64,000 nucleotides of DNA, taken from assembly GCA_027493875.1 (NCBI GenBank), contig JAOSJX010000006.1, positions 45,248-109,247 on the forward strand. The letters are read 5' to 3'. Within the stretch, counting starts at the first letter, position 1. Every line of letters starts with the position of its first letter. A program made the position numbers and the translations under genes. The notes below the pieces were generated by a model. That model made no database searches, was not told the DNA's origin, and saw nothing but the letters and a program-made list of their open reading frames with translations. This DNA is from Deltaproteobacteria bacterium. GTDB lineage: Bacteria; Lernaellota; Lernaellaia; JACKCT01. Below are positions 1 to 64,000 of this stretch, one piece after another.

Positions 1-486
1 GCCGTGAACGTCGAGGTCCTGCCCGGTATGATCGCCGCAGCCCGCTCCTCCAAACCGGTGAAAATCGCGGCGTTTGTCGGCGGTCTGCTGGCGTTCTGGC
101 TGACCGTTTGGCTCGTGCGCCGGCGCCGGAAACTTTCCGCCGCGTCCGTTGTCGAACGGGCGGCGGAGGTTCGTCCGAACGCCGCGTGGGAGGCCTTGGA
201 GTCGGAAGCGCGCGAGCGCCCCGAGGGCTCGTTTTACGCGCGTCTGGAAGAGCTCGTCTGGTCCGACGTTTTTCGGCCGGACGCCGTTCCGCCCGGCACC
301 GCGGCGACGCGCCTCGCGGAGCTGGCGGCGCACGGGGCGAACCAACCGGCCGTTGACGCCGTCCGCCGCATTGTGGACGACTGCCAGAAGCGGCGCTACG
401 GCGGCGGCACGGTAAGCCAGGGCGATGCGATCGACGCGTTGCGGGCGGCGCGGGAGGCCGTTCGCGCGGTGCGCGGCGACGCTTGA
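1..486 (+). CDS. hypothetical membrane-anchored protein, probably 5'-truncated at the window edge (one TM helix, Arg cluster, Ala/Arg-rich soluble domain)
   Basis: ORF 4..486 is open to the first base of the window. It has a TM segment IAAFVGGLLAFWLTVWLV followed by RRRRK. It lies directly upstream of moxR, as unknown membrane proteins do in MoxR/Bat-type operons. Confidence 0.4.
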   Translation, partial: AVNVEVLPGMIAAARSSKPVKIAAFVGGLLAFWLTVWLVRRRRKLSAASVVERAAEVRPNAAWEALESEARERPEGSFYARLEELVWSDVFRPDAVPPGTAATRLAELAAHGANQPAVDAVRRIVDDCQKRRYGGGTVSQGDAIDALRAAREAVRAVRGDA

Positions 487-592
487 AAGAACGCGGCCCA
501 GCCGTTAAGGAATGATGCGCGGCGTGTCGAGAGGCGCGCCGGTTTCGTTGCCGTTCGTTGCCGGGACCGTTTCCCGGAAGGAGTGAAGGCTC

Positions 593-1654
593 ATGCAACT
601 GCCCCCGGAGATTCAGGCGCTGACGCGGGATGTGGAGAAGCACTCCATTTTCATCGACCGCCTTACCGCCGAAATCGGTAAGGTCATCGTCGGCCAGCGC
701 TACATGATCGAACGCATTCTTATCGGCCTGCTCACCGGCGAACACATTCTGCTGGAAGGCGTGCCGGGCCTGGCGAAAACGCTGGCCGTCAACACCTTCG
801 CGCACGCGGTGCAATGCAGCTTCGCGCGCATCCAGTTCACGCCCGATCTGTTGCCGGCGGACCTGGTCGGCACGATGATCTTCGATCAGAAAAGCGGCGA
901 GTTCACGCCGAAAAAAGGGCCGCTGTTCGCCAACCTTATCCTGGCGGACGAAATCAACCGCGCGCCGGCGAAGGTACAGTCCGCGCTGCTCGAATCGATG
1001 CAGGAGCATCAGATCACGCTCGGCGATACGACCTTCCCCCTCCCCGAACCGTTCCTCGTCTTCGCCACGCAAAACCCCATCGAGCAGCAGGGCACCTATC
1101 CGCTCCCCGAGGCGCAGGTCGACCGCTTCCTGTTCAAGCTCAAGATCGGGTATCCGACGCGCCAGGAAGAACGCGAGATCGTGACGCGTTACGGCGGCGG
1201 GCAAACGCCGCGCGTCGAACCGGTCTTTGCGCCCGACGAGCTACTCCAGGTGCGCGACGTCGTCCGGCGCATTTACGTCGACGAAAAAATCGTTTCCTAC
1301 ATTCTCGATATCGTGTTCGCCACGCGCGAGCCGAAATCGATGGGCCTGGACAACCTCGAACCGCTGATCCAACTCGGCGCCAGCCCCCGCGCCAGCCTCT
1401 ACCTCGCCGCCGCCGCGAAAGCCTACGCGTTTCTCAACCATCGCGGCTTTGTCACGGCGGACGACGTCCATACCATCGCGCCCGACGTCCTGCGCCACCG
1501 CGTGATCGGAACGTACGAAGCGGAAGCCGAAGGCATGTCGAGCGACGATATCGTCGCGCGCGTCCTCGAAAAAAGTCGTGAAACCGTAATTAAAGCAGGT
1601 GAGAGGTGCGAGGTGAGAGCGCGGGAAACGAGGAATTCATGGGTAATGCGATAG
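593..1654 (+). CDS. moxR: MoxR-family AAA+ ATPase
   Basis: Walker A GVPGLAKT, Walker B LILADEINRA, and conserved VFATQNP and VDRF motifs. The last ~25 aa appear to read through into the start of an inserted four-helix-bundle gene fragment. Confidence 0.9.
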   Translation: MQLPPEIQALTRDVEKHSIFIDRLTAEIGKVIVGQRYMIERILIGLLTGEHILLEGVPGLAKTLAVNTFAHAVQCSFARIQFTPDLLPADLVGTMIFDQKSGEFTPKKGPLFANLILADEINRAPAKVQSALLESMQEHQITLGDTTFPLPEPFLVFATQNPIEQQGTYPLPEAQVDRFLFKLKIGYPTRQEEREIVTRYGGGQTPRVEPVFAPDELLQVRDVVRRIYVDEKIVSYILDIVFATREPKSMGLDNLEPLIQLGASPRASLYLAAAAKAYAFLNHRGFVTADDVHTIAPDVLRHRVIGTYEAEAEGMSSDDIVARVLEKSRETVIKAGERCEVRARETRNSWVMR

Positions 1655-1934
1655 CCAGCTACCGAGATCTTGATGTTTGGAAGAAAGCCGTGGATTTGAC
1701 GGTATTTTGTTATGAAGTGACGAGGGCTTTCCAAAAAGCGAAATGTTTGGACTAACCAGCCAAATTCGGCGGTCGGCGGCAAGTGTTCCGGCAAACATTG
1801 CTGAAGGCCGCGGGCGCCAGCGTGTCAAAGAATTTATTCAATTTCTTCATATCGCAAAAGCGAGCCTTGGAGAATTCGAAACGGATACGACGATCGCGTA
1901 TCGCATCGATTATCTTTCCGAGCAAAATTTTTAA
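1639..1934 (+). pseudogene. four-helix-bundle protein (TIGR02436 / '23S rRNA intervening-sequence protein' family), frameshifted, overlapping the moxR stop
   Basis: The N-terminal half MGNAIASYRDLDVWKKAVDLTVFCYEVTRAF (ATG 1639) ends at TAA 1753. The family continues in the -1 frame as PKSEMFGLTSQIRRSAASVPANIAEGRGRQRVKEFIQFLHIAKASLGEFETDTTIAYRIDYL (ORF 1743..1934). The switch is at an ttcc/aaaaa run near 1728-1737. Confidence 0.6.
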
Positions 1935-2054
1935 TGAGTTGCTGAAGCGTTCGGACGAGATCGGCAGAATGCTTCGCGGGCTGATCAACTCTCTCTCCCG
2001 TTCAAAACGAACAGGGGCGACGGCTCGCACCTCAAACCTCACACCTCGAACCTC

Positions 2055-2939
2055 GTGATGCTTCCCCGCGAGCTCATACGCAAAATCCGCCGGATCGAAA
2101 TCCTGACGCGCCGCCACGTGGACGAGACGTTCGCGGGTCAGTATCACTCCGTGTTCAAGGGACGCGGCATGGAGTTCGCCGAGGTGCGGGAGTACCAGCG
2201 CGGCGACGACGTGCGCGCGATCGATTGGAACGTCACCGCGCGGATGGGGCGGCCCTTTCTCAAGCTCTTTGAAGAAGAGCGCGAGTTGACGGTGATGATC
2301 GTGGCGGACATTTCCGCGTCGATGGACACGGGCTCGCGGTCGGAGACCAAACGCGAAGCGATGGCCACGGTCGCGGCGATTCTCGCGGTCTCCGCCGTAC
2401 GCAACCAGGACAAGGTCGGGGCGGTGCTCTTCGGCGGAGACGTCCAAGGCTATGTGCCGCCGGGCAAGGGCCATCGTCACGCGATCCGCATCGTGCGCGA
2501 CGTGCTTTACGAAAAACCCGCGCGGCCCGGCACCAACCTGGAAGAGGCGCTCGGCTTTCTCGGCCGCGTGCAGAAAAAACGCGCGATCGTTTTTGTGTTG
2601 ACCGACCTGCTCGGCGCCGGCGATCCGGGCCGGGCGCTGCACGTCGCGTCCCGCCGGCACGATCTCGTGTTCGTGCACGTCGGCGACCCCCGCGAACGCG
2701 AACTCGCGGGCGACGGCCTCATGCCCGCGCGCGATGCCGAAACCGGCGAAATCGTCTGGCTCGACCTCTCGGATGCCGCGACGCGCCGGCGCTGGCAGGA
2801 GGCGGCCCGGGAGCGGGACGCGTTCTGGAAAAAGAAACTCTCGCGCCTCGGCCTCGACCGCGTGCGCATCGACGCGGGCGACGATCCCGTGCGTCCGCTG
2901 GTAAGGTTTTTCAAGGAACGCGCGCATCGTTTCCGATGA
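2055..2939 (+). CDS. DUF58 protein (MoxR-associated, vWA-like)
   Basis: Typical DUF58 N-terminus RRIEILTRRHVDETFAGQYHSVFKGRGMEFAEVREYQRGDDVRAIDWNVTAR; conserved partner directly downstream of moxR. Confidence 0.85.
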   Translation: MMLPRELIRKIRRIEILTRRHVDETFAGQYHSVFKGRGMEFAEVREYQRGDDVRAIDWNVTARMGRPFLKLFEEERELTVMIVADISASMDTGSRSETKREAMATVAAILAVSAVRNQDKVGAVLFGGDVQGYVPPGKGHRHAIRIVRDVLYEKPARPGTNLEEALGFLGRVQKKRAIVFVLTDLLGAGDPGRALHVASRRHDLVFVHVGDPRERELAGDGLMPARDAETGEIVWLDLSDAATRRRWQEAARERDAFWKKKLSRLGLDRVRIDAGDDPVRPLVRFFKERAHRFR

Positions 2940-3046
2940 CAGAAAGTGGCCGGTCGCCGGTGGCCCGTAGCCGCCGGCGGAGACCTGGAACCCAAAACCA
3001 AGAACCAAGAACCAAAAACCAGAAACCAGAAACCTGTGGCCTGAAA

Positions 3047-3974
3047 ATGAAAAACGCGATTCTCCCTATTCTGCTGGTCGTCAATCTGATCGTGGCCGCG
3101 CTGGTCGGCGCGCAGTTTTTCAAGGGCGGCGACGCCGGCTCGTTCGATCCGGACGAGGAAACGAAAATCGCCGCCGCGCTGGCCAACCGTGGGCTTTACG
3201 CCGCCGCCGAAGGACGCTTGCGCCGCGTATCCGACAACCCGAGCGTCTCGGACGACAAACGCGCCGGCGCGCTTTATCAAATCGGAACCTGGCACCTGGA
3301 ACGCGCGAAAGATCCGGAGCGCGCGCTCGCCGCATTTGTCGAGTTGCGGGAACGCTTCGACAAAACGGACCTCGCGCGGGAGGCGGCCAAAAAGAGCTGG
3401 CCTGCCTCGACCAACTCGGCCGCCCGCTCGACGCCAAGGGCGTTCTCGACGAAACCGCGCCGGTGGACGCGCAAAATCCGCCGCCCCGCGCGAGGGCGTG
3501 ATCCTCGCGAAGATCGGCGACCGCGAAATCACAAGCGGCGATCTCGACGCGGAAATCCGAACGCTGCCGCCGGAAGTGCAGTCGAAGATGACCGACAAAA
3601 CCGCCAGGCGCCAACTGCTGCAAAGCCTCGTCGCGCGCGAATTGCTCTTTGACTCCGCGCAATCCGCGGGGCTCGACAAAGATCCCGAGGTCTTGCGCGG
3701 TCTCGCCGACGCGAAGAAGGGCTTGATGGTGACCAAACTGATTGAGCAGCGGAGCGGCGACAAGGTGCGCGTCGATGATGTGGACATCAAGAACTACTAC
3801 GAGGCGCACAAAGACAAGCTCAAGGACAAGGACGGGAAGGTTCTTCCTTTCGAGAAAGTGAAGGACCAACTCGCCCGCTCGCTCGCGGCGGAAAAACAAA
3901 GCGCCGTCGTCCAGGAGATGATCAGCGAACTCGGCACGAGCCGCGGCGTGGAAATTTTCGACGATCGTTTGTGA
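3047..3974 (+). CDS. secreted/membrane-anchored TPR-like plus SurA_N-like (PpiD/SurA N-terminal chaperone domain) protein; two apparent homopolymer frameshifts
   Basis: Signal/TM MKNAILPILLVVNLIVAALVGA and a TPR-like region in frame 2 (to ~3400). Real sequence continues in frame 1 (ELACLDQLGRPLDAKGVLDETAPVDAQNPP) and then frame 0 (REGVILAKIGDREITSGDLDAEIRTLPPEVQ…VDIKNYYEAHKDKL, SurA_N-like). The junctions are at an a5 run ~3399-3403 and a c-run ~3480-3488. Confidence 0.6.
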
Positions 3975-3981
3975 GTTTCGC

Positions 3982-5532
3982 TTAGACGGCGGGCAGCGTC
4001 GCGATCCGCTGGCCTTCCAGCCAACGGCGCGCGGTGAGGATGGACGCCTCGCCTTTCAGAATCAGGCCGATTCCTTTTACAACGAATTTTGCCGTATTGA
4101 CGAGTTTCGCCGCGGCAATCACCGGTGAGGGATGCTTCGCGAGAAAGCGCGACCGCGTGAGCCATCGGATGAGCGGACGCGGCACGCCGCGCTTATTACA
4201 CAGCAGATAAAGAGCCAGGAAGAAATTTTCCTCGGGCGGGCGCGGATACGTGAAGTCGGCGTTGAACTGGTGCAGCACTTTCGCGTTGCGTCCTTCTACG
4301 TCGTCCGGCGTGATGAGCCCCGCTTCCAGGAGCTCCCGCGTGCGGTCCGTGCCAGGCCAGTGGCACAGCGAGTAAATCAGAAGATCGAAGGGCCGCGGAA
4401 AACGCAGCAACACGTTGAGAAGCTGCTCTTTGTCTTCGCGTTCCGCGCCGGGATCGTCGATGAGAATCTGGAACATGCCGTGCACGCCGAAGCGCTTGAG
4501 GTTCTTCGCGACCTCGAGAATGCGGTCGTCCCCGCCGGTGCGGTGATAGAGTTTCCGATTATGTTTCGACGCGCCCTGCACGCCGACGAAGATCTCGTCC
4601 ATCCCCGACTCGGCGAGTTTCCGGATCGTCGTTTCGTCCAGGCAGTTCGGATTCGACAGCACGTCGAACGGCAAACCGACGCGCCGCGGGTAGACGTCCG
4701 AAAATTCCTCCAGCCAATCCGGCGTGACCACGAAAAGCTCGTCGTCGAACCGGATGCGTTTGAGGTTCGGAAAATACGGCCGCGCGCGTTCGATCTCGCT
4801 CACGCAGCTTTCCACCGACCGGACGCGGTAAAACGTGCCGTTGCCTTCGTACACCCGGCGCATCGCGCTGATGCCGCAGAATCCGCAACGATACACGCAT
4901 CCGCGCGTCGCCATGATGCGAAACAGTTTTTCGCCGGCCAGCGGCTCGCCGGGCACGACCGTTTCGCCGCGTACCCAGAATTTGTTGGCCACCGAATGAA
5001 AATCCGGCGACGGAATCGTATCCAGATCCGGCGTCAACGGACGCAGCGGATTTTTCACCAGCTTGTCGCCGACGCGCATCCACACGTTTTGAATGGTTTC
5101 GACGTTGCCGTCGCTGGCGTGCGCCCGGGCGATATCCAGAATCGTTTTCTCCGACTCGCCGAGCGCGATGAAATCCGCCTTCTCCACGCAGTCTTCGGGC
5201 GCCATCGTGACGTGCGCGCCGCCCCACATGACGGGGATGCCGAGTTCCTTTTTGATCCGCTGCGTCAACTGCGTGGCGACGTTGAAGAGGGCGCCGATCC
5301 GCAGCGAAAGCCCGACCAGGCCGATCTCGCGTTCGCGCAAAAGATCGATCAGTGTGCGGATTTGCTCTTCCGTCGGCGGCTTGTAGGCGTGGTGCGTGAA
5401 ATATTGGAAGAAAATCTCGTCCACGTCGAAGCCGTTTTTGCGCAGCGACGACGACAAATAGCGAATGGAGTTGCTCTCCACGACGTATAACGCGACAAGC
5501 CCGATGCGTGGCATCCGATGAAAATAACCCAA
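3982..5532 (-). CDS. B12-binding domain / radical SAM domain protein
   Basis: N-terminal cobalamin-binding-like domain, then the radical SAM cysteine motif RGCVYRCGFCG (CxxxCxxC) and an elongated C-terminal region. Confidence 0.8.
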   Translation of the reverse strand: MGYFHRMPRIGLVALYVVESNSIRYLSSSLRKNGFDVDEIFFQYFTHHAYKPPTEEQIRTLIDLLREREIGLVGLSLRIGALFNVATQLTQRIKKELGIPVMWGGAHVTMAPEDCVEKADFIALGESEKTILDIARAHASDGNVETIQNVWMRVGDKLVKNPLRPLTPDLDTIPSPDFHSVANKFWVRGETVVPGEPLAGEKLFRIMATRGCVYRCGFCGISAMRRVYEGNGTFYRVRSVESCVSEIERARPYFPNLKRIRFDDELFVVTPDWLEEFSDVYPRRVGLPFDVLSNPNCLDETTIRKLAESGMDEIFVGVQGASKHNRKLYHRTGGDDRILEVAKNLKRFGVHGMFQILIDDPGAEREDKEQLLNVLLRFPRPFDLLIYSLCHWPGTDRTRELLEAGLITPDDVEGRNAKVLHQFNADFTYPRPPEENFFLALYLLCNKRGVPRPLIRWLTRSRFLAKHPSPVIAAAKLVNTAKFVVKGIGLILKGEASILTARRWLEGQRIATLPAV

Positions 5533-5647
5533 TCCTTCGCCGGAAAAAAGTTGCGGTTCTTACCTCCTCGCACGCGATATGGGGTGCTGGGGCGGCTTTG
5601 CGACGAAAACGCGGTCAAACGTCCGACGCTCTGAAGTCTTTCGGGCG

Positions 5648-6926
5648 TCAATCCGCGTCGGCTTGTGCCAATTTGACGGATGCTTTCTCCGGGAGCGGGA
5701 TCGCGGCGAGCTTCGGGCCCATTTCGTTCATGAGCGCTTCGAAGTCGGCGCGGTAGGCGTCGGGCAGGATCTTCGCGGGTTCGGAATACATTTTCAGGCC
5801 GAGGGGATTGATGTACTGCCCGTTGCGTTTGACGCGGTAGTCCAGGTGCGGGCCGGTCGAACGGCCGGTCGATCCCACGCGCCCGATCATCTGCCCCTGG
5901 CGCACGCGTTGCCCCGAACGAACCGCAATCCGCGACAGATGCATGTACAGCGTCTCGATACCGCCGCCGTGCCGGATCACGATGAGGGTTGCCCGCGGCG
6001 CCGCGGCGTCCCGCCGAGATCACCTTGCCGTCCGCCACCGCCCACACCGGCGTTCCGGTCGGCGCCCCGAAGTCCACGCCGTGATGCATCGCGCGGCGCT
6101 TCAAGATGGGATGGCGCCGCATGCCGAACCGGCTTGTGATGCGCATGGTGTCGAGCGGCGCGCGCATGAACGTGCGGCGAAGCTGCACGCCCTTCTCGTC
6201 GTAAAAGCCGTCGATGTCCTCGTCGCCCACCGAAAACCAGAAGCCGCGCCGTCGCCCGGTTTTCTCGCCGTCGTACTCCCCGGCGAGCAGCCGGCCGTAG
6301 CCGTGCGGCGTGCCGTCCGGCAACAGTTCGCGTTCGTAGATCAACCGGAACGAATCGTCGACGCGCGGATCGGTGTAAAAATCGATGTCCCACGCGAACA
6401 GCCCGGAAACGAGGCTCGCCAGGCCGTCGCCCTCGCCCGCGTCGAGGATCGCCTCGTACACGCTCGTCGCCACGCGCGCGCCCATGTCGCGGACCTCGGT
6501 CGTGGTCGGAATCTCTTCGCGGCGGGCCGCGAAACCGTCACCCTCGGGACGCACTTCGTAGTGCACGAGCCGGTCCACGTGGAAATCCAGACCGCCGAGC
6601 GCGCCGTCGTCCAGGTACGCCACCACCGTCTGCCCCGGACGCATTCTCCGAAAGGGAAACTCCACGTCGCGCAGCGCGTCCACGACCTCCATCGCGTCCT
6701 CGTCCGCCACGCCGGCCTGCGCCAACGCACCGGGCAATGTCTGACCGGACACAATATGCACTTCGACCGGCTCTCCCACCGGCGGGGGTCTCGACGATCG
6801 GCTCGGGCGCCGCGGCGGCGGGGATTCGTCCGGTATCGCCTTCTCCACAACGCACGACGGCGCCGCGGCGAGGAGAGCCGCGATGGTTAGAGCAAAAAGG
6901 AAGAACCGGCTCGCGTTTCGGCGCAT
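5648..6926 (-). CDS. M23 family (LytM-type) metallopeptidase with signal peptide; apparent frameshift near 5985
   Basis: N-terminal signal MRRNASRFFLFALTIAALLAAAPS. M23 motifs HHGVDFGAPTGTPVWAVADGKVISAG (ORF 5349..6926 frame) continue as LIVIRHGGGIETLYMHLSRI…GSTGRSTGPHLDYRVKRNGQYINP in ORF 5648..5980. The junction is at a c/g run. Confidence 0.8.
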
Positions 6927-7082
6927 GATGTTCCTTCCGTCATCGGCGGGACAACGGAAAACCTTCAGAAGCGCCGAGACTTATCTTAAGAAAGGAAAAA
7001 AAAGAAGACCGCGGGGCGGGGCTTCCCCGGCTTTTCCCCGCCCCGCGGTCTGTCTGGAGGGATGAAGCGGCAAAAAGCCGCG

Positions 7083-8306
7083 TCACGACAATCGATCCGT
7101 GAAGAACGCGAAAATGGCGTCGACCTCGCCGGCATAGCCGTACGGAACGTCCAGAACAGGCCGCGGAGACGTCGCGAAATCGTTGATCAGCGGATAGAAG
7201 GGATACAGCGCCGGCGTGGTCTCGTCGATCAGCAGACCATCGAGCCCGATATTGAAGTAGATTCCTTCGCAATCGCTGACATAGGCGCGAAACGCCGGTT
7301 CGAGGCGTATCGTCAGATTGCTCGCCACGCTGCCGCCGGAATGGCCGATGAGCCCGATCCGGTCGTTGTCGACGTTCTCCCGGTATTGAAGGTACCGGAG
7401 ACCGAGAAGCGTCTCGTAGTGGCGAATCGCCATCATCGAGAAGCCCGAACGCAGCATGATCCGCGTCACCAGGTCCTCGTTCTCGTCGGCGCCGAACACT
7501 CGGACCGCCAGAATCAAAATCGCCAGACCACGCTGGGGAAAATCCGCCCCGCCATTGAAATCCCGATAGGATTCCGGGGTGTCCCAGTGGCCGTGAAGGG
7601 CGATCACCGCGGGATGGGGTCCGTCGCCGAGCGGCGTCAGCAGCAACCCCTTGAACGTTCCCACGTAAGGGTCCGTAAAGAGCAGTTCCCGTTCCCGATA
7701 GGTCTCCGTTTCGATCGCGTAAGTCTGCGTGACGGTCAGCGGACGCTTGTTGATGCCGTCGCGAAGGAATCCCACGTTCATCGCGTCCGTCAGAAGCCCG
7801 GCCAGGGCCTCGGGCGCGATCGCCTTCGTGCGCGTCGGGACGTCGCCTTTCAGGATTTCGTTGATCTGCCGTTCCAAGGCGGCTTCCGAAATCGGATGCG
7901 CGAAGGGTTCGGCGAGCGACGGAAACGCCAGATAGTCCTCCATGCACGAATGCTGGCGCCCTTCGCATTTCCAAACCGCCCCGGGATCGTCGATTTCGGT
8001 TACGCAATATTCGTTCTCGCAATCAGTTCCGATAACGCCGTCGTCGTCATCATCGTCCGGCGCCGACGCGTCACCGTCGGCCGTTTCGCTCGGAAGCGCC
8101 GGCATCGGGCCGCCGCTTCCGGATGATGGGTCGTCGTCCTCCGATCCTTCATCATCGTCATCGTCATCGCCGCCGCCCTCGTCGCGCCGGGCGTTGTCGA
8201 TGGTTTGTTCGTTCGAGCCGTCACAACCAGCCGCCGTCACCGTCACCATCGCCGAAAGAGCCACCATGCAGAAAAAACCAAGACAATCGAAATGTTTACG
8301 CTTCAC
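7083..8306 (-). CDS. alpha/beta-hydrolase fold lipoprotein (dienelactone-hydrolase / esterase-like) with N-terminal poly-Asp linker
   Basis: Lipoprotein signal …VTVTAAGC, acidic linker GGGDDDDDDEGSEDDDPSS…DDDDDDG, HGHWDTPE and a GHSGGS nucleophile elbow. Confidence 0.7.
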   Translation of the reverse strand: MKRKHFDCLGFFCMVALSAMVTVTAAGCDGSNEQTIDNARRDEGGGDDDDDDEGSEDDDPSSGSGGPMPALPSETADGDASAPDDDDDDGVIGTDCENEYCVTEIDDPGAVWKCEGRQHSCMEDYLAFPSLAEPFAHPISEAALERQINEILKGDVPTRTKAIAPEALAGLLTDAMNVGFLRDGINKRPLTVTQTYAIETETYRERELLFTDPYVGTFKGLLLTPLGDGPHPAVIALHGHWDTPESYRDFNGGADFPQRGLAILILAVRVFGADENEDLVTRIMLRSGFSMMAIRHYETLLGLRYLQYRENVDNDRIGLIGHSGGSVASNLTIRLEPAFRAYVSDCEGIYFNIGLDGLLIDETTPALYPFYPLINDFATSPRPVLDVPYGYAGEVDAIFAFFTDRLS

Positions 8307-8518
8307 CTTCCAAACAGCCGAGCCTTGCCGGCCGCCTCCTTCTGATTTATAGCCTAATCGTACTACATGCCCTCACATTTGTAAATAAAATTCCTACAAC
8401 AAGTAAGGGAATTCTTGTAGCTAAAATAACCAAAAATACCAAATTTTTGAAAAACCGATGATCGTTATCGCAAAAATCGACGTATTTCGGTTCGCAAGGC
8501 GGTGCTGGGGAAACTGAG

Positions 8519-10595
8519 CTATTCGGTCAGAAATTCAACGAGACCGAGGCGGAACAACGCGTAAATCAGGCCGAGGCAGCGGGCCTCGTCCATGGAACTC
8601 GCCGTCACGATTTCCTGAAGCGTTTTACGGCCGTTGAGTTGGCCGATGACGCGTGTCTCCTCGGGGTCCACGAGATTGCGCCGGGCCCGGTCCCGCATGG
8701 TGGCCGGCATGGTCACCAACGTGTTTCGATACGGCGCCAGTTCGTCCGCGACATGTTGAGGGTTGATCCGGGCACGCAGCGCCGACAGCAGGACGCGCAC
8801 GAGGTCCACGTTGAGCGGGATCGCCTGGCCCTGCCCGATCTTCTGCTCCTCGAATCGGACGTCCTGGCGCCCGGCCGAGGGCGGGGTTGTCAGCGACATG
8901 AGCCGGCTCTCGGCCTGCGCCATGAGCGCCTCCCCACAATTCGTGCGGCGTGACGAGGCCGCGGGCGAGCAGCACCTCACCGAGCGGACGGCCGGCGCTT
9001 TGCGCTTCGGTCAGGGCCGCATCCCGCGTTTCCTCGTCGAGTTGGCCGCGCTCCACGAGAAATTGCCCGAGCGAGTCGCGCGCCACCTTGTCGGTCGTGA
9101 TCTGCACGGGCTGCCCTTCTTTGAGGACGACGCGGTGCGTGGCGTCGGAAGTCTTCACCGTCACCACGCCGTCGGCGCGGATCGAGTTCAGGCGGTACAG
9201 TACGCGCAGCAGATCGCCGCCCTCCTCGTCCTCGCCGTCGCCGGACACCGCGCCGCGCAACACCGCGTCGGGGGTGCCCTCGCCGCGCTGACGCGCTTCG
9301 GCCAGCGCGCGCACCATCACGGGCTCCTCGAGTTGAAAGAACGACACGTCGCGGTCGCGGAACCGCACCAGCCCGAACAGAAAAAACAGATAGAGCACCT
9401 GAAACGTCCGCACGAACGACAGCGGGGCGCGGCTCATCACGTCGCCGAGCGTCCGTTCGCCATCCACGAGATCCAAAATCTCCCACTCGCCGCGCGTGAG
9501 CTGAAGCCCGGCGCGCCGCGCCTGGCGCACGTCGCCTTTGCGAATCGGGCGATGGCGGTTGGCGTAAATGCGCCCCTCGAGAATCGCGAGGGTGCAATAG
9601 TTCTTTACGCCCGCCAGGAGGATCTGAAGAATGCTTTCCTCGATGCGTCCCGAGTCGCCGAGCGGGACGTCGCCGGGCGAGAACCGGTAGTTGCCCTCGC
9701 GGTGCTCGAACGCACTCAGCAGCTTTCGCTGCGCCTGATAGTGAAGCGTGGAAAACAATTCGTAGCTGTCGAGCCAACCGTGCTCGACGAGTACTTCGCC
9801 CAGCCGCCGACCCGAGTCCACCGCTTCCGCCTGCGCTTCGTTCAGTTGCTGCGGCGTGATGCGTTCCTGCTCGACGAGAATCCGCCCCAGGGAATGGTTC
9901 GCGATGAAGTTGGTGTCGATCTCCTGCGGGATGCCGTTTTGAAACATGATTCGACGCTCTTCCTCGCGGCTCCACATCGACAGCACGCCCGTGGCGCGCC
10001 GTTGATAAAGCGATAGCATCAATTCCGGAAAAAGAATGTTTTCGAGCGTTCCCTCGACAGGCACCTCGGGAACCGGCGCGCTCAGTTCCTCTTCGTCGGT
10101 CATATCCCAGTCCGCCGGGCTGACGACCGTCGTCGCGGCGTGGGACGGCTCGTCGAACTCCTCATCGATCCGCGGTTCGTCCGGTTCGGGAGGCGGCGGC
10201 GTTTCGGTGATCGGCGGGGCTTTCCGGCCCGCGGAAACGGACAGCACAAACTCCGGTAATTTTTTGAAATCGAGCGGCAGGGCGAGGTATTCGTCGGCGA
10301 GAAAACGGCGCTTGACGTCCGCGGCGAAGGTCTCGCGGCGTTGGATCGCGCTGACCACGACCACCTTACACGATTGCGTTCCCGGCGCCTGCTTGATCTT
10401 CTTGCAGAGCTCGAGGCCGTTGCGGTCCGGCAACAGCGCGGCCAGAAGAATCACCTGCGGCAGGCGCATTTTTGCCGTCGAATCCTCGAGCGCAATCGTC
10501 AGATCGTGCCCGCGCTTGAACGTCTGCACCTCGAACCCCTCGGAAGCGAGCCGCCCGCGCACCATGTCCAGAAATCCCGCGTCGTGATCCGCCAC
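8519..10595 (-). CDS. multidomain signalling protein: degenerate receiver (REC) – PATAN/DUF4388 – MshEN/T2SSE_N-like (c-di-GMP-binding type) motifs x2 – second PATAN-like domain; one apparent frameshift
   Basis: REC-like VILLAALLPDRNGLELCKKIK with Ala at the phospho-acceptor position. DUF4388-like ILFPELMLSLYQRRATGVLSM. MshEN-like motifs RRLGEVLVEHGWLDSYELFSTLHYQ and RPLGEVLLARGLVTPHELW. The C-terminal DUF4388-type segment continues in ORF 8519..8980 after a g/c4 run at ~8932-8935. Confidence 0.65.
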
Positions 10596-10628
10596 GAAAA
10601 CGATTGTGCCCCCGGCCTTGTTCCTTGC

Positions 10629-12747
10629 TCATGGTTTCCTTCCAAACAGGGACCGAATGGGGTCCTTCGACTCTTGTTCGCGCTGCTTTTCGAGCGCCGA
10701 CGTCAGATAGTGCACTTGGCGGCGCGCCTCGTCGTTTTTCGGATCCTTCTCCATAATCGACTGATAGACCTTGATCGCCGCTTCGGTCTTTCCTTGGTGC
10801 CGGTACACCTCGCCGAGCCATTCGCGATACGTCACGTTGTCCTGATCCAAACGAATGGCCTTATTCAATTTGGCGACGGCGTCGTCCAACGAAAAACGCG
10901 GGTTCGCGATCAACCGGTAAATGCCGTAGCCGGCGCGGGCATGGTATTCGGCCACCGCGGGGTCGAGCGTGGCGGCGCGGTCGAAGGCGTCCGCGGCGGT
11001 CCCGAGTCGCTCCTTCTCCGTGGCGATCAATCCTTTTGGAAGACCGCCTCCGCGTCCATTTTTCGCTTGCGGGCCTGCGCGTCCGGATCGTTCGAATCGG
11101 GCGCCGGCGGGCCCCCGGCCTGACGTGTGTACCGGCGCCGCGTAAGCGGGTCGGAGAGCGTGTCCCACGCTTCGTCAATTTTGCGCACGATCGCCTGAGC
11201 GCGCCGGCGAACGCCCGGCGGCGCGCCGGCCGGCAGCGCGTCGGGCGCGAATTCCGCCTTCGCTTTCTGGTAGGCCTTTTCAATTTCCTTTTTGGTCGCA
11301 TCGGGCGCGACGCCGAGCAGTTCGTAGTAGGTCGTCTCGCCCAGCGACGCGGCAACGCGCTCGAGGTTTTCAAAGGCGCCCGTTTCGGGCGGCGCGTCGG
11401 ACGACGGCGGCGCCTCGGGCTTGACGGCCGGCACGCTCGCCCGTTCCTCGGCCGCCTCGGCCAGACGGCACAGACCGGCCGCGACCAAGCCGTAGATCAC
11501 GCGAACCGTATCCATCAGTCCCAGCGCCGACCGCGCGACGACGTCGCCGAACGCGTGGCGGCCGTCAAGCGACACCGCCAGTGTCTTTTCCTCGGGGGTC
11601 ATCTCCGGCGCCGGCAGCAACGGATTTTTACTCGGCACGGGATGAAGATTCTTATGCCGGACAAACGACGCGTCGATCAATTCGGCCCTGTAGTAACGGC
11701 GGTATCCTTCCATGATCGCGCGGTACAGACCGGCTTCAAAAGTTGGCGTATTCTCCGGATAACGCACGTCCGGGCTCAACCGGTACGTCCCTTCCTTCCA
11801 CGCGAACAGGCTCGCTATTTTCGTCGCCGTCTGCGCGCACAAATAGCGCGTCAGCTCGCCCGCCGGAACGATGCCGCGGCTGATGAGCAAGGTGCCGACC
11901 TTCTGGCCCGTTTCCGCGCTTTCCTCGATCACGGCGCGGTACTGTTCCTCCGTGATCCGCCCGGAGGTCATGAGCAGGCGGCCGAGCGCCTCCTCGCGAA
12001 TATTCGATTGCACGAAGACGGGCTGCCCCTCGATGAAATAGACCTGCTTACTCCCCGGCGCGCCGTCCGCGCGCAACGCCCCGGAAAACCGTTGCTCGGC
12101 CAACGCCAGAAACAGCCCTGCGAGACTGGCCGGGCGGAAAATACCTTCCTCCGCGGGCCGCACCGTGCGCATCGCGGGGCCGGGCCGGTCAGGATCGTCG
12201 TCCGCAACCGCGGCCGGCGGCGGAGACTCCGCCGGCGGTTCGGGTTTCGGGGGTTCTTCCTTGGACCGGTCCGGCCAAATCGATTCGACGCGTTTTTTTC
12301 GGGCGCGGGCGCGATCTTGGCCTCGGGGGCCGCCGCTTCCTCCACTGCCTCCGCGACGGCGGGATCGCCCGCGCCGATGAGATCGATCAGAATCCGCGAT
12401 AAATCCGTGGCGTCAAACGGCTTTTGGAGGAACGCGTCGGCTTTGTGCTTTGTCGTGGCGGCGGTCCGGATCGCGCGGCTTTGCTGGAGCTTGGACGTCA
12501 CGACCACTTTGGCCCAATCCGGCGCTTGTTCCTTGACCAGTTTGGCCACCGCGAGGCCGCCGATGCCCGGCAGCAGAATCTCGACCATGACCAGATCGTG
12601 GTGCTTTTCGCGAAACGCCGCGAGCGCCTCGTCCGCGGAGGCGGCGGTGTCCACGCTGTAACCCATCTGCCGCAACAGCACGCCGAGATCCCGGCGTTCG
12701 GCCTCGTCGACCTCGACCAACAAAATCGATTTGGGCGAGGAGGCCAC
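10629..12747 (-). CDS. multidomain signalling protein: atypical REC – PATAN/DUF4388 – MshEN-like – J-like domain lacking HPD – C-terminal TPR; two apparent homopolymer frameshifts
   Basis: The REC (MASSPKSILLVEVDEAERRDL…VMVEILLPGIGG, ORF 11968..12747) joins across a 7-nt t-run at 12292-12298 to the linker and DUF4388/MshEN/J-like part (TYYELLGVAPDATKKEIEKAYQKAKAEFAPD, ORF 11027..12172). This joins across an a/t4 run near 11033-11036 to a TPR tail (ORF 10629..11168). The GTG start at 12747 has a GGGAGGGGG SD and abuts the stop of the upstream gene at 12748. Confidence 0.6.
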
Positions 12748-15019
12748 CTAGCCCCCTCCCAGCTTCCTCAGAGCCAGCCGAGCTTCCTCGTTGTCGGGAT
12801 TGCAGTGGAGCGCCTGTTCCAGGTGTTTGCGCGCGGCCTCTTTTTTCGCCCAACTGCGACGCAATCATCCCCAGGAAGTAGTGCCCGGCGTCCATCGTGG
12901 GATTCATCGCCACGCCTTTGGCGATGGCCCTCCGCGCGCGTTCGACGCTCTCAGCGTCGCCGGGGTCCCGCCGGTAGACCGCCCAGCCGAGGTAACCGTG
13001 GTACTCGGCCTCGTTCGGCGCGGCGTCGAGCGCCCGGTCGAAACATTCGACCGCCCGGTTGAAATCCAGATCGCGCAGGGCGTCCTCGCCTTCCTGAAAC
13101 GCGAGCTCCGCCTTGAGAATTTCGGCGACGTTTTCCGTCGCCGCCGCGGACTCGGACAGGTCCACCGCGGCCTCGCCGTCGTCCGCGAAAAGATCGAGAT
13201 CCTCATCGCGGGTGTCGCCGGCCGGCGCGAACTCGGCTTCCGCCTCCCACAACGTGTCGAGGCCGTCGAGCTCGTCGGCCGACGACGCGGCGGGCTTACT
13301 TTCCACCGGCGCCGCCGTCTCCGCGGGCGCGTCCTCGGTGCTCAAAGCGAGGGGCGGGAGGTCCGCGTCCAGCGGCGGAAGATCGGGCTCCACCGCCGGG
13401 CCGCCCGGCGCCGCGGCGGCGGGCGGCGACGCCGCGCCCTTGGCCAGGCCCGCGTCGTAGGCGGCGCGCTCGGTGGGATTGACCAGCGCCGTGTACGCTT
13501 CCGTCAAACGCATAAAAATTTCGTCGGCTTTCTTGCGGGTGGTCTCGTCCGCCGCCGAATACAATTTGTGATCGTGAAAATGTTTGGACAGCGCGAAATA
13601 GGACGCCTTGACGCGGTCCACCGGCGCGCTCGGCGCAATGGACAGGATTTCGTAAAAGTTCAACCGGTCGATGCGCGCATGCGCGCGGTTCACCTCGGCC
13701 CGGAAAGAGATGCGCGGGTCACCGGTCTTCGCGATTTTGTCCGTCCGCATGCCGCCCAACCCGGAGAGCGGCGTCGCGGCTTGCGCGTGGGCCGCCGCGC
13801 CGACACCCGGCGCGTGATCCTCGCCGCGGAAGCGGAGGGTTTCGAGCACGAGCAGAAGAAAGAGCGTCTGAAACGTTTCCGTGAGCGACAGGTTCGACCG
13901 CGCCACGATCTGGCCGACCGTCCGCCGTCCGTTGATGAGCGTGACGAACTTCATCGTCTGCGGCCCGAAACCGATTTTGTCGTCGCGGACGAAAGGTTCG
14001 TTCACGCGGACGACGCGCCGGTTCTTGTATTCGTTGAAAAACCCTTCCAGCCGCGACAGCGTGTAAAAACGTTTGATGCCTTCGTAAAGGATTTGAATGG
14101 GATCCACGTTGATCGTGAAATCCTGATTGATCTCGAAGCGCCCGGGACGGAAGCGGTAGCGCCCCCGGTCCCACGAAAAAACGGTGAGCACCTTTTCCAT
14201 CACGTGATCGTAGAGACCCTTGTACAAACCGTGCGGCGTAATGGCTTCCATTTCCAGGAGCACCTGGCCGTGCTGTTTGCCGGTCTCCAGCATCCGTTCG
14301 AGGGAGGCGTTGTACTGCGCGGTGGTAATGTCCCGCCGCTGCACGAGAAAACGCCCCAGGCTTTCCGTCGCCTGGTTGCTCGTCACCAGCACCGGCAGGC
14401 CCGACTGAAGATAAACGACCTTGCTGACGCGTTCCCGCTCCAGGCGCAGCGCGCCGGTCCGTGCGTACTTGTGCAGATAGAATAGGAGCTTCGGAAAGGC
14501 GATATCGCCGAGGTCGCCTTCGAGCCCGACCTTTTTCTGCGCGTCGATGGCCGGGTCCGGTTCGGGCTCGGCTTCGACCGCCACGGCGGCCGGCGCCGCT
14601 TCGCCGAAATCCTCCGCAACGGCGGTTTCCTCCTCCGGATATCGGCCGTCGCCGAGGAGTTCGTTAATGAGCCGTTCGAGCTCGCCCACGTTCACCGGCT
14701 TTTCCGTGTAGGCGTCCACACCCACCTGACGCCGGGCCTCGTATTGTTCGCGGAATTGCCCGTACACGGTGGACATCAAGATGATCTTGACGTCCCGGCC
14801 CTCGCGCATGGACTTCACTTCCTGCGTCACCTTGAGGCCGGTCATGCCCGGCAGGAGCGCGTCGAGGATCATGAGGTCGGGCGTGACGTCCGGAAATTGG
14901 GTCACCACGTCGCGGCCGTTCTTGAGCCAGGTCACCTGAAAGCCTTTCGCCGAGAGAAGGTCGTTGAGCACCTCGAACTCGGCGTAATTGCTTTCTCCGA
15001 CCAGAACGCGTTTGGACAT
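12748..15019 (-). CDS. multidomain signalling protein: REC – PATAN/DUF4388 – MshEN-like – J-like domain (HPD replaced) – acidic linker – TPR; one apparent frameshift
   Basis: ATG at 15019 with AGGA upstream. REC MSKRVLVGESNYAEFEVL…LMILDALLPGMTGL. DUF4388 FPKLLFYLHKYARTGALRLE. J-like NFYEILSIAPSAPVDRVKASYFALSKHFHDHK. TPR EYHGYLGWAVYRR…AGHYFLGMIASQLGEK. It then continues in the neighbouring frame (EAARKHLEQALHCNPDNEEARLALRKLGGG*) after the t6 run at 12841-12846. It is listed by the ORF track as part of one 1231-aa ORF 12413..16108. Confidence 0.65.
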
Positions 15020-15029
15020 GGCGAAAATC

Positions 15030-15985
15030 CTACTCGATTTCTCCGCACGCTTCCACGAGCGCGGCGGCCAGAAGCGGAAACAGAATCTCGTGATGGCCCG
15101 TGATGTGAATGCCGCGTCCCCCGGCCGCGTCGGCCGGTGGACGACATTGGTCAGGGGCCGGTAGTGCCGCAGAAAATCCAGGTTGACCGTCGTGATCGGC
15201 GAGAGCTTCCGGCCCGCGTTGCGCGACGCGGAAACCGCCTTCAAAAACACTTCGGGCAAAAGAACGGCGGAGCCAAGGTTGATGTAGACCCCGCCATCCA
15301 GATCCGACACGAGCGTGACGAACCGCGCGAAGTCGCGGCCGGCCAGCGCTCCGAGTGCGGCGAAATCCAGTTCCGCGGCGAGGTGCGTGACGTCGGTGCC
15401 GATCGCCACGTGCGCGGTGGCCGGCGTTTCCGTCTCTTCACAAAAAGCCAAAAGACTGTGTTCGCGGTATGGCGCGTCCAGCGACGCGATGCCGCGGCCC
15501 ACCGCCTCGGCCAGGCCCAAACCGGCCTCCGCGCCCTCTTTGACGAAACGCGCCAGATCGCGGCCCGTTTCGTGCGTGACGCCGAAGGAACCGTCCGCGA
15601 GCGCGGCTTCCACGTCCTCGCTCGTTTTGCCGGCGACCGCGCTTTCGTAATCGTGCACGAGCACGGCGCCGTTCACCGCCACCGCCGTGAGAATTTTCCG
15701 GCGGATGAGGTCGATAATCAGCGGCGAGAGGCCGACTTTGACCGGGTGCGCGCCCATCCCGAGAATCACCGGCCGCCCGCGTTTGCGCGCCTCGCACACC
15801 GCCGCGACGACGGCGCGCAGATCGCGCGCGGCCAGATGGTCCGGCAGCGCGTTGAGAAACTCGGCGAAGGTCGCGCCCTCGCGGTGCGGCTGGCCGAGTT
15901 GTTCGAGTTCCACCAGGCTCGGCCGCGTGTCGAGGCTCTGCCGCGTGAGGCGGGAGAAATCGAAGGGCGGGACGCGGTTGCTCAT
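15030..15985 (-). CDS. deoxyhypusine-synthase-like (DHS-like NAD-binding fold) protein, family assignment tentative; apparent frameshift at c5 run 15118-15122
   Basis: Start [10 protein letters not shown] at 15985 overlaps the upstream stop as ATGA. The C-terminal [30 protein letters not shown] (other frame, stop 15030-15032) resembles the GGGIIKHHI…VFPLL C-terminal region of deoxyhypusine synthases. Confidence 0.4.
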
Positions 15986-16584
15986 GCGCCGTCCTTCCCG
16001 CCGAACATCGTCTGTTCGACCAGACCGCACAGCAAATGCCCGATCGTGATGTGCACCTGCTGAATGATCGGGGTGTCCGGGCTTCGGACGATCAGAAGAT
16101 GATCGCACACGTCGCCCATGCGTCCGCCGTCGCGGCCGGCGAGACCAATGGTGACGGCGCGACGCGACCGGGCCGCGGCGAGGCCGGCGAGGACGTTGGC
16201 GCTTGTTCCCGACGTCGAAATCCCGACCACGGCGTCCCCTTCGCGCACGAGCGCCTCGACCTGCCGCTCGAAAATCTTATCGAACCCGAAATCGTTGCCG
16301 ATCGCGGTCAGCGCGGAGGTATCGGTCGTCAGCGCCACCGCCGCGAGCGCGGGCCGGTTGATGAGATAGCGGCCGGAGAGTTCCGCGGCGAGATGCTGGG
16401 CGTCGGCGGCGCTGCCGCCGTTGCCGAAGAAAACGACTTTGCCGCCGCCGCGCAGCCGCCGCAGCGAGCCGTTCCGCCACGCCGGCCACGCTATCCGCGG
16501 ACTCGCGAAAAAAGCTTCTAGCGCCTCGGCGCTGGCGCGAGCGTATCGCGCGATCTCGCGCGACGCGATGTCGGCCCCGCTCAC
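15982..16584 (-). CDS. SIS-domain protein, phosphoheptose isomerase GmhA / DiaA-like
   Basis: [26 protein letters not shown], the [11 protein letters not shown] motif and a typical ~200 aa length. Confidence 0.8.
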
Positions 16585-16681
16585 AAGATACTCCCGCCGC
16601 GTTGCGTGTGATGCCTGCTAAGACGGCAAAAATAGTGGGTAAATCGACGCGTCGTCAAGCGAACGCCCGGCGGGGGCACCA

Positions 16682-19618
16682 CCGATAAAGCTCAACACCC
16701 GCAGCCGCCGCAACCGCCGTGGAATTGTTCCCGCCGCTGACGCTGCCGTCCTCGTCGTCGTCGTCCGGTGTGATCGGATCGGCCGCGCTGTCGTCGTCAT
16801 CCGCGTCGTCGTCGGGCGGAAAAAATGTCGTCGTCGCCGGCCGAATCGTCGTCCGACGTGTCGTCGTCGCCCGTATCGTCGTCCGCCGGAATCGTGGTGG
16901 TCGTCGTCGACGTCGTCGAGACCGTTGTGGTGGACGAACTGGTCGTCGGCGGAACGGTTGTGGAGGACGTTGTCGTTGTGGTCGAGGAACTGCTTGTCGT
17001 CGTCGAGCTTGATGACGTCGTGGTCGTCGAAGACGACGTCGTCGTGGAGGACGAGGACGTGGTCGTCGTACTCGATGAGGTCGTCGTGGTCGATGAGCTT
17101 GAAGTCGTGGTCGTGGAGGAGCTCGTCGTGGTGGTCGAGCTGGAAGATGTGGTCGTGGTCGAACTGGACGTTGTCGTTGTGGTCGAGGAACTGCTTGTCG
17201 TCGTCGAGCTTGATGACGTCGTGGTCGTCGAAGACGACGTCGTCGTGGAGGACGAGGACGTGGTCGTCGTACTCGATGAGGTCGTCGTGGTCGATGAGCT
17301 TGAAGTCGTGGTCGTGGAGGAGCTCGTCGTGGTGGTCGAGCTGGAAGATGTGGTCGTGGTCGAACTGGACGTTGTCGTCGTAGAGGAACTGCTGGTCGTC
17401 GTTGTACTCGACGACGTGGTGGTCGTCGACGAACTCGTTGTCGTCGTCGACGAACTTGTGGTCGTCGTGGAACTGGAGGTTGTTGTCGTTGACGAGGACG
17501 TGGTCGTGGTCGACGAACTCGTTGTTGTTGTCGATGACGACGTCGTGGTGGTCGACGAACTCGTTGTCGTCGTCGACGAACTTGTGGTCGTTGTGGAACT
17601 GGAAGTCGTGGTCGTCGACGAGGACGTGGTTGTGGTCGACGAGCTTGTGGTGGTTGTGGAGGAACTCGTGGTCGTGGTTGAAGACGACGTCGTGGTGGTG
17701 GAAGAGGAGCTCGTCGTCGTTGAGGAACTGCTTGTCGTTGTCGTTGAGCTGGACGTCGTCGTCGTGGAGGACGACGTGGTGGTCGTCGACGAGCTTGTGG
17801 TGGTTGTGGAACTGGATGATGTGGTCGTGGTTGACGACGAACTCGTGGTCGTCGAAGAACTGCTTGTCGTCGTTGAAGAACTCGAGGTGGTTGTGCTGCT
17901 CGACGTCGTCGTGGTGGACGAGGTCGTGGTCGTGGAAGAACTCGATGTGGTCGTTGTGGTGGAGGTCGTGGTCGTCGTCGTGACGACCGGATCACCCGGA
18001 ATCTCGCCCCACCACGTCGCCCAGCGGTCCCACCCGCCGCCGGGCGTCGCCGCGTATTCCTGAATCGTCCAGAACGTCGTGTCGTCTTCCGGGTCCACGA
18101 CGGTGTTGCTGTAATCGCCCCAGCGATTCCGTGTGCCGCTGTAGATTTTGTAATAAGGCGCTTCCCCGGCCTTGAGCACCGTATCGTCGCGCAAGACGCC
18201 CGCGGCATCCGTATCGTAGCGGAACGAATAGTTGCCGCCGGCGTACTGCGTTTCGGAAAACCGCGAGTAACCGATGACCGCGTTGTTGTATTGGTTCACC
18301 GCCATGCTGGGATACGCGTAAAACAAGTTTGCCGTGCCGTCGTCGATCCGGCCCTCTTGAACGCGCGAGATGGTCGACGGATTGATTTCCCACCATTGAA
18401 TGGACGACCGCGTCGGCGAGAAGGACGGCAGGAAGATCGTGTGCGTCGCCCAAAGGCTCCCGTTCCGGTAGACCAGCGTCTGCATCCGGTGATCGTTGGT
18501 CGTGATGCCTTGCACGGAATCGAGCTGCGGCGCGAAATCGTTTCCGGCGCTGCCGGCCCAGGTCCCAAGGGCGCTGCCGATCGCTCCCATGTACGAAATC
18601 GACTCCGAACCGATGGCGCCGGTGATTTGATAGAGACGGACTTCCCCGACAGCGAGCGCAGCACGTAGATCCGGTCGAGGGACGCGTCGAAGGTCTGCGC
18701 GGGGACCATGGTGAACTGCGGGTAGTCGATCCGCGTGTAGTCGACGGCGCCGCCGGCGTAGAGATCGGCCTTGTCGAAAACGAACAGGTACGTGGTCGAA
18801 TACGCATTCCCGCTGATGGTGAACATGTTCACCGAGACGACGACCCAGTCCTTGTTGTAGCCGAAGCTCGGATAATCGACCCACAGCGTGTTCCCCGAAT
18901 CCCCGTCGAGGAAGTAGAGATACCAGGTTCCCGTCGGGTCATCCGTCGCCGACGCGCCGATGAGCACGCCCGAGGTCGACGACGCGGCGTTCGCGCACGC
19001 GGTGAAAATCCACCGGCCCGACAGCTGGTCATAGAGCACCTTCGGATCGAACGCGTCGGCGCCGAGGGAACTCCAGAACACATCCAACGTCACCGTCCCG
19101 AGATTCGTTCCGGTCTTGCTCTGGATGCGCACCTGCGAATTGAGCACGGTCATCAGGTGATCGGGGCCGGCGGCGCCGTGCGTGTCCGGGGGAATCGTCG
19201 TGTTGTTGTCGAGCAGCGCCTGGAAGCTCGACGTGGGCGAAGGGCCGGGTACCAAGGGCGGAGGTCCGGCTTTTTCCGGCCCGCCGCGCTCCGGAAGCGG
19301 CGCGGCATCGTCATTCAAATAGTAATCGACCCACGGCGCCTCGCCTTCGTAGATCGGCGGGCCGACCGCCGCTTCCTGCATGACGAGATCGGAAAAATCG
19401 ACGACCGCGCTCGCGCGGATCTCGAGACGGGTTCCGGGGACCGGGCCGTCTTCCTCGATTTCGTCAAGGTTGACGCCGCCGCCGTCGGGATCATGCTCGA
19501 CGGTGATGTCGTCCGCGGACTCTTCCGCCGGTCCGTCATCCAACGAAGGATCACAGGCCGCGCCGGCCAAAACGACCAGCGCGCACAGAACGAAGAAAAT
19601 AGGATGACGAAGTTTCAC
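16682..19618 (-). CDS. giant secreted lipoprotein with a mucin-like Thr/Ser repeat region (~330 aa of TTTTSSS repeats) and an Asp-rich C-terminal tail ending …GGCGGCGC*; at least three apparent frameshifts
   Basis: Lipoprotein signal MKLRHPIFFVLCALVVLAGAAC at 19618. The globular domain runs across ORF 18296..19618 then ORF 16797..18884, joined at a g4 run near 18640. The T/S repeats are at ~16940-17990. The tail …IPADDDTGDDDTSDDDSAGDDDIF then continues, after an a6 run near 16810-16815, as PPDDDADDDDSAADPITPDDDDEDGSVSGG. A further 1-nt shift gives HGGCGGCGC with a TGA at 16682-16684. Confidence 0.6.
16940..17990 (-). repeat. tandem coding repeats (Thr/Ser-rich, ACG/TCG codon arrays) including exact ~200-bp tandem duplications (17001-17200 ≈ 17201-17400)
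   Basis: Long arrays of gtcgtcgtc/gaggacgac-type units, with whole blocks repeated verbatim. All three minus-strand frames stay open across it, producing artefactual Pro/Arg-rich ORFs; the plus-strand frames produce Val/Glu/Asp-rich ORFs. Confidence 0.8.
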
Positions 19619-19665
19619 CGCAAAGCACCGATCCGATAAGGCGGCGTATTATAGAGGATGCGCGT

Positions 19666-20268
19666 CTAAAAAAGCAGTCCCAGACGGACCAACCCCGCGT
19701 AGAAAGAATACACGTCGACCTTATTGTCGACGTCCGCGCCGGTGGCGAATTCCATGTCCGTCCAGGTCACCGACGCGCGGCCCGCCAACCCGAGGGTGAC
19801 GCCGCCGGACACGTAAAAGTCCAGCCCGAGTTGCGCCAGGCCGCCGAAACCGTGCGAGTCCAGCGAATCCTCGTCCGTTCCCGATCCTGCGGGATACCGG
19901 GCCTCGTAGGACGTCCAGGCGAAAAACGGCGCCAACGTCAAATACGGCGATACGTGCCGGCCGGGAAGGCTCAAGCGCGGGCCAAGCGAGACGACGCCGT
20001 GCGTAAGTTGAAGCTGGCCGTATTTGTCCTTGTCCGATTGCTCGTGCTCCGAATAGAGCACATCCCATTCCAAGCCGACGTAGTCCGTCGCCCCGTAGCC
20101 CATGCCGGCGCCGAACGCGAAGTCCGCTTGAAAAAGCTCGCCGAGCTTGCCGTCGAGCACCACGCCGCCGCCCTGAACGAAAAACAGCGCATCACCCCGC
20201 TCCAGAGCGTACGAGGGGGCGGCGGAAAAAGCGATGAACAGAAAAATAATCGCCGTGATACGTCGCAT
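19666..20268 (-). CDS. outer-membrane beta-barrel protein (OmpW/OmpA-like small porin family), signal peptide
   Basis: MRRITAIIFLFIAFSAAPSYA signal, alternating amphipathic strands and a C-terminal …YAGLVRLGLLF* ending in Phe. Confidence 0.6.
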   Translation of the reverse strand: MRRITAIIFLFIAFSAAPSYALERGDALFFVQGGGVVLDGKLGELFQADFAFGAGMGYGATDYVGLEWDVLYSEHEQSDKDKYGQLQLTHGVVSLGPRLSLPGRHVSPYLTLAPFFAWTSYEARYPAGSGTDEDSLDSHGFGGLAQLGLDFYVSGGVTLGLAGRASVTWTDMEFATGADVDNKVDVYSFYAGLVRLGLLF

Positions 20269-20279
20269 GGGCACCGACG

Positions 20280-20904
20280 CTAGAAGCGCAATTCCAGACG
20301 CCCCGTGATCGCGAGATCGTTCAGCGCCGTGGTGAAAATCTTTTGTACGAAAATATACTCGTAACGCACGCGCGCGCCGAGGAGAATCCGGTCGAGGGCG
20401 CGGCTCTTTTCGGCCTCCCAGAGCGTGTAATCGACGCCGCTGCCGAGGTTGACCATCACGTCCTGTTCCCAAAGTTTGTTCACCGTGGACTCGGGCTCGT
20501 ATTTGAGCGCGGCCAGCCCGAAGCCGCCGGAGATATACGGCAGGAAACGGCGGCCCGAGAAAAAGTACCCCCATGTTGCCGCACCAGGTGTCCATGGTGA
20601 GGTTGAAGACTTCGACGTCGCCGGTGTCCAGGTCGGTTTTTTCGCCGTGGCTTCGGCTGTGGAGATAATTGATCTCGAAACTGACGTTCCGCGCCCATTC
20701 GAAATCGACGATCTGCGTGAAGGTGGCGCCGTAGGCCGCGGCGGGGTTGACGCGGATTTCCTTTGCCGTTTCCTCGTAGGCGAAAAGCCAGCGTCCGCCG
20801 CCCTCGACGGCGGGCATGGCCTTGAAATCCTTCGCCGGCGCGCGGGCCGGCAGGCCGAGCGCCAAGGCCGCGAACATTACGATCGCAAGCCTTCTCCTGG
20901 CCAC
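20280..20904 (-). CDS. outer-membrane beta-barrel protein (paralog); apparent frameshift at c5 run ~20569-20573
   Basis: The signal MARRRLAIVMFAALALGLPARAPA and …FNLTMDTWCGNMG (ORF 19666..20904 frame) continue in ORF 20280..20483 (…NKLWEQDVMVNLGSGVDYTLWEAEKSRALDRILLGARVRYEYIF…LELRF*). Confidence 0.55.
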
Positions 20905-20929
20905 GCTTCCTCCTTCGCCGCCCGGCGCC

Positions 20930-21499
20930 TTAGTAGTGGAACTCCAGCCGCATGAGCATCGTCACGGCCGTGTCGGTGTCGAACTCCTCGGGAAAATACT
21001 GGTGGAACCGCGCGATGAACGCCGAATGCAGAAACGGCGTCACCACGCCCACCAGCCCGAGCCCGAAATGAAATCCGAACGCGTCCTCGTCGTCCGCGGG
21101 ATCGTCCACGCGGATCATCTGGTAGCTGAGCCCGCCCAAAAGCTGCGGCCGGATCGTCCCGGTGGAAATCGCCCAGGCGAACGTCGTCAGGACTTCATTG
21201 AAGGCGATGTCGATCGATTCGCCGTTCGTTACGTCCGCCGTCGTTTCCGCGCGGAGAAACCCCAGTTCGAGCGTTGCCTGATCGCTGACGCCGTAGCCCA
21301 GATGCCCGCCGTAGGCCGTGCCGCCGTGCACGTCGAACGGTTCGATTTCCGGATGAAAGAGGCGCGGAAAAATGCCGCCCGCTTCGACGCCGGCGATGAT
21401 TTCGCCGCCGTCGGCGCGGGCCGCGCCCGCCGGCCAGACCGCCGCCGTTAGTGCCAACAATATTCCGAACGCGATCGTCCCACGGCTCATCGCACGCAA
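20930..21499 (-). CDS. outer-membrane beta-barrel protein (third tandem paralog)
   Basis: Signal peptide …ALTAAVWPAGAARA, Gly/aromatic-rich strand pattern and C-terminal …MRLEFHY*. Confidence 0.55.
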   Translation of the reverse strand: MRAMSRGTIAFGILLALTAAVWPAGAARADGGEIIAGVEAGGIFPRLFHPEIEPFDVHGGTAYGGHLGYGVSDQATLELGFLRAETTADVTNGESIDIAFNEVLTTFAWAISTGTIRPQLLGGLSYQMIRVDDPADDEDAFGFHFGLGLVGVVTPFLHSAFIARFHQYFPEEFDTDTAVTMLMRLEFHY

Positions 21500-21577
21500 A
21501 CTCCTCCGGAAACCGGCGACCTTTTTTACCCCGGATCGCCGGGCAAGTCACGGGGCCGGGGCGCCGGCGGGACGCGG

Positions 21578-22600
21578 TCAGGAGTCCAGCATCACCATGA
21601 TTTCGGCGACGCCGAGACGCGTGCCGTCGGCGGTCCAATGCGTCTTGTCGCCGAGAAAAAGGCTGTCCCGGTTGGGATGATCGGCGAACGCGGCCAGCGG
21701 ATAGCGGACGGGAATGTCCATTGCTTCGCAGATTTTCACGGCGTCCTCGATCAAACGCACCTGCGCCGGGGGGGCGACGCCGTAAACGATATCGCGCGGC
21801 GGAACGGCCAAAACCTTGAGGCGCCGGCCCGTTGAGGCGACTTCCCGGTTGAGAAGCTCCAAGAGAAATCGGAACTGGTCGAGTTCGTTGCGTTCGTCGT
21901 CCGCGCGCCGGTTCCGCGCGTCGCGTTTCGTGTAGGCGTCGGGAAAGATACCGACGGCGAGGCGGCTTCTCGCCAAAAGCGACGGCCTCTTATTTTTCGG
22001 GACCGGGACGTTTTCCGCGATCCACCCGGGCGTATCGTCCGTCGGGCGAAGGTACGGCTTGTTGTGGCCGTAAACGCGCGTCATCAGGTTTTCGAGAAGA
22101 TCGTTCTTATAAAATAGATAAATGACCTCGGCGGGCTCGACGAGTTTTTGCTCCACCACCACGCGCCGGAAGAGAAGAAAGGTCTGGTCCGTTCCGTATC
22201 CCGGAAAGGCCAGCGGGAAGACCGGCCGCCCGGTACGTTCGGCGAGCTGCCGCGCGGGGGTCGAGGTGTCGTCGAGATCGAAGCCCGCGGTAAACGAGTC
22301 ACCGATCAGAAGAATCGGACGCTCGCCCGGCGCCGGCAGCGGGCCGCGCAGCCCCCAGGCGTTGAGGCGAACCGGAATGGCGCCCTCGCCGCCCATGATC
22401 GCCATTTCGCCCGAGGCGTGCGGCCGGCCGACCCAGCCGAGCAGATCGTCATGTTGGGAGAGTTGCAACCCGCCCATGCGCGAGGCGGGCACTTCGAGCA
22501 CCCAATTCGGACGCATCCGCCGCGCGAACGCCTCCGCCGAGGCGAGCCCCGCCACCAGTACACAGACAAAGACGACGATGCGTCCCAACCAGCGCGTCAA
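21578..22600 (-). CDS. SGNH/GDSL-family hydrolase with N-terminal signal/anchor
   Basis: PILLIGDSFTAGF (GDS block), DKTHWTADG (DxxH block) and an N-terminal hydrophobic segment. Confidence 0.7.
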   Translation of the reverse strand: MTRWLGRIVVFVCVLVAGLASAEAFARRMRPNWVLEVPASRMGGLQLSQHDDLLGWVGRPHASGEMAIMGGEGAIPVRLNAWGLRGPLPAPGERPILLIGDSFTAGFDLDDTSTPARQLAERTGRPVFPLAFPGYGTDQTFLLFRRVVVEQKLVEPAEVIYLFYKNDLLENLMTRVYGHNKPYLRPTDDTPGWIAENVPVPKNKRPSLLARSRLAVGIFPDAYTKRDARNRRADDERNELDQFRFLLELLNREVASTGRRLKVLAVPPRDIVYGVAPPAQVRLIEDAVKICEAMDIPVRYPLAAFADHPNRDSLFLGDKTHWTADGTRLGVAEIMVMLDS

Positions 22601-22730
22601 CGCGAGCCCTCACATCAAGAACTCCCGAAGGTGGCCGGGGGAGGCACCGTCGATTAGGGCAATTCTACACGATCCTCAATAATCACGTGAGTTATTTCGT
22701 GCGTTGTGTCGTCGGTGACACGCATTTATT

Positions 22731-23510
22731 TCATGGAAGCTTCAACTGATGCGCCGCGGTGAAATAACGGCGGAAGAGCGCGAGGATCGTCGCGATCGTC
22801 GCCGTCGCGGTGATGCCGGTGAGCAGATAGAAGATCACCACCTGGTAACGCACCGCCAGCACCGGGTCCACGCCGCTGATGATCTGCCCGGTCATGACGC
22901 CGGGAAGCTGGACGATGCCCGCCGTCATGAGCCCGTTGATCGTCGGCACCATCGCCTGTTTGAGCGCGCGGCGCACCACGTCGGCTCCCGCTTGCCACGA
23001 GGTGGCCCCAAGACACAACGCGGCTTCCACGCGCTCGCGCCCGTCGCGCAGGCCGTCGTCCATGGCGCGCGCGCCGACGGCCACCGCATTCATCGCGCCA
23101 TTGAGGCCGAGGCCCATCATCGGGATCACGTAGATCGGATTGAAGTACGGCGTCACGCCGATCACGACGTAAAAAACGTACGCCGACACCGCGAGCGTTA
23201 CCGCGCCGATCACGCCGGTCGCAATCGCCGCGACGCGCGCCTCGCGCATCCCGGCCCGGAGCGCCGCGTTCCACCCGGCGATCACGGTCATCACCGCGAG
23301 CACGCCGAACACCGGCAGCGGACGGTTCAGCCCGAACACCGCCCCGAGAAGATACCCGACGAGCATGAGCTGAACGAAAACGCGGACCGTGCCCACGAGC
23401 AGGTCGCGCTGCAAGCCGAGGCGCATTTTGCGGCTGATCGCGTACGGCGCCGCCATGACGAGCGCCGCCGCCAGCACATCCCAATAGCTCAGCGCGTACG
23501 GCCCGCTCAC
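22731..23510 (-). CDS. fetB: iron export ABC transporter permease FetB (YbbM/UPF0014 family)
   Basis: Colinear similarity to E. coli YbbM (LCLGATSWQA…PTINGLMTAGIVQLPGVMTGQIISGVDPVLAVRYQVVI). Confidence 0.8.
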   Translation of the reverse strand: MSGPYALSYWDVLAAALVMAAPYAISRKMRLGLQRDLLVGTVRVFVQLMLVGYLLGAVFGLNRPLPVFGVLAVMTVIAGWNAALRAGMREARVAAIATGVIGAVTLAVSAYVFYVVIGVTPYFNPIYVIPMMGLGLNGAMNAVAVGARAMDDGLRDGRERVEAALCLGATSWQAGADVVRRALKQAMVPTINGLMTAGIVQLPGVMTGQIISGVDPVLAVRYQVVIFYLLTGITATATIATILALFRRYFTAAHQLKLP

Positions 23511-24268
23511 TTGGACGCCTCCCCAAGCACGTCAGCCACGGCACCCGTTGGGTTATCCAGAATCGACGCCGGGGGACCGTCCTGCGCGATGCGTCCCTCT
23601 GCCAGTACGAGGAGCCGGTCGCACCGCCGCATCTTATCCGGCTCGTGCGCGACGTGGACGAGAATCCGTCCCTCGTCGCGTACCACGCGGGCGAGTGCGT
23701 CCAGGACGATGCCGGCGATTTTCGGGTCGAGACTCGCCGTCGCCTCGTCGAGCAAAAGCACTTCGGGATTGGTGTAAAGAGCCCGCGCGAGTTGCACCCG
23801 CGCCTGCTGGCCCACCGACAGCGCGGACGCGTCGCGGTCCAGAAAATCATCGGTGAGCTGCGCGAGGGCGAGAACCCGCCGCGCGCGTTCCGCGTCGCCT
23901 TCGGCGCGGCCGGCCAGCGTGTCCGCGGCAACGATGTTGTCACGCACACGACCGGAAAACATGACGGGCTTTTGCGTGACAAGCGCGACGCGGCGGCGGA
24001 GATCGGTGGGCAAAAGTTGACGGATATCCCTTCCCCCGTAATTCACGCGTCCTTCGTCCGGGTCTTCGAGACGGTTCAGCAGACGCAGCAGGGTTGTCTT
24101 CCCGGACCCGCTTTTTCCCATCAATCCGACGCACGCTCCCGGCGCGATCGTCAACGAAAGCCGGTTGAGAACGGTCTCCCGCCCGCCCGCGCCCTTGCGC
24201 CGCGTGACGCCGTCAAAGGTGATGTCGGAAGCCCTCATCGCGCGAAAGGGTATCGCCAAGCCGGGCAA
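23507..24268 (-). CDS. fetA: iron export ABC transporter ATP-binding protein FetA
   Basis: Walker A GKSGSGKTTL, ABC signature LSVGQQARVQLARAL and Walker B LLLDEATASLD. The stop overlaps the fetB start. The true start is probably MRASDITF near 24238. Confidence 0.85.
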   Translation of the reverse strand: MPGLAIPFRAMRASDITFDGVTRRKGAGGRETVLNRLSLTIAPGACVGLMGKSGSGKTTLLRLLNRLEDPDEGRVNYGGRDIRQLLPTDLRRRVALVTQKPVMFSGRVRDNIVAADTLAGRAEGDAERARRVLALAQLTDDFLDRDASALSVGQQARVQLARALYTNPEVLLLDEATASLDPKIAGIVLDALARVVRDEGRILVHVAHEPDKMRRCDRLLVLAEGRIAQDGPPASILDNPTGAVADVLGEASK

Positions 24269-24378
24269 CGCACAACTTGCACCGCTCCGGCATTTCCACT
24301 TACGGCAGGGCGCCCGGAATTAGTAATGACGGTTATTTAGTCTGCCAAAGCAAGAACATTAGCTAACGTCCGAAATAT

Positions 24379-24969
24379 CTAACGGACACATCGCTTGTAC
24401 GTGCTGAAGCTTTTTTTACATCCGTCGCATTCAACAAAATTAACGACGCTGCCACTATCAAAATTAACATACCAACGGTAAGTATCACCGTCCGCGTCGG
24501 CAACCTTCGAAGTTGAAGCGAACAGAAAGCAAGATTCCGGCAATTCAGCGGGGCCATAGCAGCCATTACTCGGGCCTTCTTGTGCCGCACAAGTGGTGCA
24601 TGCATCGTCGGCGCAGTCCGCCTCAAGACAGTCGTCCGTGACACTGCACGCTCCGCCGGTTTGGGTCGTCGGACAGCCGCGAATCAACGTCCGTAATTCC
24701 GAAATTGACGGCAGGCGCCAATCGTCGAACCCGGCCAACGTCAGATCGGAACAATTCGTCTCAGCGCTCCCGCTCGAATGCGACTCATCCGTTTGCCACA
24801 TCAAACCCGAAGTCGGATCGGTCCATACGCCGTCATCATCGTCGTCATCACTGACCGCCGCGTCATCATCGCTATCGCTTTCGTTTCCGTTTTCACAAGC
24901 GGTTAAGCAAGCTAGAATAACAGCTAAGATCAGAAAATTTACGAAAGCTGCTTGTCTCATAGCATTCAC
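24379..24969 (-). CDS. lipoprotein with poly-Asp linker and DUF1566 (Lcl C-terminal-like) domain
   Basis: Lipobox LTAC, acidic linker SDSDDDAAVSDDDDDDG, then GLMWQ…DWRLPSISELRTL typical of DUF1566. It lies in a lower-GC region. Confidence 0.6.
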   Translation of the reverse strand: MNAMRQAAFVNFLILAVILACLTACENGNESDSDDDAAVSDDDDDDGVWTDPTSGLMWQTDESHSSGSAETNCSDLTLAGFDDWRLPSISELRTLIRGCPTTQTGGACSVTDDCLEADCADDACTTCAAQEGPSNGCYGPAELPESCFLFASTSKVADADGDTYRWYVNFDSGSVVNFVECDGCKKSFSTYKRCVR

Positions 24970-24970
24970 C

Positions 24971-26167
24971 TTATGGGCAACTATTGGGGACGTAGACTTG
25001 GCCGCGCAAGGGCATCCAGTTATTCTGAGTGTGCTCTTCGATGGGACTCGTAAGTATCCCTACGCGGGCGAGGAGGTAATACCAGTTTCCCTTTGCCACC
25101 GATGGGACCGTAAACGCTTGACCAGCCCGGTATGAAGTGGCGGCGGCTATATTTTTGTCCACGGTCGTTGACGACATGGTATCCTGCCAAAGATTCAGCG
25201 ACTCGTCAGTCGAGAACCACAATTGCAGCGTCGCCGTTTCGGATGACGTGCCGTAATTGGCAACGGCAAAACGCGTCCTCACGCTATCACCCGGACAAAC
25301 TGTAACACTTGGACTCGTTGCGCAATACGGAAAGTCTTCTGCGAAAATACTGCTCGTCCAACCCGTGCCTTTAGCGGGTTTACAAAGTTTTTTTGCGTAA
25401 GCCACAGGATAAGTGGCTCCAGGATCAAAAATATCCGAAGAGTCAACCCAAAGATTTAGTACAGCAAGATCGCGTTCGCTACCACTATCCGGATAAATCT
25501 CCCGCAGTCCTTCTCGGGCGTCAGGAAGCGCATCCACCATCCACGCAGACGACCGGTTTACGAACGGGCCTCCATCTGTGGGATGCCAATAATTCATCAT
25601 AGAAAACGCATCATCTTCGTGCCCAAGACCAATTGCATGGCCCATTTCGTGTAAAATCAGCGCTCTCATATACCGTTCTCCACCGTCCGCTACCACGTCA
25701 GGATCGTAATATGTCGAAGGCACGGAGTAAACAAAATCGCGATCGGCATTCATTATGACGTCGGCCTCAAGAATGACACAGCTATACTGGCCACCACCAT
25801 TGACGATCATCGTCACACCGGAAAAATTGTCATCCACATCGTCGCTGATGAAAATTTCAGACAATGTATTTGGAAACTCCGAATCGTACGGCCAAGAAAC
25901 CCATTGGGGTGCGATATTGGCATCGCCGACATAATTGATCGTATCCAACGGTTCGGTCACTGCCGCCAGCTTCGCTGAAGTGTCGAAATCATTCGTGGTT
26001 GTATTGATATGAAATACTGGATTGCTAATGCTCCAAGAAACGCCGGTAGAACAACCAGACTCCTGGTTCGGCGTCCATGCGAATGCGCCGCTGTATGTAG
26101 TAAGGAGGGTTGCGACGAAAAAGACGAACGCGGCAACGTGACGACACCCCATAGTAAACCTCCTCAC
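24971..26167 (-). CDS. secreted zinc metalloprotease, metzincin-type (HExxHxxGxxH)
   Basis: Signal peptide, HEMGHAIGLGHEDD zinc-binding motif, downstream Met-turn candidate SMMNY. It lies in a lower-GC region. Confidence 0.75.
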   Translation of the reverse strand: MRRFTMGCRHVAAFVFFVATLLTTYSGAFAWTPNQESGCSTGVSWSISNPVFHINTTTNDFDTSAKLAAVTEPLDTINYVGDANIAPQWVSWPYDSEFPNTLSEIFISDDVDDNFSGVTMIVNGGGQYSCVILEADVIMNADRDFVYSVPSTYYDPDVVADGGERYMRALILHEMGHAIGLGHEDDAFSMMNYWHPTDGGPFVNRSSAWMVDALPDAREGLREIYPDSGSERDLAVLNLWVDSSDIFDPGATYPVAYAKKLCKPAKGTGWTSSIFAEDFPYCATSPSVTVCPGDSVRTRFAVANYGTSSETATLQLWFSTDESLNLWQDTMSSTTVDKNIAAATSYRAGQAFTVPSVAKGNWYYLLARVGILTSPIEEHTQNNWMPLRGQVYVPNSCP

Positions 26168-26400
26168 CTAGCGTTAATCAACCGCTCATATTTTTCGACA
26201 AACATTTCCAACGGCAAATTTCCGCCGGAACGCGGCGGCACATTTTGCAACAGCGCGTCGATCACGGTGTCAAAATCCTCGATATCAACCGACTCCTGCT
26301 CCACATTCGTAATATCCTCGTTGTCGGCGATATCAGGGTAATCAAAAACTTCGTCCCAAGCCTGACAACGCGTCCGATCCGTTACACCATCGGGATGCAA
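26164..26400 (-). CDS. hypothetical acidic protein, or C-terminal continuation of the upstream gene
   Basis: 78-codon ORF with a TTG start directly abutting the end of 26382..26939 in the -1 frame. Confidence 0.25.
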   Translation of the reverse strand: MHPDGVTDRTRCQAWDEVFDYPDIADNEDITNVEQESVDIEDFDTVIDALLQNVPPRSGGNLPLEMFVEKYERLINAR

Positions 26401-26939
26401 CGAAGATTCCGCGCCTTAATCGTTCGTTCGCCGGAGAACGACATGAGTGGCCGCCAAGCATGATCGAGTACAATCTCCTCGTCGCCTTCACTGACGACGC
26501 GAAGCACGCCCGAGTCGCCTCCCACCGTCGCGAAAATTCCGTACATTTCTCCGTTGTAATTGACGATAACGTGGTCGGTAGGCGCGAAGGCCGCTTGACC
26601 CCCTAAAAGCATGTGCTTTCCATCTCGAAACTCGCCGCCGGCCATGGGAAACGAAAACGAATCACCGTCGCTCACGCCGCGATAACCCTTGATAACCTTT
26701 ATCGTCACTGTGGAATACGGAATTTCCTTGCCGGAATCATTGGTTAAATAGGAATATTCGATCGATTGAACGACTCCTCGCAAAATAACCGTCGCTTTGT
26801 CGGCGATCCTTTCCGGTGAGCCGATATCGGCCGCTTCGCCTTCCCACATCACCGCAAATGCCTGTGCAGATGAAAAAACAAGCACAACGCCTACCGCCAC
26901 CACGATGAACAATTGAATTTGCCTCATGGATAACTCCAC
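26382..26939 (-). CDS. hypothetical secreted protein
   Basis: ORF with signal peptide MRQIQLFIVVAVGVVLVFSSAQA in lower-GC DNA. It may continue into ORF 26164..26400 through a 1-nt frameshift near 26400. Confidence 0.4.
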   Translation of the reverse strand: MELSMRQIQLFIVVAVGVVLVFSSAQAFAVMWEGEAADIGSPERIADKATVILRGVVQSIEYSYLTNDSGKEIPYSTVTIKVIKGYRGVSDGDSFSFPMAGGEFRDGKHMLLGGQAAFAPTDHVIVNYNGEMYGIFATVGGDSGVLRVVSEGDEEIVLDHAWRPLMSFSGERTIKARNLRCIPMV

Positions 26940-27046
26940 GACGTGTTGACTTTGAAAAGATACCCCCCTTTCAAATATGTCAATGATTTTTTTCTTGCAA
27001 AAGCCTCCGCCGCCCGTATTCTTCGCGGTGCATTGGAGAGGGGACT

Positions 27047-27682
27047 TTGGACCAACGGCTCGTCATCGGCACTTACGATCTCGACGAGGATCTGATCGCG
27101 CGCGTGCGGACGACGCGCGAACCGGCGCAGCGCGTCGCGGCGGTGGCGTCGCGCATGGTCGTGCTCGGGCGCGGAAGCAAGCCGGAGATGGAACTGCGCG
27201 TCGACAACTGCCTTGCCGACGGCGTTCCGGTTCTCCGCCGCGGCGGCGGATGCGCGGTCTTCCTCGACGAGGGCAATATCGTCGTGTCCGTCGTTCTCCC
27301 GGTCACAGGCATCGCGGGAAACGACCGCTACTTTTGCGACATCACGAAATGGCTGACGGCGGGACTATCGGAGATCGGCGTCCCCGGCGTCCGCCCGGCG
27401 GGCGTCTCCGACCTCGCCCTCGGCGACCGCAAGGTCGGCGGCGCGTGCATCCACCGCTCGAAGGACGTTTTGTATTACTCGACGACGCTGCTTATCTCGC
27501 CCGACGTGGACGCGATGGAACGCTACCTCGCGCAGCCGCCCAAGGAGCCCGACTACCGCCGCGGACGCGCGCATCGCGAATTCGTCGGCCGACTATCTCT
27601 TCCGCGTTCGATGGAAAATACCGAGGGACTTGCCGAGGCGTTACGCGCGGCGCTCAAATTTCCGATCGCATTCGGGAGCTAA
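27047..27682 (+). CDS. biotin/lipoate A/B protein ligase family protein (LplA/LipB-like catalytic domain)
   Basis: BPL/LPL catalytic-domain-like sequence VLGRGSKPEMELRVDNCLADGVPVLRRGGGCAVFLDEGNIVVSVVL. Convergent with the giant gene, with a 4-nt end overlap. Confidence 0.6.
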   Translation: MDQRLVIGTYDLDEDLIARVRTTREPAQRVAAVASRMVVLGRGSKPEMELRVDNCLADGVPVLRRGGGCAVFLDEGNIVVSVVLPVTGIAGNDRYFCDITKWLTAGLSEIGVPGVRPAGVSDLALGDRKVGGACIHRSKDVLYYSTTLLISPDVDAMERYLAQPPKEPDYRRGRAHREFVGRLSLPRSMENTEGLAEALRAALKFPIAFGS

Positions 27683-30600
27683 CACCCGCAACAACCCGCG
27701 TCGCCGTCATCGTCGTCGTCATCGCCGTCCTCTTCCCACGGGTCGCGGTGGCGGTCCGGCTCTTCGTCGTCGTCAGGTTCCGCGGCGGAGGCGGCGACCC
27801 ACTCGTCTTCCTCGTTCTGGCCGAATTCGGGAAGATCCCAATCGTCGTCCCATTTATCAAAGGTATCGTCGTCCCCGCCGGCGGTGTCGTCGTCATCGTC
27901 ATCGCCGAGGATCTGGTCGCACGTATCCTGAAGGTCGTTGCATTCCGTTCCGGGGTCGCAAGGGTCGCCGCCCGAAACGCAGGCCGCCTGACCCTCGACG
28001 CAAAACTCCGGTCCGTTGCAAAACACGCCGTCGTCCGCGCACGGGTTGCCCGATTGCAGGCAGCTTTGCGTTCCCTCGTCGCAACTCTCGACGCCGTTGC
28101 AGAACACCCCGTCGTCCGCGCACGGCACGTCCAACGGCACGCATTCGTTCTGCGTCTCGTCGCAGCTTTCCTCACCGTTGCAGAACAAGCCGTCGTCCGG
28201 ACACGGATCGCCCGACGAAACGCACATCTGCGCGTCCTCGTCGCAAGACTCGTCCCCATTGCAAAACACGCCGTCGTCGCCGCACGGATCGCCGGTGGAC
28301 AAACACGCGTCCCCGCCTTCGTCGCAGAACTCGTCGCCGTTGCAGAACACGCCGTCGTCCTCGCACGGATCGCCGGACGAAACGCACTCGCGCCCGCCCT
28401 CGTCGCACGATTCGACGCCGTTGCAAAACGCTCCGTCGTCGAAGCAGGGATCGCCGGTGGAAACGCACCCGTCGATATTGTCGTCGCAAATTTCGTCGCC
28501 GTTGCAGAACAGCCCGTCGTCGCTGCACGGATTCCCGGTGTGATCGCAAACGTCCTGCGCTTCGTTGCACGATTCGCCGCCGTTGCAGAACAGTCCGTCG
28601 TCGCCGCACGGCGGGCCGACGTGAAGGCACGCGTCCAGATTGTCGTCGCACGTCTCGCCGCCGTTGCAGAACAATCCGTCGTCCACGCACGGATTGCCCG
28701 ACGATTCGCAGGCGCTCTGCGCCTCGTTGCACGATTCGGTGCCGTTGCAAAACGCGCCGTCGTCGCCGCACGGATCGCCCGAATGCACGCACTGGTCGAT
28801 CTGGTCGTTGCAGATTTCGTTGCCGTTGCAAAACACGCCGTCGTCCAGGCAGGGGTTTCCGGCGTGCGTGCAAACGTTGCCCGCTTCGTCGCAGGTTTCC
28901 ACGCCGTTGCAGAACGCGCCGTCGTCGGGGCACGGATTGCCCGCGGAGGAGCATTGATCCAGCGTATCGTCGCAAAGCTCCGGCCCGTTGCAGAACACGC
29001 CGTCGTCGGCGCACGGATCTCCCGTCGTCACGCATTGGTCCGTGGTTTCGTTGCACGATTCCGCGCCGTTGCAGAAAAGTCCGTCGTCCGGGCACGGATC
29101 GCCCGCGTGCATGGAGCACGCCCCCGCCTGGCAGGCGTCGTCGCCGTTGCAGAAAACGCCGTCATCGCACGAGGCGCCGTTGTTGTCGGACCACGCCTGA
29201 TCGTCGATCCCCGGGTCGCAGAACAGGCAGCCGTTCACCGGGTTGGGATCGCCGTTGGCGTAACACACGCCGCCGATGAAACATCCGCCGGGGCACGCGG
29301 TGCGGATGTGCACGCCGGAAGGCTGCTCGGGCAGGCCGCCCACGTACCACGGCGACCCGGTCGCGTACGGCGTGGTGGCCGGCGAATACAGAAGCCGCGC
29401 CCGCCATCGCCACGTTCCCGGCCCGGGCTGCTGCGCCGTCGCCGTCATGGTGCCGGTGGTGCCGGCCGCGCCGCTGTCCGACCACGCCGCGAGCACGCCG
29501 TGATCCCACTCGTCGAACGCCTCGTCGAACGGCGCGACTTCCCACTCGATCCCGACCTTGCCGCGCCCGAACGGCGTTTTCTTGGGCGCCTTGATGCGGA
29601 ACGCGTCCGGCGACTCGGACGACGTGTACGGGCTCACGCGGCGGTCCACGTCGAGGCGGATCGGCACCGCGCGCCGCGTCAGGCCGCCTTCGTTGCCGTA
29701 GTAGATAAGCACGCGGCCCTCGTCCGTCTGGTCGTTGTTGAAATGCGGCGCGCCGACGATGACGTCGTCGAAGCCGTCGCTGTTCACGTCCGCCGCCGCG
29801 ACGCTCGCGCCGAGGTTCATATCCTGCTGCCCGCCCGAAACGGTCCACGCCGCGGCCGCGCTCGGCGCGGTCGCCGTGCCGAGATAGAGAAACGCCTGGC
29901 CTTCGTAGGTCAGCGTATTCGTGCGCAGATTGGCGCCGACGACCATATCGGCGTACCCGTCGCCGTTCACGTCGCCCGCCGTTCCGACACTGACGCCGTA
30001 GTTGCACAGATTCTGATTGCCTTCGCCCGTCCACGCCGCCGCGCTCTGCGGGCCGGACACGGTGCCGTAGTACAGCCGCGCGACGCCTTCCTTGAATTGG
30101 TCGCCGTTATACCGCGGCGCGCCGACGATGATGTCCGCGAAGCCGTCGCCGTTCACGTCACCCGCCGTCGCCACGGACGTACCGAAACGCGCGTCGGCGT
30201 TGTCGCTCTCTTTGCTCCACGCGGGCGCCGCGAGCGGGCCGGCCGACGTGCCGAGATAGACATGCGCGATGCCTTCATTGGTTTGCCCGTTCGTATAGTC
30301 CGGTGCGCCGACGATGATGTCGCTGAACCCGTCGCCGTTGACGTCGCCCGCGCCGCCGACCGACCAGCCGTACGCCGCGCCGACGGAATTGCCCTGGCCG
30401 GTCCACACCGGCGCGGCGGTGAGCCCCGTCGCCATCCCGAGATAAACAAACGCGGCGCCCTCGCCGTCTTCCCCCGCGTCATAGCCGTAGGCCCCGACGA
30501 TCACGTCGGTGTGGCCGTCGCCGTTGATGTCCCCGGCGCCCGCGACGCTGTACCCGAACCACGCGTTGTCCTGGTTCGACTCCGCCGTCCACGCCGCCGT

Positions 30601-33065
30601 CGTCTTCAGGCCCGTCGACGAACCGCGGTAGAGAAACGCGCGGCCCTCGTTGTTTTGGCCGGAATCGTAGAAGTTGGCGCCGAGGATGACGTCGTCGTAG
30701 CCGTCCGCATCCACGTCGCCCGCGCCGGCCACGCTGACGCCGAAGGCCGCGTTCGGCTGATTCGCCTCCGCGCTCCACACCGGCGACGCGATCGGCCCGT
30801 TGGGGCCGCCGTGAAACGCGAACGCGCGGCCCTCGTTGACTTCATCGGCATCGAAACCGCGCGCGCCCACGATGATGTCGGCGTAGCCGTCCCCCGTTGA
30901 CGTCGCCAGCGTTCGCCACGACGAGTCCGAATTCGGAGCCGCTCTGATTGCTTTCGATCACCGTCCCCGCCGCGGCCGCCAAGCCGCGGCCCGCGCCGTG
31001 GTACACGAAAGCGCGGCCCTCGTCGGCGAAGGAGCCGTCGTAGTCCGGAGCGCCCACCGCGATGTCGGCGAAGCCGTCGCCGTTCACGTCACCCGCGGCC
31101 ATCACGCTCATCCCGAAGTGCGCGTTGTTCTGGCCGCCGGTGCCGGACCACACGGGCGTCGTGGACGGGCCGGGTTTTCCGCCGAGATAAAGACGCGCCG
31201 ACCCCTCCGCGGACGTTCCGCCGAACGGCGCGCCGACCAGAAAGTCCGCGTAACCGTCGCCGTTCACGTCACCGGCCGGCGCGACGCTCGTGCCGAAGGC
31301 CACGCCCGCGAGATCGCTCTCGACGTTCCACCACGCCGTGGCGGACACGCCGAACGCCGATCCGAAAAACACCGCCGCGCGGCCTTCGCCCGCCTGCCCA
31401 TTCGAATAGCCGGGCGCGCCGGCGATCAGATCCGCGTAGCCGTCGCCGTTCGTATCCCCGGCCCCCGCGATGCCCGCGCCGAAAAATTCGCCCGTGAGCG
31501 TGCCGTCCTTGATCCACGAGGACGACCCGGAAAGTCCGGAGCTCGAACCGTGGTAAACGTACGCGCGTCCCGAATCCTGCACCGACAAATCAAAGCCGGG
31601 CGCGCCGACGGCCACGTCGCCGTAGCCGTCGCCGTTCACGTCACCCGCGGCGTCGAGCGCGTAGCCGAACATGGCGCCGGTCTGCGTGCCCTGGACGGCC
31701 CACGACGGCGAGGCCGCCGGCCCCGCGGAGCTTCCGTAGAACGCGTGCGCGAGGCCGCGGTCGGCCGACGCCCCATCGTAAAGCTCCGCGCCGACGAGCA
31801 CGTCCGCGTACCCGTCGCCGTTCACGTCTCCGGCCGACGCCACGGCCTGCCCATACGCCGAGTCCGGCTGGCCGCTCGCGTAGAACCAGAGGGGCGAGGC
31901 GCCGAGGCCGCCGGCCGACCCCGCGAAGACGTACGCGGCGCCTTCCGCCGTTTGCGTATCGGAGGCGCCCGGCGCGCCGACGATCAGATCGCCGAAATCG
32001 TCGCCGTTGACGTCGCCCGCCGCGGACACCGCCGCGGCGAACGCCATGTCCTGTTGGTCGCCCCGGGCCTCCCAGTCGGCGGTCACCGACAGCCCGGCGG
32101 CGCTTCCGTGAAAAACGAAAACCGCGCCCTCGCCGCCGAGACCGTTGTCGAAACCGGGCGCGCCGACGGCGAGATCGGCGAAGCCGTCGCCGTTCACGTC
32201 GCCCGCGGTCGACACCGAGGCGCCGAGACCCGCCGAGGCCGACGGCCCCGACGCCTGCCACGACGCCGGCGATGAAATCACCGGGTCGATGGTGACCGGA
32301 TAAATCGCGCCGTCATCCTGCACGACGATTCGCAACGAACCGTCCCATTCGAGACGCGCCGGCAGCGGCCGGCCGCCCGCGTCCCACGCGAAAGCGCCGC
32401 CGACGCGTAGCACCGCGCGCGCGGCATCGAAGAATTCCACGGCGCCGCCGCCGGCATCCTCCACGCCGTCGAGATCTCCCGCCGCCAGCACCTCGACCGT
32501 CAGCGGACCGATTCCGCCGGGCGCGGCCGGAACGACGTAGCCGAACTCGATCCCCTCGGGCCCGTTGTCGAACCATTCCGTGACGCCGCCGCGGGCGATT
32601 TCGACAACGCGCGGACAATCCTCGGCCATCCGAACCATGGCCGAGCAGCCGCCGAACGCGGGCGCCCCGGAGGGCAGGCCGGCGCGCGATCCGTCCCGTC
32701 CCACCGACACCGGCCGCAACATCATGCGCCAATCGCCGCGGCCCTCGCGGTCTTCAAGCTCGAGCGTCCCGTCCACCAACGCGCCGCGCAGGCTCCTGCG
32801 CCCGGTTGACGATGGAAAAACCTCCATCCCCGTCCGGACGGATGCGGTACTCCTCGGCCCGGATATAATCCAGGGCTTGTTCGGCCCACGACGCCACCGT
32901 CGGCCCGTCCGCGGCGTCGAATCCCGCGGCGGATTCCTCCGCCGCGGCCGAATCGGTGTCGGTAGGCCCGCCGTCGTCCGCGTTTTCGCACGCGACGAAC
33001 GGATAAACGGCCGCCGACAACAAAACGGCGATCGCCACAAGGCTGATATTTCGGTAAAAACGCAT
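27679..33065 (-). CDS. giant (~1800 aa) secreted lipoprotein: >14 FG-GAP (integrin-alpha beta-propeller) repeats, ~20 Myxococcus cysteine-rich repeats, acidic tail ending …DDDDDDGDAGCCGC*; at least two apparent frameshifts
   Basis: N-terminus with lipobox LLSAAVYPFVAC (ORF 32754..33065). FG-GAP units AGDVNGDGxADxxVGAP recur through ORF 30842..33040 and 27679..30870, joined at a c5 run ~30892-30896 (…AGDVNGDGYADIIVGARGFD). ~20 repeats of CxDDGxFCNGxExC(D/N). Tail DDDDDDTAGGDDDTFDKWDDDWD…EEDGDDDDDDGDAGCCGC*. Confidence 0.7.
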
Positions 33066-33160
33066 CGTCTGTTCGTCCGCCCACCACCAAATTCAGGGCG
33101 TACCCCGGGCCGAAACCCGCGAGTTCCATCAATAGTTATCGGCAGGCCGGGAGAGGATAA

Positions 33161-34228
33161 TTAGGCGAAAAGACGCGCGAATTTGGCACGATGAGAGGAC
33201 GGGATCAGAGGAATTTCGCGATTATTTCGGCGTATTTCCGGGCACCGGCGGCGTTCCAATGCGCGTGATCGGGCAGGAATTCCGCGGCGGCGGACTCGGC
33301 CTCCATGAAATCGACCAGGTTGAGCGCCGGAATGCCCGCGGCTTCCGATCGCCGTTTGATGTCCTGAAACCGCGCGTCGCGCATTTTCCGTTTTTTGAGG
33401 TCGGTGAAATGAACTTCCGCGCCGGCGATCACCGCTTTGAGCTCCGCGCCGTGATCGTTCGCCGCACGTTTCATGAGCGACAGGATATCGATCAGCCGCT
33501 CGATGCGAAACGCATTCCCGACTTTGCGGAACGGCTCGTAGCGGATCATGCGCCGGGGAAGAACATCGATGTTTCCGCGCCACGACTCCAGAAGCTTCTC
33601 GTCGATCTTCGGTACCGGAACGTTGGCCAGACGCAACGGGTCGATTTGCGTGATCACCGGTTTCGGATAGCCGTACGCCACCACGCATACCTGCTCTTCG
33701 AGATCGTTGTACGGATAGATGATGACGACCACCCGCGTCGGCCGCCGGAATTTCGGCAACCAACGGCGCAGCTGAAGATACTCCTGATCCGGCGCGTAGC
33801 CGGAAACGCCGAGATTTACGACCTGCAGCCGCGGCGCCCATCGACTTCTGAATCCGGTCCGTCATCGTCTCGCCGTCCGGCAGGCCGTATCCCCAAGCGA
33901 GCGAATCGCCGATCACGAGAAGGGACGCGCGGTCGAAATCCGGCATCGGGCCGCGCAGTCCGAGAGCGTTTTGCGCGATCGGAACGACGTCGGCGCCGAC
34001 GATCATCTCCCCGCGCGCGTTCGGTTTGCCGACCCAGCCGATTTCCGGATGGTGTTCGCAGAAGACCCATCGCTCGTTGCCGGGGTTTTTGATGCGGACG
34101 AGGGGCACTTCCGGCTCTTGGTCCCCCGTCCGAAAACCCGGACGAAAAATCAGGAGGGCCGTCATCAGCGCGGCGGCCGGCAGAAGGGCGAACAGAGCCC
34201 GCTTTCGAAAACGGTGTTTCGTGGTCAC
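33161..34228 (-). CDS. SGNH/GDSL-family hydrolase (paralog of 21578..22600); apparent frameshift near 33810
   Basis: LLVIGDSLAWGYG GDS block in the ORF 33161..34228 frame. The remainder (LQVVNLGVSGYAPDQE… then ORF 33205..33759, HAHWNAAGARKYAEII) is in the adjacent frame. Confidence 0.6.
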   Translation of the reverse strand: MTTKHRFRKRALFALLPAAALMTALLIFRPGFRTGDQEPEVPLVRIKNPGNERWVFCEHHPEIGWVGKPNARGEMIVGADVVPIAQNALGLRGPMPDFDRASLLVIGDSLAWGYGLPDGETMTDRIQKSMGAAAAGRKSRRFRLRAGSGVSSAAPLVAEIPAADAGGRHHLSVQRSRRAGMRGGVRLSETGDHANRPVASGQRSGTEDRREASGVVARKHRCSSPAHDPLRAVPQSRECVSHRAADRYPVAHETCGERSRRGAQSGDRRRGSSFHRPQKTENARRAVSGHQTAIGSRGHSGAQPGRFHGGRVRRRGIPARSRALERRRCPEIRRNNREIPLIPSSHRAKFARLFA

Positions 34229-34329
34229 GCGCTAACGATACCCGACAACCCCGCGGGCGCAACACCGGAGACCTAAAGTCCCCGGGGTTTCACCGCCGGG
34301 GAACTTCGCGTTCAATGATTCGTCAAGGA

Positions 34330-34992
34330 TCACCCTTCATAAATAATCGTCAGAACGATGTTTTCGAGCGTGTTGCTCACGTTCCCCGTAGCGTCCGTCG
34401 CCTCGATGTCGATCGCCGTTCGATACTCGCCGGGACCGTGGTCAAACGAGGACTCGGGGATCAGGACGCCGATCGCAACCTCCAAAGGCGTGTCGCAGTT
34501 TGCCGCATCCTCTTTCCCCGTGTTCAGAGTGCTCCATGGGAAGGGCTGCGTTGTGAAGTAAGGGTCCGCCGTGCCGGCGATATAAAACCACACGCCGCCC
34601 GGATCCGCCAGATCGCCGTCCGAATCGCAAACCGAGAAAACGATCTCCGTGCAGGCCGTGTCGCCGGTCGGAGGATTTTCACAGTAGGGGCCCCACGCAA
34701 TATTCGGCGGATTCCAGTAGCCGCTTGAGAGAACAGGTGTTCCGAACGGGATGCCGTCGTCATCAACACCGTCGTCGCCGCCCACGGCGTCGTCGTCAGT
34801 CACGTCGATGTCGTCCGGCGGCGTGTCGTCCGAAGATTCGCCGACATCGTCATCGTCGCCGCCGCCGCACGCCGTCACGCTGAACAGCGCGAAGACGTAC
34901 ACGATCGGAATCGCCGCGGCGAGCCACCGTATTGTTCCGCATCTCTGACGCATGATCCGCTCCTTCCTCGGTCTCGTCGTGGAGCCCCTCAA
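34330..34992 (-). CDS. lipoprotein with poly-Asp linker and conserved unknown ~140-aa C-terminal domain (paralog family member 1)
   Basis: Lipobox SVTAC, then GGGDDDDVGESSDDTPPDDIDVTDDD, then a domain alignable to the two downstream paralogs (…NGFW/YWNP…C…DPGG.WFY.AGT.D…NCD.PLE…GNVSN.L.N). Confidence 0.6.
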   Translation of the reverse strand: MRGSTTRPRKERIMRQRCGTIRWLAAAIPIVYVFALFSVTACGGGDDDDVGESSDDTPPDDIDVTDDDAVGGDDGVDDDGIPFGTPVLSSGYWNPPNIAWGPYCENPPTGDTACTEIVFSVCDSDGDLADPGGVWFYIAGTADPYFTTQPFPWSTLNTGKEDAANCDTPLEVAIGVLIPESSFDHGPGEYRTAIDIEATDATGNVSNTLENIVLTIIYEG

Positions 34993-35115
34993 TCCAGGAC
35001 GGATCGCGATCGGTCAGAAGAAAATTTTAACGCGGCGGAAAATTCGCGGGCGCGGGGCCGATAACAAAAACCCCGGGCGGACCCGGGGTTTTTGCTTCGA
35101 ATTGTTCTGTTTTCG

Positions 35116-35724
35116 TTAGCCGTTGTACGTCACCGTGGCGGTGAGGTTCGTCAGTTTATTGCTTACGTTCCCCGACGCGTCGGTCGCCTCGATGTCGATC
35201 GCCAGTTCGTAATCGCCGGCGCCCGAGCCGAAGAGATCCTCGCCCATCAACAGGCCGACGCCGGTTTCAAGGGGCGCGTCGCAATTCGTCACGTCCATCG
35301 CATCCGGATTCAGGTCGCCCCACGCGATCGACTGCGTCACGAAGAAGGCGTCGGTCGTGCCCGCCGCGTAGAACCAGGCGCCGCCCGGATCGGTCAGATC
35401 GCCGTCCGGATCGCACACCGAAAACAGAATCGCCAGGCATGCCGTGGTTTCGCAGTCCGCCGACCAGGTCACCGCGTTCGGGTCCCAGAAGCCGTTCGAC
35501 AGCACCGGAGCGTCGCCGGTGACGTCGTCGTCGCCGGTATCGTCGTCATCCGTGTCGTCGTCCGGAAGATCCGTGTCGTCATCGGGGAAGAAAGAGTCGT
35601 CATCGCCGTCCTCATCATCGTCGTCATCGTCGTCGCCGCAGGCGAAGACGCCGGCGAGCGCGAGGGTGAAAACCGCCGCGGCCGCCATCAACCAAAACCA
35701 TGTCCTTTTCCGCTGACTCATCAT
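35116..35724 (-). CDS. lipoprotein with poly-Asp linker and conserved unknown C-terminal domain (paralog 2)
   Basis: MMSQRKRTWFWLMAAAAVFTLALAGVFAC, then GDDDDDDDEDGDDD…, then PVLSNGFWDPNAVTWSADCETTACLAILFSVCDPDGDLTDPGGAWFYAAGTTD…VTYNG. Confidence 0.65.
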   Translation of the reverse strand: MMSQRKRTWFWLMAAAAVFTLALAGVFACGDDDDDDDEDGDDDSFFPDDDTDLPDDDTDDDDTGDDDVTGDAPVLSNGFWDPNAVTWSADCETTACLAILFSVCDPDGDLTDPGGAWFYAAGTTDAFFVTQSIAWGDLNPDAMDVTNCDAPLETGVGLLMGEDLFGSGAGDYELAIDIEATDASGNVSNKLTNLTATVTYNG

Positions 35725-35882
35725 CCGTTCCCTCCTATCGGGTTGTGAACGATGCCCCTGCTCCATCGCCATGACATTGGTACGGTCCGTGATTGTAACA
35801 TATCGGCGCATTCTTGAAAGACAAAAAAAGAAAGGCCCCGGGGCGAACCCCGGGGCCTCTTTTTGTCGTATTCGAGCGATTA

Positions 35883-36497
35883 TTAGCCGTTGTACGTGAC
35901 GGTCAACGTCAGGTTCGTCAGCTTGTTGCTCACGTTGCCCGCCGCGTCGGTCCCCTCGATGTCGGCCGCGAGCGTGTAGTCGCCGGCGCCGGAGCCGAAG
36001 CCGTCTTCGCCGATGAGCAGGCCGATGCCCGTCTCAAGCGGCGCGTCGCAGTTGGTCACGTCCATCGCGTCGGGGTTCAGGTCGCCCCAGGTGATCGGCT
36101 GCTCGACGAAGAACTGGTCCGTCGTGCCGGCCGCGTAGAACCACGCGCCGCCCGGATCGGTCAGGTCGCCGTCGGGATCGCAAACCGAGAACAGGATCGC
36201 CGTGCAACCCGTGGTCTCGCAATCGGCCGACCAGGTGAACGACGCCGGATCCCAGAAGCCGTTCGACAGCACCGGGGCGTCGCCCGTGGCGGCGTCGTCG
36301 TCATCCGCGTCGTCATCCGTCGCGTCGTCGTCGGCGTCGTCATCGCTGAAATCGTCGTCGCCGAAATCGTCGTCATCGTCGTCGTCATCGTCGTCATCGT
36401 CATCGTCGTCGCCGCACGCCGCGACCGCGCCGATGGTGAAGACCATGGCCAGAATCATGGCCACCAGAAGCACGTGCTTTTCGAAAAAGGCTTTCAT
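35883..36497 (-). CDS. lipoprotein with very long poly-Asp linker and conserved unknown C-terminal domain (paralog 3, ~85% identical to paralog 2)
   Basis: MKAFFEKHVLLVAMILAMVFTIGAVAAC, then GD(24)…, then the same domain. Confidence 0.65.
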   Translation of the reverse strand: MKAFFEKHVLLVAMILAMVFTIGAVAACGDDDDDDDDDDDDDDDFGDDDFSDDDADDDATDDDADDDDAATGDAPVLSNGFWDPASFTWSADCETTGCTAILFSVCDPDGDLTDPGGAWFYAAGTTDQFFVEQPITWGDLNPDAMDVTNCDAPLETGIGLLIGEDGFGSGAGDYTLAADIEGTDAAGNVSNKLTNLTLTVTYNG

Positions 36498-36821
36498 ATC
36501 GGGTGTTCCCTCCTTACCAGTGTTACGGTTCCGTTACGCCCCGTTTTTCTCGCGTTAATTTGCCCTGGCGCGGAACGTTCCGGGCCAAGGCCAGCAATCC
36601 ATTACCACAACGCAAAATGGGCGGTCAAGCGAAAATTACGTATCGGCGGAAAAAGCGTTGAAATTAATCGACAATTTATCTTCTTCAGGATGCCCGCAAA
36701 ACGCCCCCCGCCACTCCGATTTTGCCGCCATTCCAAAGGGTTGAAAAGCCGCGCCGATCTTGACCGGAACCGCTTTCGCTGGTACGCAAGGAAGAATCCA
36801 TTCGGCGGCACGCACACAACC

Positions 36822-38051
36822 ATGAAATGCCCGAAATGCGGCTTCGTCAGCTATAGCTATCTCGACAACTGCAAGCGCTGCGGCACGGACCTGACCGAGC
36901 ACAAACGCAAGCTCGGCATCAAGGACGAAGGGCCGATCGCACGCCCGGCGCCGGCGCCTGCGGTCGAGATCGAGACGGCGCGGCTCGCGGAACGCCTCGC
37001 CGAGGAGAAAGCCGCGCTCGAATGGAGCGGCGGCGCCTCGCCGAAGAAGCCGAACGCCTCCGGCGCGAAGCCGAGGAACGGGCTCGCGCCGACGCCGAAG
37101 CCCTGCGGCGAGCGGAGGAAGAAGCCCGCCGGCGCGCCGAGGAGGAATCGCGGCGGCGCGCGGCGGAGGAAGAAGCCCGGCGAAAAGCCGAGGACGCGGC
37201 CCGAGTCCGCCGTGAACAGGAGGAACGCGAAGCCCGCGAAAAAGCGGAACGCGACCGCCGCGAAGCCGAACGGATGTTGCGCGAACGCGAAGCCGCGGCG
37301 CCGCCCGTCGACGACGGCATGGCCGCCCCCGCGGCCGAACCCGCGATCCCGGAATCGCCCCGGACCAAGAACATGCCCGGCGCGGCCGATTATCTGGAAC
37401 TCCTGGCCGCGCGCAAACGCACTTTGCCGGAGGACGCCCCGGCGCCGGCCCCTAAAACCTTCGATTTTCCGCCTCCGGAAGAACCCGAAGACATCATTCC
37501 CTCCGACGGCGCGGACGAGGAAGAGGACGCCGCGGAAGACGAGGTCGCCGAAGAGGAACTCGACGACGAGCCCGAGGCGCCGGAGACGGAAACGCGCACC
37601 GCCCCGCGCTCGGCCGCACCGAACATCAAGCGCGGCGGCCTCACCGTCCGGACTTTCGGCGCGGCCGTGGATCTCGCAATCCTCGGCCTGGTGGTGGGAC
37701 TCTTTCTCCTCATCGGCCGGTCGCTGCTGACCGTCGGCGGCAGCGCGCCAGAATGGTCCGGCTTTCTTAAAATCACCGGTCCGATCTACATTCTCTTTTT
37801 TGCTCCTCGCCGCCGTGTACTACACCTTCTTCCTGGGCAGCACGGGCCAGTCGCCGGGGATGATGGTTTTCGGCCTCAAGGTCGTTAACCGCCGCGGCGA
37901 CACCATCGGCTACAGCCTCGCGTTTCTGCGCTACGTCGCCTCGCTGTTCTCGCTGCTCTTCCTCGGGATGGGCATCTGGTGGATTCCGCTCGACCTCAAT
38001 AAGCAAGGCTGGCACGACAAACTCGCCCAATCCGTCGTTATTCGCGTCTGA
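36822..38051 (+). CDS. zinc-ribbon – Glu/Arg-rich coiled-coil – RDD-family membrane domain protein; two apparent frameshifts
   Basis: MKCPKCGFVSYSYLDNCKRCGTDL (CxxC…CxxC) in frame 0, ERRRLAEEAERLRREAEE… in ORF 37022..37888, and the RDD domain FLGSTGQSPGMMVFGLKVVNRRGDTIGYSLAFLRYV… in ORF 37800..38051. The junctions are near 37020 and at a t6 run ~37793-37798. Confidence 0.6.
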
Positions 38052-38092
38052 TAAAAAAAACGCCGCGTCCTCATCGGAACGCGGCGTTTTCT
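38051..38092. terminator. bidirectional intrinsic terminator between the convergent RDD gene and sodA
   Basis: A8 (38053-38060), an 8-bp perfect stem cgccgcgt/acgcggcg (38061-38068 / 38079-38086), a 10-nt loop, then T4. Confidence 0.6.
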
Positions 38093-38721
38093 CGTTGACG
38101 GCGTTTGTTACTCGCGTCGGCGAAGCGCTTCGCCACGGCGTCCCAGTTCACCACGTTCCACCAGGCCTTGATGTAGTCGGGCCGTCGGTTCTGGTAGTTC
38201 AGGTAATAGGCGTGCTCCCACACGTCCAGGCCGAGCACCGGCACGTCGTCGCCGCTCATCACCGGGTTGTCCTGGTTCGGCGTGGAGGTCACGTCAAGCT
38301 TGCCACCCTTTTTCGCCACCAGCCACGCCCAGCCCGAGCCGAAACGCGTCGCGGCGGCGTTCTCGAATTTTTCCACGAACGCGTCGAAGCCGCCGAACGA
38401 GGCGTCGATCGCCGCGGCCAGATCGCCCGACGGCTTGCCGCCCGCGCCCGGTCCCATGACCTCCCAGAAGAGCGAGTGGTTCCAGTGGCCGCCGCCGTTG
38501 TTGCGGACCGCCGCGCGCTGCGCTTCGGGGATGGCTTCGAGGTGCTTGAGCAGGCTCGTGATATCCATGCTCTTGAACTCGTCGCCCAGGTTTTCGAGCG
38601 CCGCGTTCAGCTTGGACACGTAGGCGGCGTGGTGCTTGCCGTGGTGAATTTCCATCGTCCGCGCGTCGATGTGCGGTTCGAGCGCGTCGAAAGCGTAAGG
38701 AAGCTCGGGAAGGTTATGCAT
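38071..38721 (-). CDS. sodA: superoxide dismutase, Fe/Mn family, Mn-type signature
   Basis: [19 protein letters not shown] (GGGH as in SodA), NQD, and the DVWEHAYY metal ligands. Confidence 0.85.
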
Positions 38722-39112
38722 CGGAGACTCCTCTCGGAACGGGTTCTTTGTTCGCGTTGTTGGTATTTGCGTTATGGATTGGCGCCTTTGGGGGTCGGAA
38801 CTCCCGCCCGAGGCGAAAAAACCGGAACCATCGGCGTCGCTCTTAGGAAAAACCTAATCCTTCTTTATCCGAAGTCAAGGATATTGCTTATGATTTGTCT
38901 CACGCTTCCGCTGGTTTGCGCTCGTTTTTACAAACGGCGGAGAGGCAAAACAGGAGACGGCGGCCGGATCACTAATCGGTGGGAATGTGCTCGTCCGGCC
39001 CGGTTCCCATACCCCAGCCCCATGAATAAAAGTTCTGTTGCTTTGGATATTTGTGACTGAGAAGCGCGTGCCCGACGCACGGAACGTGGCTCGATTCGGC
39101 ATCGGCGGGCCT

Positions 39113-39475
39113 TTAGTTCTTCGCGTAAGCCATCTTAAACGAATACGCCTCCTCGTGTTTCGGCCAGACGAACTTGGACAGCACTTCGACGGCGCACGTC
39201 GTGTGGCCCTCGCCGACGTTCTTATTTTCGTCCACGAGAACTGCCTTGGCGATGCCGGTCTTGGGGTCGACACCTTCGACCGCATAGCGCACAAGAGCCG
39301 GCTCCTTAAGGTCCTTCGGAAAAGCGGGAAATTCCTTTTCGCAGTGCTCCCGAATGTCATGGATCGCTTGGCGCGACGCGTCTTCGTAGCTGACGTCTTT
39401 TGGTCGATCACCCTCGTCGGCAACGGCGAACGGCGCGATGAAAAGAAACAAAACGGCGAAAACTGCTTGGCGCAT
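39113..39475 (-). CDS. small secreted hypothetical protein
   Basis: Signal peptide MRQAVFAVLFLFIAPFAVA; a 120-aa ORF with plausible composition. Confidence 0.45.
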   Translation of the reverse strand: MRQAVFAVLFLFIAPFAVADEGDRPKDVSYEDASRQAIHDIREHCEKEFPAFPKDLKEPALVRYAVEGVDPKTGIAKAVLVDENKNVGEGHTTCAVEVLSKFVWPKHEEAYSFKMAYAKN

Positions 39476-39539
39476 GATCTCCCCCTTTTGCAGGTGCCGT
39501 GGGACCCTATCACAACGCGTCCACGACGTCTGTAACCGG

Positions 39540-41039
39540 TTAGGTTGCCCTCTCCGTTGCGTGCTCCGGCCGCGGTAGCATTTTAAAGGCCAAGAAACCG
39601 GCCAGCCCCCACCACGCGATCAGCGGAGCCAATGACAGCAGGCCCCCGTATCCTAATAGCTCCCCCAAGTTATAGGAGGACCACCATTCTTCCGGTTTTT
39701 CCAAGGACAACAACTCATCGGGGTAGAGCTTCGGTTCCGGCGGAAAAGGCGCGAGATTGTTGATGGACAAGACGCCGGATGTGAAATTCGGCGCGACGTA
39801 CTGAATGATCGGATTGGTCATGGACGCGATCTGCGGGCCGAAGGGATTCACCGAGACGACCATCAAGGTCACCGCGACGGAGACGGCCGCGAGCCCCGCC
39901 GCCGCCCTTCGGAGCCGTTTTCCCGCTGCGAAGACCGGAGCGAGCGCCGCCGCGAGGAACGGCATCGTCGGAATCAAAAACGTGGGCCGAGACACCAGCC
40001 GCCGTGCCACGTGACGTACGAAATATTGAACGCGAAGTACGCGGCGATCACGATCGTCGCGGGCAGCGCCGCGGCGCGGCGTTTCGGATCGCGCCACGTT
40101 ATCCAAAGACCGTGGAACGACAGCACCATCACCGGGCTGAGCCAAAACAGTCCGCGCACCGGCAATACCGTGATGGCAAGCAACACGGTCAACGACGGCG
40201 CAACCAGAACCCCCATCGCCGCGTTCGGATCGTCGAACATCGGATTCTGAAAGAGGTGTCCCGTCGTCACGACGGAACCGAAAGCGTGAAGGTTATACGC
40301 CGCCATCGCGATTGCCGCCGGAACGCCGCCCACCGCGAAAAGCGCTGCGTTGCGCCACCCGGCCCGTAGAACGGCGAGATACGCCAGACAGGCGGCGACC
40401 CCGAAAATCGCTATCGGTTCCGGAAAGCACCGCGTATCCCGCCGCGAAGCCCGCGAGGAGCCACCACCGTTTTCCGCCGAGGCGCGTCGCCCGTTCGATG
40501 GCGAAGACGGCCGTGGCGTAACACGACGCCACGATCACCTGTGCGTTGGCCGTCGATCCGTATAAAAATATCAGCGAACCAAGCGCGTAAACGACCGCCG
40601 CCCCGAACGCCGCCGCGGGCGGCGCATAACGTCGCATCCAGTGAAATAACAGCGCGACGCCCAGCGCCGCGAATAATGAGAACGACAGCGCCGTCATCGC
40701 GTGGGCCGCGGCCTGCGCGCCGGCGAACGAGTCGAAAGCGTTCGGAAAGAGTTTGTGAATGACGAAGTAAATCGGCACGGCGAACAGCCCCGATCCGGGA
40801 TTCTTGCCGAGATAGAAGTGGCCGTTCGCGCTCGCCCAGTCGCCCGTGTTGGCCCGGTAGTCGTCGATTTCCACGCGGTGCTGCTCGACGATCGCGCGCG
40901 TCATGTCGAGCGCCGCGTTCGGTCCCCAGCTCCCACCGTGAAAAAAATAGGCGTAACTGATCCAGGCGAGCGCGAAGAGAAGCGCGGCCAGACGGCCGTC
41001 GCTCGGGTTCCCCGCCACCGGCCACCGGCCACGGCTCAC
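39540..41039 (-). CDS. polytopic integral membrane protein of unknown function (possibly a glycosyltransferase-like or DUF-type membrane protein); two apparent frameshifts
   Basis: Real, highly hydrophobic sequence in ORFs 40293..41039, then 39974..40333, then 39540..40145. The junctions are near ~40410 and at a c-run near ~40005. Confidence 0.5.
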
Positions 41040-41041
41040 CG

Positions 41042-41931
41042 CTATCGGTCCCGCGTGACGATATAGCGCGCCAACGCGCGCAGCGGATCGGCGCGTTCGT
41101 CGAATCCCTCCAACGCGCCGAGCGCCGCCGCGAGCAAGTCGTTCGCGTAGGACCGCGCGCCGTCCACACCCAATAACTGCGGAAACGTCGTTTTACCGGC
41201 CTCCGCGTCGGTCCCCGTTCCTTTGCCGAGTTTCTCGGCGTCGCCCGCCACGTTCAACACGTCGTCCGCCACCTGAAAAGCCAGGCCGATGCGCCCCCGT
41301 ATTGTTCGAGTGCCGCGACCTGCTCGTCGGTGCCGCCGCCGGCGATCGCCCCCGCGCACGCCGACGCCGCGATCAGCGTCGCGGTCTTGTGATGGCAGAT
41401 CGCCGTCACGCGGTCGAGATCGGAGCTCTTGCCGGTCGATTCGATGTCGATGCTCTGCCCGCCGATCACGCCTTCCCACCCGATCGCCCGCGCCATTAAG
41501 TGCGTCAGACGCACCGACCGCGCCGCGTCGAGCTTTTCTTCCAGCGCCTGCCGCGCGAGGATTTCGAAGGCCAGCGTCAGCAGCGAGCAACCCGCGAGCA
41601 GCGCCTGCGCCTCGCCGAAGACTTTGTGATTGGTCGCACGCCCCCGGCGGAAATCGTCGTCATCCATCGCGGGAAGATCGTCGTGAATGAGCGTGTAGGT
41701 GTGCATAAGCTCCAACGCGCACGCCGCCGGAAGAGCGGTTTCGACGGCGCCGCCCACCGCCTCGCACGCCGCCAGCGCCAGGATCGGACGAACCCGTTTG
41801 CCACCCGCGAACAGGCTGTAACGCATGCTTTCGATCTGCTTTCGAAATAATTCCGAGTGAAGATCCAGCGTGCGTTCGAGCGCCCGGTCCACGAGTTCGC
41901 GGCGTTCGCTGAGGTAAGTGCGCAATTCCAC
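41042..41931 (-). CDS. polyprenyl-diphosphate synthase (GGPP/FPP synthase family); apparent frameshift at c5 run 41294-41298
   Basis: FARM LIHDDLPAMDDDDFRRG (ORF 41254..42096 frame) and SARM FQVADDVLN (ORF 41042..41590 frame). Probable GTG start ~41931, just after the stop of the upstream lipoprotein gene. Confidence 0.75.
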
Positions 41932-41953
41932 CGGCCGCCCCCCCGTGCCCGCG

Positions 41954-42559
41954 TCAAGCGCTGTCGTCGTCCCCGGTGTCGTCATCGGCCGTGTCGTCGT
42001 CGGCCGTATCGTCGTCGGCGTCGTCGTCCGCGAAATCGTCGTCGCCGTCATCGTCAACCGCGTCGTCGTCCACGGCATCGTCGTCGGCCGCGTCATCGTC
42101 CGCGCACGCGAATTGCTCGACGTGGATGACGTCCGTGTCGAAGCCCTTAATGCATCCGCTGTCGTGAAAGGCCACCACCTGGAAGTAAAGATTGCACAGG
42201 CAGTCGTCGCACACTTCGTCGCCGCGGAACCGGCGGATGAATCGGCGGGCGTCGGCCTCGCTGCGGACCAGATCGAACTTCACGCCGTTGGGCCGGCCCT
42301 CGGACGTTCGCGCTTCGGCGGTGATGCGGTCGATGTCCTGATTTTCGCTGTCGCCGGTGAGAATCAGGAGAATTTCGAATTCCGTGTCCGATGTCCCGGA
42401 GGCCGGATAAATCTGCGTGTCCTGAAACTTCGGACATTCCTCGGGGTTGTCGTCGCTCTTGCCGCACGCGGAAACGGCCAGCCCGAGAGCCGCAAAAAGT
42501 AAGACGAGCGCGCGTCGTTTCAAGTTTCCCTCCCGCTGAAAGCGGGGCAAGTGTGCCAA
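41954..42559 (-). CDS. lipoprotein with a C-terminal poly-Asp tail (…DDDTADDDTGDDDSA*), no terminal Cys motif
   Basis: LVLLFAALGLAVSAC lipobox; ~80-aa Asp-rich C-terminus. Confidence 0.55.
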   Translation of the reverse strand: MAHLPRFQREGNLKRRALVLLFAALGLAVSACGKSDDNPEECPKFQDTQIYPASGTSDTEFEILLILTGDSENQDIDRITAEARTSEGRPNGVKFDLVRSEADARRFIRRFRGDEVCDDCLCNLYFQVVAFHDSGCIKGFDTDVIHVEQFACADDDAADDDAVDDDAVDDDGDDDFADDDADDDTADDDTADDDTGDDDSA

Positions 42560-42671
42560 CGCCCCGGAGCCCCGTCAAGGATCGACGCCGACGTTTCTCG
42601 GCGAAGAAATTGATTGACCACGGTTCGGGGTGGGCGCACAATCTTCATGACGGCGTGGAATCGAGGGTAGC

Positions 42672-44183
42672 ATGAATTTATTCGCCCGCCGTGTTTTGGC
42701 GATCGTGTTTTTCGGGTGCCTTCTCATGGCAACGAGTTGCCAAGAGAGGGAAGGTCCGTCCGCGGCCGCTTCAAGCGGCGACGAAACGGTGCTGGACGAC
42801 GATACGGCCGACGACGACACGGCGCACATCACCGCCCCCGGAGACGATACCGCCGACGACGACGCCACCGACGACGACACGGCCGACGACGGTTACGTCC
42901 CGCCTGAACCGTCGGACGCCGTCGGCGTTTTTGTCGCGAAGACCGGCGACGACGCTTTTCCCGGAACGATGGCGGAACCCAAACTCACGATCGCCGCGGG
43001 AATGACCGCCGCAAGGGCCGACGGAAAATATCTCTTTGTCGCGCGAGGCCGCTACATTGAAAACGTCGTGGCCCGCGCGCCGATGTACGGTGGATATGAG
43101 GAGACGGCCTGGACTCGGGATATCGTTGCCTATCGGACCGAGATCAAGCCGCCCACCGGCACCGCGGTCACGATTCCCGTGTCGCAACGCGCTCATGAAC
43201 TTACCGTCGAGGGGTTCGCGATCGTCGGTCCGAACGGCACAGCCGACCAGGAAACGACGGCTGTCGACGCGAAAGGTGACGGCGTCGTTCTTCGGTGGAA
43301 CGTGATCCGTGGCGGTGGACTGTTCGCAACGGGTTGGACGGCGGCCAGCAACGGCGCGCGGTTTTCGCTAAACGGCTCCGTTTCCGTGATCGAAAACGAA
43401 ATTGTCGGCGGCGACATCGCCGGATTCGGCGAGTTGGTGCAAACGATCGCGCTGGGCTTCGCGGACGATATTTCCGCAAACGTGATCAACAACCGCATCC
43501 GCGCCGGAAAAGCCGTCGCCTACGGCGGCGTGCTTTCCATCGGCGTGGAAATCTCGACGACGCAGCCGGTCGTCTTGTCCGGCAACACGATCGATACGGA
43601 ATCGATGGCTCTTTCGTCGGTCGGGGTCATGGTTTACACGGGGGCGATACTCGTCCACAACACCATCCACGCCCGCGGGGCGGTTCTCGGCGAAGGCGTC
43701 GTATATCAGTTCCTTCTCCTCCCCCTGACGCAATTGACTCTGGTGAACAACATCATCGTCGCGGATCAGACGACCCTGCGATACGCGGTTGTGGCATCCG
43801 ATCTCCTCGGGACCGACCGGCTGACCTTCGTCGCCAACGATTTTTCCGCCGCCGGCGCATTTCTTCCCGTGGCCGTGGGCACGGACATTTTCACCGATCC
43901 GATCGACGTGAATACCTGCGCCTGGCCGCTCTGCAAGGAGGCGTACGCCAATACCGGAAACGATCCTCTCTTCGCGGCAACCGGCGACTGGCACCTTGGG
44001 CCCGCGAGTCCCTGCCTCGACACCGGCGAGGACCCGACGCCGTGGGCCGACCCGGCCTCGTGGCGCCGCGACATCGATGGCGACGCGCGCCCCTCGGGCG
44101 ACGCGCCCGATATCGGTGCGGACGAATACGGCGCTCGACGCGGACGTCGGCATCCGCCGGCGACCATCGCGAACCGTGAATAG
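42672..44183 (+). CDS. lipoprotein with acidic linker and right-handed parallel beta-helix (pectate-lyase-fold) domain
   Basis: Lipobox LLMATSC, then DDDTADDDTAHI…, beta-helix-like repeats and C-terminal …DIGADEYG typical of this fold. Confidence 0.6.
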   Translation: MNLFARRVLAIVFFGCLLMATSCQEREGPSAAASSGDETVLDDDTADDDTAHITAPGDDTADDDATDDDTADDGYVPPEPSDAVGVFVAKTGDDAFPGTMAEPKLTIAAGMTAARADGKYLFVARGRYIENVVARAPMYGGYEETAWTRDIVAYRTEIKPPTGTAVTIPVSQRAHELTVEGFAIVGPNGTADQETTAVDAKGDGVVLRWNVIRGGGLFATGWTAASNGARFSLNGSVSVIENEIVGGDIAGFGELVQTIALGFADDISANVINNRIRAGKAVAYGGVLSIGVEISTTQPVVLSGNTIDTESMALSSVGVMVYTGAILVHNTIHARGAVLGEGVVYQFLLLPLTQLTLVNNIIVADQTTLRYAVVASDLLGTDRLTFVANDFSAAGAFLPVAVGTDIFTDPIDVNTCAWPLCKEAYANTGNDPLFAATGDWHLGPASPCLDTGEDPTPWADPASWRRDIDGDARPSGDAPDIGADEYGARRGRRHPPATIANRE

Positions 44184-44211
44184 TCATTCCATTGAGCTGG
44201 GGGACTCCCGC

Positions 44212-45543
44212 ATGACGTCATGGCGATCGGCGATTTTCGTGCTTTGTGCGGCACTGGCGCTCGCGGCGGCGGGCTGCTCCGGCGGATCGTCGCCTGAAAC
44301 GAGTTCCGGGGCGACGGACGGTGTCGCCCGAATCGCGGACGACGACATCGAAGCCGGCGGTGGAGACGACGATACGGCGGCGGACGATGCGGCGGACGAC
44401 GATCCGGCCGATGACGATTCGGGCGACGATGATTCCGGAAACGATGACGACTCCGCCGCGGACGACGATGTTTCTTTTGACGACTTCGAGGGGTGGATCG
44501 TCGGAGCATTCTACCTTCCGGATCGAAACACGGAGGCCCTTGTCCTCCACTTTAGAAACGGTGTTTGGGAAACGCCGGACCTCCCCGCGCTGGGTACGTC
44601 GTCGATTCTCTACGGCGTTTACGCCTTGGACACCGCAAATGTTTTCGCCGTCGGGAGCGAGCTCAGCGGATCGCAACGAGCCGCCGTGGTGCTCCATTGG
44701 GACGGGAATGCGTGGACGAAACAGACTCTCCCGCCGCCGGTGTCAACGCACTCCGAACTCCGGACGGTGCGTTTTCTCAATGAGGGATACGGGTGGGCGG
44801 GAGGTTGGACTTGGGGCTCTCTCACCGCTCAACTCCTCGCCCTGCGTTTCATCGGGGATCACTGGGAACACGTCGGGAGTCTTCCGCTTGGCGCGGGCGC
44901 TTGGGCGAACAAGATCGCCGTCGTTGACGACGAGAAAGTGTACTTCGGGGGAACGGGGGCGATGGGCGGCGGCGACTCGGCCCTCTTTTATTACGACCAC
45001 GGCGCCTGGTCATTCGTTCCGGCCCTCACCGGCGCGTACTTCACCTACGTCGCGGCCCTTTATTTTGACGGGCCGAACGACGGCTATGCGATCAATTGTA
45101 CGTCGCGCGGCGGCTACTATGGGGGACTGGGCTGGCATTCGGACGGAGCCGGCTGGACGCTCTCGGGCCTCATCTTTCCGCAGTCCGAATGCGCAACAGA
45201 CATCGCGGCGACGCCGTCGGGCCAATGGCACGCTTCGGGATTGCGCATGGAATTCTCCGGCAAGGAATACCCCGTTTTGAAAACCAAGAACGGCTGGCTC
45301 TGGACCAACGATCGGCTGCCGTCGTTGGCGGGCCGTCAAGCCGAAATCGAGGCTTTGAATTTTCCCGCCGACGACGTCGGAATCGCCGTCGGAAGAGGGT
45401 GGGAAATCCCGACCGGTCAGATCACGGGACTTGCGCTCCGGCACGATGGCACGAAGTGGGCCGTGGTGCCTGAGATCTCGTGGCGGCCCGGGGAATCCTT
45501 CGAAGGGGTTTCCTTCCTCGCTCCCGACCCGGCGGACCGCTGA
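44212..45543 (+). CDS. lipoprotein with poly-Asp linker and a beta-propeller-like (Trp/Gly-rich) domain, function unknown
   Basis: MTSWRSAIFVLCAALALAAAGC, then DDDIEAGGGDDDTAADDAADDDPADDDSGDDDSGNDDD. Confidence 0.55.
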   Translation: MTSWRSAIFVLCAALALAAAGCSGGSSPETSSGATDGVARIADDDIEAGGGDDDTAADDAADDDPADDDSGDDDSGNDDDSAADDDVSFDDFEGWIVGAFYLPDRNTEALVLHFRNGVWETPDLPALGTSSILYGVYALDTANVFAVGSELSGSQRAAVVLHWDGNAWTKQTLPPPVSTHSELRTVRFLNEGYGWAGGWTWGSLTAQLLALRFIGDHWEHVGSLPLGAGAWANKIAVVDDEKVYFGGTGAMGGGDSALFYYDHGAWSFVPALTGAYFTYVAALYFDGPNDGYAINCTSRGGYYGGLGWHSDGAGWTLSGLIFPQSECATDIAATPSGQWHASGLRMEFSGKEYPVLKTKNGWLWTNDRLPSLAGRQAEIEALNFPADDVGIAVGRGWEIPTGQITGLALRHDGTKWAVVPEISWRPGESFEGVSFLAPDPADR

Positions 45544-45642
45544 TTTCCGCGGAACGCGTAAAAACGTCGGATTCGATGGTTTTTGCCGCGCATTGTGATA
45601 AAGTGCGCCGTTTTTTTGGACCCTGTTCCTGAGGGAGTCTTC

Positions 45643-47682
45643 ATGCGCCGAATGATTTTGACGATCCTGATCGCCTGCGTCGCCGTGGCCGGTTTTGTCC
45701 CCGCCGCGAGCGCCGACGAAGCGATTCAACTCAAAACGCGATCCTTCACGCCGCCGGCCTCCGCCGACGTCGCCGCGGATATCGCCAAGCTGGTGGGCCG
45801 GCACGGCGTCATTCAAATGAACGAAACGCCGGATGCCGGAAAGCGCGCCGCGCTCGCGGAAAAAGGCGTTCACTTGCTCAAGGCTCTGCCCGGCCGCGCC
45901 TACCTCGCCTTCATCGAGGAAGGCGCGCGCGTCGAGAAAAGCACCGCCGCGGCCTTTCGTTGGGCCGGCGAATTGAACCGCGCGGACAAAACGCACCCCC
46001 TGCTCGCGCAAGGCAAGTTTGTCATCGATCCCGAAGACGACGCGGGGCGCCGCGTGATGGATATTCTGATGTTCCCCGACGTGACCGAGGAAACCGGCCG
46101 CCGTATCCTCGAAAACGCCGGCTCCGAAATTCTCGGTCGCATCGCCACCGTCAACGGATTCACCGCCGCCCTCAATCCCTCCGCCGTGCCCGCGCTCGCG
46201 GAGGAAGACGCGGTGCTGTGGATCGCGGAGACGGAACCGGCCTATGAACCCTTCTTGGACGTCGGCAAGCCGGCCGTCGGCGGCGACGAGGCCAATGCGG
46301 CGCCTTACTTCACCACCGGCAAGGACGTCGGCGTTCTCGTGCTCGACGGCGGCACCGTCTTCGGCCACAAGGATCTCGAAGGCCGCCTGACACAGATCGA
46401 CGTGCCCATCCCCGACTTTTCCGGCCACGCGCACCACGTGTCGTGCATCGTCGCGGGGGACGGCACCATGTCCGGCGGGCAATACACCGGCATGGCGCCG
46501 GACGCGTCCATCGTGTCCGCCTCCACCACCGGGCTCGGCATCCCGCCGCTCTACAGCAACGCCGGCAACATGGAGCGCGTCTACGAAAACGCGATTCAAA
46601 ACCACAACGCCACCGTGTCCAACAACTCGATCGGCGCCAACCTCGCGCGTCTCGGGGCGAGCGCGTGCGTTTACGAGGGGGACTATTCCGTCACCGCGCA
46701 GGTGGTCGACACCATCGTCGGCGAGGAGTACGGCCGTATCCACATCGTCTGGTCCGCCGGCAACGAGCGCGGCTACGTCACGTGCGGCACGGCGTACAAC
46801 ACCAGCGCCCCGCCGGCCACGGCCAAAAACTCCATCGGCGTCGGCGCGCTCAACAAGGAAGACCTGTCGATGACGTCGTTTTCAAGCTGGGGCCCGACGG
46901 ACGACGGACGCATCCGCCCCGACGTCAGCGCGCCGGGTTGCGATCACGATTTCAACGGCATTCGCAGTTGCTGGTTGGCCGACCGTTACACGGACTTCTG
47001 CGGAACCAGTCAATCCGGACCCATCGTCGCCGGGTCGGTCGCGCTCGCGCAGGAATACTGGCGGCGCACGGTCCGCGAGGAAGACGCCTGGGCCTCCACG
47101 ATGAAGGCCCTTGTCATTCATAGCGCCATCGACCAGGGCGAACCGGGCCCGAACTACCGCGACGGCTTCGGCGCGCTCGACGTGCCGTCGCTGCTCGATC
47201 ACATCGACGGCGCCATGATCCTCGAAGAAGAACTGGATCAGGGCGACGCGTTCACGCTCGATCTTTATCCGTTCACGAACGACGTGAAGGTCACGCTCGT
47301 GTGGACCGATCCCGCCGCCACGGCGCTCGCCGCCACCGCGCTGATCAACGACCTGGATCTTTCCGTCATCACCGGCGACGGCACGGAGTTGCCTTGGATT
47401 CTCAATCCCTCCTCCCCCGCCACGCCCGCGACGAAGGGAGAAAACCACCGCGACCCGGTCGAGCAGGTGCAGTTTGATTCCTCGGGCGTGGACGGACCCG
47501 TTTCGGTCGTGGTCGAGGGAGCGAACGTTCCCGAGGGCCCGCAGCGGTTCTCCCTCGTCATCACCGGTCTTCAGGAGGAGGCTCCGGACGGCGGCGCGGA
47601 GGATGACGATGCGGATGATGATGCGACGGATGATGATGCGGGGGACGACGATGACGACGACGGCGGCGGATGCGGTTGCTGA
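45643..47682 (+). CDS. secreted subtilisin-like serine protease (peptidase S8) with C-terminal Asp-rich tail ending …DDDDDDGGGCGC*
   Basis: Signal MRRMILTILIACVAVAGFVPAASA; catalytic D (VLVLDGG), H (HGTHVSCIVAG) and S (GTSQSGPIVAG). Confidence 0.85.
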   Translation: MRRMILTILIACVAVAGFVPAASADEAIQLKTRSFTPPASADVAADIAKLVGRHGVIQMNETPDAGKRAALAEKGVHLLKALPGRAYLAFIEEGARVEKSTAAAFRWAGELNRADKTHPLLAQGKFVIDPEDDAGRRVMDILMFPDVTEETGRRILENAGSEILGRIATVNGFTAALNPSAVPALAEEDAVLWIAETEPAYEPFLDVGKPAVGGDEANAAPYFTTGKDVGVLVLDGGTVFGHKDLEGRLTQIDVPIPDFSGHAHHVSCIVAGDGTMSGGQYTGMAPDASIVSASTTGLGIPPLYSNAGNMERVYENAIQNHNATVSNNSIGANLARLGASACVYEGDYSVTAQVVDTIVGEEYGRIHIVWSAGNERGYVTCGTAYNTSAPPATAKNSIGVGALNKEDLSMTSFSSWGPTDDGRIRPDVSAPGCDHDFNGIRSCWLADRYTDFCGTSQSGPIVAGSVALAQEYWRRTVREEDAWASTMKALVIHSAIDQGEPGPNYRDGFGALDVPSLLDHIDGAMILEEELDQGDAFTLDLYPFTNDVKVTLVWTDPAATALAATALINDLDLSVITGDGTELPWILNPSSPATPATKGENHRDPVEQVQFDSSGVDGPVSVVVEGANVPEGPQRFSLVITGLQEEAPDGGAEDDDADDDATDDDAGDDDDDDGGGCGC

Positions 47683-49411
47683 CGTCTTCGAGCCGTTCGC
47701 GCAGCGGCGTCTCCGGCGTTTCGGGAAGACCGCGCATCCGGCGGAGTTCGGCCAGCCCGAGCCATAACACCATCCACGCCGCCGCGGCGAGGCTGATCTG
47801 CTTCGCCACGAGACGCACGCGCGTCGGTTCGAACTCCACCATCGTCTCGTAGATTCCGGGCGGCACCGTGAACGTGATCTCGCCGGTGCGCGCGTCGGGC
47901 TCGATCGCCAGCGGCTCCTCACCGATCCGCGCCGTCCAGCCGGGAAAGTAGAACGTGTGCACCAGGACGCGCGCGTCCGTCGCCGCGTTCACGCGAAACC
48001 GGTACGACGCCTGACGCAGGCGCGTCGGCTCGATGCTCGCCTCGCCCTCCATGATCTCCGCGCGGTTGGCGAAATAGCTCGTCGGTTTTTCCTTGACCCA
48101 TACGGGCAGAAAATCGTCGCGCGCGGTGGATTTGCTCTCGCGCGCTTCGCGGAGCAGCCACGGCGTCAGAAGATCCTGCGCTTCGATAAAACGTGAATCG
48201 CCCCGCGCGACCATCGCCTGCTCGCGCGTCATCGAAACGATGTTCTCCGGATTGGCGCGCTCGTGCATGAGATACCGCGCTTGGAGGTACGGTCCGTACA
48301 CGATCAGGGCGGCCAGCAAGACGGCGTACGACGACGCCGCTTCGCCCCGAACGCCCCAACGCTTCCGCGCCATCCAAATCGTCGCACCGGAAAGCCCGGT
48401 CAGCCCCAAGGTCGCCGGCAGGAGAAAGCGCCACGGAAACTGCGTGAACGGCAGAAGCGGCAAAGCGCCCCAGAACGGTTTGGAGAAGCGCGTCGTAAAA
48501 TAAAGCGCGATCGCGGCGGTCAGCGCGAATCCCACGGCCGCGCGCCAGCGCAGGTCGCGCTCCTTCTGGCGCACCATCCAAATCAGCGCCGGCATCGCCA
48601 ACACCAGATGCAGGAGGCCCGCCTGTTTGCTCATCCCCTGCCCCGGCGGCTGTTGCGCCGTCCCGAAACCCCACGCGCGGCTCACGAGATCGGCGAGCGA
48701 CGCGAAGTTGCGGCTGTAGTGAAACGCGCCGGCGGTCAGATTGAACTCGGCGTTGAGATAGGACTTCTCCAGCAGCGCGGGCAGCCAGAAGAAGGACGAC
48801 GCGGCAAGCCCGAGCGCCACGGCGGTTAATTCACGGCGCATCTTCTTCGGCCACCGCACCAGGACGATCCACAAGATAATGAGCGGCAGGCCGATCATCG
48901 CGCTGATGTTGTGCGATAACGCCAACAGCGCGACCGCGCAGCCGCCCGAGATCGCCGACTGCGTCCGCCCGCGCGCCGCGCCGCTGCGGTGAAAAAAGTA
49001 GAACGCCAGCGCCATCCACGTGAAGCCGGACAACTCGGCCAGCGCGCCCCGCACGTACAGGTCCGCGAGCAGATACGGCGACAGCATGTACATCGCCGAG
49101 GCCGCCAGCGCCGCGCGCGCATCCCAGATCTCGCGGACGAGCAGATACATCGACGTACCGGCCAGCACGACGAAAAGAATGTACGTCGCCTTCACGGCGG
49201 CGAACGGCGTCAGACCGATCAGACAAAAGACCTGGCCGATCAGGTAAACGAGCGGCGCGTAGAAATTAAAGATCGGCGAACCGCGCCCGAAGTAATAATC
49301 GGCGATCCACCGGGGATAAACGTACCCGTCCTGGTACGCTTCATTCACCTCGATCTGACGGATCAGGTCGATGTGCGCCGAATGCCCGAAGTGCATCACG
49401 GGAATCCACAC
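47561..49411 (-). CDS. large polytopic membrane protein (YfhO / glycosyltransferase-39-like topology); family assignment tentative
   Basis: >12 predicted TM helices. GTG start ~49411. The His/Arg-rich last ~40 codons are the antisense of the subtilase acidic tail and are probably not real. Confidence 0.5.
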   Translation of the reverse strand: MWIPVMHFGHSAHIDLIRQIEVNEAYQDGYVYPRWIADYYFGRGSPIFNFYAPLVYLIGQVFCLIGLTPFAAVKATYILFVVLAGTSMYLLVREIWDARAALAASAMYMLSPYLLADLYVRGALAELSGFTWMALAFYFFHRSGAARGRTQSAISGGCAVALLALSHNISAMIGLPLIILWIVLVRWPKKMRRELTAVALGLAASSFFWLPALLEKSYLNAEFNLTAGAFHYSRNFASLADLVSRAWGFGTAQQPPGQGMSKQAGLLHLVLAMPALIWMVRQKERDLRWRAAVGFALTAAIALYFTTRFSKPFWGALPLLPFTQFPWRFLLPATLGLTGLSGATIWMARKRWGVRGEAASSYAVLLAALIVYGPYLQARYLMHERANPENIVSMTREQAMVARGDSRFIEAQDLLTPWLLREARESKSTARDDFLPVWVKEKPTSYFANRAEIMEGEASIEPTRLRQASYRFRVNAATDARVLVHTFYFPGWTARIGEEPLAIEPDARTGEITFTVPPGIYETMVEFEPTRVRLVAKQISLAAAAWMVLWLGLAELRRMRGLPETPETPLRERLEDVSNRIRRRRRHRRPPHHHPSHHHPHRHPPRRRPEPPPEDR

Positions 49412-49588
49412 GCCGTGCGTGACGAGGCCCGCGAGCGCGATGACCAGCAGGAAGGGGAAGGCGGCGCCTCCACCGCTCCGCCCGCGTCATCGCCGCGCCG
49501 CTCGTCTCCTCCGGCCCCATCAGCCAAGCATCGCCGACGGGATGAACCTGTCAAGCGCCGCTGCGGACGCGGGCGACACCACGTGGCG

Positions 49589-50808
49589 TCAATTTGGCCC
49601 CCGATAAAGGAGTTTCGGTTTTCCGCCGTCGAACCTCAGTCCAAGGCAACCTTCGGAAAAAGAATCACAAGCGCGTTCGAGGTCGCGCGGGGCAACGCGC
49701 GCTTCGCCGGTAAGCTTACCGCCGTACATCATTTCGAGCGCGTGACGTCCGCCGAAAAGCGCCGCGTCCTTCATGACGAAAACCGAATACAACGGCGAAG
49801 TGACTTTTTCGTTATCGGCGATGACGACCGCCTCGCCCCCGGCCACCGACGGCTGCCGCGCGTAAATGAGCGCCGCGAGATGGGCGGCGCGGTCGCCGTT
49901 GGCGCGCAGAGCGCGTTCCTTGTCCTTGGCCGACATGCCGTGCAGCACAAGAAACACGCACGCGGCAAACACGAGTCCGGGACGAAGAACCGGCAGAGCG
50001 CCGCCGCCGAACGCGCCACCGCGACGCCGGCGACCGCGGCGAAAATGAGCGCGGGTTTGTAGGCGTACAACTCGCTCACCCGCGCAAGCAACGCGTCCGG
50101 CAAGAGCAGCGTCGCGAAGAGAAGAACCGGGATAACCGCGCGGACGCCGACGACAACGAAACCGAGCGATCCGATCGCTAGCGCCGCCGCCAGCGCCATG
50201 AAATACGGATCGTCCGAACGGGCGACGACCTGCGTGCTCGCGATCGGGGACGCGAGCGAAGCCAGGAGCATGCCGGCGTTTTTCGCCAGATTCCATCCCA
50301 GTTGGAGATCGTAGCGCGTCGCGCCGCCGAAAGACGGAAGCAAGGCCCCGGCGCGCCACCGCATCCATCCGTACAACCCGACGACGCCGGTCAGCAAAAG
50401 AAGCCCGGCCAACGCGCGCACGGGTTTGCTCGGCAGATAACGGAGCCAAAGTATCGCCGCGGCGGCGGCGAATCCCGCGCCGGCGTCTTTCCACAGCATC
50501 GAGACGAGAAGCGCCGACGCCGCGAGCGCCGACCGCGCCGCGCCGGGAGCCTCCTCACGCGTCCAGAGCAAAACGAGCGCAAGGCCGCCGAACGCGACGC
50601 ATCCCGTTTGCCCCGCGCCGTCGAGCGACAACACGGCGAGCGCGTTCGTCTGGTGAACGCCGAATAGAAGCGCTGCGAAGACGGCCCCGAGCGCCCCCGC
50701 GCCGGCACGCAGCGCCAGAAAACCGGCCAGCAACGCCGCCAGAATATGCAAGGCCAAGACGGCGAGGTGATAAAACGGATACCCGCCGTAAGCGAGGCTG
50801 ACCCGCAC
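49589..50808 (-). CDS. polytopic membrane protein with C-terminal soluble domain; apparent frameshift between ORFs 49771..50808 and 49589..50494
   Basis: Hydrophobic N-terminal ~330 aa in one frame; the C-terminal …LVFAACVFLVLHGMSAKDKERAL…LLYRGPN* is in the adjacent frame. Confidence 0.45.
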
Positions 50809-51141
50809 CAGGACGAGCTCCAGCGGACGATAGAAATTCGGGTAGTACGTTTTACGGAAAAGATCGGCGACGGAGGCGTCGTGCGCCTGGTGGACGACGT
50901 TCCACGCCTGAAAATCGTCGGCGAAAGGACGGAGGTCGCGCGCCGGTTCCCAAAACCACCAAAGACCGCGCCGCCGCCGCCATAAGCAGCACCGTCGTCG
51001 GAAGATAGGAACGCGGAGAAGATTCGGACGTCACCGCGTCATTCAAGCGCGCGAACGGCGGGAGGGCAAGGCGTCGGCTTCAAAATGAAAAAAAGGGCGG
51101 GAATCGTCCCACCCTCTTTGCGCACCGAAAGGCCGGAAAGC

Positions 51142-51733
51142 CTACTCGGCGGGTTTGATCGCCACGATGTCGAGCTCGATCGTGATGTCGTGACCGATGG
51201 CGAGGTCGGCGGCGGAGTCTTCCTGCACGTGAAATTCTTTGCGGTTGATCGTGGTCGTCGCTGAAAAGGCGGCGCGGGTATTGCCCCACGGATCCTTTTC
51301 CACGGTCCCCAAGTGCGTCAGATCGAGAACGACCGGCTTGGTCACATCCTTGATCGTCAAATCGCCGTGTACTTTGGCGGTGTCCTGGCCGGTGGAAACG
51401 ACTTTGGTGGACTTGAAGGTCATGTCCGGAAACTTGCCGGTCTCAAAAAAAACCTTCCCGCAGGTGCTTGTCGCGCTTGGCGTTGCTCGTATTGACGCTG
51501 GCAGCCTTGATCGTTACCGAAGCGTCGCCGGTCGTGAGGTCCTTTCCGTCCCACGAAATCGTCCCGCTGAACTCGTCGAAGGTTCCGTGAACGTAAACCA
51601 GCCCGAGGTGCTTCACCTTAAAGCCGACCGTCGTGTGCGCGCTGTCGTAAGACCAGTCCGCCGCGAACGCGGACGCCGGCAGCGCGACGAGGGCCGCGAG
51701 CGCGAATAGAAATAGGGCTCTCCTCTTTCTCAT
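51142..51733 (-). CDS. YceI-family periplasmic protein; apparent frameshift at a8 run 51445-51452
   Basis: Signal MRKRRALFLFALAALVALPASAFA. HLGLVYVHGTFDEF…NAKRDKHLREGFF continues in the other frame as ETGKFPDMTFKSTKVV…. Confidence 0.7.
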
Positions 51734-51858
51734 CCTTACATCTCCTTTTGCCGTGAAATTGGCGTTGCGGGGCATGGACGCACCACACCCCATAGGTTTC
51801 ATCGAAAGATACGCACGAAAACGGCCGAAATAAGGTCGCGGCGGCGATTTTGGGCTGT

Positions 51859-53179
51859 TCAGGTGAGGTACGTTACGAGCCGGCGAACATGGCTTCGACA
51901 GAAGTCCTTGGCGTCGAAGGCGCGCAGATCGTCGATTTTCTCGCCGATGCCGATAAACCGGATGGGGACCTTCAGTTCATTGCTGATCCCCACGATGCAT
52001 CCGCCTTTCGCCGTGCCGTCGAGCTTCGTCATGATGATGCCCGAAAGGTCGATCGCTTCGTTGAAGGTCTTGGCTTGCTGAATCGCGTTCTGGCCCGTCG
52101 TCGCGTCGAGCACGAGCACGGTCTCGTGCGGCGCCTCTGGAACGATCTTCGCCATCACACGTTTCGTCTTCTTGAGCTCTTCCATCAGGTTCGACTTGGT
52201 GTGCAGCCGTCCCGCCGTATCCACGAGCACGACGTCCGCGCCGCGCGATTTCGCCGCCTGCACCGCGTCGTAGGCCACGGCGGACGGATCGGCCCCGGCG
52301 TCCTGTTTGATGATCTCGCAGCCGACGCGCCCGGCCCACACCTCGAGCTGCTCGATGGCGGCGGCGCGGAATGTATCGCCCGCGGCGAGCAGAACTTTTT
52401 TTTCCGTCCGCGGCGTACTTCGCGGCGATCTTGCCGATCGTCGTCGTCTTGCCGACGCCGTTAACACCGACGACCATAATGACGAACGGCTTGGCGCCGC
52501 TGACTTCCAGCGGGATCGCCTCGGTCTGCAGGATGCCGCCGATGAGTTCCTTGAGCACGTCGCGCAGACCGGCCGGGTCCTCGATGCCGCGCTCCGATAC
52601 GATCTCTCGCGCCTGGTCGAGAAGATCGGTCGCCGTTTGCACGCCGATGTCCGCGGTGATGAGCGCCTCTTCGAGATCGTCGTAGAGATCCTGATCGATC
52701 GCCGAACGGCCGGTGAGAATTTGATCGATCTTCCCGACGAGTCCCGCGCTCGTTTTGGCAAGCCCCGCCTTGAGCCGTCCAAACCAGGAAACCTTGGGTT
52801 CCGGCGCGGGAGCCGGCTCGGGTTCCGGCTCGGGTTCGGGCTCAGGGGCGGCTTCGGGTTCCTCCGCCTCGGCTTCGAGCATCGCCTCGATATCGGCGTC
52901 CGCGAGCGCTTCACCGTCTTCTTCAGGTTCTTCTTCGGACTCCGCGGTGACCGCCTCTTCACGCGCGGAGAGCTTTTCCACAAGCTCCCGGGTTTTACGC
53001 CGGCGCGACAGAAGCAACAACATCCACAACAAGAGCAACAGCGCCACCAACAAAAGCGGCACGCTCTTCGTCGCCAATGGCAAGCCGGTGCTTTCCAGCA
53101 ACAAATTGAGATTGTGGTGAGCCGGACCCCAGTATTTGTCCAAAAGCTCGCCGATCACCGGAATGTCGGACCAAAACAT
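51859..53179 (-). CDS. ftsY: signal recognition particle receptor FtsY; apparent frameshift at t8/a8 run ~52394-52402
   Basis: Membrane-anchored acidic A domain, then the NG domain [23 protein letters not shown] (G1) continuing as [17 protein letters not shown]…LDTAGRLH…[13 protein letters not shown]. Confidence 0.85.
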
Positions 53180-53221
53180 GCGCGCGTCCTTGGCCTGCAG
53201 GGCCGATAAGCGCCTGAGTAC

Positions 53222-53929
53222 CTACATGAAATATGATCTACCGACAAGGCCGGCGGGCAACGGGGGATCGGAGATTAACCGTCGTTCTCGCCGGGTCTCG
53301 TCGCGAGCCCCGCCGAGACGGGACGGCGGAGACGCCCCCGGCTCCTCATCCATGCGTTCGATTTTTGCGAGCCAGGCGCGGGCGCCGCTGTCGTATAAGA
53401 CGTTATCGAACAAGGCGGTTTCGATTGAATGGACGCGCCATCCCTTTTGAAACGTGCCCTTGATCTCGGTTTGCGTGACGCGACGCGGTCCGTCGGGCCG
53501 GGTTTCGTGCTCGGAAAAGCAGAGAAGGAAATAACTCCCGCCCGGTTCGAGTTTTTCGGCCAACATTTTTTCGAACAGCGGCCTTTCCTCGTCACTGAAC
53601 ACGTGGAACAACCCACTGTCGATAACCGTTTGGAACCGGGCACCGTCAAGGTCCGGCGACAACGCGTCGGTGTTGAGGAACCGGACGCTGATTCCTTTAT
53701 TTTCGGCTTTGGCGCGGGCACGCTCGATGGCCGTGGGCGCGGCGTCGATGGCGGTCACGTCAAATCCACGGCGCGCGAGTTCGATGGCGTTGTCGCCCGT
53801 GCCGCAGCCGACATCCAGGACGGTCCCGACGATCTCGCCGTCATCCGCCAGACGCACGAAAACCGGCTGCGGGCGGCCGATATCCCACGGCACCGGTCCG
53901 GCGCGGTAAAACTCTTCAAATCGGGTCAC
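53222..53929 (-). CDS. class I SAM-dependent methyltransferase
   Basis: VLDVGCGTGDNAIELARRG glycine-rich SAM motif; acidic post-I motif DVTAID. Confidence 0.7.
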   Translation of the reverse strand: MTRFEEFYRAGPVPWDIGRPQPVFVRLADDGEIVGTVLDVGCGTGDNAIELARRGFDVTAIDAAPTAIERARAKAENKGISVRFLNTDALSPDLDGARFQTVIDSGLFHVFSDEERPLFEKMLAEKLEPGGSYFLLCFSEHETRPDGPRRVTQTEIKGTFQKGWRVHSIETALFDNVLYDSGARAWLAKIERMDEEPGASPPSRLGGARDETRRERRLISDPPLPAGLVGRSYFM

Positions 53930-54022
53930 GGCGCGTTCTCCCAGAAAAAAGCGGCTCCTATGATTCCGGGCCTAACCGGAACCGCCAAACTACGATATTC
54001 TTAACGTGGGAAGGGTAGCACG

Positions 54023-55812
54023 ATGAAGTATTATTTTGTTTTCCTCCTCGCGCTTTTTGCGTTTATTCCCGTTTTGTCGTGCGGCTGCGGCGGCGACGAT
54101 GACGACGACGATAACGACTCGGCCGGCGACGACGACACCGATGACGACGTCGACGATGATACGGATGACGACATCGACGACGACACCGATGACGACATCG
54201 ACGATGATACGGATGACGATACCGACGATGACACCGACGACGACACGGGCGACGACGACGCGGCGCCCGACCGGCTCGTCTTCGTTCCGGCGACCGTTGA
54301 CGACTCCGGAAAAAAAGTCGGCGTTCTTCTAACCATCGATACGACGGGCGACGAAAACGAGGCCGTCGTTTCTCTCGTGGAGATGCCGTCCGGTACGCTC
54401 CTCCGGTCGAGCGACCCGGTTTCGCTGGGGGCGTTCGGCGCCGCGAATTGTCTGGTGGAGGATTTTACGGGCGACGGCGTCGCGGAGATCGTTTGCGGCT
54501 TCATCTCGATGGACAGCCCCACCGACCCCTCGACGGAGGTGGTGATTCTCGATCCGGACACGTTGGGAACGGACCTCGTCGTCGATACGTACGACGCGGC
54601 GCAGGCGCTGCTCGGCGGCAACATCGACGTGAACGGCGACGGCGTTCCCGGAACTCGTCGTCTGGACGATTCCCACGGGCACGGACGGCGCGCACATCGG
54701 CGCGTTCGACGGCACGCTCGCCTATACCGACCTGCTCGATTACACCGCGGCCGAGGGGCGCAACGCGCGCGTGCACGCGCTGCCGTACCGCTCCGGCTGG
54801 TCGCGCCCCGCGGATTTTTCCGGCGCGAAAGCGAACGAGGTGATCGTCGCGGAGTACGACCGCGAGGGCGACGATCCGGTGGTCGAAATATTTTCCGTGA
54901 ACCCGTCGGGCGCCGTCACGAGTTCGCTCGGTCCCTATACGCTGGCGACGGCCGCGGCTTATCATTTGACGACCGCGGATTTGAACGGCGACGGCGACGG
55001 CGAACTCGCGCTGGCGCTGCAACTGGACGCGTCGACGGTCGTCTACCTGTTCGATACGTTCGGCGACGTGGTCGGCACGTACACCTACCCCGCCGGGGTC
55101 TCCGCGCGCGTGGCGATGAATCTGAATCTCGACGGCGACGGCCAAAACGATCTGGCGATCACGCTGCGCGGCTCGAGCGACGAACGCGCGATCGATCTCT
55201 ACTCCTCGACCGGCGCCTATCTGGACGGCGTGCGTTTCGGGCCGGAGGGCGACCAGATCCGGTTGCTCGCGTCGTCCGTTTCGCCCGGCGTGGCGGCCCC
55301 GGCGTCGACGGGCGGCGACGCACTGTTCGGCGTGATGGTGGAGGAATTCGACACGGGCGGCCCTGCGCGCATCGATTTTTTTCACCGATCCGTCGGACGC
55401 GACGCCGATCACGCTCGACGATCTCACCGTGTCGTCGGAGCACATCTATCTGGGGGCGTCTTTGCGCGATTACACGGGCGACGGCGTGGCCGAAGTGATC
55501 GCGGTGACGATGGGTTACGCGATTTCCGCGGCGGAGATCGTTTACCAGCGCCGGGTGCAGGTGTTCGGCGGCGCGGACGTGGAACTCGGCTACGACTCCG
55601 GCGCGGTGCCGGGATCGATTTCGCTGGCGAGCCCGTGGGACACGGACGCGGACGGCGTGCCGGAGTTTCAGCTCACGCACTACGGATCGTCGGCCGCCGA
55701 CGTGCCGTGGATTCGTTTTTACAACGGCGTGGACTCGTGGAGCGTGGCGCGGGTGACGCTGGTCGGCGACATCGCCGGGTCGGATATTTTTCTGTACGGG
55801 CTGCCGCGTTAA
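54023..55812 (+). CDS. lipoprotein with a Cys-Gly-Cys-Gly-Gly plus long poly-Asp N-terminus and FG-GAP/VCBS-like (DxDGDG) beta-propeller repeats; two apparent frameshifts
   Basis: MKYYFVFLLALFAFIPVLSCGCGGDDDDDDND…(DDDTDDDI)n. Repeats FTGDGVAEIV, NVNGDGVP, LNGDGDGELA, LDGDGQNDLA, YTGDGVAEVI. The frame changes occur near 54650 and at the t7 run 55371-55377. Confidence 0.65.
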
Positions 55813-57557
55813 TTAAACGAACAGCGTCCACTCCAGCGCGACGAGGCCGGCGGCGAGGAAGTGCGTGTCGACGAGGAAGTCCCGGCGCACGACGCTGACG
55901 CGGTCGAACGAAAATCCCCGATAGTGGAAGAAGATCGTTTCCGCGAGGACGACAAGGCCGAGAATCCACGCGAAAGGCGGAAAAATGCCGACGCCCGCGA
56001 CGGCGATGAGCAGCACGCCGAGCGCGGCGCACCCGTAGAGCAACGCCTGCTTGGTTTTTTTCTCGCCGAACACCAGCGGGATCGTTTCGCGGCCGACGAG
56101 CCGGTCGGCGTTCATATCCGTCAGGTCCACGACGACCGAGCGAATGCCGGTGACGAGGAAGAGGAAGAAGAACGTGAGCAGCGTCTGGCCGAGGCCCGCG
56201 TTTTCCGTCAGGAAGAACAGCGGGAACACGGAGACGACCGCCCACGCGGAGGCGACGAAGAAGTTTTTACTGGCCGCGATGTCCTTGAGGCGGCGGAACC
56301 CGACGTATTTCGTCACGCGTTTCGGCACGATCTTCACCGAATAGAGAATGCCGAGAATGCTGGCGGCGAGCACGAGCAGGAAGGGCAGCACACCCATATA
56401 GAAGCCGACGGCCACCGCGGCGAGGGCGCTGCCCACGCCGAGCGCCTGCATGAAGCGCTTGTTCTTTTCGTAAAAACGCGCGCGGACCGGATCGTCGCGG
56501 AAGCGGTCGAGATTGCGTTCGGTGAATCGGTTGAGGACGTGCATGGCGAGCACGTAACAAAAGACCAGCGCGAAGGAGGAGAGGCGGAACGGAATGCCCT
56601 GCAGCAGCGCGGCGACGTAACAGAGCACGCCCGCGGCGATGCTGGTGTACGCGCTCGTGACGACGAGCGCTTCGAGCACGCGCTTGGCCTTGGAGAGCAC
56701 GGGCGCGCGGCTTTGGTCTTCCAGCGTTTTCAGATACGCCATGACGCGGTCGATGCTCCACGAGGGCGTGCTCGCGCCCGCGGTGACGCCGACCCGGCTG
56801 TACGGCGTGAAATCCACGCCCGCGAGTTCGTCTTCGGTTTCGATGTGCCACGTGGGGAGGCGGAATTCCTCGGAGGCGATTTGCGCGAGGCGCGTCGTGT
56901 TCCCGAGTTCTTGCCGCCGATGACGACCATGGCGTCGACCGAGCGGCAGAGTTCGAGAATTTCGTCCTGGCGTTCGACGGTGGCGTCGCACATGGTGTCC
57001 TTGACGACGACGCTCGGGAAGCGCTCGCGCGCCTCCTTCATGATGCGTTGCCACTCGGCGACGTTGGTGGTGGTCTGCGTGATGAGCAGGACGTTGCGGT
57101 CCGCGGGGATTTTGTCGAGCTCGTGCGCGCCTTCGATGATGCGCACGTTGTCGGCGCCGGCGAAACCGATGAGGCCGATGACCTCGGCGTGGCGCGGCTC
57201 GCCGTAAATCACCACGAAATGCCCTTTTTTGACGTAGGTCTGCACCACCTTCTGCGACCGCTTCACGATCGGGCAGGTGTTGTCGAGGATGGCGTCGGAC
57301 CGGCGTTCGAGTTCGGCGTAATCCGCGGGGGAGACGCCGTGCGACCGGATGATCGCCAGACCGCCGTCGATCTCTTGGATGGCGCCCGCGTTGTGGATTT
57401 CACGATGGCGCAGCAGATCGACGACCTGCGGATTGTGCACCAGCGGGCCGAGGGTCGTGACTTTTTGGTATTGGGAGGCCTCGACTTCGAGGGTTTTGTT
57501 GAGCGCCAGACGCACGCCCCAGCAAAACCCCGCCGTTTTGGCCAGAATAAATTCCAT
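55813..57557 (-). CDS. ispH: 4-hydroxy-3-methylbut-2-enyl diphosphate reductase (IspH/LytB) fused in-frame to a C-terminal UbiA-superfamily membrane prenyltransferase domain; apparent frameshift near 56900
   Basis: IspH MEFILAKTAGFCWGV…PLVHNPQVV…VVIGGKNS continues, after a g-run, as NTTRLAQIASE…IDRVMAYLKTLEDQ. It then runs without a stop into a ~290-aa polytopic domain with UbiA-like Asp-rich motifs (NRFTERNLDRFRDD, VVDLTDMNADRL). Confidence 0.65.
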
Positions 57558-57616
57558 GCTCGCTACCGCTCCATAATACGGGGCGAAAAAAGTCCGTCCT
57601 GGCTTTTTCGCCACCG

Positions 57617-57646
57617 GAAAACAAAAAGCGCGGTTTTTGTTTTCCT
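57617..57646. promoter_or_regulatory. perfect 12-bp-arm palindrome ggaaaacaaaaa-gcgcgg-tttttgttttcc between the lgt 3' end and the ispH-ubiA start
   Basis: 12/12 inverted repeat with a 6-nt spacer; AT-rich in a GC-rich genome. Confidence 0.4.
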
Positions 57647-57715
57647 CCATCCGCCTTCGCTCGGGAGGCATCGGCGGATGCCGCGTCATCCATGACGCGC
57701 GGGGCGTCTCAAAAG

Positions 57716-58537
57716 CTAAACGCGGGCCGCAAAAACCCCTGCGGGCTTCAACTTCCCCGCCGATACTAGCTTTTTTCGGCTTCCGGCGTATATGAAGCAG
57801 ATCACACAGCCGGCGAGCATGGCAATGCTTATCCACTGGCTGGTGGACAGGAAGCCGAAACGGCCGCGGGAGGCGTCACCACGCATGAATTCCAGCAAAA
57901 AGCGCCCGACGCCGTAAATACCTAATTGCAGGCCGAAAATTTCGCCATAGGCCCGTTCTTTCTTCTTGGCGCGGTAGGCCATCAGAATGCCGAACATCAG
58001 GAGCCCCAAAAGAGCCTCGTAAAGCTGCGACGGGTGGAGGGCCAAGCCGCCGTAGGCCTTGTCCGGCCGCGAACCCTCGGGAAAGATGACCCCCCAGGGC
58101 AGGTCGGTGGGCGCGCCGTAGCAGCAGCCCGCCATGAAGCAGGCGCCCGAACGGTGAATGGCGAGCCCCAGGCCGAAGTAGGTGCTGGCGATATCCTGAA
58201 ACGGCAGATAGGGGTGGCGCTTGAATTTGGTGTAACCGACCGCGCCGGCGACCGCGCCGATGAAGCCGCCGTAGAGCACGATGCCGCGCTTGCGATTGAA
58301 GATGCGGACGGGATCGGCCCAGTACCAGTCGAAATTGACGATCACGTCGAGCAGGCGCGAGCCGACGATGACGCCGACCAGCGACGCGATGAGCGCGCCC
58401 ATCATCAACTCTTCGTTGAAGCCTTCTTTCTTTGCGCGCCGCACGCACAGGATCACGCCCATCAGGATCGTGAGCGGATACACCACCTGATAAAAATGGA
58501 TGTCCTTGCCGGCGACGGTCACTAGAATGGGATGCAA
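57716..58537 (-). CDS. lgt: prolipoprotein diacylglyceryl transferase
   Basis: Lgt signature LHPSQLYEALLGL, conserved YGxxxxxG and H…S residues; TTG start with a GGGAGGG SD. Confidence 0.85.
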   Translation of the reverse strand: MHPILVTVAGKDIHFYQVVYPLTILMGVILCVRRAKKEGFNEELMMGALIASLVGVIVGSRLLDVIVNFDWYWADPVRIFNRKRGIVLYGGFIGAVAGAVGYTKFKRHPYLPFQDIASTYFGLGLAIHRSGACFMAGCCYGAPTDLPWGVIFPEGSRPDKAYGGLALHPSQLYEALLGLLMFGILMAYRAKKKERAYGEIFGLQLGIYGVGRFLLEFMRGDASRGRFGFLSTSQWISIAMLAGCVICFIYAGSRKKLVSAGKLKPAGVFAARV

Positions 58538-58754
58538 TTCAGCCCTCCCCCGTTTTGTCGGCGCGTAGTCTAGCGGCGCTTTCCAACATGGTCAAAGCGG
58601 CGACGTTAAGAAACGGGATACCGGCGGGAAGTTAATACAGCCGGCGAATGAAAATACGGAACCGCGTATGCGGCCCCGTCCCACCCACGGGGCGCACGGC
58701 CCGACCGCGCGCATCGAACATGATCGCAAGCGTAAATTCAACGCCGCGCGGGTG

Positions 58755-58780
58755 TCAACCGCAAGTATTTGAAATTTTAG
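58755..58780. promoter_or_regulatory. conserved 26-nt motif tcaaccgcaagtatttgWWattttag, copy 1 (upstream of lgt)
   Basis: Near-identical to 59449-59475; contains a TTGAC(A/G) -35-like box when read on the minus strand. Confidence 0.35.
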
Positions 58781-58805
58781 CTAATTATTGGTTTTCGCAA
58801 TCGGT

Positions 58806-59396
58806 TCACGCGCCGGACGCCTCACCTTCGACGAGCACGCCGATCCGCACGTACCACATCACGTGATAGGAATCGGCGTCCGTGCATTCGACGCAGTAGT
58901 TGAACTCCTCGTCGCGATGCGCGAGGTAGTAGTTGATCAACTCCTCCGCGTTCGCGTCGACCTCGATCGGCGTCCAGCTCATCGAACCCTTCACCACGTC
59001 CTGCTCGACGATGAGCGCGCTGCCGGCGTCGCCCCAGAGCGTCATGGCGCAGGAAACCGATCCGACCTCGACCGGTTCCCACATCGCGTCGGCGTATTTG
59101 GCTTCGACGTATTCGAGCGTGATCGAATCGATGTCCGCGCCTTCGGTATCCACGTCATTGCGCTCCAATTCTTCGTTGACCGACGTAATGCCGCAATCCA
59201 TGTCCAGCGGCTGGAGCTTGGCGGCGGTCTGCTCCGCCTCGATCGGTTCGAGCTCGAGCTCGGCGTCTTTTTCAAAACTCGTATCCACGTTCTTCATCGC
59301 TTCGTCCTTGGCTTCGTCCTCCAGATCACAGGAAGCGGCCACGAATCCGAAGCAAAGCACCACGCCAATCCAGAGAAACACGTATCTCGCCTTCAT
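58806..59396 (-). CDS. hypothetical acidic lipoprotein
   Basis: MKARYVFLWIGVVLCFGFVAASC lipobox with GGAGG 7 nt upstream; divergent from the RiPP precursor gene. Confidence 0.5.
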   Translation of the reverse strand: MKARYVFLWIGVVLCFGFVAASCDLEDEAKDEAMKNVDTSFEKDAELELEPIEAEQTAAKLQPLDMDCGITSVNEELERNDVDTEGADIDSITLEYVEAKYADAMWEPVEVGSVSCAMTLWGDAGSALIVEQDVVKGSMSWTPIEVDANAEELINYYLAHRDEEFNYCVECTDADSYHVMWYVRIGVLVEGEASGA

Positions 59397-59448
59397 CGGA
59401 ACCTCCATTTTGGAAAACGTCCCAGGGTAGGTTTCGACGCGAAGGTTC

Positions 59449-59475
59449 GTCAACCGCAAGTATTTGTTATTTTAG
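59449..59475. promoter_or_regulatory. conserved 26-nt motif, copy 2, in the divergent region between the lipoprotein gene and the RiPP precursor gene
   Basis: Matches 58755-58780 at 24 of 26 positions. Confidence 0.35.
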
Positions 59476-59666
59476 AGGTATTTCCGATATCTCTCCTTTT
59501 TGGGTTGAAGACGCGCGCGAGATGTCCGCGCGCATGATTTTCATCATAACGCCATACGGTTCGATGCGATTTGATGCGGGCTTCACGTTCAGGAGGAAAC
59601 ACGGAAGACGGCCCTGCCGTATTCCAAAGCGTTACTCACGCATTCATTACGCAAGGAGCACCGATC

Positions 59667-60035
59667 ATGAAGAAGAGCAGCCTGATTCTCGGACTTGGTT
59701 CCGCGGCCTTCCTTTTGGGAACGCCGATCGCGCACGCGGCGACGGACGCGGACGCGCTCGTGAAGGACGCGGTGAAATCGTCCAAATCGTCCGATGCGTC
59801 CGGCGTCATGCTGGCGTTTCTGTCGGATGATGACACGGGCGGCGAAGGAAGCTGCGGCGGCGAGGGCAAATGCGGCGAAGGGAGCTGCGGCGGCGACAAA
59901 GACAAGGACAAAGACAAGGACAAGGACAAGGACAAGGATAAGGATAAGGACAAAGACAAGGGTAAGGACGAAGGCGGCGAGAAGGACAAGGGCGAAGGCA
60001 AGTGCGGCGAGGGAAGCTGCGGCGGCAAGAAGTAA
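59667..60035 (+). CDS. secreted HvfA-like RiPP precursor (EGKCG/EGSCG cysteine motifs) with a (DK)9 spacer
   Basis: AAGGAG SD; Sec signal MKKSSLILGLGSAAFLLGTPIAHA; core GGEGSCGGEGKCGEGSCGGDKDKDKDKDKDKDKDKDKDKGKDEGGEKDKGEGKCGEGSCGGKK (5 Cys, all in EGxCG). An MNIO gene lies immediately downstream. Confidence 0.75.
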   Translation: MKKSSLILGLGSAAFLLGTPIAHAATDADALVKDAVKSSKSSDASGVMLAFLSDDDTGGEGSCGGEGKCGEGSCGGDKDKDKDKDKDKDKDKDKDKDKGKDEGGEKDKGEGKCGEGSCGGKK

Positions 60036-60043
60036 TCGCGACG

Positions 60044-60077
60044 CCGGCGCGGGGGCGCGCGCCCCGCGCCGGTTTTT
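60044..60077 (+). terminator. GC-rich hairpin plus T5 (attenuator/terminator) between the precursor and the modifying-enzyme genes
   Basis: ccggcgcgggg / ccccgcgccgg 11-bp stem (60044-60054 / 60062-60072), 7-nt loop, then ttttt 60073-60077. Confidence 0.5.
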
Positions 60078-60107
60078 CCGCGGTGCGGCGACGATCGGGG
60101 AGATTTC

Positions 60108-60959
60108 GTGAATCCATCCGTTAATACAAAAAAAGTGGAAGGTTTCGGCCTTGGATTTCGGTTCGGCCTGGCGGACCAGATGCTCGGCGCGGAACGGTCG
60201 GCGGCGGATTTTGTGGAAATCGCGCCGGAGAATTACATCGGCGTCGGCGGGCGGCGCGCGCGGCTGATCGACGCCGTGCGAGAGCGGTGGCCGATCGTGA
60301 GCCACGGCTTATGCGGCGATTTCGCCGGCGGCATGCCTTTCGACCTCGATTACATGCGCGACCTGCGCACGTTTCTCAAACGCATCGGCGCTCAGTGGTA
60401 CAGCGACCACCTGTGTTTCACGAATTTGCGCGGCGCGGAGATGCACGAGCTCGTCGCGCTGCCGTTTACGGACGAGGCGGTGAAACGGGCGGCGGCGCGT
60501 ATCCGCGACGTTCAGGATTTTCTGGGCATGCCGGTGGCGGTGGAAAACGTCTCGGCTTACGGCGAGATGCCCGGCGCGGAAATGACCGAGGCCGATTTCG
60601 TCGCCGAGGTCGTGCGCGAAAGCGGCGGCCATCTGCTGCTCGACGTGAACAACGTGTACGTCAATTCCGTCAATTTCAAATTCGATCCGCGCGCGTACAT
60701 CGACCGGTTGCCGCTCGACCGCGTGCTCGAAGTGCACGTGGCGGGATACTTTCAGGAAGCGCCGGACCTCCTGCTCGACACGCACGCCATGCCGATTTCC
60801 GATCCCGTTTACGACCTGTTCGCCTACGCGATGGCCAAGCTTCCGCACCGCCCACCGGTCCTGCTCGAACGCGACGGCAATTTCCCGCCGCTCGCGGAAC
60901 TGGAGAGCGAGTTGGCCCGGCTCGACAACATCGCGGAGAAGGTTCATGCCGCCGCTTGA
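60108..60959 (+). CDS. MNIO (multinuclear non-heme iron-dependent oxidative enzyme, DUF692 / MbnB-HvfB-like)
   Basis: N-terminal GLGFRFGLADQML…DFVEIAPENY, the DUF692 hallmark; TIM-barrel-sized (283 aa). Confidence 0.75.
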   Translation: MNPSVNTKKVEGFGLGFRFGLADQMLGAERSAADFVEIAPENYIGVGGRRARLIDAVRERWPIVSHGLCGDFAGGMPFDLDYMRDLRTFLKRIGAQWYSDHLCFTNLRGAEMHELVALPFTDEAVKRAAARIRDVQDFLGMPVAVENVSAYGEMPGAEMTEADFVAEVVRESGGHLLLDVNNVYVNSVNFKFDPRAYIDRLPLDRVLEVHVAGYFQEAPDLLLDTHAMPISDPVYDLFAYAMAKLPHRPPVLLERDGNFPPLAELESELARLDNIAEKVHAAA

Positions 60960-61758
60960 GCAACTCGAAACGAACCTTCGCGGCCTGGTGTTCGACCGCG
61001 AACCCGCGCCCGTTCCCGGTCTGGACGAGCGCGGGCGGCGCGCGTACCGCCGGCAGGTGCGCCGGAGTTTGATGAGCGGCGTGCGCCTGGCGATTCCGAT
61101 CGCGCGGCGCGTGCTCGGCGAGGACGCGGTGAACGACTGGATCGAAAGGTGGCTCGCGGAACGCCCGCCGACGACGCGCGCGTACTGGCGGCTGCCGCTG
61201 CAATTCGCGGAATGGCTGAGCGCGCGCGACGACACCCCCCACCCCGCGTTCGGCGAACTCGTCCACTGGGAAAGTCTGGAAGTGGACGTGCTCAACGCGC
61301 CGGACGACGCGTCCGAGCATCCGGCGCCGGACCCAACGGAGGACCGGCGTCTCGTGCTTCATCCCAGCGCGCGGCTCGGCATCTACAATCATCCGGTCCA
61401 CAAAATGACGCTCGATGACGCCATCTGGCCGGAGCGCGCGCCGGCGCCGATTTTCGTGCTGGCGTGGCGTAAAGACGACGGCCTGCGTTGGATGGAAACG
61501 CACCCGCAAACGGCGCAGCTTCTCGCCCGCGCGGAAGGCGGCGGCACGCTCGGCGCGGGATTCGCTTTTCTCGACACGCTTTACGGTACGGTGGACCGCG
61601 CCGGGGCTTTCCGCGGCGCTGGCGCGCCTTCGCGATCTCGGCGTGATTTCCGGCTTTTCGCCGCGCTGACGCGTTTCTTCCCTCAGGATTTTTCGTTTTC
61701 GTTCCGATCACACGATCGGCGGCGGCTTTACACGTTCCGGGGCCCGTGCTTAGAATAA
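60946..61758 (+). CDS. DUF2063 family MNIO partner protein (MbnC/HvfC-like)
   Basis: Overlaps the MNIO stop by 14 nt. N-terminal region (LRGLVFDREPAPVP…ERGRRAYRRQVRRSLMSGVRLAIPIARRVLGED) fits the DUF2063 N-terminal helical domain. Confidence 0.6.
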   Translation: MPPLEQLETNLRGLVFDREPAPVPGLDERGRRAYRRQVRRSLMSGVRLAIPIARRVLGEDAVNDWIERWLAERPPTTRAYWRLPLQFAEWLSARDDTPHPAFGELVHWESLEVDVLNAPDDASEHPAPDPTEDRRLVLHPSARLGIYNHPVHKMTLDDAIWPERAPAPIFVLAWRKDDGLRWMETHPQTAQLLARAEGGGTLGAGFAFLDTLYGTVDRAGAFRGAGAPSRSRRDFRLFAALTRFFPQDFSFSFRSHDRRRLYTFRGPCLE

Positions 61759-61794
61759 GCGCCTTCCTGGGGGCATCGCTCGTCATCGGTCGCG

Positions 61795-62394
61795 GTGGAG
61801 AATGTGATGGAGCTGGACAAAGCTCTGGATGACATTGAGGTACGGATCAAGGAACTGCGTCATGAGTATGACCTGTTCTTCACGGGCGAGATCCATATCG
61901 AGCCGCAAAAAGCCCGGGACGAGTTGCGCCGCCTGATCCGGCAGGTGAACGCGCAGCACATGGGCAATACGGGCATGAAATTCCGGTTCCACAGCCTTCA
62001 AGCCACGTTCAACTCCTATCAGCGCCTTTGGGACCGCATCCTTTATCAGATCGAAATGGGCACCTACATGCCGCACCGGCTGAAGGCGGACCGCCACGTC
62101 GGCACCTACGACGCGCGTACGGGGACCGTGAAAGAGTCCGACGAGCGCCGCCAGCATCGGCCGGTGGAAGCGCGGCCCGGCAACTCGAACGACATCGGCG
62201 ACGTGAAAAAACTTTATCGAGAGTTTCTCGCGGCGCGCACCGTGACCGCGGAAAAGGGCCGCGTTACCTACGACGCGTTCAAACGCTCGCTCGAAACACA
62301 GCTTCCCGCGCTCAAGAACCGCCTCGGCAGCCGGGTCCGGTTCAAGGTTTCCGTCGAAGGCGGCAAGGCGAAGGTCAAGGGCGTCAGAGCGTAA
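61795..62394 (+). CDS. hypothetical protein co-oriented with the RiPP operon
   Basis: 199-aa ORF 37 nt after the DUF2063 gene; a charged, helical, coding-like composition. Confidence 0.4.
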   Translation: MENVMELDKALDDIEVRIKELRHEYDLFFTGEIHIEPQKARDELRRLIRQVNAQHMGNTGMKFRFHSLQATFNSYQRLWDRILYQIEMGTYMPHRLKADRHVGTYDARTGTVKESDERRQHRPVEARPGNSNDIGDVKKLYREFLAARTVTAEKGRVTYDAFKRSLETQLPALKNRLGSRVRFKVSVEGGKAKVKGVRA

Positions 62395-62436
62395 TCAGTG
62401 GCCAATCGCCAGTGGCCAGCCGCCGGCCGCCAGTGA

Positions 62437-64000
62437 TTATCCGACGGCTCTGAGGTGTGGGCGGGCGTGGACGATGACGAGCGTTTTCACGCCGACGGAT
62501 TCGAAACGCACGATCACCTTCGCGTTTTTTCCCTGACCGTTGAGTCCCATCACGCGGCCGCGGCCGAATTTGTCGTGATCCACCAGCCCGCCGGGGCGAA
62601 GGGGCAGATCCGCGTCGCCTTCCTGGCCTTCGGAGTAATCGTAGTAGGTTTCGCCGCTTTCGCGCGGCGTACGTGGTTGGGACGACCGCGGAAAATCCCG
62701 CGGCTCGAACGAACGCCCGCGCGGCTCGGAAAATATTTCCGGCTCGCGGAACAGCGACGGCGCGAGGGCGAATCCCATCGGCTCGACGAGGTCCTCCGGA
62801 ATTTCGTCGATGAAACGGCTCGGCCGCGCGTAGGTCGGTACGCCGGAATAACTGCGCCGCCGCGCCGCGCACGAGAGCGTCAGATAGCGCCGCGCGCGCG
62901 TGATGCCGACGTAGCACAGGCGGCGTTCCTCTTCGATGGCCTGCGCTCCTTCGGTGATGGAGCGGGAATGCGGCAGAACCATCTCCTCCATCCCGATCAT
63001 AAAGACCGCGGGAAATTCGAGCCCCTTCGCGTTGTGCAGGGTCATGAGGCGGACCGAGTCGGTGTCGTCGGCGACGAGATCCGCGTCCTGCACGAGGCTC
63101 ACCTGTTCCAAATATTCCGCGAGCGTCGATTCCGGGTTTCGTTCGTGGAACTGGCTGACCGCTTCGGCCAATTCGCCCAGGTTTTCCTTGCGGGAGAGCG
63201 CTTCGACGGACCGGTCCTCGTCGAGCATCTTCATATAACCGGACTCGGTGACCACGCGTTCCAAGACGGCCGGCGGATCGAGTTCGGCGGCGGCTTTGGT
63301 GACGCCGTCGATGAGACGGAGAAACCGTCCACCGCCTTCGCCGCCGCGGTGGGCAGATCGCCGCGGCGCACGAGCTCGCGCGCGGCGTCCAGAAACGGCG
63401 CACCGGACGTGGCGGCTTCGGCGTCGATCTTGTCGATGGTGGTCTTCCCGATCTTGCGCGCGGGGACGTTGATGATGCGCCGCGCCGCCACGCCGTCCGT
63501 CGCGTTGACCGCGAGCCGGAGGTAGGCCAGCACGTCCTTGACCTCCTTGCGGTCGTAGAACCGCGTGCCGCCGACGACCACGTACGGCGTGTTCTGGCGC
63601 AGCAACTCCTCTTCGATCACGCGGGAGAAGGCGTTGATGCGGTAGAACACGGCGACGTCGCGTCCGCCGAGCCCGTCCTTGATGGACAGTTCGCGGATTT
63701 CGCGCGCGACGAAGCGCGCTTCGTCGTACTCGTCGTCGGCGCGAAACAGATGCACGCGCCGGCCGGGGCCGTTTTCCGTGGACAATTTTTTCGCCACGCG
63801 CCCGGTGTTGTTTTTGATGACGGCGTCGGCGACGGCGAGAATGTTGGCGGTGGACCGGTAGTTCCGGCCGAGCACGACGCGCGCCGCGTCGGGAAACGCT
63901 TTTGAAATCCGAGAATATTTTCGATGCGCGCGCCGCGCCAGCGGTAGATGCTCTGATCGTCGTCGCCGACGACGCACAGGTTGCGGTGCGGCCCGAGCAT
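62437..64000 (-). CDS. UvrD/PcrA/Rep-family ATP-dependent DNA helicase (3' portion; continues beyond the window); at least two apparent frameshifts
   Basis: Motif [17 protein letters not shown] (ORF 63617..64000), NYRSTANIL…[22 protein letters not shown] (ORF 63231..63977), and C-terminal [13 protein letters not shown]…YVGITRAR (ORF 62437..63264). The junctions are at g3 ~63893 and a3 ~63322. Confidence 0.8.

Follow-up and report, generated by a model that had tools for sequence, protein, structure and literature searches.

An operon joining a GmhA-like SIS gene and a GSU2086-family gene to three Bd2402-type receiver-PATAN paralogs

Positions 8519-16584 of the window (the whole 64,000-nucleotide stretch of DNA that was analysed) form one operon, which encodes a GmhA-like SIS protein, a GSU2086-family protein and three paralogous regulators, here called A, B and C. 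The DNA comes from a Lernaellota-like metagenome-assembled genome, the deposited name of which is "Deltaproteobacteria bacterium". On balance, we think it probable that the operon couples a pair of sugar genes to three regulators of the Bd2402 type, with c-di-GMP and phosphorylation inputs split among A, B and C. The family to which the regulators belong is known; of the three-copy arrangement we found no prior description.

A five-gene operon with breaks in homopolymer runs

The five genes lie co-directionally on the minus strand and are tightly packed (Table 1). An earlier reading made from the DNA alone (the sequence-only reading) had proposed that the SIS gene is translationally coupled to the next gene through an ATGA, and this overlap is present at 15985-15982. 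A second ATGA overlap joins B to C (10632-10629). The tight stop/start noted at 12748/12747 is likewise as described: the TAG stop of A occupies 12750-12748 and the GTG start of B follows at 12747, preceded by GGGAGGGGG.

Table 1 Features of the operon. All corrected lengths refer to reading frames with the frameshifts mended.
Feature	Coordinates	Strand	Remarks
Promoter-like site	16658-16629		by the SIS gene
SIS-domain gene, GmhA-like	15982-16584	-	200 aa, GTG start
GSU2086-family gene (earlier "DHS-like")	15030-15985	-	~318 aa; one frameshift, G5 15118-15122
Gene A	12748-15019	-	756 aa corrected; one frameshift, A6 12841-12846
A, REC	14654-15010	-	
A, PATAN	14114-14509	-	
A, alpha-helical insertion	14204-14362	-	
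A, winged helix	13823-13966	-	
A, J-like	13448-13663	-	
A, TPR	12760-13126	-	
Gene B	10629-12747	-	706 aa corrected; frameshifts A7 12293-12299, A4/G2 11032-11037
B, REC	12373-12729	-	
B, PATAN	11759-12136	-	
B, alpha-helical insertion	11831-11989	-	
B, winged helix	11456-11599	-	
B, J-like	11120-11335	-	
B, TPR	10686-11047	-	
Gene C	8519-10632	-	703 aa corrected; frameshifts G5 10609-10613, G4 8932-8935
C, dead receiver	10227-10607	-	
C, PATAN 1	9663-10043	-	
C, insertion 1	9735-9893	-	
C, winged helix 1	9354-9500	-	
C, PATAN 2	8843-9218	-	
C, insertion 2	8915-9074	-	
C, winged helix 2	8522-8668	-	

All five of the genes previously proposed are present, but they are not intact as given: six frameshifts, passed over silently before, interrupt the GSU2086-like gene (one), A (one), B (two) and C (two). 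We consider them most likely to be assembly errors. Were they genuine, the genes of this genome would be decaying pseudogenes, which would fit both the occurrence of six frameshifts within 7.5 kb and the deposited protein calls, which mirror the breaks (a 1190-aa fusion in the case of P0001, a truncated protein in that of P0049). We give this reading hardly any credence: every break falls within a homopolymer 4-7 bases long; a single-base indel mends it and brings back conserved sequence, which in C2 includes a motif II without flaw; the genes have no in-frame stops or other lesions; the orthologs are intact; and an unrelated M23 peptidase gene is broken in the same manner.

The triplet occurs in conserved order at 8/8 loci, including that of Ca. 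Lernaella (39-56% identity), and holds together despite rearranged flanks. The proposal of a dedicated module, for which synteny had been suggested as the check, is thus borne out, as the genes are not dispersed. Directly upstream of the triplet, the GSU2086-like gene is intact at seven of the eight loci and is shrunk to a 42-residue remnant in L042, and the SIS gene is found at just four of the eight, which raises the possibility that the sugar pair is a passenger at the locus. A GAF-GGDEF gene lies within ~6 kb of the triplet at 4/8 loci. The 64-kb window itself contains no histidine kinase, GGDEF/EAL, pilus or secretion genes, and so lends no local support to the input or the output of the regulators; its six-frame translation has no GGDEF-type motifs, and two loose HD...GYP pattern matches are unlike HD-GYP domains. 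No Rfam family, c-di-GMP riboswitches included, was detected in the window, and a search for anti-phage defence systems with PADLOC returned just a trivial receiver-domain match. We also considered a 246-aa gene upstream in L003, L005, L043 and L044 as a part of the module, and rejected it for having no homolog in the window; its product, which bears a signal peptide, probably belongs to the outer membrane.

In our literature searches we found neither the triplet operon nor its association with the GSU2086/GmhA pair described. The novelty claimed by the sequence-only reading accordingly stands for the triplet arrangement, but not for its parts, as the PATAN insertion and a REC - MshEN_N - UNK protein have already been published.

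Three ancient paralogs related to Bd2402

A, B and C are 25-27% identical to each other (E 1e-24 to 1e-42), in agreement with their earlier designation as three consecutive minus-strand paralogs. Each shares 32-46% identity with its positional ortholog, more than with its neighbours, which shows the triplication to be ancient.

Of the Pfam models suggested for checking the domains, three score above gathering: REC (PF00072, gathering score 30.2) gives 49.6, 62.1 and 36.9 bits for A, B and C, DUF4388/PATAN (PF14332, gathering score 25) gives 62.3, 63.8, 60.2 and 32.9 bits for the four modules A, B, C1 and C2, and DnaJ (PF00226, gathering score 27.8) gives 37 bits for A and 44 for B. TPR was found in both A and B, above the gathering score in B and under it in A. 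A and B are REC-PATAN-winged helix-J-like-TPR proteins, and C is a REC followed by two PATAN modules. This matches the architecture proposed before in having REC and PATAN in all three and J-like and TPR parts in A and B, but the MshEN-type segment lies inside PATAN, and the single PATAN expected of every paralog holds for A and B only.

Sequence comparison shows the A/B-type proteins to be homologous over their full length to Bd2402 of Bdellovibrio bacteriovorus. Alignment of the A and Bd2402 families with hhalign has a probability of 99.2% and E 9e-20, with 580 collinear columns that run from REC through to TPR, and BLASTP of B against Bd2402 gives E 2e-10 over 718 columns. The Bd2402 gene was located by genome scan, a protein search with the fragment in the supplement having given no word matches. 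The protein has the same parts as A and B: REC, PATAN carrying an alpha-helical insertion, a winged helix, a J-like stretch and TPR. In Wang et al. 2016 (Nat Commun 7:12481, PMC5013675) it is cited as a tight c-di-GMP binder, and Supplementary Table 4 of that work lists it as "REC - MshEN_N - UNK". Bd2402 differs in being a single gene (~20% identity), with no triplet and no double-PATAN partner, and in adjoining a HAMP-PP2C phosphatase gene, whereas the triplet is adjoined by sugar genes.

The cyanobacterial regulators PatA, PixG, PixE and LsiR also combine PATAN (PF14332), with its two-hairpin insertion, and a receiver. PATAN is the protein-binding output domain in these proteins, and it binds PilB1 and PilC (bioRxiv 2021.06.11.447907). 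Their domain order is PATAN-REC rather than REC-PATAN, they lack J-like and TPR parts, and their receivers are canonical and served by chemotaxis-like kinases. A, B and C could act in the manner of PixG and PixE, with PATAN bound to a platform protein and to the N-terminal part of a PilB/GspE-type ATPase, and could in this way direct the activity of a type IV pilus or of type II secretion. The resemblance of the insertion to the ATPase N-terminus would suit such a role, as would the co-occurrence of unstudied Myxococcus PATAN proteins with the pilus regulator SgmX (PMC11580455). We nevertheless regard it as unlikely, given the reversed domain order, the added J-like and TPR parts, and the fact that neither the window nor the DNA flanking the triplet at the other seven loci yielded any pilus or secretion gene. 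This reading speaks to the output only and leaves the sugar genes unrelated, and is compatible with the split of inputs that we favour.

The HPD motif defines a working J domain, and its His and Asp are required for stimulating the Hsp70 ATPase. HPD is missing in 16/16 A-type proteins, which have HDH (as in the window), HP[YF]D or RP[YF]D/E instead; among the four B-type proteins examined it is intact in L005_B and replaced by APD (window), APE and HPE in the others. On these residues, chaperone recruitment by A and B, which the sequence-only reading had put forward, is unlikely. The DnaJ scores and the intact motif of L005_B would be in keeping with A and B as J-domain co-chaperones that pass clients to DnaK/Hsp70 under c-di-GMP control, a role that we find very improbable in view of the altered motif in every A-type and three B-type proteins.

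Receiver residues that follow gene position

We numbered receiver residues by alignment with CheY (D12, D13, D57, T87, K109). Among the window proteins, the acceptor position is Asp in protein A, Glu in protein B and Ala in protein C, and the acidic Mg2+ pocket (CheY D12, D13) is degenerate in all three, so the earlier description of Ala or Glu in two of the three receivers and of a degenerate pocket was accurate. Only A retains the acceptor Asp together with the T87/K109 pair: Asp57, Ser87 and Lys109 are present in 16/16 orthologs, with a pocket of E/D followed by S/A (D13 = Ser/Ala). In B the acceptor is Glu in 5/5 orthologs, and the pocket is E followed by N/P/V. The window C has Asp57 replaced by Ala and Lys109 by Leu, with S/G and H/M at these positions in its orthologs; position 57 is A/S/G in 5/5 and the acidic pocket is variable. 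The sequences thus have receiver signatures fixed by gene position. All three pockets are unlike that of Bd2402, which is canonical (E-D, D, S, K).

The pseudo-receivers of FrzS/AglZ-type Myxococcus proteins have lost the phosphorylation residues and serve as interaction modules. These proteins bear coiled coils and have no PATAN, J-like or TPR parts, and they may resemble A, B and C in their receiver fold.

An MshEN_N-type unit inside PATAN

The "MshEN segment" of the sequence-only reading is not a separate domain but the published alpha-helical insertion of PATAN. The MshEN-like unit of 53 residues (two 24-residue motifs and a 5-residue spacer) lies within the PATAN match, not behind it, with ~150 residues aligned onto ~117 model positions. 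The likeness of this insertion to GspE/PilB N-termini was published in 2006 by Makarova et al., according to bioRxiv 2021.06.11.447907. The insertions are in register with VcMshE residues 9-61 in a gapless alignment of all 20 modules examined, and phmmer against 5HTL places query residues 57-111 onto chain residues 9-63 (E 0.003). Pfam T2SSE_N (PF05157), proposed earlier as a check, matched none of the modules at a reporting limit of E = 10 (HMMER filters drop most matches above ~0.1), because the N subdomain alone is present. Against the curated model NF053729 (cut-off 38 bits), C1 scores 50.9, C2 43.4, B 36.5 and A 24.9, and Bd2402 scores 33.9, lower than B, C1 and C2.

The AF2 model of C1 has a pLDDT of 82.8, and its top Foldseek matches are 8PFA, 5HTL and 8PDK (0.7-1.7 Å over 51-56 residues, probability ~1). 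In this prediction, made for C1 alone, the insertion superimposes on 5HTL/8PFA at 0.7-1.3 Å and matches the c-di-GMP-bound MshE and PilF-GSPII structures. A, B and C share with the MshEN/GSPII parts of MshE, PilB and PilF (5HTL, 8PDK) the 53-residue two-hairpin unit, with motif II kept in B, C1 and C2. They differ from them in having the MshEN_N subdomain alone, nested in PATAN, without T2SSE_N1 or an ATPase, and in having lost the Arg and Gln of motif I.

The key residues of motif I are R/K at position 1, G at 10, a hydrophobic residue at 11 and a Q-type residue at 24. The ligand-contacting Arg and Gln are both missing from all 20 modules: position 1 is S/A/T/H/N in 20/20, position 24 is not Q-like in most of them, and none of the 20 matches the relaxed pattern of Wang 2016. 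In C1 there are I19R- and L29Q-type changes, similar to those to which the binding loss of XpsE has been ascribed (PMC5013675). Only B, C1 and C2 have an intact motif II, and all three match the relaxed MshEN pattern; it reads KVGTLLISRGIVPAGELTRYLCAQ in B and RLGEVLVEHGWLDSYELFSTLHYQ in C1, the latter a strict match. The 15 modules of the B, C1 and C2 types all have the ligand-contacting Gln at position 24, and 13 of them have R, K or P at position 1. The same pattern is seen in Bd2402, where motif I lacks the Arg and motif II is RIG...LSPHAF..L..Q.

In A, motif II is degenerate (QHG...E...H, with Q[HQ]G in 15/16 A-type proteins). Degeneracy in both half-motifs is a conserved state of A, whose type has the invariant insertion signature SLGRF..QYN.SLE.ML.TG.Q[HQ]G..ITPH.L, and this argues against A, B and C all being c-di-GMP sensors. 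Of the c-di-GMP motifs reported earlier, those of the motif II type in B, C1 and C2 hold up, while motif I fails everywhere and A fails in both. The claim that the module responds to c-di-GMP survives in part: such an input is plausible, judging from the register, the predicted C1 fold and the homology to Bd2402, but it does not extend to A.

A different view of the insertions is that they are structural only, the proteins being ligand-independent scaffolds or partner-binding adaptors whose hairpins form a protein-protein interface and have no part in c-di-GMP binding. The degeneracy of motif I in all modules and of both motifs in A agrees with this, as do the mostly hydrophobic core residues at the conserved motif positions, the unmatched T2SSE_N model and a window devoid of c-di-GMP turnover genes. 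We hold this to be rather unlikely, because it sits poorly with the invariant Gln and the near-constant R/K/P of motif II, with C1 and C2 passing the NF053729 cut-off, and with the report that a homolog with a weaker motif (Bd2402) binds c-di-GMP. A protein-protein interface role has already been speculated for the cyanobacterial PATAN insertion.

The GmhA-like and GSU2086-family genes

The SIS domain is clearly present in the first gene product (Pfam SIS_2, 78.3 bits), a GmhA-like protein of the sedoheptulose-7-phosphate isomerase type, which narrowly misses NCBIfam TIGR00441 gmhA (186.9 bits, cut-off 209.45). The second gene had been called deoxyhypusine-synthase-like, an assignment which we replace with the GSU2086 family: NF052581 scores 371.8 bits (cut-off 250) and is covered at 301/301 model positions, whereas Pfam DS (PF01916) scores 16.2 bits (E 0.007), short of its gathering score of 27, and matches 4/5 orthologs just weakly. 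A profile of 47 family members finds the C-terminal Rossmann domain of ArgZ/AgrE with E 4e-6 and DHS of the PDB with E 0.18. The DHS-like fold was judged by profiles alone because the single-sequence AF2 model (pLDDT 37) was unusable.

The protein is probably an enzyme. Fusions elsewhere join GSU2086-family proteins to HldE-, GmhA- and GmhB-type partners (CTP_transf_like, PfkB, SIS_2 and HAD domains), which cover every type of enzyme in the ADP-heptose pathway, and thereby tie the family to nucleotide-heptose synthesis. We found no literature connecting DHS-like proteins with heptose genes, and the fusions are the first functional lead found for this widespread family (~2,500 clusters at 50% identity). 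In Geobacter, the GSU2086 gene is located between gmhA and hldE (PMC5585712). The gmhA-GSU2086-hldE operon of Geobacter sulfurreducens is like the window locus in that a GmhA-type SIS gene is followed by a GSU2086-family gene; there, however, the pair is accompanied by hldE within an operon for envelope sugars, whereas here hldE is missing and the pair is translationally coupled to three regulators.

A model for the operon and its implications

In the model that we favour, A, B and C are ancient Bd2402-type paralogs that would act as cytoplasmic adaptors, each with a receiver followed by PATAN with an MshEN_N-type insertion. A, with its phosphorylatable receiver (Asp, Ser, Lys) and diverged insertion, would take the phosphorylation input. 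B would pair a receiver fixed by its Asp-to-Glu change with a borderline c-di-GMP half-site, and C, with its dead receiver, two PATAN modules and the best-preserved sites, would take the c-di-GMP input. Contacts between receiver, PATAN and TPR surfaces might conceivably join the three in one complex, and ligand in the insertion may alter the choice of partners on the PATAN and TPR surfaces. As the output we would guess at envelope or exopolysaccharide synthesis, on account of the co-transcription of the regulators with the heptose-pathway pair. We infer each of these steps, from c-di-GMP binding and phosphorylation of A to complex formation and output.

A bolder version, which we consider quite doubtful, would make A, B and C a single hetero-oligomeric sensor of phosphorylation (A) and c-di-GMP (C, B) that acts directly on the co-translated GSU2086 enzyme, and controls through it nucleotide-heptose supply and envelope glycan; the insertion of A would then be retuned to another ligand, for example a nucleotide-sugar product, and provide feedback.

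PATAN proteins are abundant beyond the cyanobacteria and almost unstudied, with more than 12 in Myxococcus alone, and Bd2402 has a reported ligand and no known function. The operon offers a natural dissection of this family, since its co-inherited copies differ in the input site that they retain: a phospho-acceptor in A, a fixed Glu in B, and a dead receiver with two c-di-GMP half-sites in C. If the regulators act on the GSU2086 enzyme, the operon would represent a new c-di-GMP route to the synthesis of envelope sugars, in a candidate phylum of which no member has been cultured. Otherwise, the locus would be no more than the expansion, within one lineage, of a receptor family already known. 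NfrB, a c-di-GMP-activated glycosyltransferase with MshEN, sets a precedent for placing polysaccharide synthesis under MshEN-type control; its sensor and enzyme are fused, whereas the candidate enzymes of the window locus are separate proteins. The NCBIfam NfrB models give weak matches to the insertion segments of the window proteins.

A five-gene operon interrupted by frameshifts

Five closely packed genes run in one direction on the minus strand of the window, between positions 8519 and 16584: an SIS gene, a GSU2086-like gene and three REC-PATAN paralogs, A, B and C (see table). A promoter-like site lies 45 nt 5′ of the SIS start, and no Rfam family matched anywhere in the window. The sequence-only reading had described the paralog genes as tightly packed and the SIS gene as translationally coupled to its neighbor; both descriptions hold.

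Operon genes and other features with coordinates in the window
Feature	Coordinates	Strand	Remarks
SIS gene	16584-15982	minus	SIS domain
GSU2086-like gene	15985-15030	minus	~318 codons; ATGA overlap with SIS gene, at 15985-15982
Gene A	15019-12748	minus	ends with TAG
A-type insertion	14204-14362		within gene A
Gene B	12747-10629	minus	GTG start immediately after TAG of A; GGGAGGGGG precedes GTG
Gene C	10632-8519	minus	ATGA overlap with B
M23 peptidase gene	5349-6926	minus	split by frameshift
Ser/Thr-repeat protein	16797-18884	minus	695 aa, secreted
FG-GAP repeat / subtilase proteins	27682-30957; 45562-47679	minus; plus	large, secreted
LytB-UbiA fusion gene and lgt	55816-58591	minus	47 kb from gene C
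MbnB/TglH/ChrH-family gene	60036-60956	plus	290 bits

The sequence as given contains six frameshifts, one each in the GSU2086-like gene and A and two each in B and C. All fall within homopolymer runs (G5, A6, A7, A4/G2, G5, G4), and each is mended by a single-base indel that brings back conserved protein sequence; the most parsimonious repair of C gives a perfect second half-motif. The breaks recur in deposited proteins: P0001 fuses the GSU2086-like protein to A over 1190 aa, and P0049 is C in truncated form. The M23 peptidase gene, unrelated to the operon, is split by a similar frameshift, and orthologs of the frameshifted genes are all intact. We therefore treated the frameshifts as assembly errors, and the window appears to be the product of an indel-prone assembly. 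The alternative that the operon genes are pseudogenes is disfavored by the homopolymer positions, the conserved-sequence repairs and the intact orthologs. Protein-level statements on A, B, C and the GSU2086-like protein refer to frameshift-corrected sequences.

The sugar-gene pair

The SIS protein is GmhA-like by its match to TIGR00441 (186.9 bits, slightly below the 209.45 cut-off). Its partner had been called deoxyhypusine-synthase-like (DHS-like) but instead belongs to the GSU2086 family, with a full-length match to NF052581 (371.8 bits, cut-off 250) and a Pfam DS score of 16.2 bits. A 47-member profile of this family, which comprises 2,472 clusters at 50% identity (E ≤ 1e-3), matches the C-terminal Rossmann domain of ArgZ/AgrE with E 4e-6 to 1e-5 and DHS with E 0.18. 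Because ArgZ/AgrE far outscores DHS and the Pfam DS match is weak, “DHS-like” is at best a statement about a distant superfamily.

The family has many invariant His/Asp/Glu residues. Fusion partners of family members elsewhere are cytidylyltransferase-like domains, PfkB plus cytidylyltransferase (HldE-like), SIS (GmhA-like) and HAD (GmhB-like) domains, among them HldE-type kinase and adenylyltransferase and HAD phosphatase domains; fusions in other organisms (proteins P0082, P0089, P0097, P0120, P0121, P0126, P0131, P0172 and P0191) also include ARMT1 domains. In Geobacter, gmhA and hldE flank GSU2086, and mutants of all three share a defect in electrode growth (PMC5585712). On the basis of these fusions and the Geobacter gene position and phenotype, we assign the pair to nucleotide-heptose metabolism, of which the GSU2086 family is probably an undescribed enzyme.

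Conservation of the module

The paralogs are not dispersed in related genomes: the A-B-C order is intact in seven further loci, mostly with 1-4-nt overlaps, one of them in Candidatus Lernaella stagnicola (phylum Lernaellota). An intact GSU2086-like gene lies immediately upstream of the triplet in all loci but L042, where only its last 42 codons are left between SIS and gene A (7685-7963), showing that the sugar enzyme is not always retained with the triplet. The SIS gene is present in four of the eight loci. The flanks vary: the LytB-UbiA fusion gene and lgt directly follow gene C in locus L001 (17080-19795) and are distant in the window, a rearrangement that the five-gene module survived whole.

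Four loci carry a GAF-GGDEF gene at a distance of up to ~6 kb; the window has none. A UDG-NfeD-Band7-GAF/GGDEF block adjoins the module in L003 (3796-4989), L006 (19997-21196), L043 (1302-2507) and L044 (1695-2885) and is missing from the window.

Domains of A, B and C

The consecutive genes A, B and C are indeed paralogs, sharing 25-27% identity (E 1e-24 to 1e-42). For each of them, identity to positional orthologs in other genomes is higher (32-46%), which indicates an old triplication. The proposed order of REC, PATAN, MshEN, J-like and TPR domains stands in part. Pfam detects REC in all three (A 49.6, B 62.1, C 36.9 bits), DUF4388/PATAN once in A and B (62.3 and 63.8 bits) and twice in C (modules C1 and C2; 60.2 and 32.9 bits), and DnaJ (37 and 44 bits) and C-terminal TPR in A and B; the MshEN-like unit, however, sits within the PATAN match rather than after it. 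Modeling of C1 with AF2 (pLDDT 82.8) places a three-helix winged-helix-like unit after each PATAN.

Numbered by alignment to CheY, A-type receivers have Asp57, Ser87 and Lys109 in 16/16 sequences, with Ser/Ala at position 13. Position 57 is Glu in B-type receivers (5/5); in C-type receivers it is Ala/Ser/Gly, and position 109 is Leu/His/Met (5/5). The reported degenerate acidic pockets and the loss of the acceptor Asp in two of the three window receivers (Glu in B, Ala in C) are thus borne out, and the pattern is position-fixed across genomes.

The J-like domains had been taken to recruit chaperones. None of 16 A-type proteins has HPD; in its place stands HDH, HP[YF]D or RP[YF]D/E. Of four B-type proteins with a located J region, the window copy reads APD, two orthologs APE and HPE, and one HPD. 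Hsp70 co-chaperone function of A and B is therefore unlikely, and that explanation is disfavored.

The MshEN-like insertion

Pfam T2SSE_N (PF05157) did not match the PATAN modules of A, B or C. NF053729, the curated model for the MshE-related c-di-GMP motif in NCBIfam (cut-off 38 bits), scores C1 at 50.9 and C2 at 43.4, above the cut-off, and B at 36.5 and A at 24.9, below it. The 53-residue unit is the PATAN α-helical insertion of Makarova et al. 2006, who, according to bioRxiv 2021.06.11.447907, already likened it to GspE/PilB N-termini, and is in register with VcMshE residues 9-61 (PDB 5HTL). The modeled C1 insertion has high-probability matches only to MshE and PilF-GSPII structures with bound c-di-GMP, on which it superposes at 0.7-1.7 Å.

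Across 20 modules from five genomes, Arg at position 1 of motif I, the first 24-residue half, is found in 0/20 and Gln at position 24 is mostly missing, while motif II is largely retained in B, C1 and C2. By the motif II patterns of Wang et al., all three window copies match the relaxed form and C1 the strict one as well. The c-di-GMP signature is thus present on alignment as a half-site and absent from A, where motif II is a variant, Q[HQ]G...H/Q, conserved in 15/16 sequences. A-type insertions share the strongly conserved SLGRF[LM]VQ..IT..QYN.SLE.ML.TG.Q[HQ]G.VLLEM..ITPH.L, which diverges from the c-di-GMP consensus and so suggests a conserved yet different binding function. That the α-helical insertions are purely structural seems unlikely to us.

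Relationship to Bd2402

Bdellovibrio Bd2402 (gene at 5386-7314 of locus L007) is listed as “REC - MshEN_N - UNK” by Wang et al. 2016 (PMC5013675), where it is cited as binding c-di-GMP tightly. When profiles of 16 A-type proteins and 9 Bd2402 orthologs were compared, they matched with a probability of 99.2% (E 9e-20) over 580 collinear columns that span the receiver, PATAN, winged helix, J-like region and TPR. Like the module proteins, Bd2402 has a motif I without Arg and a motif II of the form RIG...Q; its NF053729 score (33.9 bits) is lower than those of B, C1 and C2. Given this homology and the cited binding, the A/B-type, or Bd2402-type, proteins belong to a family of c-di-GMP receptors that was known before. 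The gene context differs: upstream of Bd2402 are genes for a dCache-HAMP-PP2C (SpoIIE-type) phosphatase and for a 163-aa protein without Pfam match (L007 2925-5285), a partner-switching-like arrangement.

The region is best read as a conserved operon linking the heptose-pathway pair to three specialized Bd2402-type adaptors. A would be a phosphorylatable subunit, B one whose acceptor position is fixed as Glu, and C a receiver-dead subunit with two predicted c-di-GMP sites; we infer complex formation among them, ligand binding and output. An alternative concerning output only, in which the adaptors would act on pilus or secretion ATPases in the manner of PatA, is in our view unlikely; kinase, pilus, secretion and c-di-GMP turnover genes are all missing from the window. 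Once corrected, the initial observation is largely right, and its interpretation as a c-di-GMP-responsive module is partly supported.

Other genes in the window

The remaining genes (among them MoxR, DUF58/VWA, radical SAM enzyme, M23 peptidase, outer-membrane protein, GDSL hydrolase, FG-GAP, subtilase, SOD) provide no functional context for the operon, and PADLOC found nothing relevant in the window. About 400 residues of the 695-aa secreted protein are (Ser3-4 Thr4)n repeats; at the DNA level these skew local GC strongly (+0.18) and give rise to long spurious ORFs in other frames. In both the FG-GAP repeat protein and the subtilase, the C-terminus consists of an Asp-rich stretch and then a Gly/Cys tail (...DDDDDDGDAGCCGC and ...DDDDDDGGGCGC), perhaps a tag for sorting or anchoring. 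The gene for a RiPP precursor-modifying enzyme of the MbnB/TglH/ChrH family hints at a peptide natural-product locus.

What the first reader, a model, noticed from the sequence alone, without database searches (positions are those of the whole stretch)
16682..16830. Asp-rich + GGCGGCGC C-terminus, copy 3 (mucin-like giant), reached only after two homopolymer frame corrections
The tail DDDIF | PPDDDADDDDSAADPITPDDDDEDGSVSGG | …HGGCGGCGC* spans three frames, switching at an a6 run ~16810-16815 and again ~16700-16715. The final frame ends TGA 16682-16684 with the same CxxC/CGC end as the other two proteins. This supports both the motif and the indel-error interpretation.
Basis: partly seen in the sequence, partly recalled or inferred. 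Interest (0 to 1): 0.55.

Follow-up and report, generated by a model that had tools for sequence, protein, structure and literature searches.

The report
Asp-rich GCGC protein tail, frameshifted
The end of a secreted-protein gene, chopped up by single-base assembly errors, really encodes a long poly-aspartate tail finishing in Gly-Cys-Gly-Cys; this ending is a lineage-specific tag on many secreted proteins and looks like a known bacterial surface-sorting signal (MYXO-CTERM) with its membrane segment missing.

Summary
The tail uses two frames (A, B, A), not three.

Three single-base fixes give one 975-codon ORF (19618 to 16692, minus strand). The fixes are +1 at the G4 run 18644-18647, -1 at the T6 run, and +1 somewhere in 16713-16735. 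The ORF reads: signal peptide, sialidase-like beta-propeller, 363-residue Thr/Ser linker, acidic tract, ...HGGCGGCGC*.

Assembly indel error is strongly supported. ftsY, an FG-GAP gene and an OMP gene in the window also break at homopolymers.

The ending is real. G[GC]CGC* occurs three times in the six-frame translation, against about 0.005 expected. A DNA pattern for polyAsp + G[GC]CGC + stop found 63 such ends, concentrated in nine related MAGs. Twelve of 14 orthologues of the window's S8 peptidase also end in GCGC*.

No TM helix or Arg cluster follows the cysteines, and no Pfam or NCBIfam model hits the tail. GCGC is nevertheless the MYXO-CTERM signature. One S8 homologue carries polyAsp-GGCGGC followed by a TM helix and a basic cluster.

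Best reading: a TM-less variant of Cys-containing C-terminal sorting or anchoring tags. The function is inferred, not shown.

The parts
16692..19618 (-). One gene. After three single-base corrections it is a 975-codon ORF: signal peptide, beta-propeller, Thr/Ser linker, acidic tract, GGCGGCGC-COOH.
   Evidence: Reconstruction (2928 nt, only the terminal stop). ORF 18296..19618 is NCBI MCZ7583380.1.
19550..19618 (-). N-terminal signal peptide VKLRHPIFFVLCALVVLAGAAC. It could be cleaved by signal peptidase I or be a lipobox; this was not resolved.
   Evidence: Read directly from the sequence.
17991..19231 (-). Globular domain of a widespread uncharacterised secreted family. The predicted fold is a beta-propeller with weak sialidase-like matches.
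   Evidence: 540 homologues at about 45-60% identity. tblastn frames. AlphaFold model of family member P0023: pLDDT 78.5, pTM 0.82. Foldseek against PDB gives sialidase and other propeller hits at TM 0.35-0.5. No Pfam or NCBIfam hit.
18644..18647 (-). Frameshift site 1: a G4 run that needs one more G. This gives ...IYVLRSLSGEVRLYQITGAIGSE...
   Evidence: Homologue HSPs change frame between 18653 and 18647. Sequence. Fix.
16893..17981 (-). Thr/Ser linker ('mucin-like'): 363 residues, 99% Thr or Ser, with a 201-bp higher-order repeat.
   Evidence: Relatives L065, L074, L040, L021 and L037 also place Thr/Ser runs before the acidic tail.
16748..16886 (-). Acidic tract: ADDDTGDDDTSDDDSAGDDDIF / PPDDDADDDDSAADPITPDDDDED. 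It crosses frameshift site 2.
   Evidence: Matches ...DDDDWFPDDDADDDA... in L074 and ...DDDTWFPDDDADDDS... in L065.
16820..16825 (-). Frameshift site 2: a T6 run (A6 on the plus strand) with one base too many. T5 gives DDDIFPPDDDA. Alternatively T8 (two bases missing) gives DDDIFFPPDDDA.
   Evidence: The uncorrected frame ends SARRRRG* at 16797-16799, which is the typical out-of-frame reading of GAC repeats.
16713..16735 (-). Interval that must hold frameshift site 3 (one base missing). The G3 run 16730-16732 is one candidate; the exact site is unknown.
   Evidence: Frame arithmetic. There is no long homopolymer here.
16692..16721 (-). Terminal motif HGGCGGCGC (16721 down to 16695) and its TGA stop (16692-16694).
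47557..47682 (+). Copy 1 of the tail. It closes the intact S8 peptidase gene: ...DDDADDDATDDDAGDDDDDDGGGCGC* (TGA).
   Evidence: (MCZ7583411.1).
27679..27975 (-). Copy 2 of the tail. It closes the FG-GAP/Cys-repeat gene: ...DDDDDDGDAGCCGC* (TAG).
30891..30895 (-). G5 run with one base too many. It splits the copy-2 gene into ORFs 30842..33040 and 27679..30957.
   Evidence: Both ORFs carry FG-GAP repeats. Removing one G restores ...AGDVNGDGYADIIVGA....

Best explanation
**Shown.** The region 16692-16840 is the true 3' end of one gene (19618 to 16692, minus strand). The assembly breaks this gene with three single-base indels.

Once repaired, the gene encodes about 975 residues in this order:
- a Sec signal peptide;
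- a sialidase-like beta-propeller of an uncharacterised secreted family;
- a 363-residue Thr/Ser linker;
- an acidic tract of about 45 residues;
- the terminal sequence ...HGGCGGCGC, followed directly by TGA.

This is the third example in the window of a lineage-specific protein end: polyAsp, then Gly-(Gly/Cys)-Cys-Gly-Cys-COOH. The end is found on many Sec-exported enzymes and adhesins of a group of related MAGs. These MAGs are labelled 'Deltaproteobacteria bacterium'. A related Asp-rich ...ECCG* end occurs on a Candidatus Alcyoniella australis (Lernaellota) protein.

**Inferred.** The tail is a C-terminal sorting or anchoring tag, related to or derived from the Cys-containing tripartite signals of the MYXO-CTERM type. 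The MYXO-CTERM signature is GCGC. Here the gene stops where myxosortase is proposed to cut, so no TM helix or Arg cluster is made.

The most likely mechanism has three steps:
1. Sec export and removal of the N-terminal signal peptide.
2. Modification of a terminal cysteine thiol, most likely by a lipid, which ties the C-terminus to a membrane.
3. The polyAsp tract (and the Thr/Ser linker where present) acts as an extended spacer. It may also act as an acidic surface-export cue, mirroring the lineage's N-terminal lipoproteins that read lipobox-Cys-Gly-polyAsp.

**Sub-confidences.** Gene structure and assembly error, about 0.9. Membership of the tail class, about 0.85. Sorting or anchoring function, about 0.45. 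Lipidation specifically, about 0.3. The overall figure given (0.6) is a blend of these.
For: **Structure and assembly errors**
- Three fixes give an uninterrupted 975-codon ORF.
- Homologue alignments change frame at the G4 run 18644-18647.
- ftsY breaks at an A8 run.
- The FG-GAP gene breaks at a G5 run, and one deletion restores the repeat consensus.
- An OMP gene breaks at a G5/T5 run.

**Tail class**
- G[GC]CGC* occurs 3 times in the six-frame translation of the window, against about 0.005 expected.
- The pattern scan of 185,579 species genomes gave 75 loci. Sixty-two are real tails (63 in all), concentrated in nine MAGs. The other 13 are short out-of-frame matches scattered over unrelated taxa.
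- Across 70 tails, position -3 is Cys in 70, -2 is Gly in 69, -1 is Cys in 68 and -5 is Gly in 60. Positions -7 to -10 are Asp in 61 to 68 of 70. All three stop codons are used. The median acidic tract is about 55 residues.
- Unselected Asp-rich tails in the same loci end in GCGC or GCCGC in 12 of 15 cases.
- Twelve of 14 orthologues of the S8 peptidase end in GCGC*.
- L074, L065 and L054 share the [WI]FP(P)DDD[AS] element with the corrected target.

**Secretion**
- A crude hydrophobic-run heuristic finds a Sec-type signal peptide in 41 of 50 complete tail ORFs.

**Link to sorting signals**
- MYXO-CTERM has a 'GCGC motif' followed by a TM helix and an Arg cluster. The proposed pathway is Cys lipidation, then cleavage distal to the Cys (bioRxiv 10.1101/2023.06.07.544157; PMC11980579).
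- S8 homologue P0137 ends polyAsp-GGCGGC + spacer + TM helix + RNRPR. It scores 18.1 bits on TIGR03901, whose cut-off is 20.
- P0136, 46% identical to P0137, and Ca. Alcyoniella P0141 end polyAsp-xCCG* with no TM helix.
- Homologues of the target's propeller carry recognised sorting modules at the same position: JDVT-CTERM in P0014 and T9SS sorting domains.

**Mirror argument**
- Twenty lipoprotein-like N-termini read 'Cys-(G/S)-polyAsp' in the window and loci. None of them also has the C-terminal tail.
- In Bacteroidota, acidic residues just after the lipidated Cys form a surface-export signal; the B. fragilis consensus is SDDDD (PMC5080379).
Against: - There are no reads and no close orthologue. 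The best hit to the propeller is 60% identical and has a different C-terminus. The propeller has no hit in the related loci.
- The position of the second shift, and so 3-5 residues of the tail, is undetermined.
- The target is atypical for the class. About 13 non-acidic residues (GSVSGG...H) and an extra CGG separate the last Asp from the final GCGC. In relatives the Asp run abuts G-G/C-C-G-C. Further undetected errors are possible.
- Nothing shows that the cysteines are modified.
- With no TM segment, it is unclear how a membrane enzyme would engage the C-terminus.
- No CPBP/myxosortase gene and no other recurrent candidate enzyme was found. I looked in the parts of the window I scanned and next to tail genes in the related loci.
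- The only Lgt in the window is the ordinary housekeeping gene next to ispH.
- Assigning the window's own MAG to Lernaellota is indirect. It rests on MAG names, on one named homologue at 37% identity, and on ispH-lgt synteny at 68% nucleotide identity with L027.
Confidence: 0.6

Rival explanations
1. The frame breaks are real: the gene is a pseudogene or uses programmed frameshifting. The product would end ...DDDIFSARRRRG, or be truncated even earlier at the G4 break.
For: The sequence as deposited has the breaks. NCBI annotated the 440-residue N-terminal fragment as a protein. No reads were available.
Against: - Homopolymer-associated breaks of both signs also hit ftsY (essential), an FG-GAP gene and an OMP gene within 64 kb.
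- Three breaks in 3 kb, each restoring homology or the family tail when repaired, is the signature of consensus error.
- ARRRRG is simply GAC repeats read out of frame.
- The T6 context is not an X XXY YYZ slippery site.
Confidence: 0.06
2. Only the T6 correction is right. The protein stays in frame B and ends ...DDDDEDGSVSGGNNSTAVAAAAGVELYRWCPRRAFA* (stop at 16655-16657). The GGCGGCGC* in the other frame is a coincidence of GC-rich triplets.
For: - It needs one correction fewer.
- The DNA GGCGGTTGCGGCGGCTGCGGGTGT is simple GC-rich sequence that reads plausibly in two frames.
- The interval has no long homopolymer.
- The target's spacing between Asp and Cys is atypical.
Against: - G[GC]CGC* is expected about 0.005 times per window and appears exactly here, 9 codons after the acidic tract.
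- All of the roughly 80 acidic tails seen in relatives end in a Cys motif (GCGC-type, or rarely CCG-type). None ends in an Ala-rich or RWCPRRAFA sequence.
- The frame-B end has only a hydrophobic stretch of about 9 residues, so it is not a tripartite signal either.
Confidence: 0.08
3. The tail class is real but works as a metal, Ca2+ or mineral-binding appendage. PolyAsp would chelate divalent cations or coat mineral surfaces, and the terminal Cys-Gly-Cys would bind soft metals. It would not be a sorting or anchoring tag.
For: - The composition alone fits: a median of about 55 acidic residues plus two or three thiols.
- No TM segment and no candidate processing enzyme was found.
- From general knowledge, polyAsp binds Ca2+ and mineral surfaces.
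Against: - The same polyAsp tracts follow N-terminal lipobox cysteines and link domains, so they behave as general spacers.
- Homologue P0137 has the same polyAsp-GGCGGC followed by a TM helix and a basic cluster, with a near-threshold MYXO-CTERM match.
- The tail sits where homologues carry recognised sorting domains.
- The tail and the N-terminal lipobox-polyAsp form are mutually exclusive in this sample, 0 of 20.
Confidence: 0.15
4. The terminal cysteines form intermolecular disulfides. These would tether the proteins to a Cys-bearing envelope partner or polymerise them, as in mucins, rather than carry a lipid.
For: - The target has a mucin-like Thr/Ser linker plus terminal Cys residues.
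- Two or three cysteines are conserved at the extreme end.
- Such a mechanism needs no membrane enzyme and no TM segment.
Against: - There is no direct evidence.
- Published Lernaellota MAGs are most abundant in anoxic water (PMC9324843), where stable extracellular disulfides are less expected.
- The resemblance to MYXO-CTERM points to lipidation.
Confidence: 0.15

Closest known systems
MYXO-CTERM sorting signal (NCBIfam TIGR03901), processed by myxosortase MrtX (CPBP/Rce1-like intramembrane protease) in Myxococcota
   Same: - It sits at the C-terminus of Sec-exported surface proteins and is present on dozens of proteins per genome.
- Its signature is a Gly/Cys motif, often GCGC, with an invariant Cys, and it follows a disordered linker.
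- In the proposed pathway the mature protein ends at the modified Cys.
- A homologue of the window's S8 peptidase (P0137) carries polyAsp-GGCGGC followed by a TM helix and a basic cluster. It scores just under the TIGR03901 cut-off.
   Different: - The window's tails stop right after the last Cys. There is no TM helix, no Arg cluster and nothing for an intramembrane protease to remove.
- TIGR03901 does not hit the tails.
- A long polyAsp tract is an integral part of the tail.
- The lineage is not Myxococcota.
- No myxosortase-like gene was seen in the parts scanned.
Other Cys-containing tripartite C-terminal signals: JDVT-CTERM (NF033191), Synerg-CTERM (TIGR04564), CGP-CTERM
   Same: - Each has an invariant Cys in a short Gly/Ser-rich signature at the C-terminus of exported proteins (abstract of 10.1101/2023.06.07.544157).
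- JDVT-CTERM is present on P0014, a homologue of the target's propeller domain.
   Different: All are tripartite (signature, TM helix, Arg cluster). The window's tail has only the signature.
Bacteroidota lipoprotein export signal (LES): acidic residues just after the lipidated +1 Cys
   Same: An acidic run next to a (putatively) lipid-bearing Cys. The B. fragilis consensus is C-SDDDD (PMC5080379). The window lineage has N-terminal C-G-polyAsp lipoproteins and, as a mirror image, polyAsp-G-C-G-C-COOH tails.
   Different: - The LES is N-terminal, 4-5 residues long, and was tested experimentally in Bacteroidota.
- Here the acidic tracts are 12 to about 100 residues, the orientation is reversed, and nothing has been tested.
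Eukaryotic Rab GTPase C-terminal CXC / CC geranylgeranylation motifs (from general knowledge)
   Same: A protein that ends in Cys-X-Cys with nothing after it and serves as a lipid-attachment site. This is a formal precedent for a lipid anchor on a terminal CXC without proteolysis.
   Different: Rab GTPases are cytosolic and are modified by RabGGTase with REP. The proteins here are Sec-exported bacterial enzymes and adhesins. There is no homology and no evidence of prenylation.

Membership tests
PolyAsp-G[G/C]CGC-COOH tail class (defined operationally here from the window and related MAGs) | Acidic (Asp-rich) low-complexity tract in the last ~12-100 residues | tested here: met
   ADDDTGDDDTSDDDSAGDDDIF/PPDDDADDDDSAADPITPDDDDED.
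PolyAsp-G[G/C]CGC-COOH tail class (defined operationally here from the window and related MAGs) | Last five residues G-[G/C]-C-G-C, followed directly by a stop codon | tested here: met
   GGCGC + TGA at 16692-16706. It is reached only after the two frame corrections. The spacing from the last Asp is atypical: about 13 residues, against 0-3 in most members.
PolyAsp-G[G/C]CGC-COOH tail class (defined operationally here from the window and related MAGs) | N-terminal Sec signal peptide on the same protein | tested here: met
   VKLRHPIFFVLCALVVLAGAAC at 19618. A heuristic finds one in 41 of 50 complete members.
PolyAsp-G[G/C]CGC-COOH tail class (defined operationally here from the window and related MAGs) | Host genome belongs to the lineage in which the tail is frequent | tested here: met
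   Two intact copies lie in the same window. Orthologues of the window's S8 peptidase carry the tail. The window's ispH-lgt region is syntenic with L027.
MYXO-CTERM (TIGR03901) | Short Gly/Cys signature with an invariant Cys (often GCGC) | tested here: met
   GGCGGCGC.
MYXO-CTERM (TIGR03901) | Hydrophobic transmembrane helix immediately after the signature | tested here: not met
   A stop codon follows the last Cys in all three window copies. The downstream in-frame sequence is not hydrophobic. No tripartite Cys signals were found in the window or loci.
MYXO-CTERM (TIGR03901) | Arg-rich cytoplasmic cluster at the extreme C-terminus | tested here: not met
   Absent.
MYXO-CTERM (TIGR03901) | Match to the NCBIfam model at or above its cut-off (20 bits) | tested here: not met
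   No hit at E<=0.1 for the S8 protein, the FG-GAP protein or the reconstructed tail. Only the TM-bearing homologue P0137 comes close, at 18.1 bits.
MYXO-CTERM (TIGR03901) | Cognate CPBP-family myxosortase encoded in the genome | tested here: inconclusive
   No PF02517 hit among the 50 window ORFs scanned against Pfam (plus 12). No recurrent neighbour family was found near tail genes in the related loci. The rest of the genome was not available.
Type I secretion / RTX-type acidic C-terminal substrates | No N-terminal signal peptide; Gly/Asp nonapeptide Ca2+-binding repeats; uncleaved C-terminal signal | tested here: not met
   Signal peptides are present. No RTX or HemolysinCabind Pfam hit on any of the tail proteins.
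Rab-type CXC prenylation substrates | Cytosolic small GTPase domain presented by REP to RabGGTase | tested here: not met
   The proteins are Sec-exported peptidases, propellers and FG-GAP proteins.

The most novel reading that the evidence does not exclude
PolyAsp-GCGC-COOH may be a previously undescribed, genetically 'pre-cleaved' C-terminal anchor. The ribosome would directly make the end that myxosortase produces in Myxococcota. A terminal cysteine would then be lipidated, or otherwise covalently attached, outside the cytoplasm. This would need no TM segment and no intramembrane protease, and the polyAsp tract would serve as both tether and surface-export cue. If so, this lineage isolates the still-unknown Cys-modifying step of the MYXO-CTERM pathway from the cleavage step. 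That would make the step directly searchable by phylogenetic profiling.
Probability: 0.3. Interest if true: 0.8.

Novelty: new variant of a known kind. Interest (0 to 1): 0.58.

Why it matters
**For this locus.** The apparent ...SARRRRG* end and the three ORF fragments are assembly artefacts. The deposited annotation (a 440-residue 'hypothetical protein' plus further fragments) misdescribes a single surface protein of about 975 residues. The contig as a whole needs polishing.

**For biology.**
- The tail class marks a large set of secreted hydrolases and adhesins in a poorly known lineage (Lernaellota-like MAGs from sludge, sediments and lakes).
- It could define the surface proteome of that lineage.
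- It carries the MYXO-CTERM signature without the TM helix and Arg cluster that every described Cys-type C-terminal sorting signal has.
- It therefore either reveals a new way to attach proteins by a terminal Cys-Gly-Cys, or gives a natural experiment on which parts of those signals are needed for modification and which for cleavage.
- It is also a simple, searchable annotation rule: acidic tract + G[GC]CGC + stop.

Tried and rejected
- **Exact-sequence contig look-ups.** Look-ups for the N-terminal fragment and for the S8 peptidase found nothing. The source record and its reads could not be reached.
- **Close orthologue of the target.** None exists in the 5.8-billion-protein set; the best is 60% identical with a different C-terminus. 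tblastn of the propeller against the 75 related loci gave no hit. The frame corrections therefore rest on paralogous tails, not on an orthologue.
- **Domain libraries.** NCBIfam and Pfam give no model for the tail or for the propeller domain.
- **Literature.** Searches for the tail found only the MYXO-CTERM papers. Terms tried: Asp-rich C-terminal sorting, GCGC motif, poly-Asp lipoprotein, Lernaellota/FEN-1099. The Lernaellota description paper does not mention the tail.
- **GC3-based frame plot.** I tried this to count frameshifts across the window. It was too noisy in this GC-rich, repeat-rich sequence. I relied on individually verified breaks instead.
- **Neighbour clustering.** Clustering all ORFs next to tail genes in the related loci found no family recurring in more than three loci.
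- **Read-through or recoding of the stop.** Rejected: all three stop codons are used, and the downstream sequence is neither conserved nor hydrophobic.
- **c-type haem site (CXXCH).** Rejected: no His follows the CXXC.
- **Metagenome scan.** Not run. The protein search had already shown that no close relative of the target exists in those data.


Full report
**1. What is at the coordinates**

On the minus strand the gene's main frame reads ...TTTTTIPADDDTGDDDTSDDDSAGDDDIFSARRRRG*. I call this frame A; its codons start at positions that are 2 mod 3. Its TGA is at 16797-16799.

Frame B (1 mod 3) reads ...FFPPDDDADDDDSAADPITPDDDDEDGSVSGGNNSTAVAAAAGVELYRWCPRRAFA*.

The string HGGCGGCGC* lies at 16721-16692, again in frame A, 34 codons after the frame-A stop.

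The two shifts have opposite sign. At the T6 run 16820-16825 (A6 on the plus strand) the assembly has one base too many. Somewhere in 16713-16735 it has one too few.

The final TGA is at 16692-16694. The second interval has only G3, A2, T2 and C2 runs, so it is not an obvious homopolymer site.

**2. The gene as a whole**

- Upstream ORF 18296..19618 is NCBI MCZ7583380.1, 'hypothetical protein, Deltaproteobacteria bacterium', on a contig of 145,778 bp. It starts with a signal peptide.
- That ORF matches a large uncharacterised family, with 540 hits at about 45-60% identity.
- Homologue alignments leave this frame at about 18650 and continue in frame A from 18647.
- The junction is a G4 run (18644-18647). 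Adding one G gives ...IYVLRSLSGEVRLYQITGAIGSE..., collinear with the homologues.
- With all three repairs the locus is one ORF of 975 codons.

The ORF has five parts:

| Part | Position or size |
|---|---|
| Signal peptide | starts at 19618 |
| Globular domain | to 17991 |
| Thr/Ser linker | 363 residues, 99% Thr/Ser, 17981-16893, 201-bp higher-order repeat |
| Acidic tract | follows the linker |
| Terminal motif | GGCGGCGC |

A model of family member P0023 (pLDDT 78.5, pTM 0.82) is a beta-propeller. Its PDB matches to sialidases and other propellers are weak, at TM 0.35-0.5. Pfam and NCBIfam have no model for the domain.

**3. Are the breaks assembly errors?**

Yes, very probably. Other genes in the window break at homopolymers:

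- The FG-GAP protein that carries tail copy 2 is split into ORFs 30842..33040 and 27679..30957. Both hold FG-GAP repeats. Deleting one G from the G5 run at 30891-30895 restores the repeat consensus AGDVNGDGYADIIVGA.
- The OMP gene upstream of the target leaves its frame at a G5/T5 pair near 20564-20572.
- ftsY, an essential gene, leaves its frame at an A8 run 52396-52403, in the middle of the GTPase domain...[19 protein letters not shown]|[17 protein letters not shown]....
- An M23 peptidase and a response-regulator/DUF4388/DnaJ gene also look split.

Insertions and deletions both occur, and each repair restores homology. That is the pattern of uncorrected homopolymer consensus error. It does not fit pseudogenisation or recoding.

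**4. Is the Cys end more than chance?**

- The six-frame translation of the window has 2216 stops. Three are preceded by G[GC]CGC, against about 0.005 expected from shuffles.
- Two of them close intact ORFs after acidic tracts: the S8 peptidase ...DDDDDDGGGCGC* (47682, TGA) and the FG-GAP protein ...DDDDDDGDAGCCGC* (27679, TAG).
- The third is the one under study.

**5. The tail is a lineage-specific class**

I scanned one genome per species (185,579 species) with the DNA pattern GACGACGAYGAY-N(0-30)-GGN-KGN-TGY-GGN-TGY-stop. It returned 75 loci.

- Thirteen are short out-of-frame matches scattered over unrelated taxa.
- Sixty-two loci (63 tails) are long ORFs ending polyAsp-G[GC]CGC*. They are concentrated in nine MAGs, with up to 14 hits per MAG under this narrow pattern. 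The nine include 'Deltaproteobacteria bacterium HK-STAS-FEN-2'.
- ORFs in those loci that the pattern did not select, but that have Asp-rich ends, also finish in GCGC or GCCGC in 12 of 15 cases. Two variants end in CCG-type motifs.

Across 70 tails:

| Position from the end | Residue | Count |
|---|---|---|
| -3 | Cys | 70/70 |
| -2 | Gly | 69/70 |
| -1 | Cys | 68/70 |
| -5 | Gly | 60/70 |
| -7 to -10 | Asp | 61 to 68 of 70 |

All three stop codons occur. The median acidic tract is about 55 residues, with a range of 12-102.

A second, independent route is the protein search with the window's S8 peptidase.
- Twelve of its 14 closest orthologues (46-52% identity, from ENA, JGI and NCBI metagenomes) end polyAsp-GCGC*.
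- A more distant homologue from Candidatus Alcyoniella australis (phylum Lernaellota) ends ...DDDDDSECCG*.

The window is also syntenic over ispH-lgt with locus L027, from one of the nine MAGs, at 68% nucleotide identity.

**6. Support for each frame correction**

*First correction.* Tails in L074 (...TTTTTTIPPDDDSDDDSGGDDDDWFPDDDADDDASPTDDD...GGCGC*), L065 and L054 contain an aromatic-Phe-Pro-DDD element inside the acidic tract. In L074 and L065 it follows a Thr/Ser linker. They line up with the corrected target ...TTTTTIPADDDTGDDDTSDDDSAGDDDIF-PPDDDADDDDS....

*Second correction.* This rests on the class rule that acidic tails end in a terminal Cys motif, and on the chance argument above. 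The frame-B alternative end (...AVAAAAGVELYRWCPRRAFA*) resembles nothing seen in about 80 relatives.

*Caveat.* The target has about 13 non-acidic residues and an extra CGG before the final GCGC, which is unusual for the class. The exact residues there are uncertain.

**7. What the tail probably does**

*Tail proteins are exported.* A crude heuristic finds a Sec-type signal peptide in 41 of 50 complete tail ORFs. Most look like signal peptidase I substrates. They include S8 and trypsin-like peptidases, FGE-sulfatase-like proteins, FG-GAP proteins and other propellers.

*Nothing follows the cysteines.* No TM helix or Arg cluster follows them. The tail is therefore not one of the described tripartite signals.

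[quoted passage not shown] The working model is lipidation of the invariant Cys, then myxosortase cleavage distal to it, then T2SS-dependent surface display (PMC11980579).

*An evolutionary link is visible.*
- S8 homologue P0137 ends ...DDDDDDGGCGGC-ASVRGGPGHGLIPLGLLLLLASAYSITRVLLRNRPR. This scores 18.1 bits on TIGR03901, whose cut-off is 20.
- P0136, 46% identical to P0137, and the Alcyoniella protein end polyAsp-xCCG* with no TM helix.

*Position.* The tail sits where homologues of the target's propeller carry recognised sorting modules: JDVT-CTERM in P0014 and T9SS domains.

*Mirror image.* The lineage has many lipoprotein-like N-termini reading lipobox-Cys-(Gly/Ser)-polyAsp. I found 20 in the window and loci. 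None of the 20 also has the C-terminal tail. In Bacteroidota, acidic residues after the lipidated Cys are a proven surface-export signal, for example C-SDDDD (PMC5080379).

*Inference.* I infer that polyAsp-GCGC-COOH is a C-terminal anchoring or sorting tag, most likely through modification of a terminal Cys. PolyAsp would act as tether and perhaps as an export cue. None of this is shown. Metal or mineral binding and disulfide tethering remain live alternatives. No candidate enzyme was found near tail genes or in the scanned parts of the window.

**8. Comparison with known systems and novelty**

The tail fails the MYXO-CTERM membership test on three of its defining features: the TM helix, the Arg cluster and the model score. 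It meets the signature motif. It is therefore not a member, but it plausibly works like the processed product of one.

I found no description of this tail in the curated libraries or in the searchable literature.

I rate it a new variant of a known kind, the Cys-containing C-terminal sorting signals. The specific finding, copy 3, is a further and error-damaged member of that class. Its frame changes are artefacts.

**9. Verdict**

| Question | Verdict |
|---|---|
| Observation | Partly confirmed: the sequence is right, but the coordinates are off by 10, two frames are used rather than three, and there is a third break upstream |
| Interest | 0.58. The frameshifts themselves are mundane. The tail class is a surprising, testable lead for people who study bacterial surface-protein sorting. 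|

Noticed in passing
window 52396-52403 (minus strand), within ORFs 51859..53179: ftsY (SRP receptor, essential) leaves its frame at an A8 run in the middle of the GTPase domain. This is clear evidence that the contig carries uncorrected homopolymer indels.
   Followed up: yes
window 27679-33040 (minus strand), break at 30891-30895: The FG-GAP/Cys-repeat protein that carries tail copy 2 is really a gene of about 1,800 residues, split by an extra G in a G5 run. The OMP gene 19666..20904 is likewise broken near 20564-20572 and runs into the next OMP gene.
   Followed up: yes
window 34330-36533 (minus strand) and 54023-55498 (plus strand); loci L003, L011, L017, L021, L028, L033, L049, L052, L054, L058 and others: There are many lipoprotein-like N-termini of the form lipobox-Cys-(Gly/Ser)-polyAsp. 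One reads VLSCGCGGDDDDDD, a mirror image of the C-terminal tail. None of the 20 found also has the GCGC tail.
   Followed up: partly
proteins P0137, P0136, P0141 (homologues of window 45643-47682): P0137 has polyAsp-GGCGGC followed by a TM helix and a basic cluster, with a near-threshold MYXO-CTERM hit. P0136 and the Ca. Alcyoniella australis protein end polyAsp-xCCG* with no TM helix. TM-bearing and TM-less forms therefore coexist within one protein family.
   Followed up: partly
homologues of the target's propeller domain (P0002-P0120): The family carries a range of C-terminal ends. Some are recognised sorting modules: JDVT-CTERM and T9SS type A. Two are short recurrent motifs with no annotation: ...KKRRGQxTS[QED]* and ...[YF]LPL[VI]I[RK]xx*.
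   Followed up: no
window 47561-49411 (minus strand): A multi-pass membrane protein with PTPS_related/PMT_2 (GT-C glycosyltransferase-like) matches lies convergent with the tail-bearing S8 peptidase gene. It is a possible O-glycosyltransferase for the Thr/Ser linkers.
   Followed up: no
window 59550-60035 (plus strand): An odd ORF with repeated CGEGSCGG/GEGKCGEGSCGG units flanking a (Asp-Lys)n run. Its function is unknown.
   Followed up: no
window 40293-42574 (minus strand): A chain of five overlapping same-strand ORFs. The first ends in an Asp-rich tract with no Cys motif (...DDDTGDDDS*). This is probably one gene with several more indel breaks.
   Followed up: no
window 8625-16108 (minus strand): Three paralogous genes combine a response-regulator receiver, DUF4388 and a DnaJ domain (one also has TPR). 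The middle one (11027..12747) appears split by a frameshift.
   Followed up: no
window 16893-17981 (minus strand): The Thr/Ser linker DNA has a 201-bp higher-order period at 95% identity. The copy number in a long-read consensus may itself be unreliable. Read in another frame, the same DNA gives a spurious high-GC3 'DHD...' ORF (16618..17991).
   Followed up: partly

What the first reader, a model, noticed from the sequence alone, without database searches (positions are those of the whole stretch)
27679..27800. Asp-rich + CCGC C-terminus, copy 2 (giant FG-GAP / Cys-repeat protein)
It ends …EEDGDDDDDDGDAGCCGC*, directly from the ORF track with no frameshift involved. Convergent 4-nt overlap with a BPL/LPL ligase-family gene.
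Basis: seen in the sequence. Interest (0 to 1): 0.6.

Follow-up and report, generated by a model that had tools for sequence, protein, structure and literature searches.

The report
Poly-aspartate plus GCGC protein end-tag
The flagged Asp-rich, Cys-ending protein tail is real and is one copy of an apparently undescribed end-tag, a poly-aspartate stretch followed by Gly-Cys-Gly-Cys and then the stop codon, carried by dozens of secreted enzymes and adhesins in an uncultured bacterial phylum; it looks like the myxobacterial MYXO-CTERM surface-sorting signal with its membrane helix and arginine cluster missing.

Summary
The minus-strand gene ends ...EEDGDDDDDDGDAGCCGC, stop TAG at 27679-27681, with a 4-nt convergent overlap with an LplA/B-family gene. 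It is not an isolated oddity.

- **Second copy.** An S8 protease at 45640-47682 ends DDDDDDGGGCGC. Its 13 homologues (41-52% identity) all end poly-Asp plus GCGC, GCGS or GGCCG.
- **Ortholog.** The best ortholog of the flagged protein also ends ...NCCGC.
- **Spread.** A DNA-pattern scan of species-representative genomes found at least 94 such tails in nine MAGs. One is HK-STAS-FEN-2, GTDB phylum FEN-1099 (Ca. Lernaellota). A metagenome scan found 33 more.
- **Coding.** All three stop codons, all four Gly codons and both Cys codons are used.
- **Cargo.** 60 of 63 complete carriers scored as having a Sec signal peptide. Cargo is typical surface or secreted protein (PKD, Kelch, S8, M14 and C25 peptidases).
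- **No tripartite end.** No TM helix or Arg cluster follows, and no NCBIfam or Pfam model covers the tail. Homologous FG-GAP proteins elsewhere carry tripartite MYXO-CTERM-like or T9SS tags at this position.

Best reading: a lineage-wide, cleavage-independent, Cys-based surface-anchoring tag whose chemistry is unproven. It is not a MYXO-CTERM member. Caveat: the flagged gene is split upstream by two frameshifts.

The parts
27682..27696 (-). Terminal G-C-C-G-C codons (GGT TGT TGC GGG TGT). This is the Cys motif at the extreme C-terminus, a CCGC variant of the family consensus GCGC.
   Evidence: Ortholog P0135 ends NCCGC. Metagenome locus L227 ends GCCGC.
27679..27681 (-). Stop codon TAG directly after the last Cys. 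It lies inside the 4-nt CTAA overlap with the convergent LplA/B-like gene.
   Evidence: Across the family the stops are TGA 59, TAA 23 and TAG 12, so recoding or read-through is not involved.
27697..27903 (-). Acidic, probably disordered linker (GDDDDDDTAGGDDDTFDKWDDDWDLPEFGQNEEDEW...EEDGDDDDDDGDA). The last 110 residues of the protein hold 45 D+E and 3 K+R.
   Evidence: It aligns with the acidic tail of P0135.
27916..29166 (-). Fifteen tandem 27-residue Cys-rich repeats (DDGxFCNGxExCDExxxxCxxxGxPCx, 4 Cys each), forming a disulfide-rich stalk.
   Evidence: regex count, period 27. No Pfam or NCBIfam model matched this region.
29460..30870 (-). FG-GAP (integrin-alpha-like beta-propeller) repeats of the 1063-aa ORF as annotated by NCBI (P0121).
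   Evidence: Pfam FG-GAP E=1.3e-50, 6 stretches. P0121 is 100% identical.
30880..30898 (-). Frameshift site 1, AACGGGGGACGGCTACGCC. One extra G breaks the FG-GAP motif AGDVNG|DGYADIIVGA and separates ORF 30842-33040 from ORF 27679-30870.
30842..32800 (-). Upstream FG-GAP ORF of the same gene (7 FG-GAP stretches). It joins the flagged ORF across frameshift 1.
   Evidence: Pfam FG-GAP E=1.6e-59. Three-frame translation.
32754..33065 (-). True N-terminal piece, in a third frame, with signal peptide MRFYRNISLVAIAVLLSAAVYPFVAC (lipobox-like FVAC). It is separated from the rest by frameshift 2 near 32800.
27047..27682 (+). Convergent LplA/B-family (lipoate/octanoyl ligase-like) gene that overlaps the tagged gene by 4 nt. 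No functional link is evident.
   Evidence: Pfam LplA-B_cat E=1.3e-25 and NCBIfam lipoyltrans E=2.4e-16, the latter below its cut-off.
45640..47682 (+). Copy 1 of the tag: an S8 subtilase with signal peptide MRRMILTILIACVAVAGFVPAASA. The acidic tail starts at 47575 and the protein ends DDDDDDGGGCGC, stop TGA.
   Evidence: P0001 (MCZ7583411.1) is 100% identical. Homologues P0002-P0014 carry the same kind of tail.
41954..42574 (-). Lipoprotein (lipobox AVSAC) with a (DDDx)n tail ending DDDSA and no Cys. It shows that the poly-Asp tract is a separable linker module in this organism.

Best explanation
The tail is one instance of a lineage-wide C-terminal tag on Sec-exported proteins of a FEN-1099 / Ca. 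Lernaellota-like lineage. The tag has two parts. The first is a disordered poly-aspartate tract, often (DDDx)n and about 50 residues at the median. The second is a Gly-Cys(-Gly-Cys) motif at the very end of the protein.

I read it as a sorting or anchoring tag that is functionally equivalent to the processed end of the Cys-containing tripartite signals such as MYXO-CTERM. The working model for MYXO-CTERM is lipidation of the GCGC cysteines, followed by myxosortase cleavage distal to the last Cys. That would leave a mature end that is ...GCGC-COOH.

Here the gene encodes that end directly, so no TM helix, no Arg cluster and no cleavage are needed. The proposed sequence of events is:
1. Sec export, with removal of the N-terminal signal peptide.
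2. Covalent modification of the terminal Cys thiol(s), most likely S-lipidation.
3. Retention of the hydrolase or adhesin on the cell surface. The acidic tract would act as a spacer, and possibly as a surface-export determinant, as the acidic LES next to the lipidated Cys does in Bacteroidota.

**Shown:** the tag exists; it is conserved at protein level; it sits on signal-peptide proteins with typical surface cargo; it lacks a TM helix and Arg cluster; and it occupies the position where homologues carry known sorting tags.

**Inferred:** that it mediates surface anchoring, and that the chemistry is lipidation of Cys.
For: **Conservation by homology, with no pattern bias**
- All 14 members of the S8 set (window copy plus 13 homologues, 41-52% identity) end poly-Asp plus GCGC (11), GCGS (2) or GGCCG (1), while the acidic tract varies in sequence.
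- The ortholog of the flagged protein ends NCCGC, and the tails align.

**Scale**
- At least 94 tails occur in nine species-level MAGs. The 22 matched loci from other taxa had no ORF-terminal acidic tail.
- A further 33 tails came from the metagenome scan.

**Protein-level selection**
- Stops are TGA 59, TAA 23, TAG 12.
- Gly is encoded by GGG, GGC, GGT and GGA, and Cys by TGC and TGT.
- The carrier MAG loci range from 44% to 65% G+C.

**Export and cargo**
- 60 of 63 complete carriers score as having a classical N-terminal signal peptide (my own heuristic).
- Cargo families are PKD, Kelch propellers, Peptidase_S8, M14, C25, BNR/sortilin and purple acid phosphatase. This is the repertoire typical of C-terminal sorting tags.

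**Same position as known tags**
- FG-GAP homologues in other phyla end in Cys-motif plus TM plus basic-cluster signals. Examples are P0210 (...GGGCDCGAAG-TM-RPR), P0131, P0224, P0225 (named MYXO-CTERM by JGI) and P0233. Others carry T9SS CTDs, PF18962.

**The motif itself**
- GCGC is the stated signature of MYXO-CTERM, whose working model is Cys lipidation followed by cleavage distal to the last Cys (Haft 2023; Guo, Haft and Wall 2025).
- In this pattern-selected sample, almost every tail Cys is preceded by Gly, and every tail keeps at least one Gly-Cys.

**Supporting context**
- Acidic residues next to a lipidated Cys act as a surface-export signal in Bacteroidota (Lauber 2016, abstract).
- The organism is a diderm with Lgt: OMP beta-barrel hits and an Lgt gene are present in the window.
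Against: - There is no experimental or direct computational evidence for lipidation, or for any modification.
- Without a TM helix, nothing obvious holds the tail at the inner membrane for an Lgt-like enzyme.
- A poly-anionic tract next to the Cys should be repelled by anionic membranes unless divalent cations bridge them.
- There is no L-x-x lipobox context upstream of the Gly-Cys.
- No dedicated enzyme gene recurs next to tagged genes in 671 kb of lineage loci or in the window.
- Whether these genomes have or lack a CPBP myxosortase or a T2SS could not be examined.
- The counts at the last positions are inflated by ascertainment, because the DNA pattern required D...GCGC.
- The flagged gene itself carries two frameshifts, so this particular copy may not be expressed if they are real.
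Confidence: 0.45

Rival explanations
1. Disulfide hook. The terminal C-G-C (a CXC motif) stays unlipidated. It forms a strained intramolecular disulfide or a mixed disulfide with a Cys-bearing envelope or S-layer partner, or with other tagged proteins. This tethers the cargo covalently but reversibly to the surface. The poly-Asp tract is the spacer.
For: - Two cysteines spaced CXC at the extreme end occur in almost all tails.
- The cargo includes heavily disulfide-bonded modules (72 Cys in the 1063-aa ORF), which implies an oxidising export compartment where free thiols would react.
- No lipid-transfer context (TM helix or lipobox) is present.
- From my own knowledge, not checked here: CGC peptides are redox-active mimics of protein disulfide isomerase.
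Against: - Variants with a single Cys (NGCA, SGCA, GGCA, GCGS) are tolerated, so a CXC pair is not obligatory.
- No candidate partner was identified.
- Described members of the phylum are most abundant in anoxic water (Williams 2022), where extracellular disulfides are less stable.
Confidence: 0.18
2. Cation, metal or mineral binding module. The poly-Asp tract binds Ca2+ or Mg2+, bridging the protein to LPS, exopolymer or mineral surfaces. The terminal thiols bind soft metals. The result is non-covalent retention of exoenzymes near the cell or on particles.
For: - Asp makes up about 50% of the last 56 residues, against 0.9% K+R.
- The same (DDDx)n tract occurs without Cys on a lipoprotein (41954-42574). 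It also occurs right after an N-terminal signal peptide (L021), so it has a role independent of the Cys.
- From my own knowledge, not checked here: poly-Asp is a classic Ca2+ and mineral binder.
Against: This does not explain why the reading frame stops exactly after Gly-Cys(-Gly-Cys) in homologues at 41-52% identity while the acidic tract drifts freely. It also does not explain why homologues elsewhere carry membrane-anchoring sorting signals at this position.
Confidence: 0.15
3. Outer-membrane translocation signal only. The acidic-Cys tail is recognised by a T2SS-like or unknown exporter to move folded cargo out of the periplasm, without any covalent anchoring.
For: The tag is restricted to signal-peptide proteins with extracellular-type cargo. 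MYXO-CTERM and GlyGly-CTERM cargo depend on the T2SS.
Against: Known T2SS substrates have no linear C-terminal signal (my own knowledge). Strict placement of Cys at the free C-terminus suggests chemistry on the thiol or the carboxylate rather than mere recognition. No secretion genes lie near the tagged genes.
Confidence: 0.12
4. Artefact or neutral low-complexity sequence. On this reading the tails are truncated MYXO-CTERM genes, assembly or annotation errors, recoded stops, or functionless GAC/GAT microsatellite expansions.
For: The window's assembly carries several frameshifts. Poly-Asp tracts are length-variable low-complexity DNA.
Against: - The same ending appears in independent assemblies from NCBI, ENA, JGI and Logan.
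- All three stop codons and mixed synonymous codons are used.
- Sequence downstream of both window stops encodes no TM helix. At copy 2 it overlaps the convergent LplA/B-like gene. At copy 1 it overlaps a long convergent ORF.
- No Cys plus TM plus Arg tails were found in 671 kb of the same MAGs.
Confidence: 0.03

Closest known systems
MYXO-CTERM (TIGR03901) / myxosortase MrtX system of Myxococcota
   Same: - It sits at the C-terminus of Sec-exported surface proteins, is preceded by a disordered region, and is present on dozens of proteins per genome.
- The signature motif is an invariant Cys, commonly GCGC. Under the working model, cleavage distal to the last Cys would leave a mature end of ...GCGC-COOH.
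- Cargo types overlap. FG-GAP / Cys-repeat homologues carry tripartite Cys signals at the same position.
   Different: - No TM helix and no Arg-rich cluster follow the motif; the stop codon comes straight after the Cys.
- Nothing is left for a CPBP protease to cleave.
- TIGR03901 does not hit.
- The host lineage is FEN-1099-like, not Myxococcota.
- The upstream linker is extreme poly-Asp.
[quoted passage not shown]
   Same: A short C-terminal signal with an invariant Cys on exported proteins.
   Different: All are tripartite (motif, TM helix, Arg cluster) and are paired with CPBP proteases. The present tag has only the motif part.
Eukaryotic C-terminal prenylation motifs (CAAX with Rce1 cleavage; Rab -CXC/-CC double geranylgeranylation without cleavage)
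   Same: Cys lies at or next to the free C-terminus. A -CXC ending needs no proteolysis, whereas the longer signal (CAAX, or MYXO-CTERM) needs an Rce1-family protease. The analogy is MYXO-CTERM: CAAX :: GCGC-COOH: Rab-CXC. The Rab part rests on my own knowledge; the CAAX/Rce1 link is.
   Different: The eukaryotic systems are cytosolic and use soluble prenyltransferases. Here the proteins are exported through Sec before any such step, and no homologous transferase was identified.
Bacterial N-terminal lipoprotein pathway (Lgt/Lsp lipobox) and the Bacteroidota acidic lipoprotein export signal (LES)
   Same: Gly precedes the modified Cys. Acidic residues adjacent to the lipidated Cys promote surface exposure in Bacteroidota (K-(D/E)2). 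Lgt is encoded in the window.
   Different: The orientation is mirrored, C-terminal rather than N-terminal. No hydrophobic h-region or L-x-x lipobox lies next to the Cys, and there are tens of Asp rather than 2-4.
T9SS C-terminal domain (PF18962) and GlyGly-CTERM / PEP-CTERM tags
   Same: They occupy the same position on homologous cargo (FG-GAP proteins, S8 and C25 peptidases) and mark a large set of surface or secreted proteins per genome.
   Different: There is no sequence or architectural similarity. The T9SS CTD is a folded beta-sandwich of about 80 aa, and the others are tripartite with a TM helix.

Membership tests
MYXO-CTERM (TIGR03901) | Located at the extreme C-terminus of proteins that carry an N-terminal Sec signal peptide | tested here: met
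   60 of 63 complete carriers score as signal-peptide positive. Copy 1, and the reconstructed N-terminus of copy 2, have signal peptides.
MYXO-CTERM (TIGR03901) | Signature motif with an invariant Cys, frequently GCGC | tested here: met
   GCGC in 11 of 14 members of the S8 set, and CCGC in copy 2 and P0135. The motif definition is from Haft 2023.
MYXO-CTERM (TIGR03901) | A hydrophobic transmembrane helix follows the motif | tested here: not met
   The stop codon directly follows the last Cys. Read-through frames encode no TM helix. No Cys plus TM plus basic tails were found in 671 kb of the lineage loci.
MYXO-CTERM (TIGR03901) | An Arg-rich cluster at the cytoplasmic end | tested here: not met
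   Absent. K+R is 0.9% of the residues in the last 60 positions.
MYXO-CTERM (TIGR03901) | Matches the family HMM | tested here: not met
   No TIGR03901 hit for the whole proteins at E<=0.01, or for isolated tails at E<=10.
MYXO-CTERM (TIGR03901) | Co-occurs with a cognate CPBP-family myxosortase (MrtX/MrtC/MrtP) | not testable with these tools
   Whole genomes of the carrier MAGs could not be scanned. No PF02517 protein was seen among the window ORFs I annotated.
MYXO-CTERM (TIGR03901) | Taxonomic restriction to Myxococcota (Myxococcia, Polyangia; Bradymonadales) | tested here: not met
   Carrier MAG HK-STAS-FEN-2 is GTDB p__FEN-1099. The window's Lgt is 59% identical to that MAG's Lgt, against 35-38% for the two Myxococcota-named hits listed.
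Rab-type -CXC / CAAX prenylation motif | Cys at -1/-3 (CXC) or -4 (CAAX) from the free C-terminus | tested here: met
   C at -1 in 133 of 136 tails and at -3 in 136 of 136 (partly forced by the search pattern). The homology-derived set agrees.
Rab-type -CXC / CAAX prenylation motif | A cytosolic substrate modified by soluble prenyltransferases | tested here: not met
   The carriers have Sec signal peptides and extracellular-type domains.
Bacterial lipobox (Lgt substrate) | [LVI][ASTVI][GAS]C directly after the hydrophobic h-region of an N-terminal signal peptide | tested here: not met
   Only the Gly at -1 is shared. The upstream residues are Asp, and the motif is C-terminal.
T9SS C-terminal domain (PF18962 / TIGR04183) | A folded CTD of about 80 aa that matches the HMM | tested here: not met
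   No hit in either window copy or among the 65 tagged proteins. It is present instead on homologues from other phyla.
FG-GAP / integrin-alpha-like repeat proteins (the cargo of the flagged copy) | Multiple PF01839 FG-GAP repeats | tested here: met
   E=1.3e-50 (6 stretches) in ORF 27679-30870 and E=1.6e-59 (7 stretches) in ORF 30842-33040.

The most novel reading that the evidence does not exclude
A categorically new protein-anchoring system. In the periplasm of Ca. Lernaellota-like bacteria, an unknown enzyme would recognise a free ...Gly-Cys-Gly-Cys-COOH end presented on a poly-anionic leash. It would attach a lipid or another envelope moiety to it without any proteolytic step. That would make it a bacterial, extracytoplasmic counterpart of Rab-type -CXC lipidation. 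It would also isolate the still-unidentified Cys-modifying step of MYXO-CTERM processing from the cleavage step.
Probability: 0.25. Interest if true: 0.85.

Novelty: new variant of a known kind. Interest (0 to 1): 0.7.

Why it matters
All described prokaryotic C-terminal sorting signals of this class are tripartite: a motif, a TM helix and a basic cluster. All of them depend on a dedicated endopeptidase, such as sortase, exosortase, archaeosortase, rhombosortase or myxosortase.

This tag keeps only the Cys motif, yet it marks dozens of secreted hydrolases and adhesins per genome in a whole candidate phylum. If it anchors proteins, three things follow.
- The TM helix and the cleavage step are dispensable for Cys-based surface display.
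- It offers a clean natural substrate for finding the enzyme that modifies the MYXO-CTERM cysteine. The 2025 myxosortase paper names this as an open question, with Lgt as the leading candidate.
- It gives a simple sequence rule for predicting the surface exoproteome of Lernaellota-like bacteria, which are inferred to be saccharolytic and proteolytic, from metagenomes.

A short tag of poly-Asp plus GCGC that needs no protease might also be useful for surface display. If the tail instead proves to be a cation-binding leash or a disulfide hook, it is still an undescribed lineage-wide feature of an uncultured phylum.

Tried and rejected
- **Recoded stop or read-through.** Rejected. All three stop codons are used. 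Sequence downstream of both window copies encodes no TM helix and overlaps a convergent gene (copy 2) or a convergent ORF (copy 1).
- **DNA-level repeat or cassette.** Rejected, because synonymous codons are mixed and the loci span 44-65% G+C.
- **Existing family models.** NCBIfam and Pfam gave nothing for the tail, even at E<=10. There was only a non-significant (E=0.74) alignment of copy 1's tail to the stretch of MXAN_6652_fam (profile positions 161-180 of 203) near its C-terminal end.
- **Rfam on the window.** No matches.
- **A dedicated processing gene next to tagged genes.** All-vs-all clustering of 498 ORFs from 87 loci plus the window found only syntenic orthologs and one repeated B12-radical-SAM family (7 members in 5 loci). 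Nothing was specific to the tag.
- **Window neighbours.** They show no operon link: OMP barrels, a GDSL-like hydrolase, an ABC transporter, an M10-like peptidase and the LplA/B-like gene.
- **S8 plus PTPS_related synteny.** The convergent pair recurs in L231 but not in L230. The overlap is explained by the stop-free antisense of the poly-Asp codons.
- **Tripartite Cys plus TM plus Arg tails in the same MAG loci.** None found. This is a small and biased sample.
- **The look-up of encoding contigs for P0001.** Not on record.
- **Literature.** Searches for the motif, poly-Asp tails, and FEN-1099 or Lernaellota found no description of this tag.
- **Structure prediction.** Not attempted, because the tail is low-complexity and presumably disordered.
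- **The MNIO (MbnB/TglH/ChrH) cluster at 59.7-61.8 kb as the modifier of the GCGC tails.** Set aside. It has its own adjacent signal-peptide precursor with EGKCG-type repeats.


Full report
**1. The observation**

The minus strand of window 27679-30960 translates to a protein with three parts: FG-GAP repeats, a long Cys-rich repeat region, and a strongly acidic tail ending ...PWEEDGDDDDDDGDAGCCGC. The stop codon is TAG at 27679-27681.

The plus-strand ORF 27047-27682 matches the lipoyl-ligase catalytic domain LplA-B_cat (E=1.3e-25). It ends with TAA at 27680-27682, so the two genes overlap by the four bases CTAA. The long plus-strand ORF 26977-30900 over the same DNA is an Arg/Ala-rich shadow frame.

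Pfam finds FG-GAP with E=1.3e-50. I count 15 tandem 27-residue repeats of the form DDGxFCNGxExCDExxxxCxxxGxPCx, with 72 Cys in the ORF.

**2. The gene is larger and is interrupted**

The 1063-aa ORF has no signal peptide and begins inside an FG-GAP repeat. Three-frame translation shows that the upstream ORF 30842-33040 (FG-GAP, E=1.6e-59) continues into it if one G is removed from a G-run. In AACGGGGGACGGC at 30880-30898, the motif AGDVNG|DGYADIIVGA is broken.

A second shift near 32800 separates the true N-terminus, MRFYRNISLVAIAVLLSAAVYPFVAC, which has a lipobox-like end (32754-33065). The intended product is therefore about 1800 aa. NCBI annotated only the 1063-aa piece (P0121, MCZ7583393.1).

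Other genes in the window also look split. FtsY retains only 31 residues of its GTPase domain, and an IspH end is fused to a UbiA ORF. Assembly indels are therefore plausible, but a real pseudogene cannot be excluded. The tail itself lies in one uninterrupted frame.

**3. It is a recurring tag, not a one-off**

A scan of all window ORFs for Cys-rich ends found a second case. The S8 subtilase at 45640-47682 has the signal peptide MRRMILTILIACVAVAGFVPAASA and ends ...DDDADDDATDDDAGDDDDDDGGGCGC, stop TGA. A third protein, the lipoprotein at 41954-42574, has a (DDDx)n tail ending DDDSA with no Cys.

A pattern that covers both Cys tails matches four times in the window. It matched zero times in 100 dinucleotide-preserving shuffles.

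- **Homology evidence, free of pattern bias.** The 13 homologues of the S8 protease (41-52% identity, from NCBI, ENA, JGI and Logan assemblies) all end in a variable poly-Asp tract followed by a Cys ending. Across all 14 proteins the endings are GCGC (11), GCGS (2) and GGCCG (1).
- **The flagged protein's ortholog.** P0135 (56% identity, 88% coverage) has an intact signal peptide. It ends ...DRDGEKDGNCCGC, and the two tails align. The unusual CCGC form of copy 2 is thus conserved.

**4. Scale and host lineage**

A degenerate DNA pattern (four Asp codons, a gap of up to 15 nt, then GCGC and a stop) was scanned against one genome per GTDB species.

- **Real tails.** Eighty-seven loci, all from nine MAGs, carry 94 in-frame ORF ends of the form (DDDx)n-DDDDDD-GCGC*. 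The counts are DAIMDW01 25, DAIPLW01 23, CAZEDX01 14, DAINPV01 13, JACKCT01 6, CAZPJD01 5, CAXXWT01 4, CAYSHR01 2 and CAZQAE01 2. These are lower bounds.
- **Noise.** The 22 loci from unrelated taxa were matches ending in TGG or sitting in ORFs of 6-16 codons.
- **Metagenomes.** A looser pattern on metagenome contigs gave 33 more tails, including a GCCGC form.
- **Variants.** Other endings seen in the same loci are NGCA, SGCA, GGCA, GCGR and ACGC. The constant element is Gly-Cys within the last four residues.
- **Codon usage.** Stops are TGA 59, TAA 23 and TAG 12. Both Gly positions use all four codons, and Cys uses TGC and TGT. The loci span 44-65% G+C. Selection is therefore on the protein, and no recoding is involved.
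- **Taxonomy.** JACKCT01 is HK-STAS-FEN-2, classified p__FEN-1099 in the supplement of PMC8518188. FEN-1099 was named Ca. Lernaellota in PMC9324843. The window's Lgt is 59% identical to the Lgt on JACKCT010000002 (P0248). About 14 relatives lie at 52-68% identity. The two Myxococcota-named hits in the list are at 35-38%. The window therefore comes from a FEN-1099-like organism that NCBI labels 'Deltaproteobacteria bacterium'.

**5. What carries the tag**

Sixty of 63 complete tagged ORFs score positive with a simple hydrophobicity and charge predictor for an N-terminal signal peptide. Most have AxA-type cleavage sites, and a few are lipobox-like (this is my own heuristic, not SignalP).

Pfam on 65 tagged proteins finds PKD (10), Kelch-type propellers (7), Peptidase_S8 (6), M14 carboxypeptidase (5), C25 gingipain-like peptidase (4), BNR/sortilin (4) and purple acid phosphatase (3), among others. 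This is the kind of cargo that other phyla attach to the cell surface through C-terminal sorting tags.

The poly-Asp tract is about 50% Asp with 0.9% K+R. Its median length is about 49 residues, and it is often periodic as DDDx. The same tract also occurs without Cys and after N-terminal signal peptides. I therefore treat it as a linker module and Gly-Cys as the terminal functional motif.

**6. Comparison with known systems**

[quoted passage not shown] The proposed processing is lipid attachment to the Cys residue(s), then cleavage distal to the last Cys by a CPBP-family myxosortase.
- **Experimental support for it.** Guo, Haft and Wall (PMC11980579) showed MrtX-dependent cleavage. They drew the same model with an unidentified Lgt-like acyltransferase, and noted a disordered region next to the motif. 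Under that model the mature MYXO-CTERM protein ends ...GCGC-COOH.
- **The tag here.** It encodes that end directly, with no TM helix and no basic cluster. TIGR03901 does not hit, and neither does any other NCBIfam or Pfam model, even at E<=10.
- **Same position on homologues.** FG-GAP homologues of the flagged protein in other phyla carry full tripartite Cys signals at this position. Examples are P0210 (...GDGGDGGGCDCGAAGRAS-TM-RPFGRPR), P0131, P0224, P0225 (JGI name 'MYXO-CTERM domain-containing protein') and P0233. Others carry T9SS CTDs.
- **Same genomes.** In 671 kb from the carrier MAGs I found no Cys plus TM plus Arg tails.
- **Verdict on membership.** The tag is not a member of MYXO-CTERM, because two of the three defining parts, the HMM match and the taxon all fail. 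It shares the signature motif, the position and the cargo logic.

**7. Mechanism**

My best reading (confidence 0.45) is that this is a sorting or anchoring tag that works without cleavage. After Sec export, the terminal thiol(s) would be covalently modified, most likely S-lipidated, and the protein would be kept on the cell surface. The acidic tract would serve as a spacer and possibly as a surface-export determinant.

- **Supporting analogies.** In Bacteroidota, acidic residues next to the lipidated N-terminal Cys form the lipoprotein export signal K-(D/E)2 (PMC5080379). In eukaryotes, CAAX proteins need Rce1 cleavage. From my own knowledge, Rab -CXC ends are doubly lipidated without proteolysis. 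The relation MYXO-CTERM: CAAX :: GCGC-COOH: Rab-CXC is suggestive, not evidential.
- **Evidence against lipidation.** Nothing holds the tail at the membrane, the anionic tract should repel anionic lipids, there is no lipobox context, and no candidate enzyme emerged from neighbourhoods.
- **Rivals.** A CXC disulfide hook (0.18), a cation, metal or mineral-binding leash (0.15), an outer-membrane export signal without anchoring (0.12), and artefact or neutral low complexity (0.03, largely excluded by sections 3 and 4).

**8. Novelty and caveats**

Full-text searches for the motif, for poly-Asp tails and for FEN-1099 or Lernaellota found no description of this tag, and curated HMM libraries have no model for it. 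I rate it a new variant of a known kind, namely the Cys-containing C-terminal sorting signals. There is a real chance (about 0.25) that it is a new kind of system.

The caveats are as follows.
- The positional frequencies at the last residues are inflated by the search pattern.
- The signal-peptide calls are heuristic.
- Genome-wide presence or absence of CPBP proteases, T2SS genes and tripartite signals could not be tested.
- The chemistry is wholly inferred.
- The flagged copy is interrupted by two frameshifts of unknown reality.

Noticed in passing
window 59667-61758 (+): A RiPP-like cluster of three genes. The first is a small precursor with a Sec signal peptide (MKKSSLILGLGSAAFLLGTPIAHA), repeated EGSCGG / EGKCGEGSCGG motifs and a (DK)n tract. 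It is followed by an MNIO enzyme (PF05114 MbnB/TglH/ChrH, E=1.5e-86, 60108-60959) and a DUF2063 protein (60946-61758). From my own knowledge it resembles the bufferin / methanobactin-like Cys-modifying systems.
   Followed up: partly
window 41954-42574 (-): A lipoprotein (lipobox AVSAC) with a long (DDDx)n C-terminal tract that ends DDDSA with no Cys. The poly-Asp module therefore also exists without the Gly-Cys end.
   Followed up: partly
window 30880-30898, ~32800, 51977-53179, 55813-57054: Several genes look split or fused by single-base indels. The FG-GAP gene has two frameshifts. FtsY retains only the first 31 residues of its GTPase domain. An IspH (LytB) C-terminal end is fused in frame to a UbiA prenyltransferase ORF. 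This suggests an indel-prone assembly.
   Followed up: partly
window 47561-47682 (-); L231 11949-12073: The convergent PTPS_related / GT-C-like membrane-protein ORF (47561-49411) runs antisense through the poly-Asp codons of the S8 gene. This gives it an R/H/P-rich end (…RRRRRHRRPPHHHPSHHH…), probably a run-on caused by the stop-free antisense of GAC/GAT repeats. The same convergent S8 plus PTPS_related pair occurs on the contig of homologue P0003, but not on that of P0005.
   Followed up: partly
P0039 and P0087 (S8 homologues, 35-36% identity): These proteins end ...DDDASGIVGAGCGGCGL and ...AGGAGGGGAGCGGCWI. That is another Cys tail with no TM helix (GCGGC plus two residues) after an acidic or Gly-rich linker, in proteins whose lineage I could not identify.
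   Followed up: no
window 8625-16108 (-): Three adjacent paralogous genes that combine DUF4388 with response-regulator and/or DnaJ domains (656, 381 and 1231 aa).
   Followed up: no
window 34330-34992 and 35883-36497 (-): Two paralogous ORFs of about 200-220 aa with no Pfam match and similar C-terminal ends (...TDATGNVSNTLENIVLTIIYEG and ...TDAAGNVSNKLTNLTLTVTYNG), just upstream of the FG-GAP gene region.
   Followed up: no
window 53222-58537 (-): Lgt (57716-58537), a UbiA-family prenyltransferase ORF (55813-57054) and a TPMT-like SAM methyltransferase (53222-53929) lie within 5 kb of each other. These are enzyme classes that could in principle act on Cys thiols, but nothing links them to the tag.
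   Followed up: no
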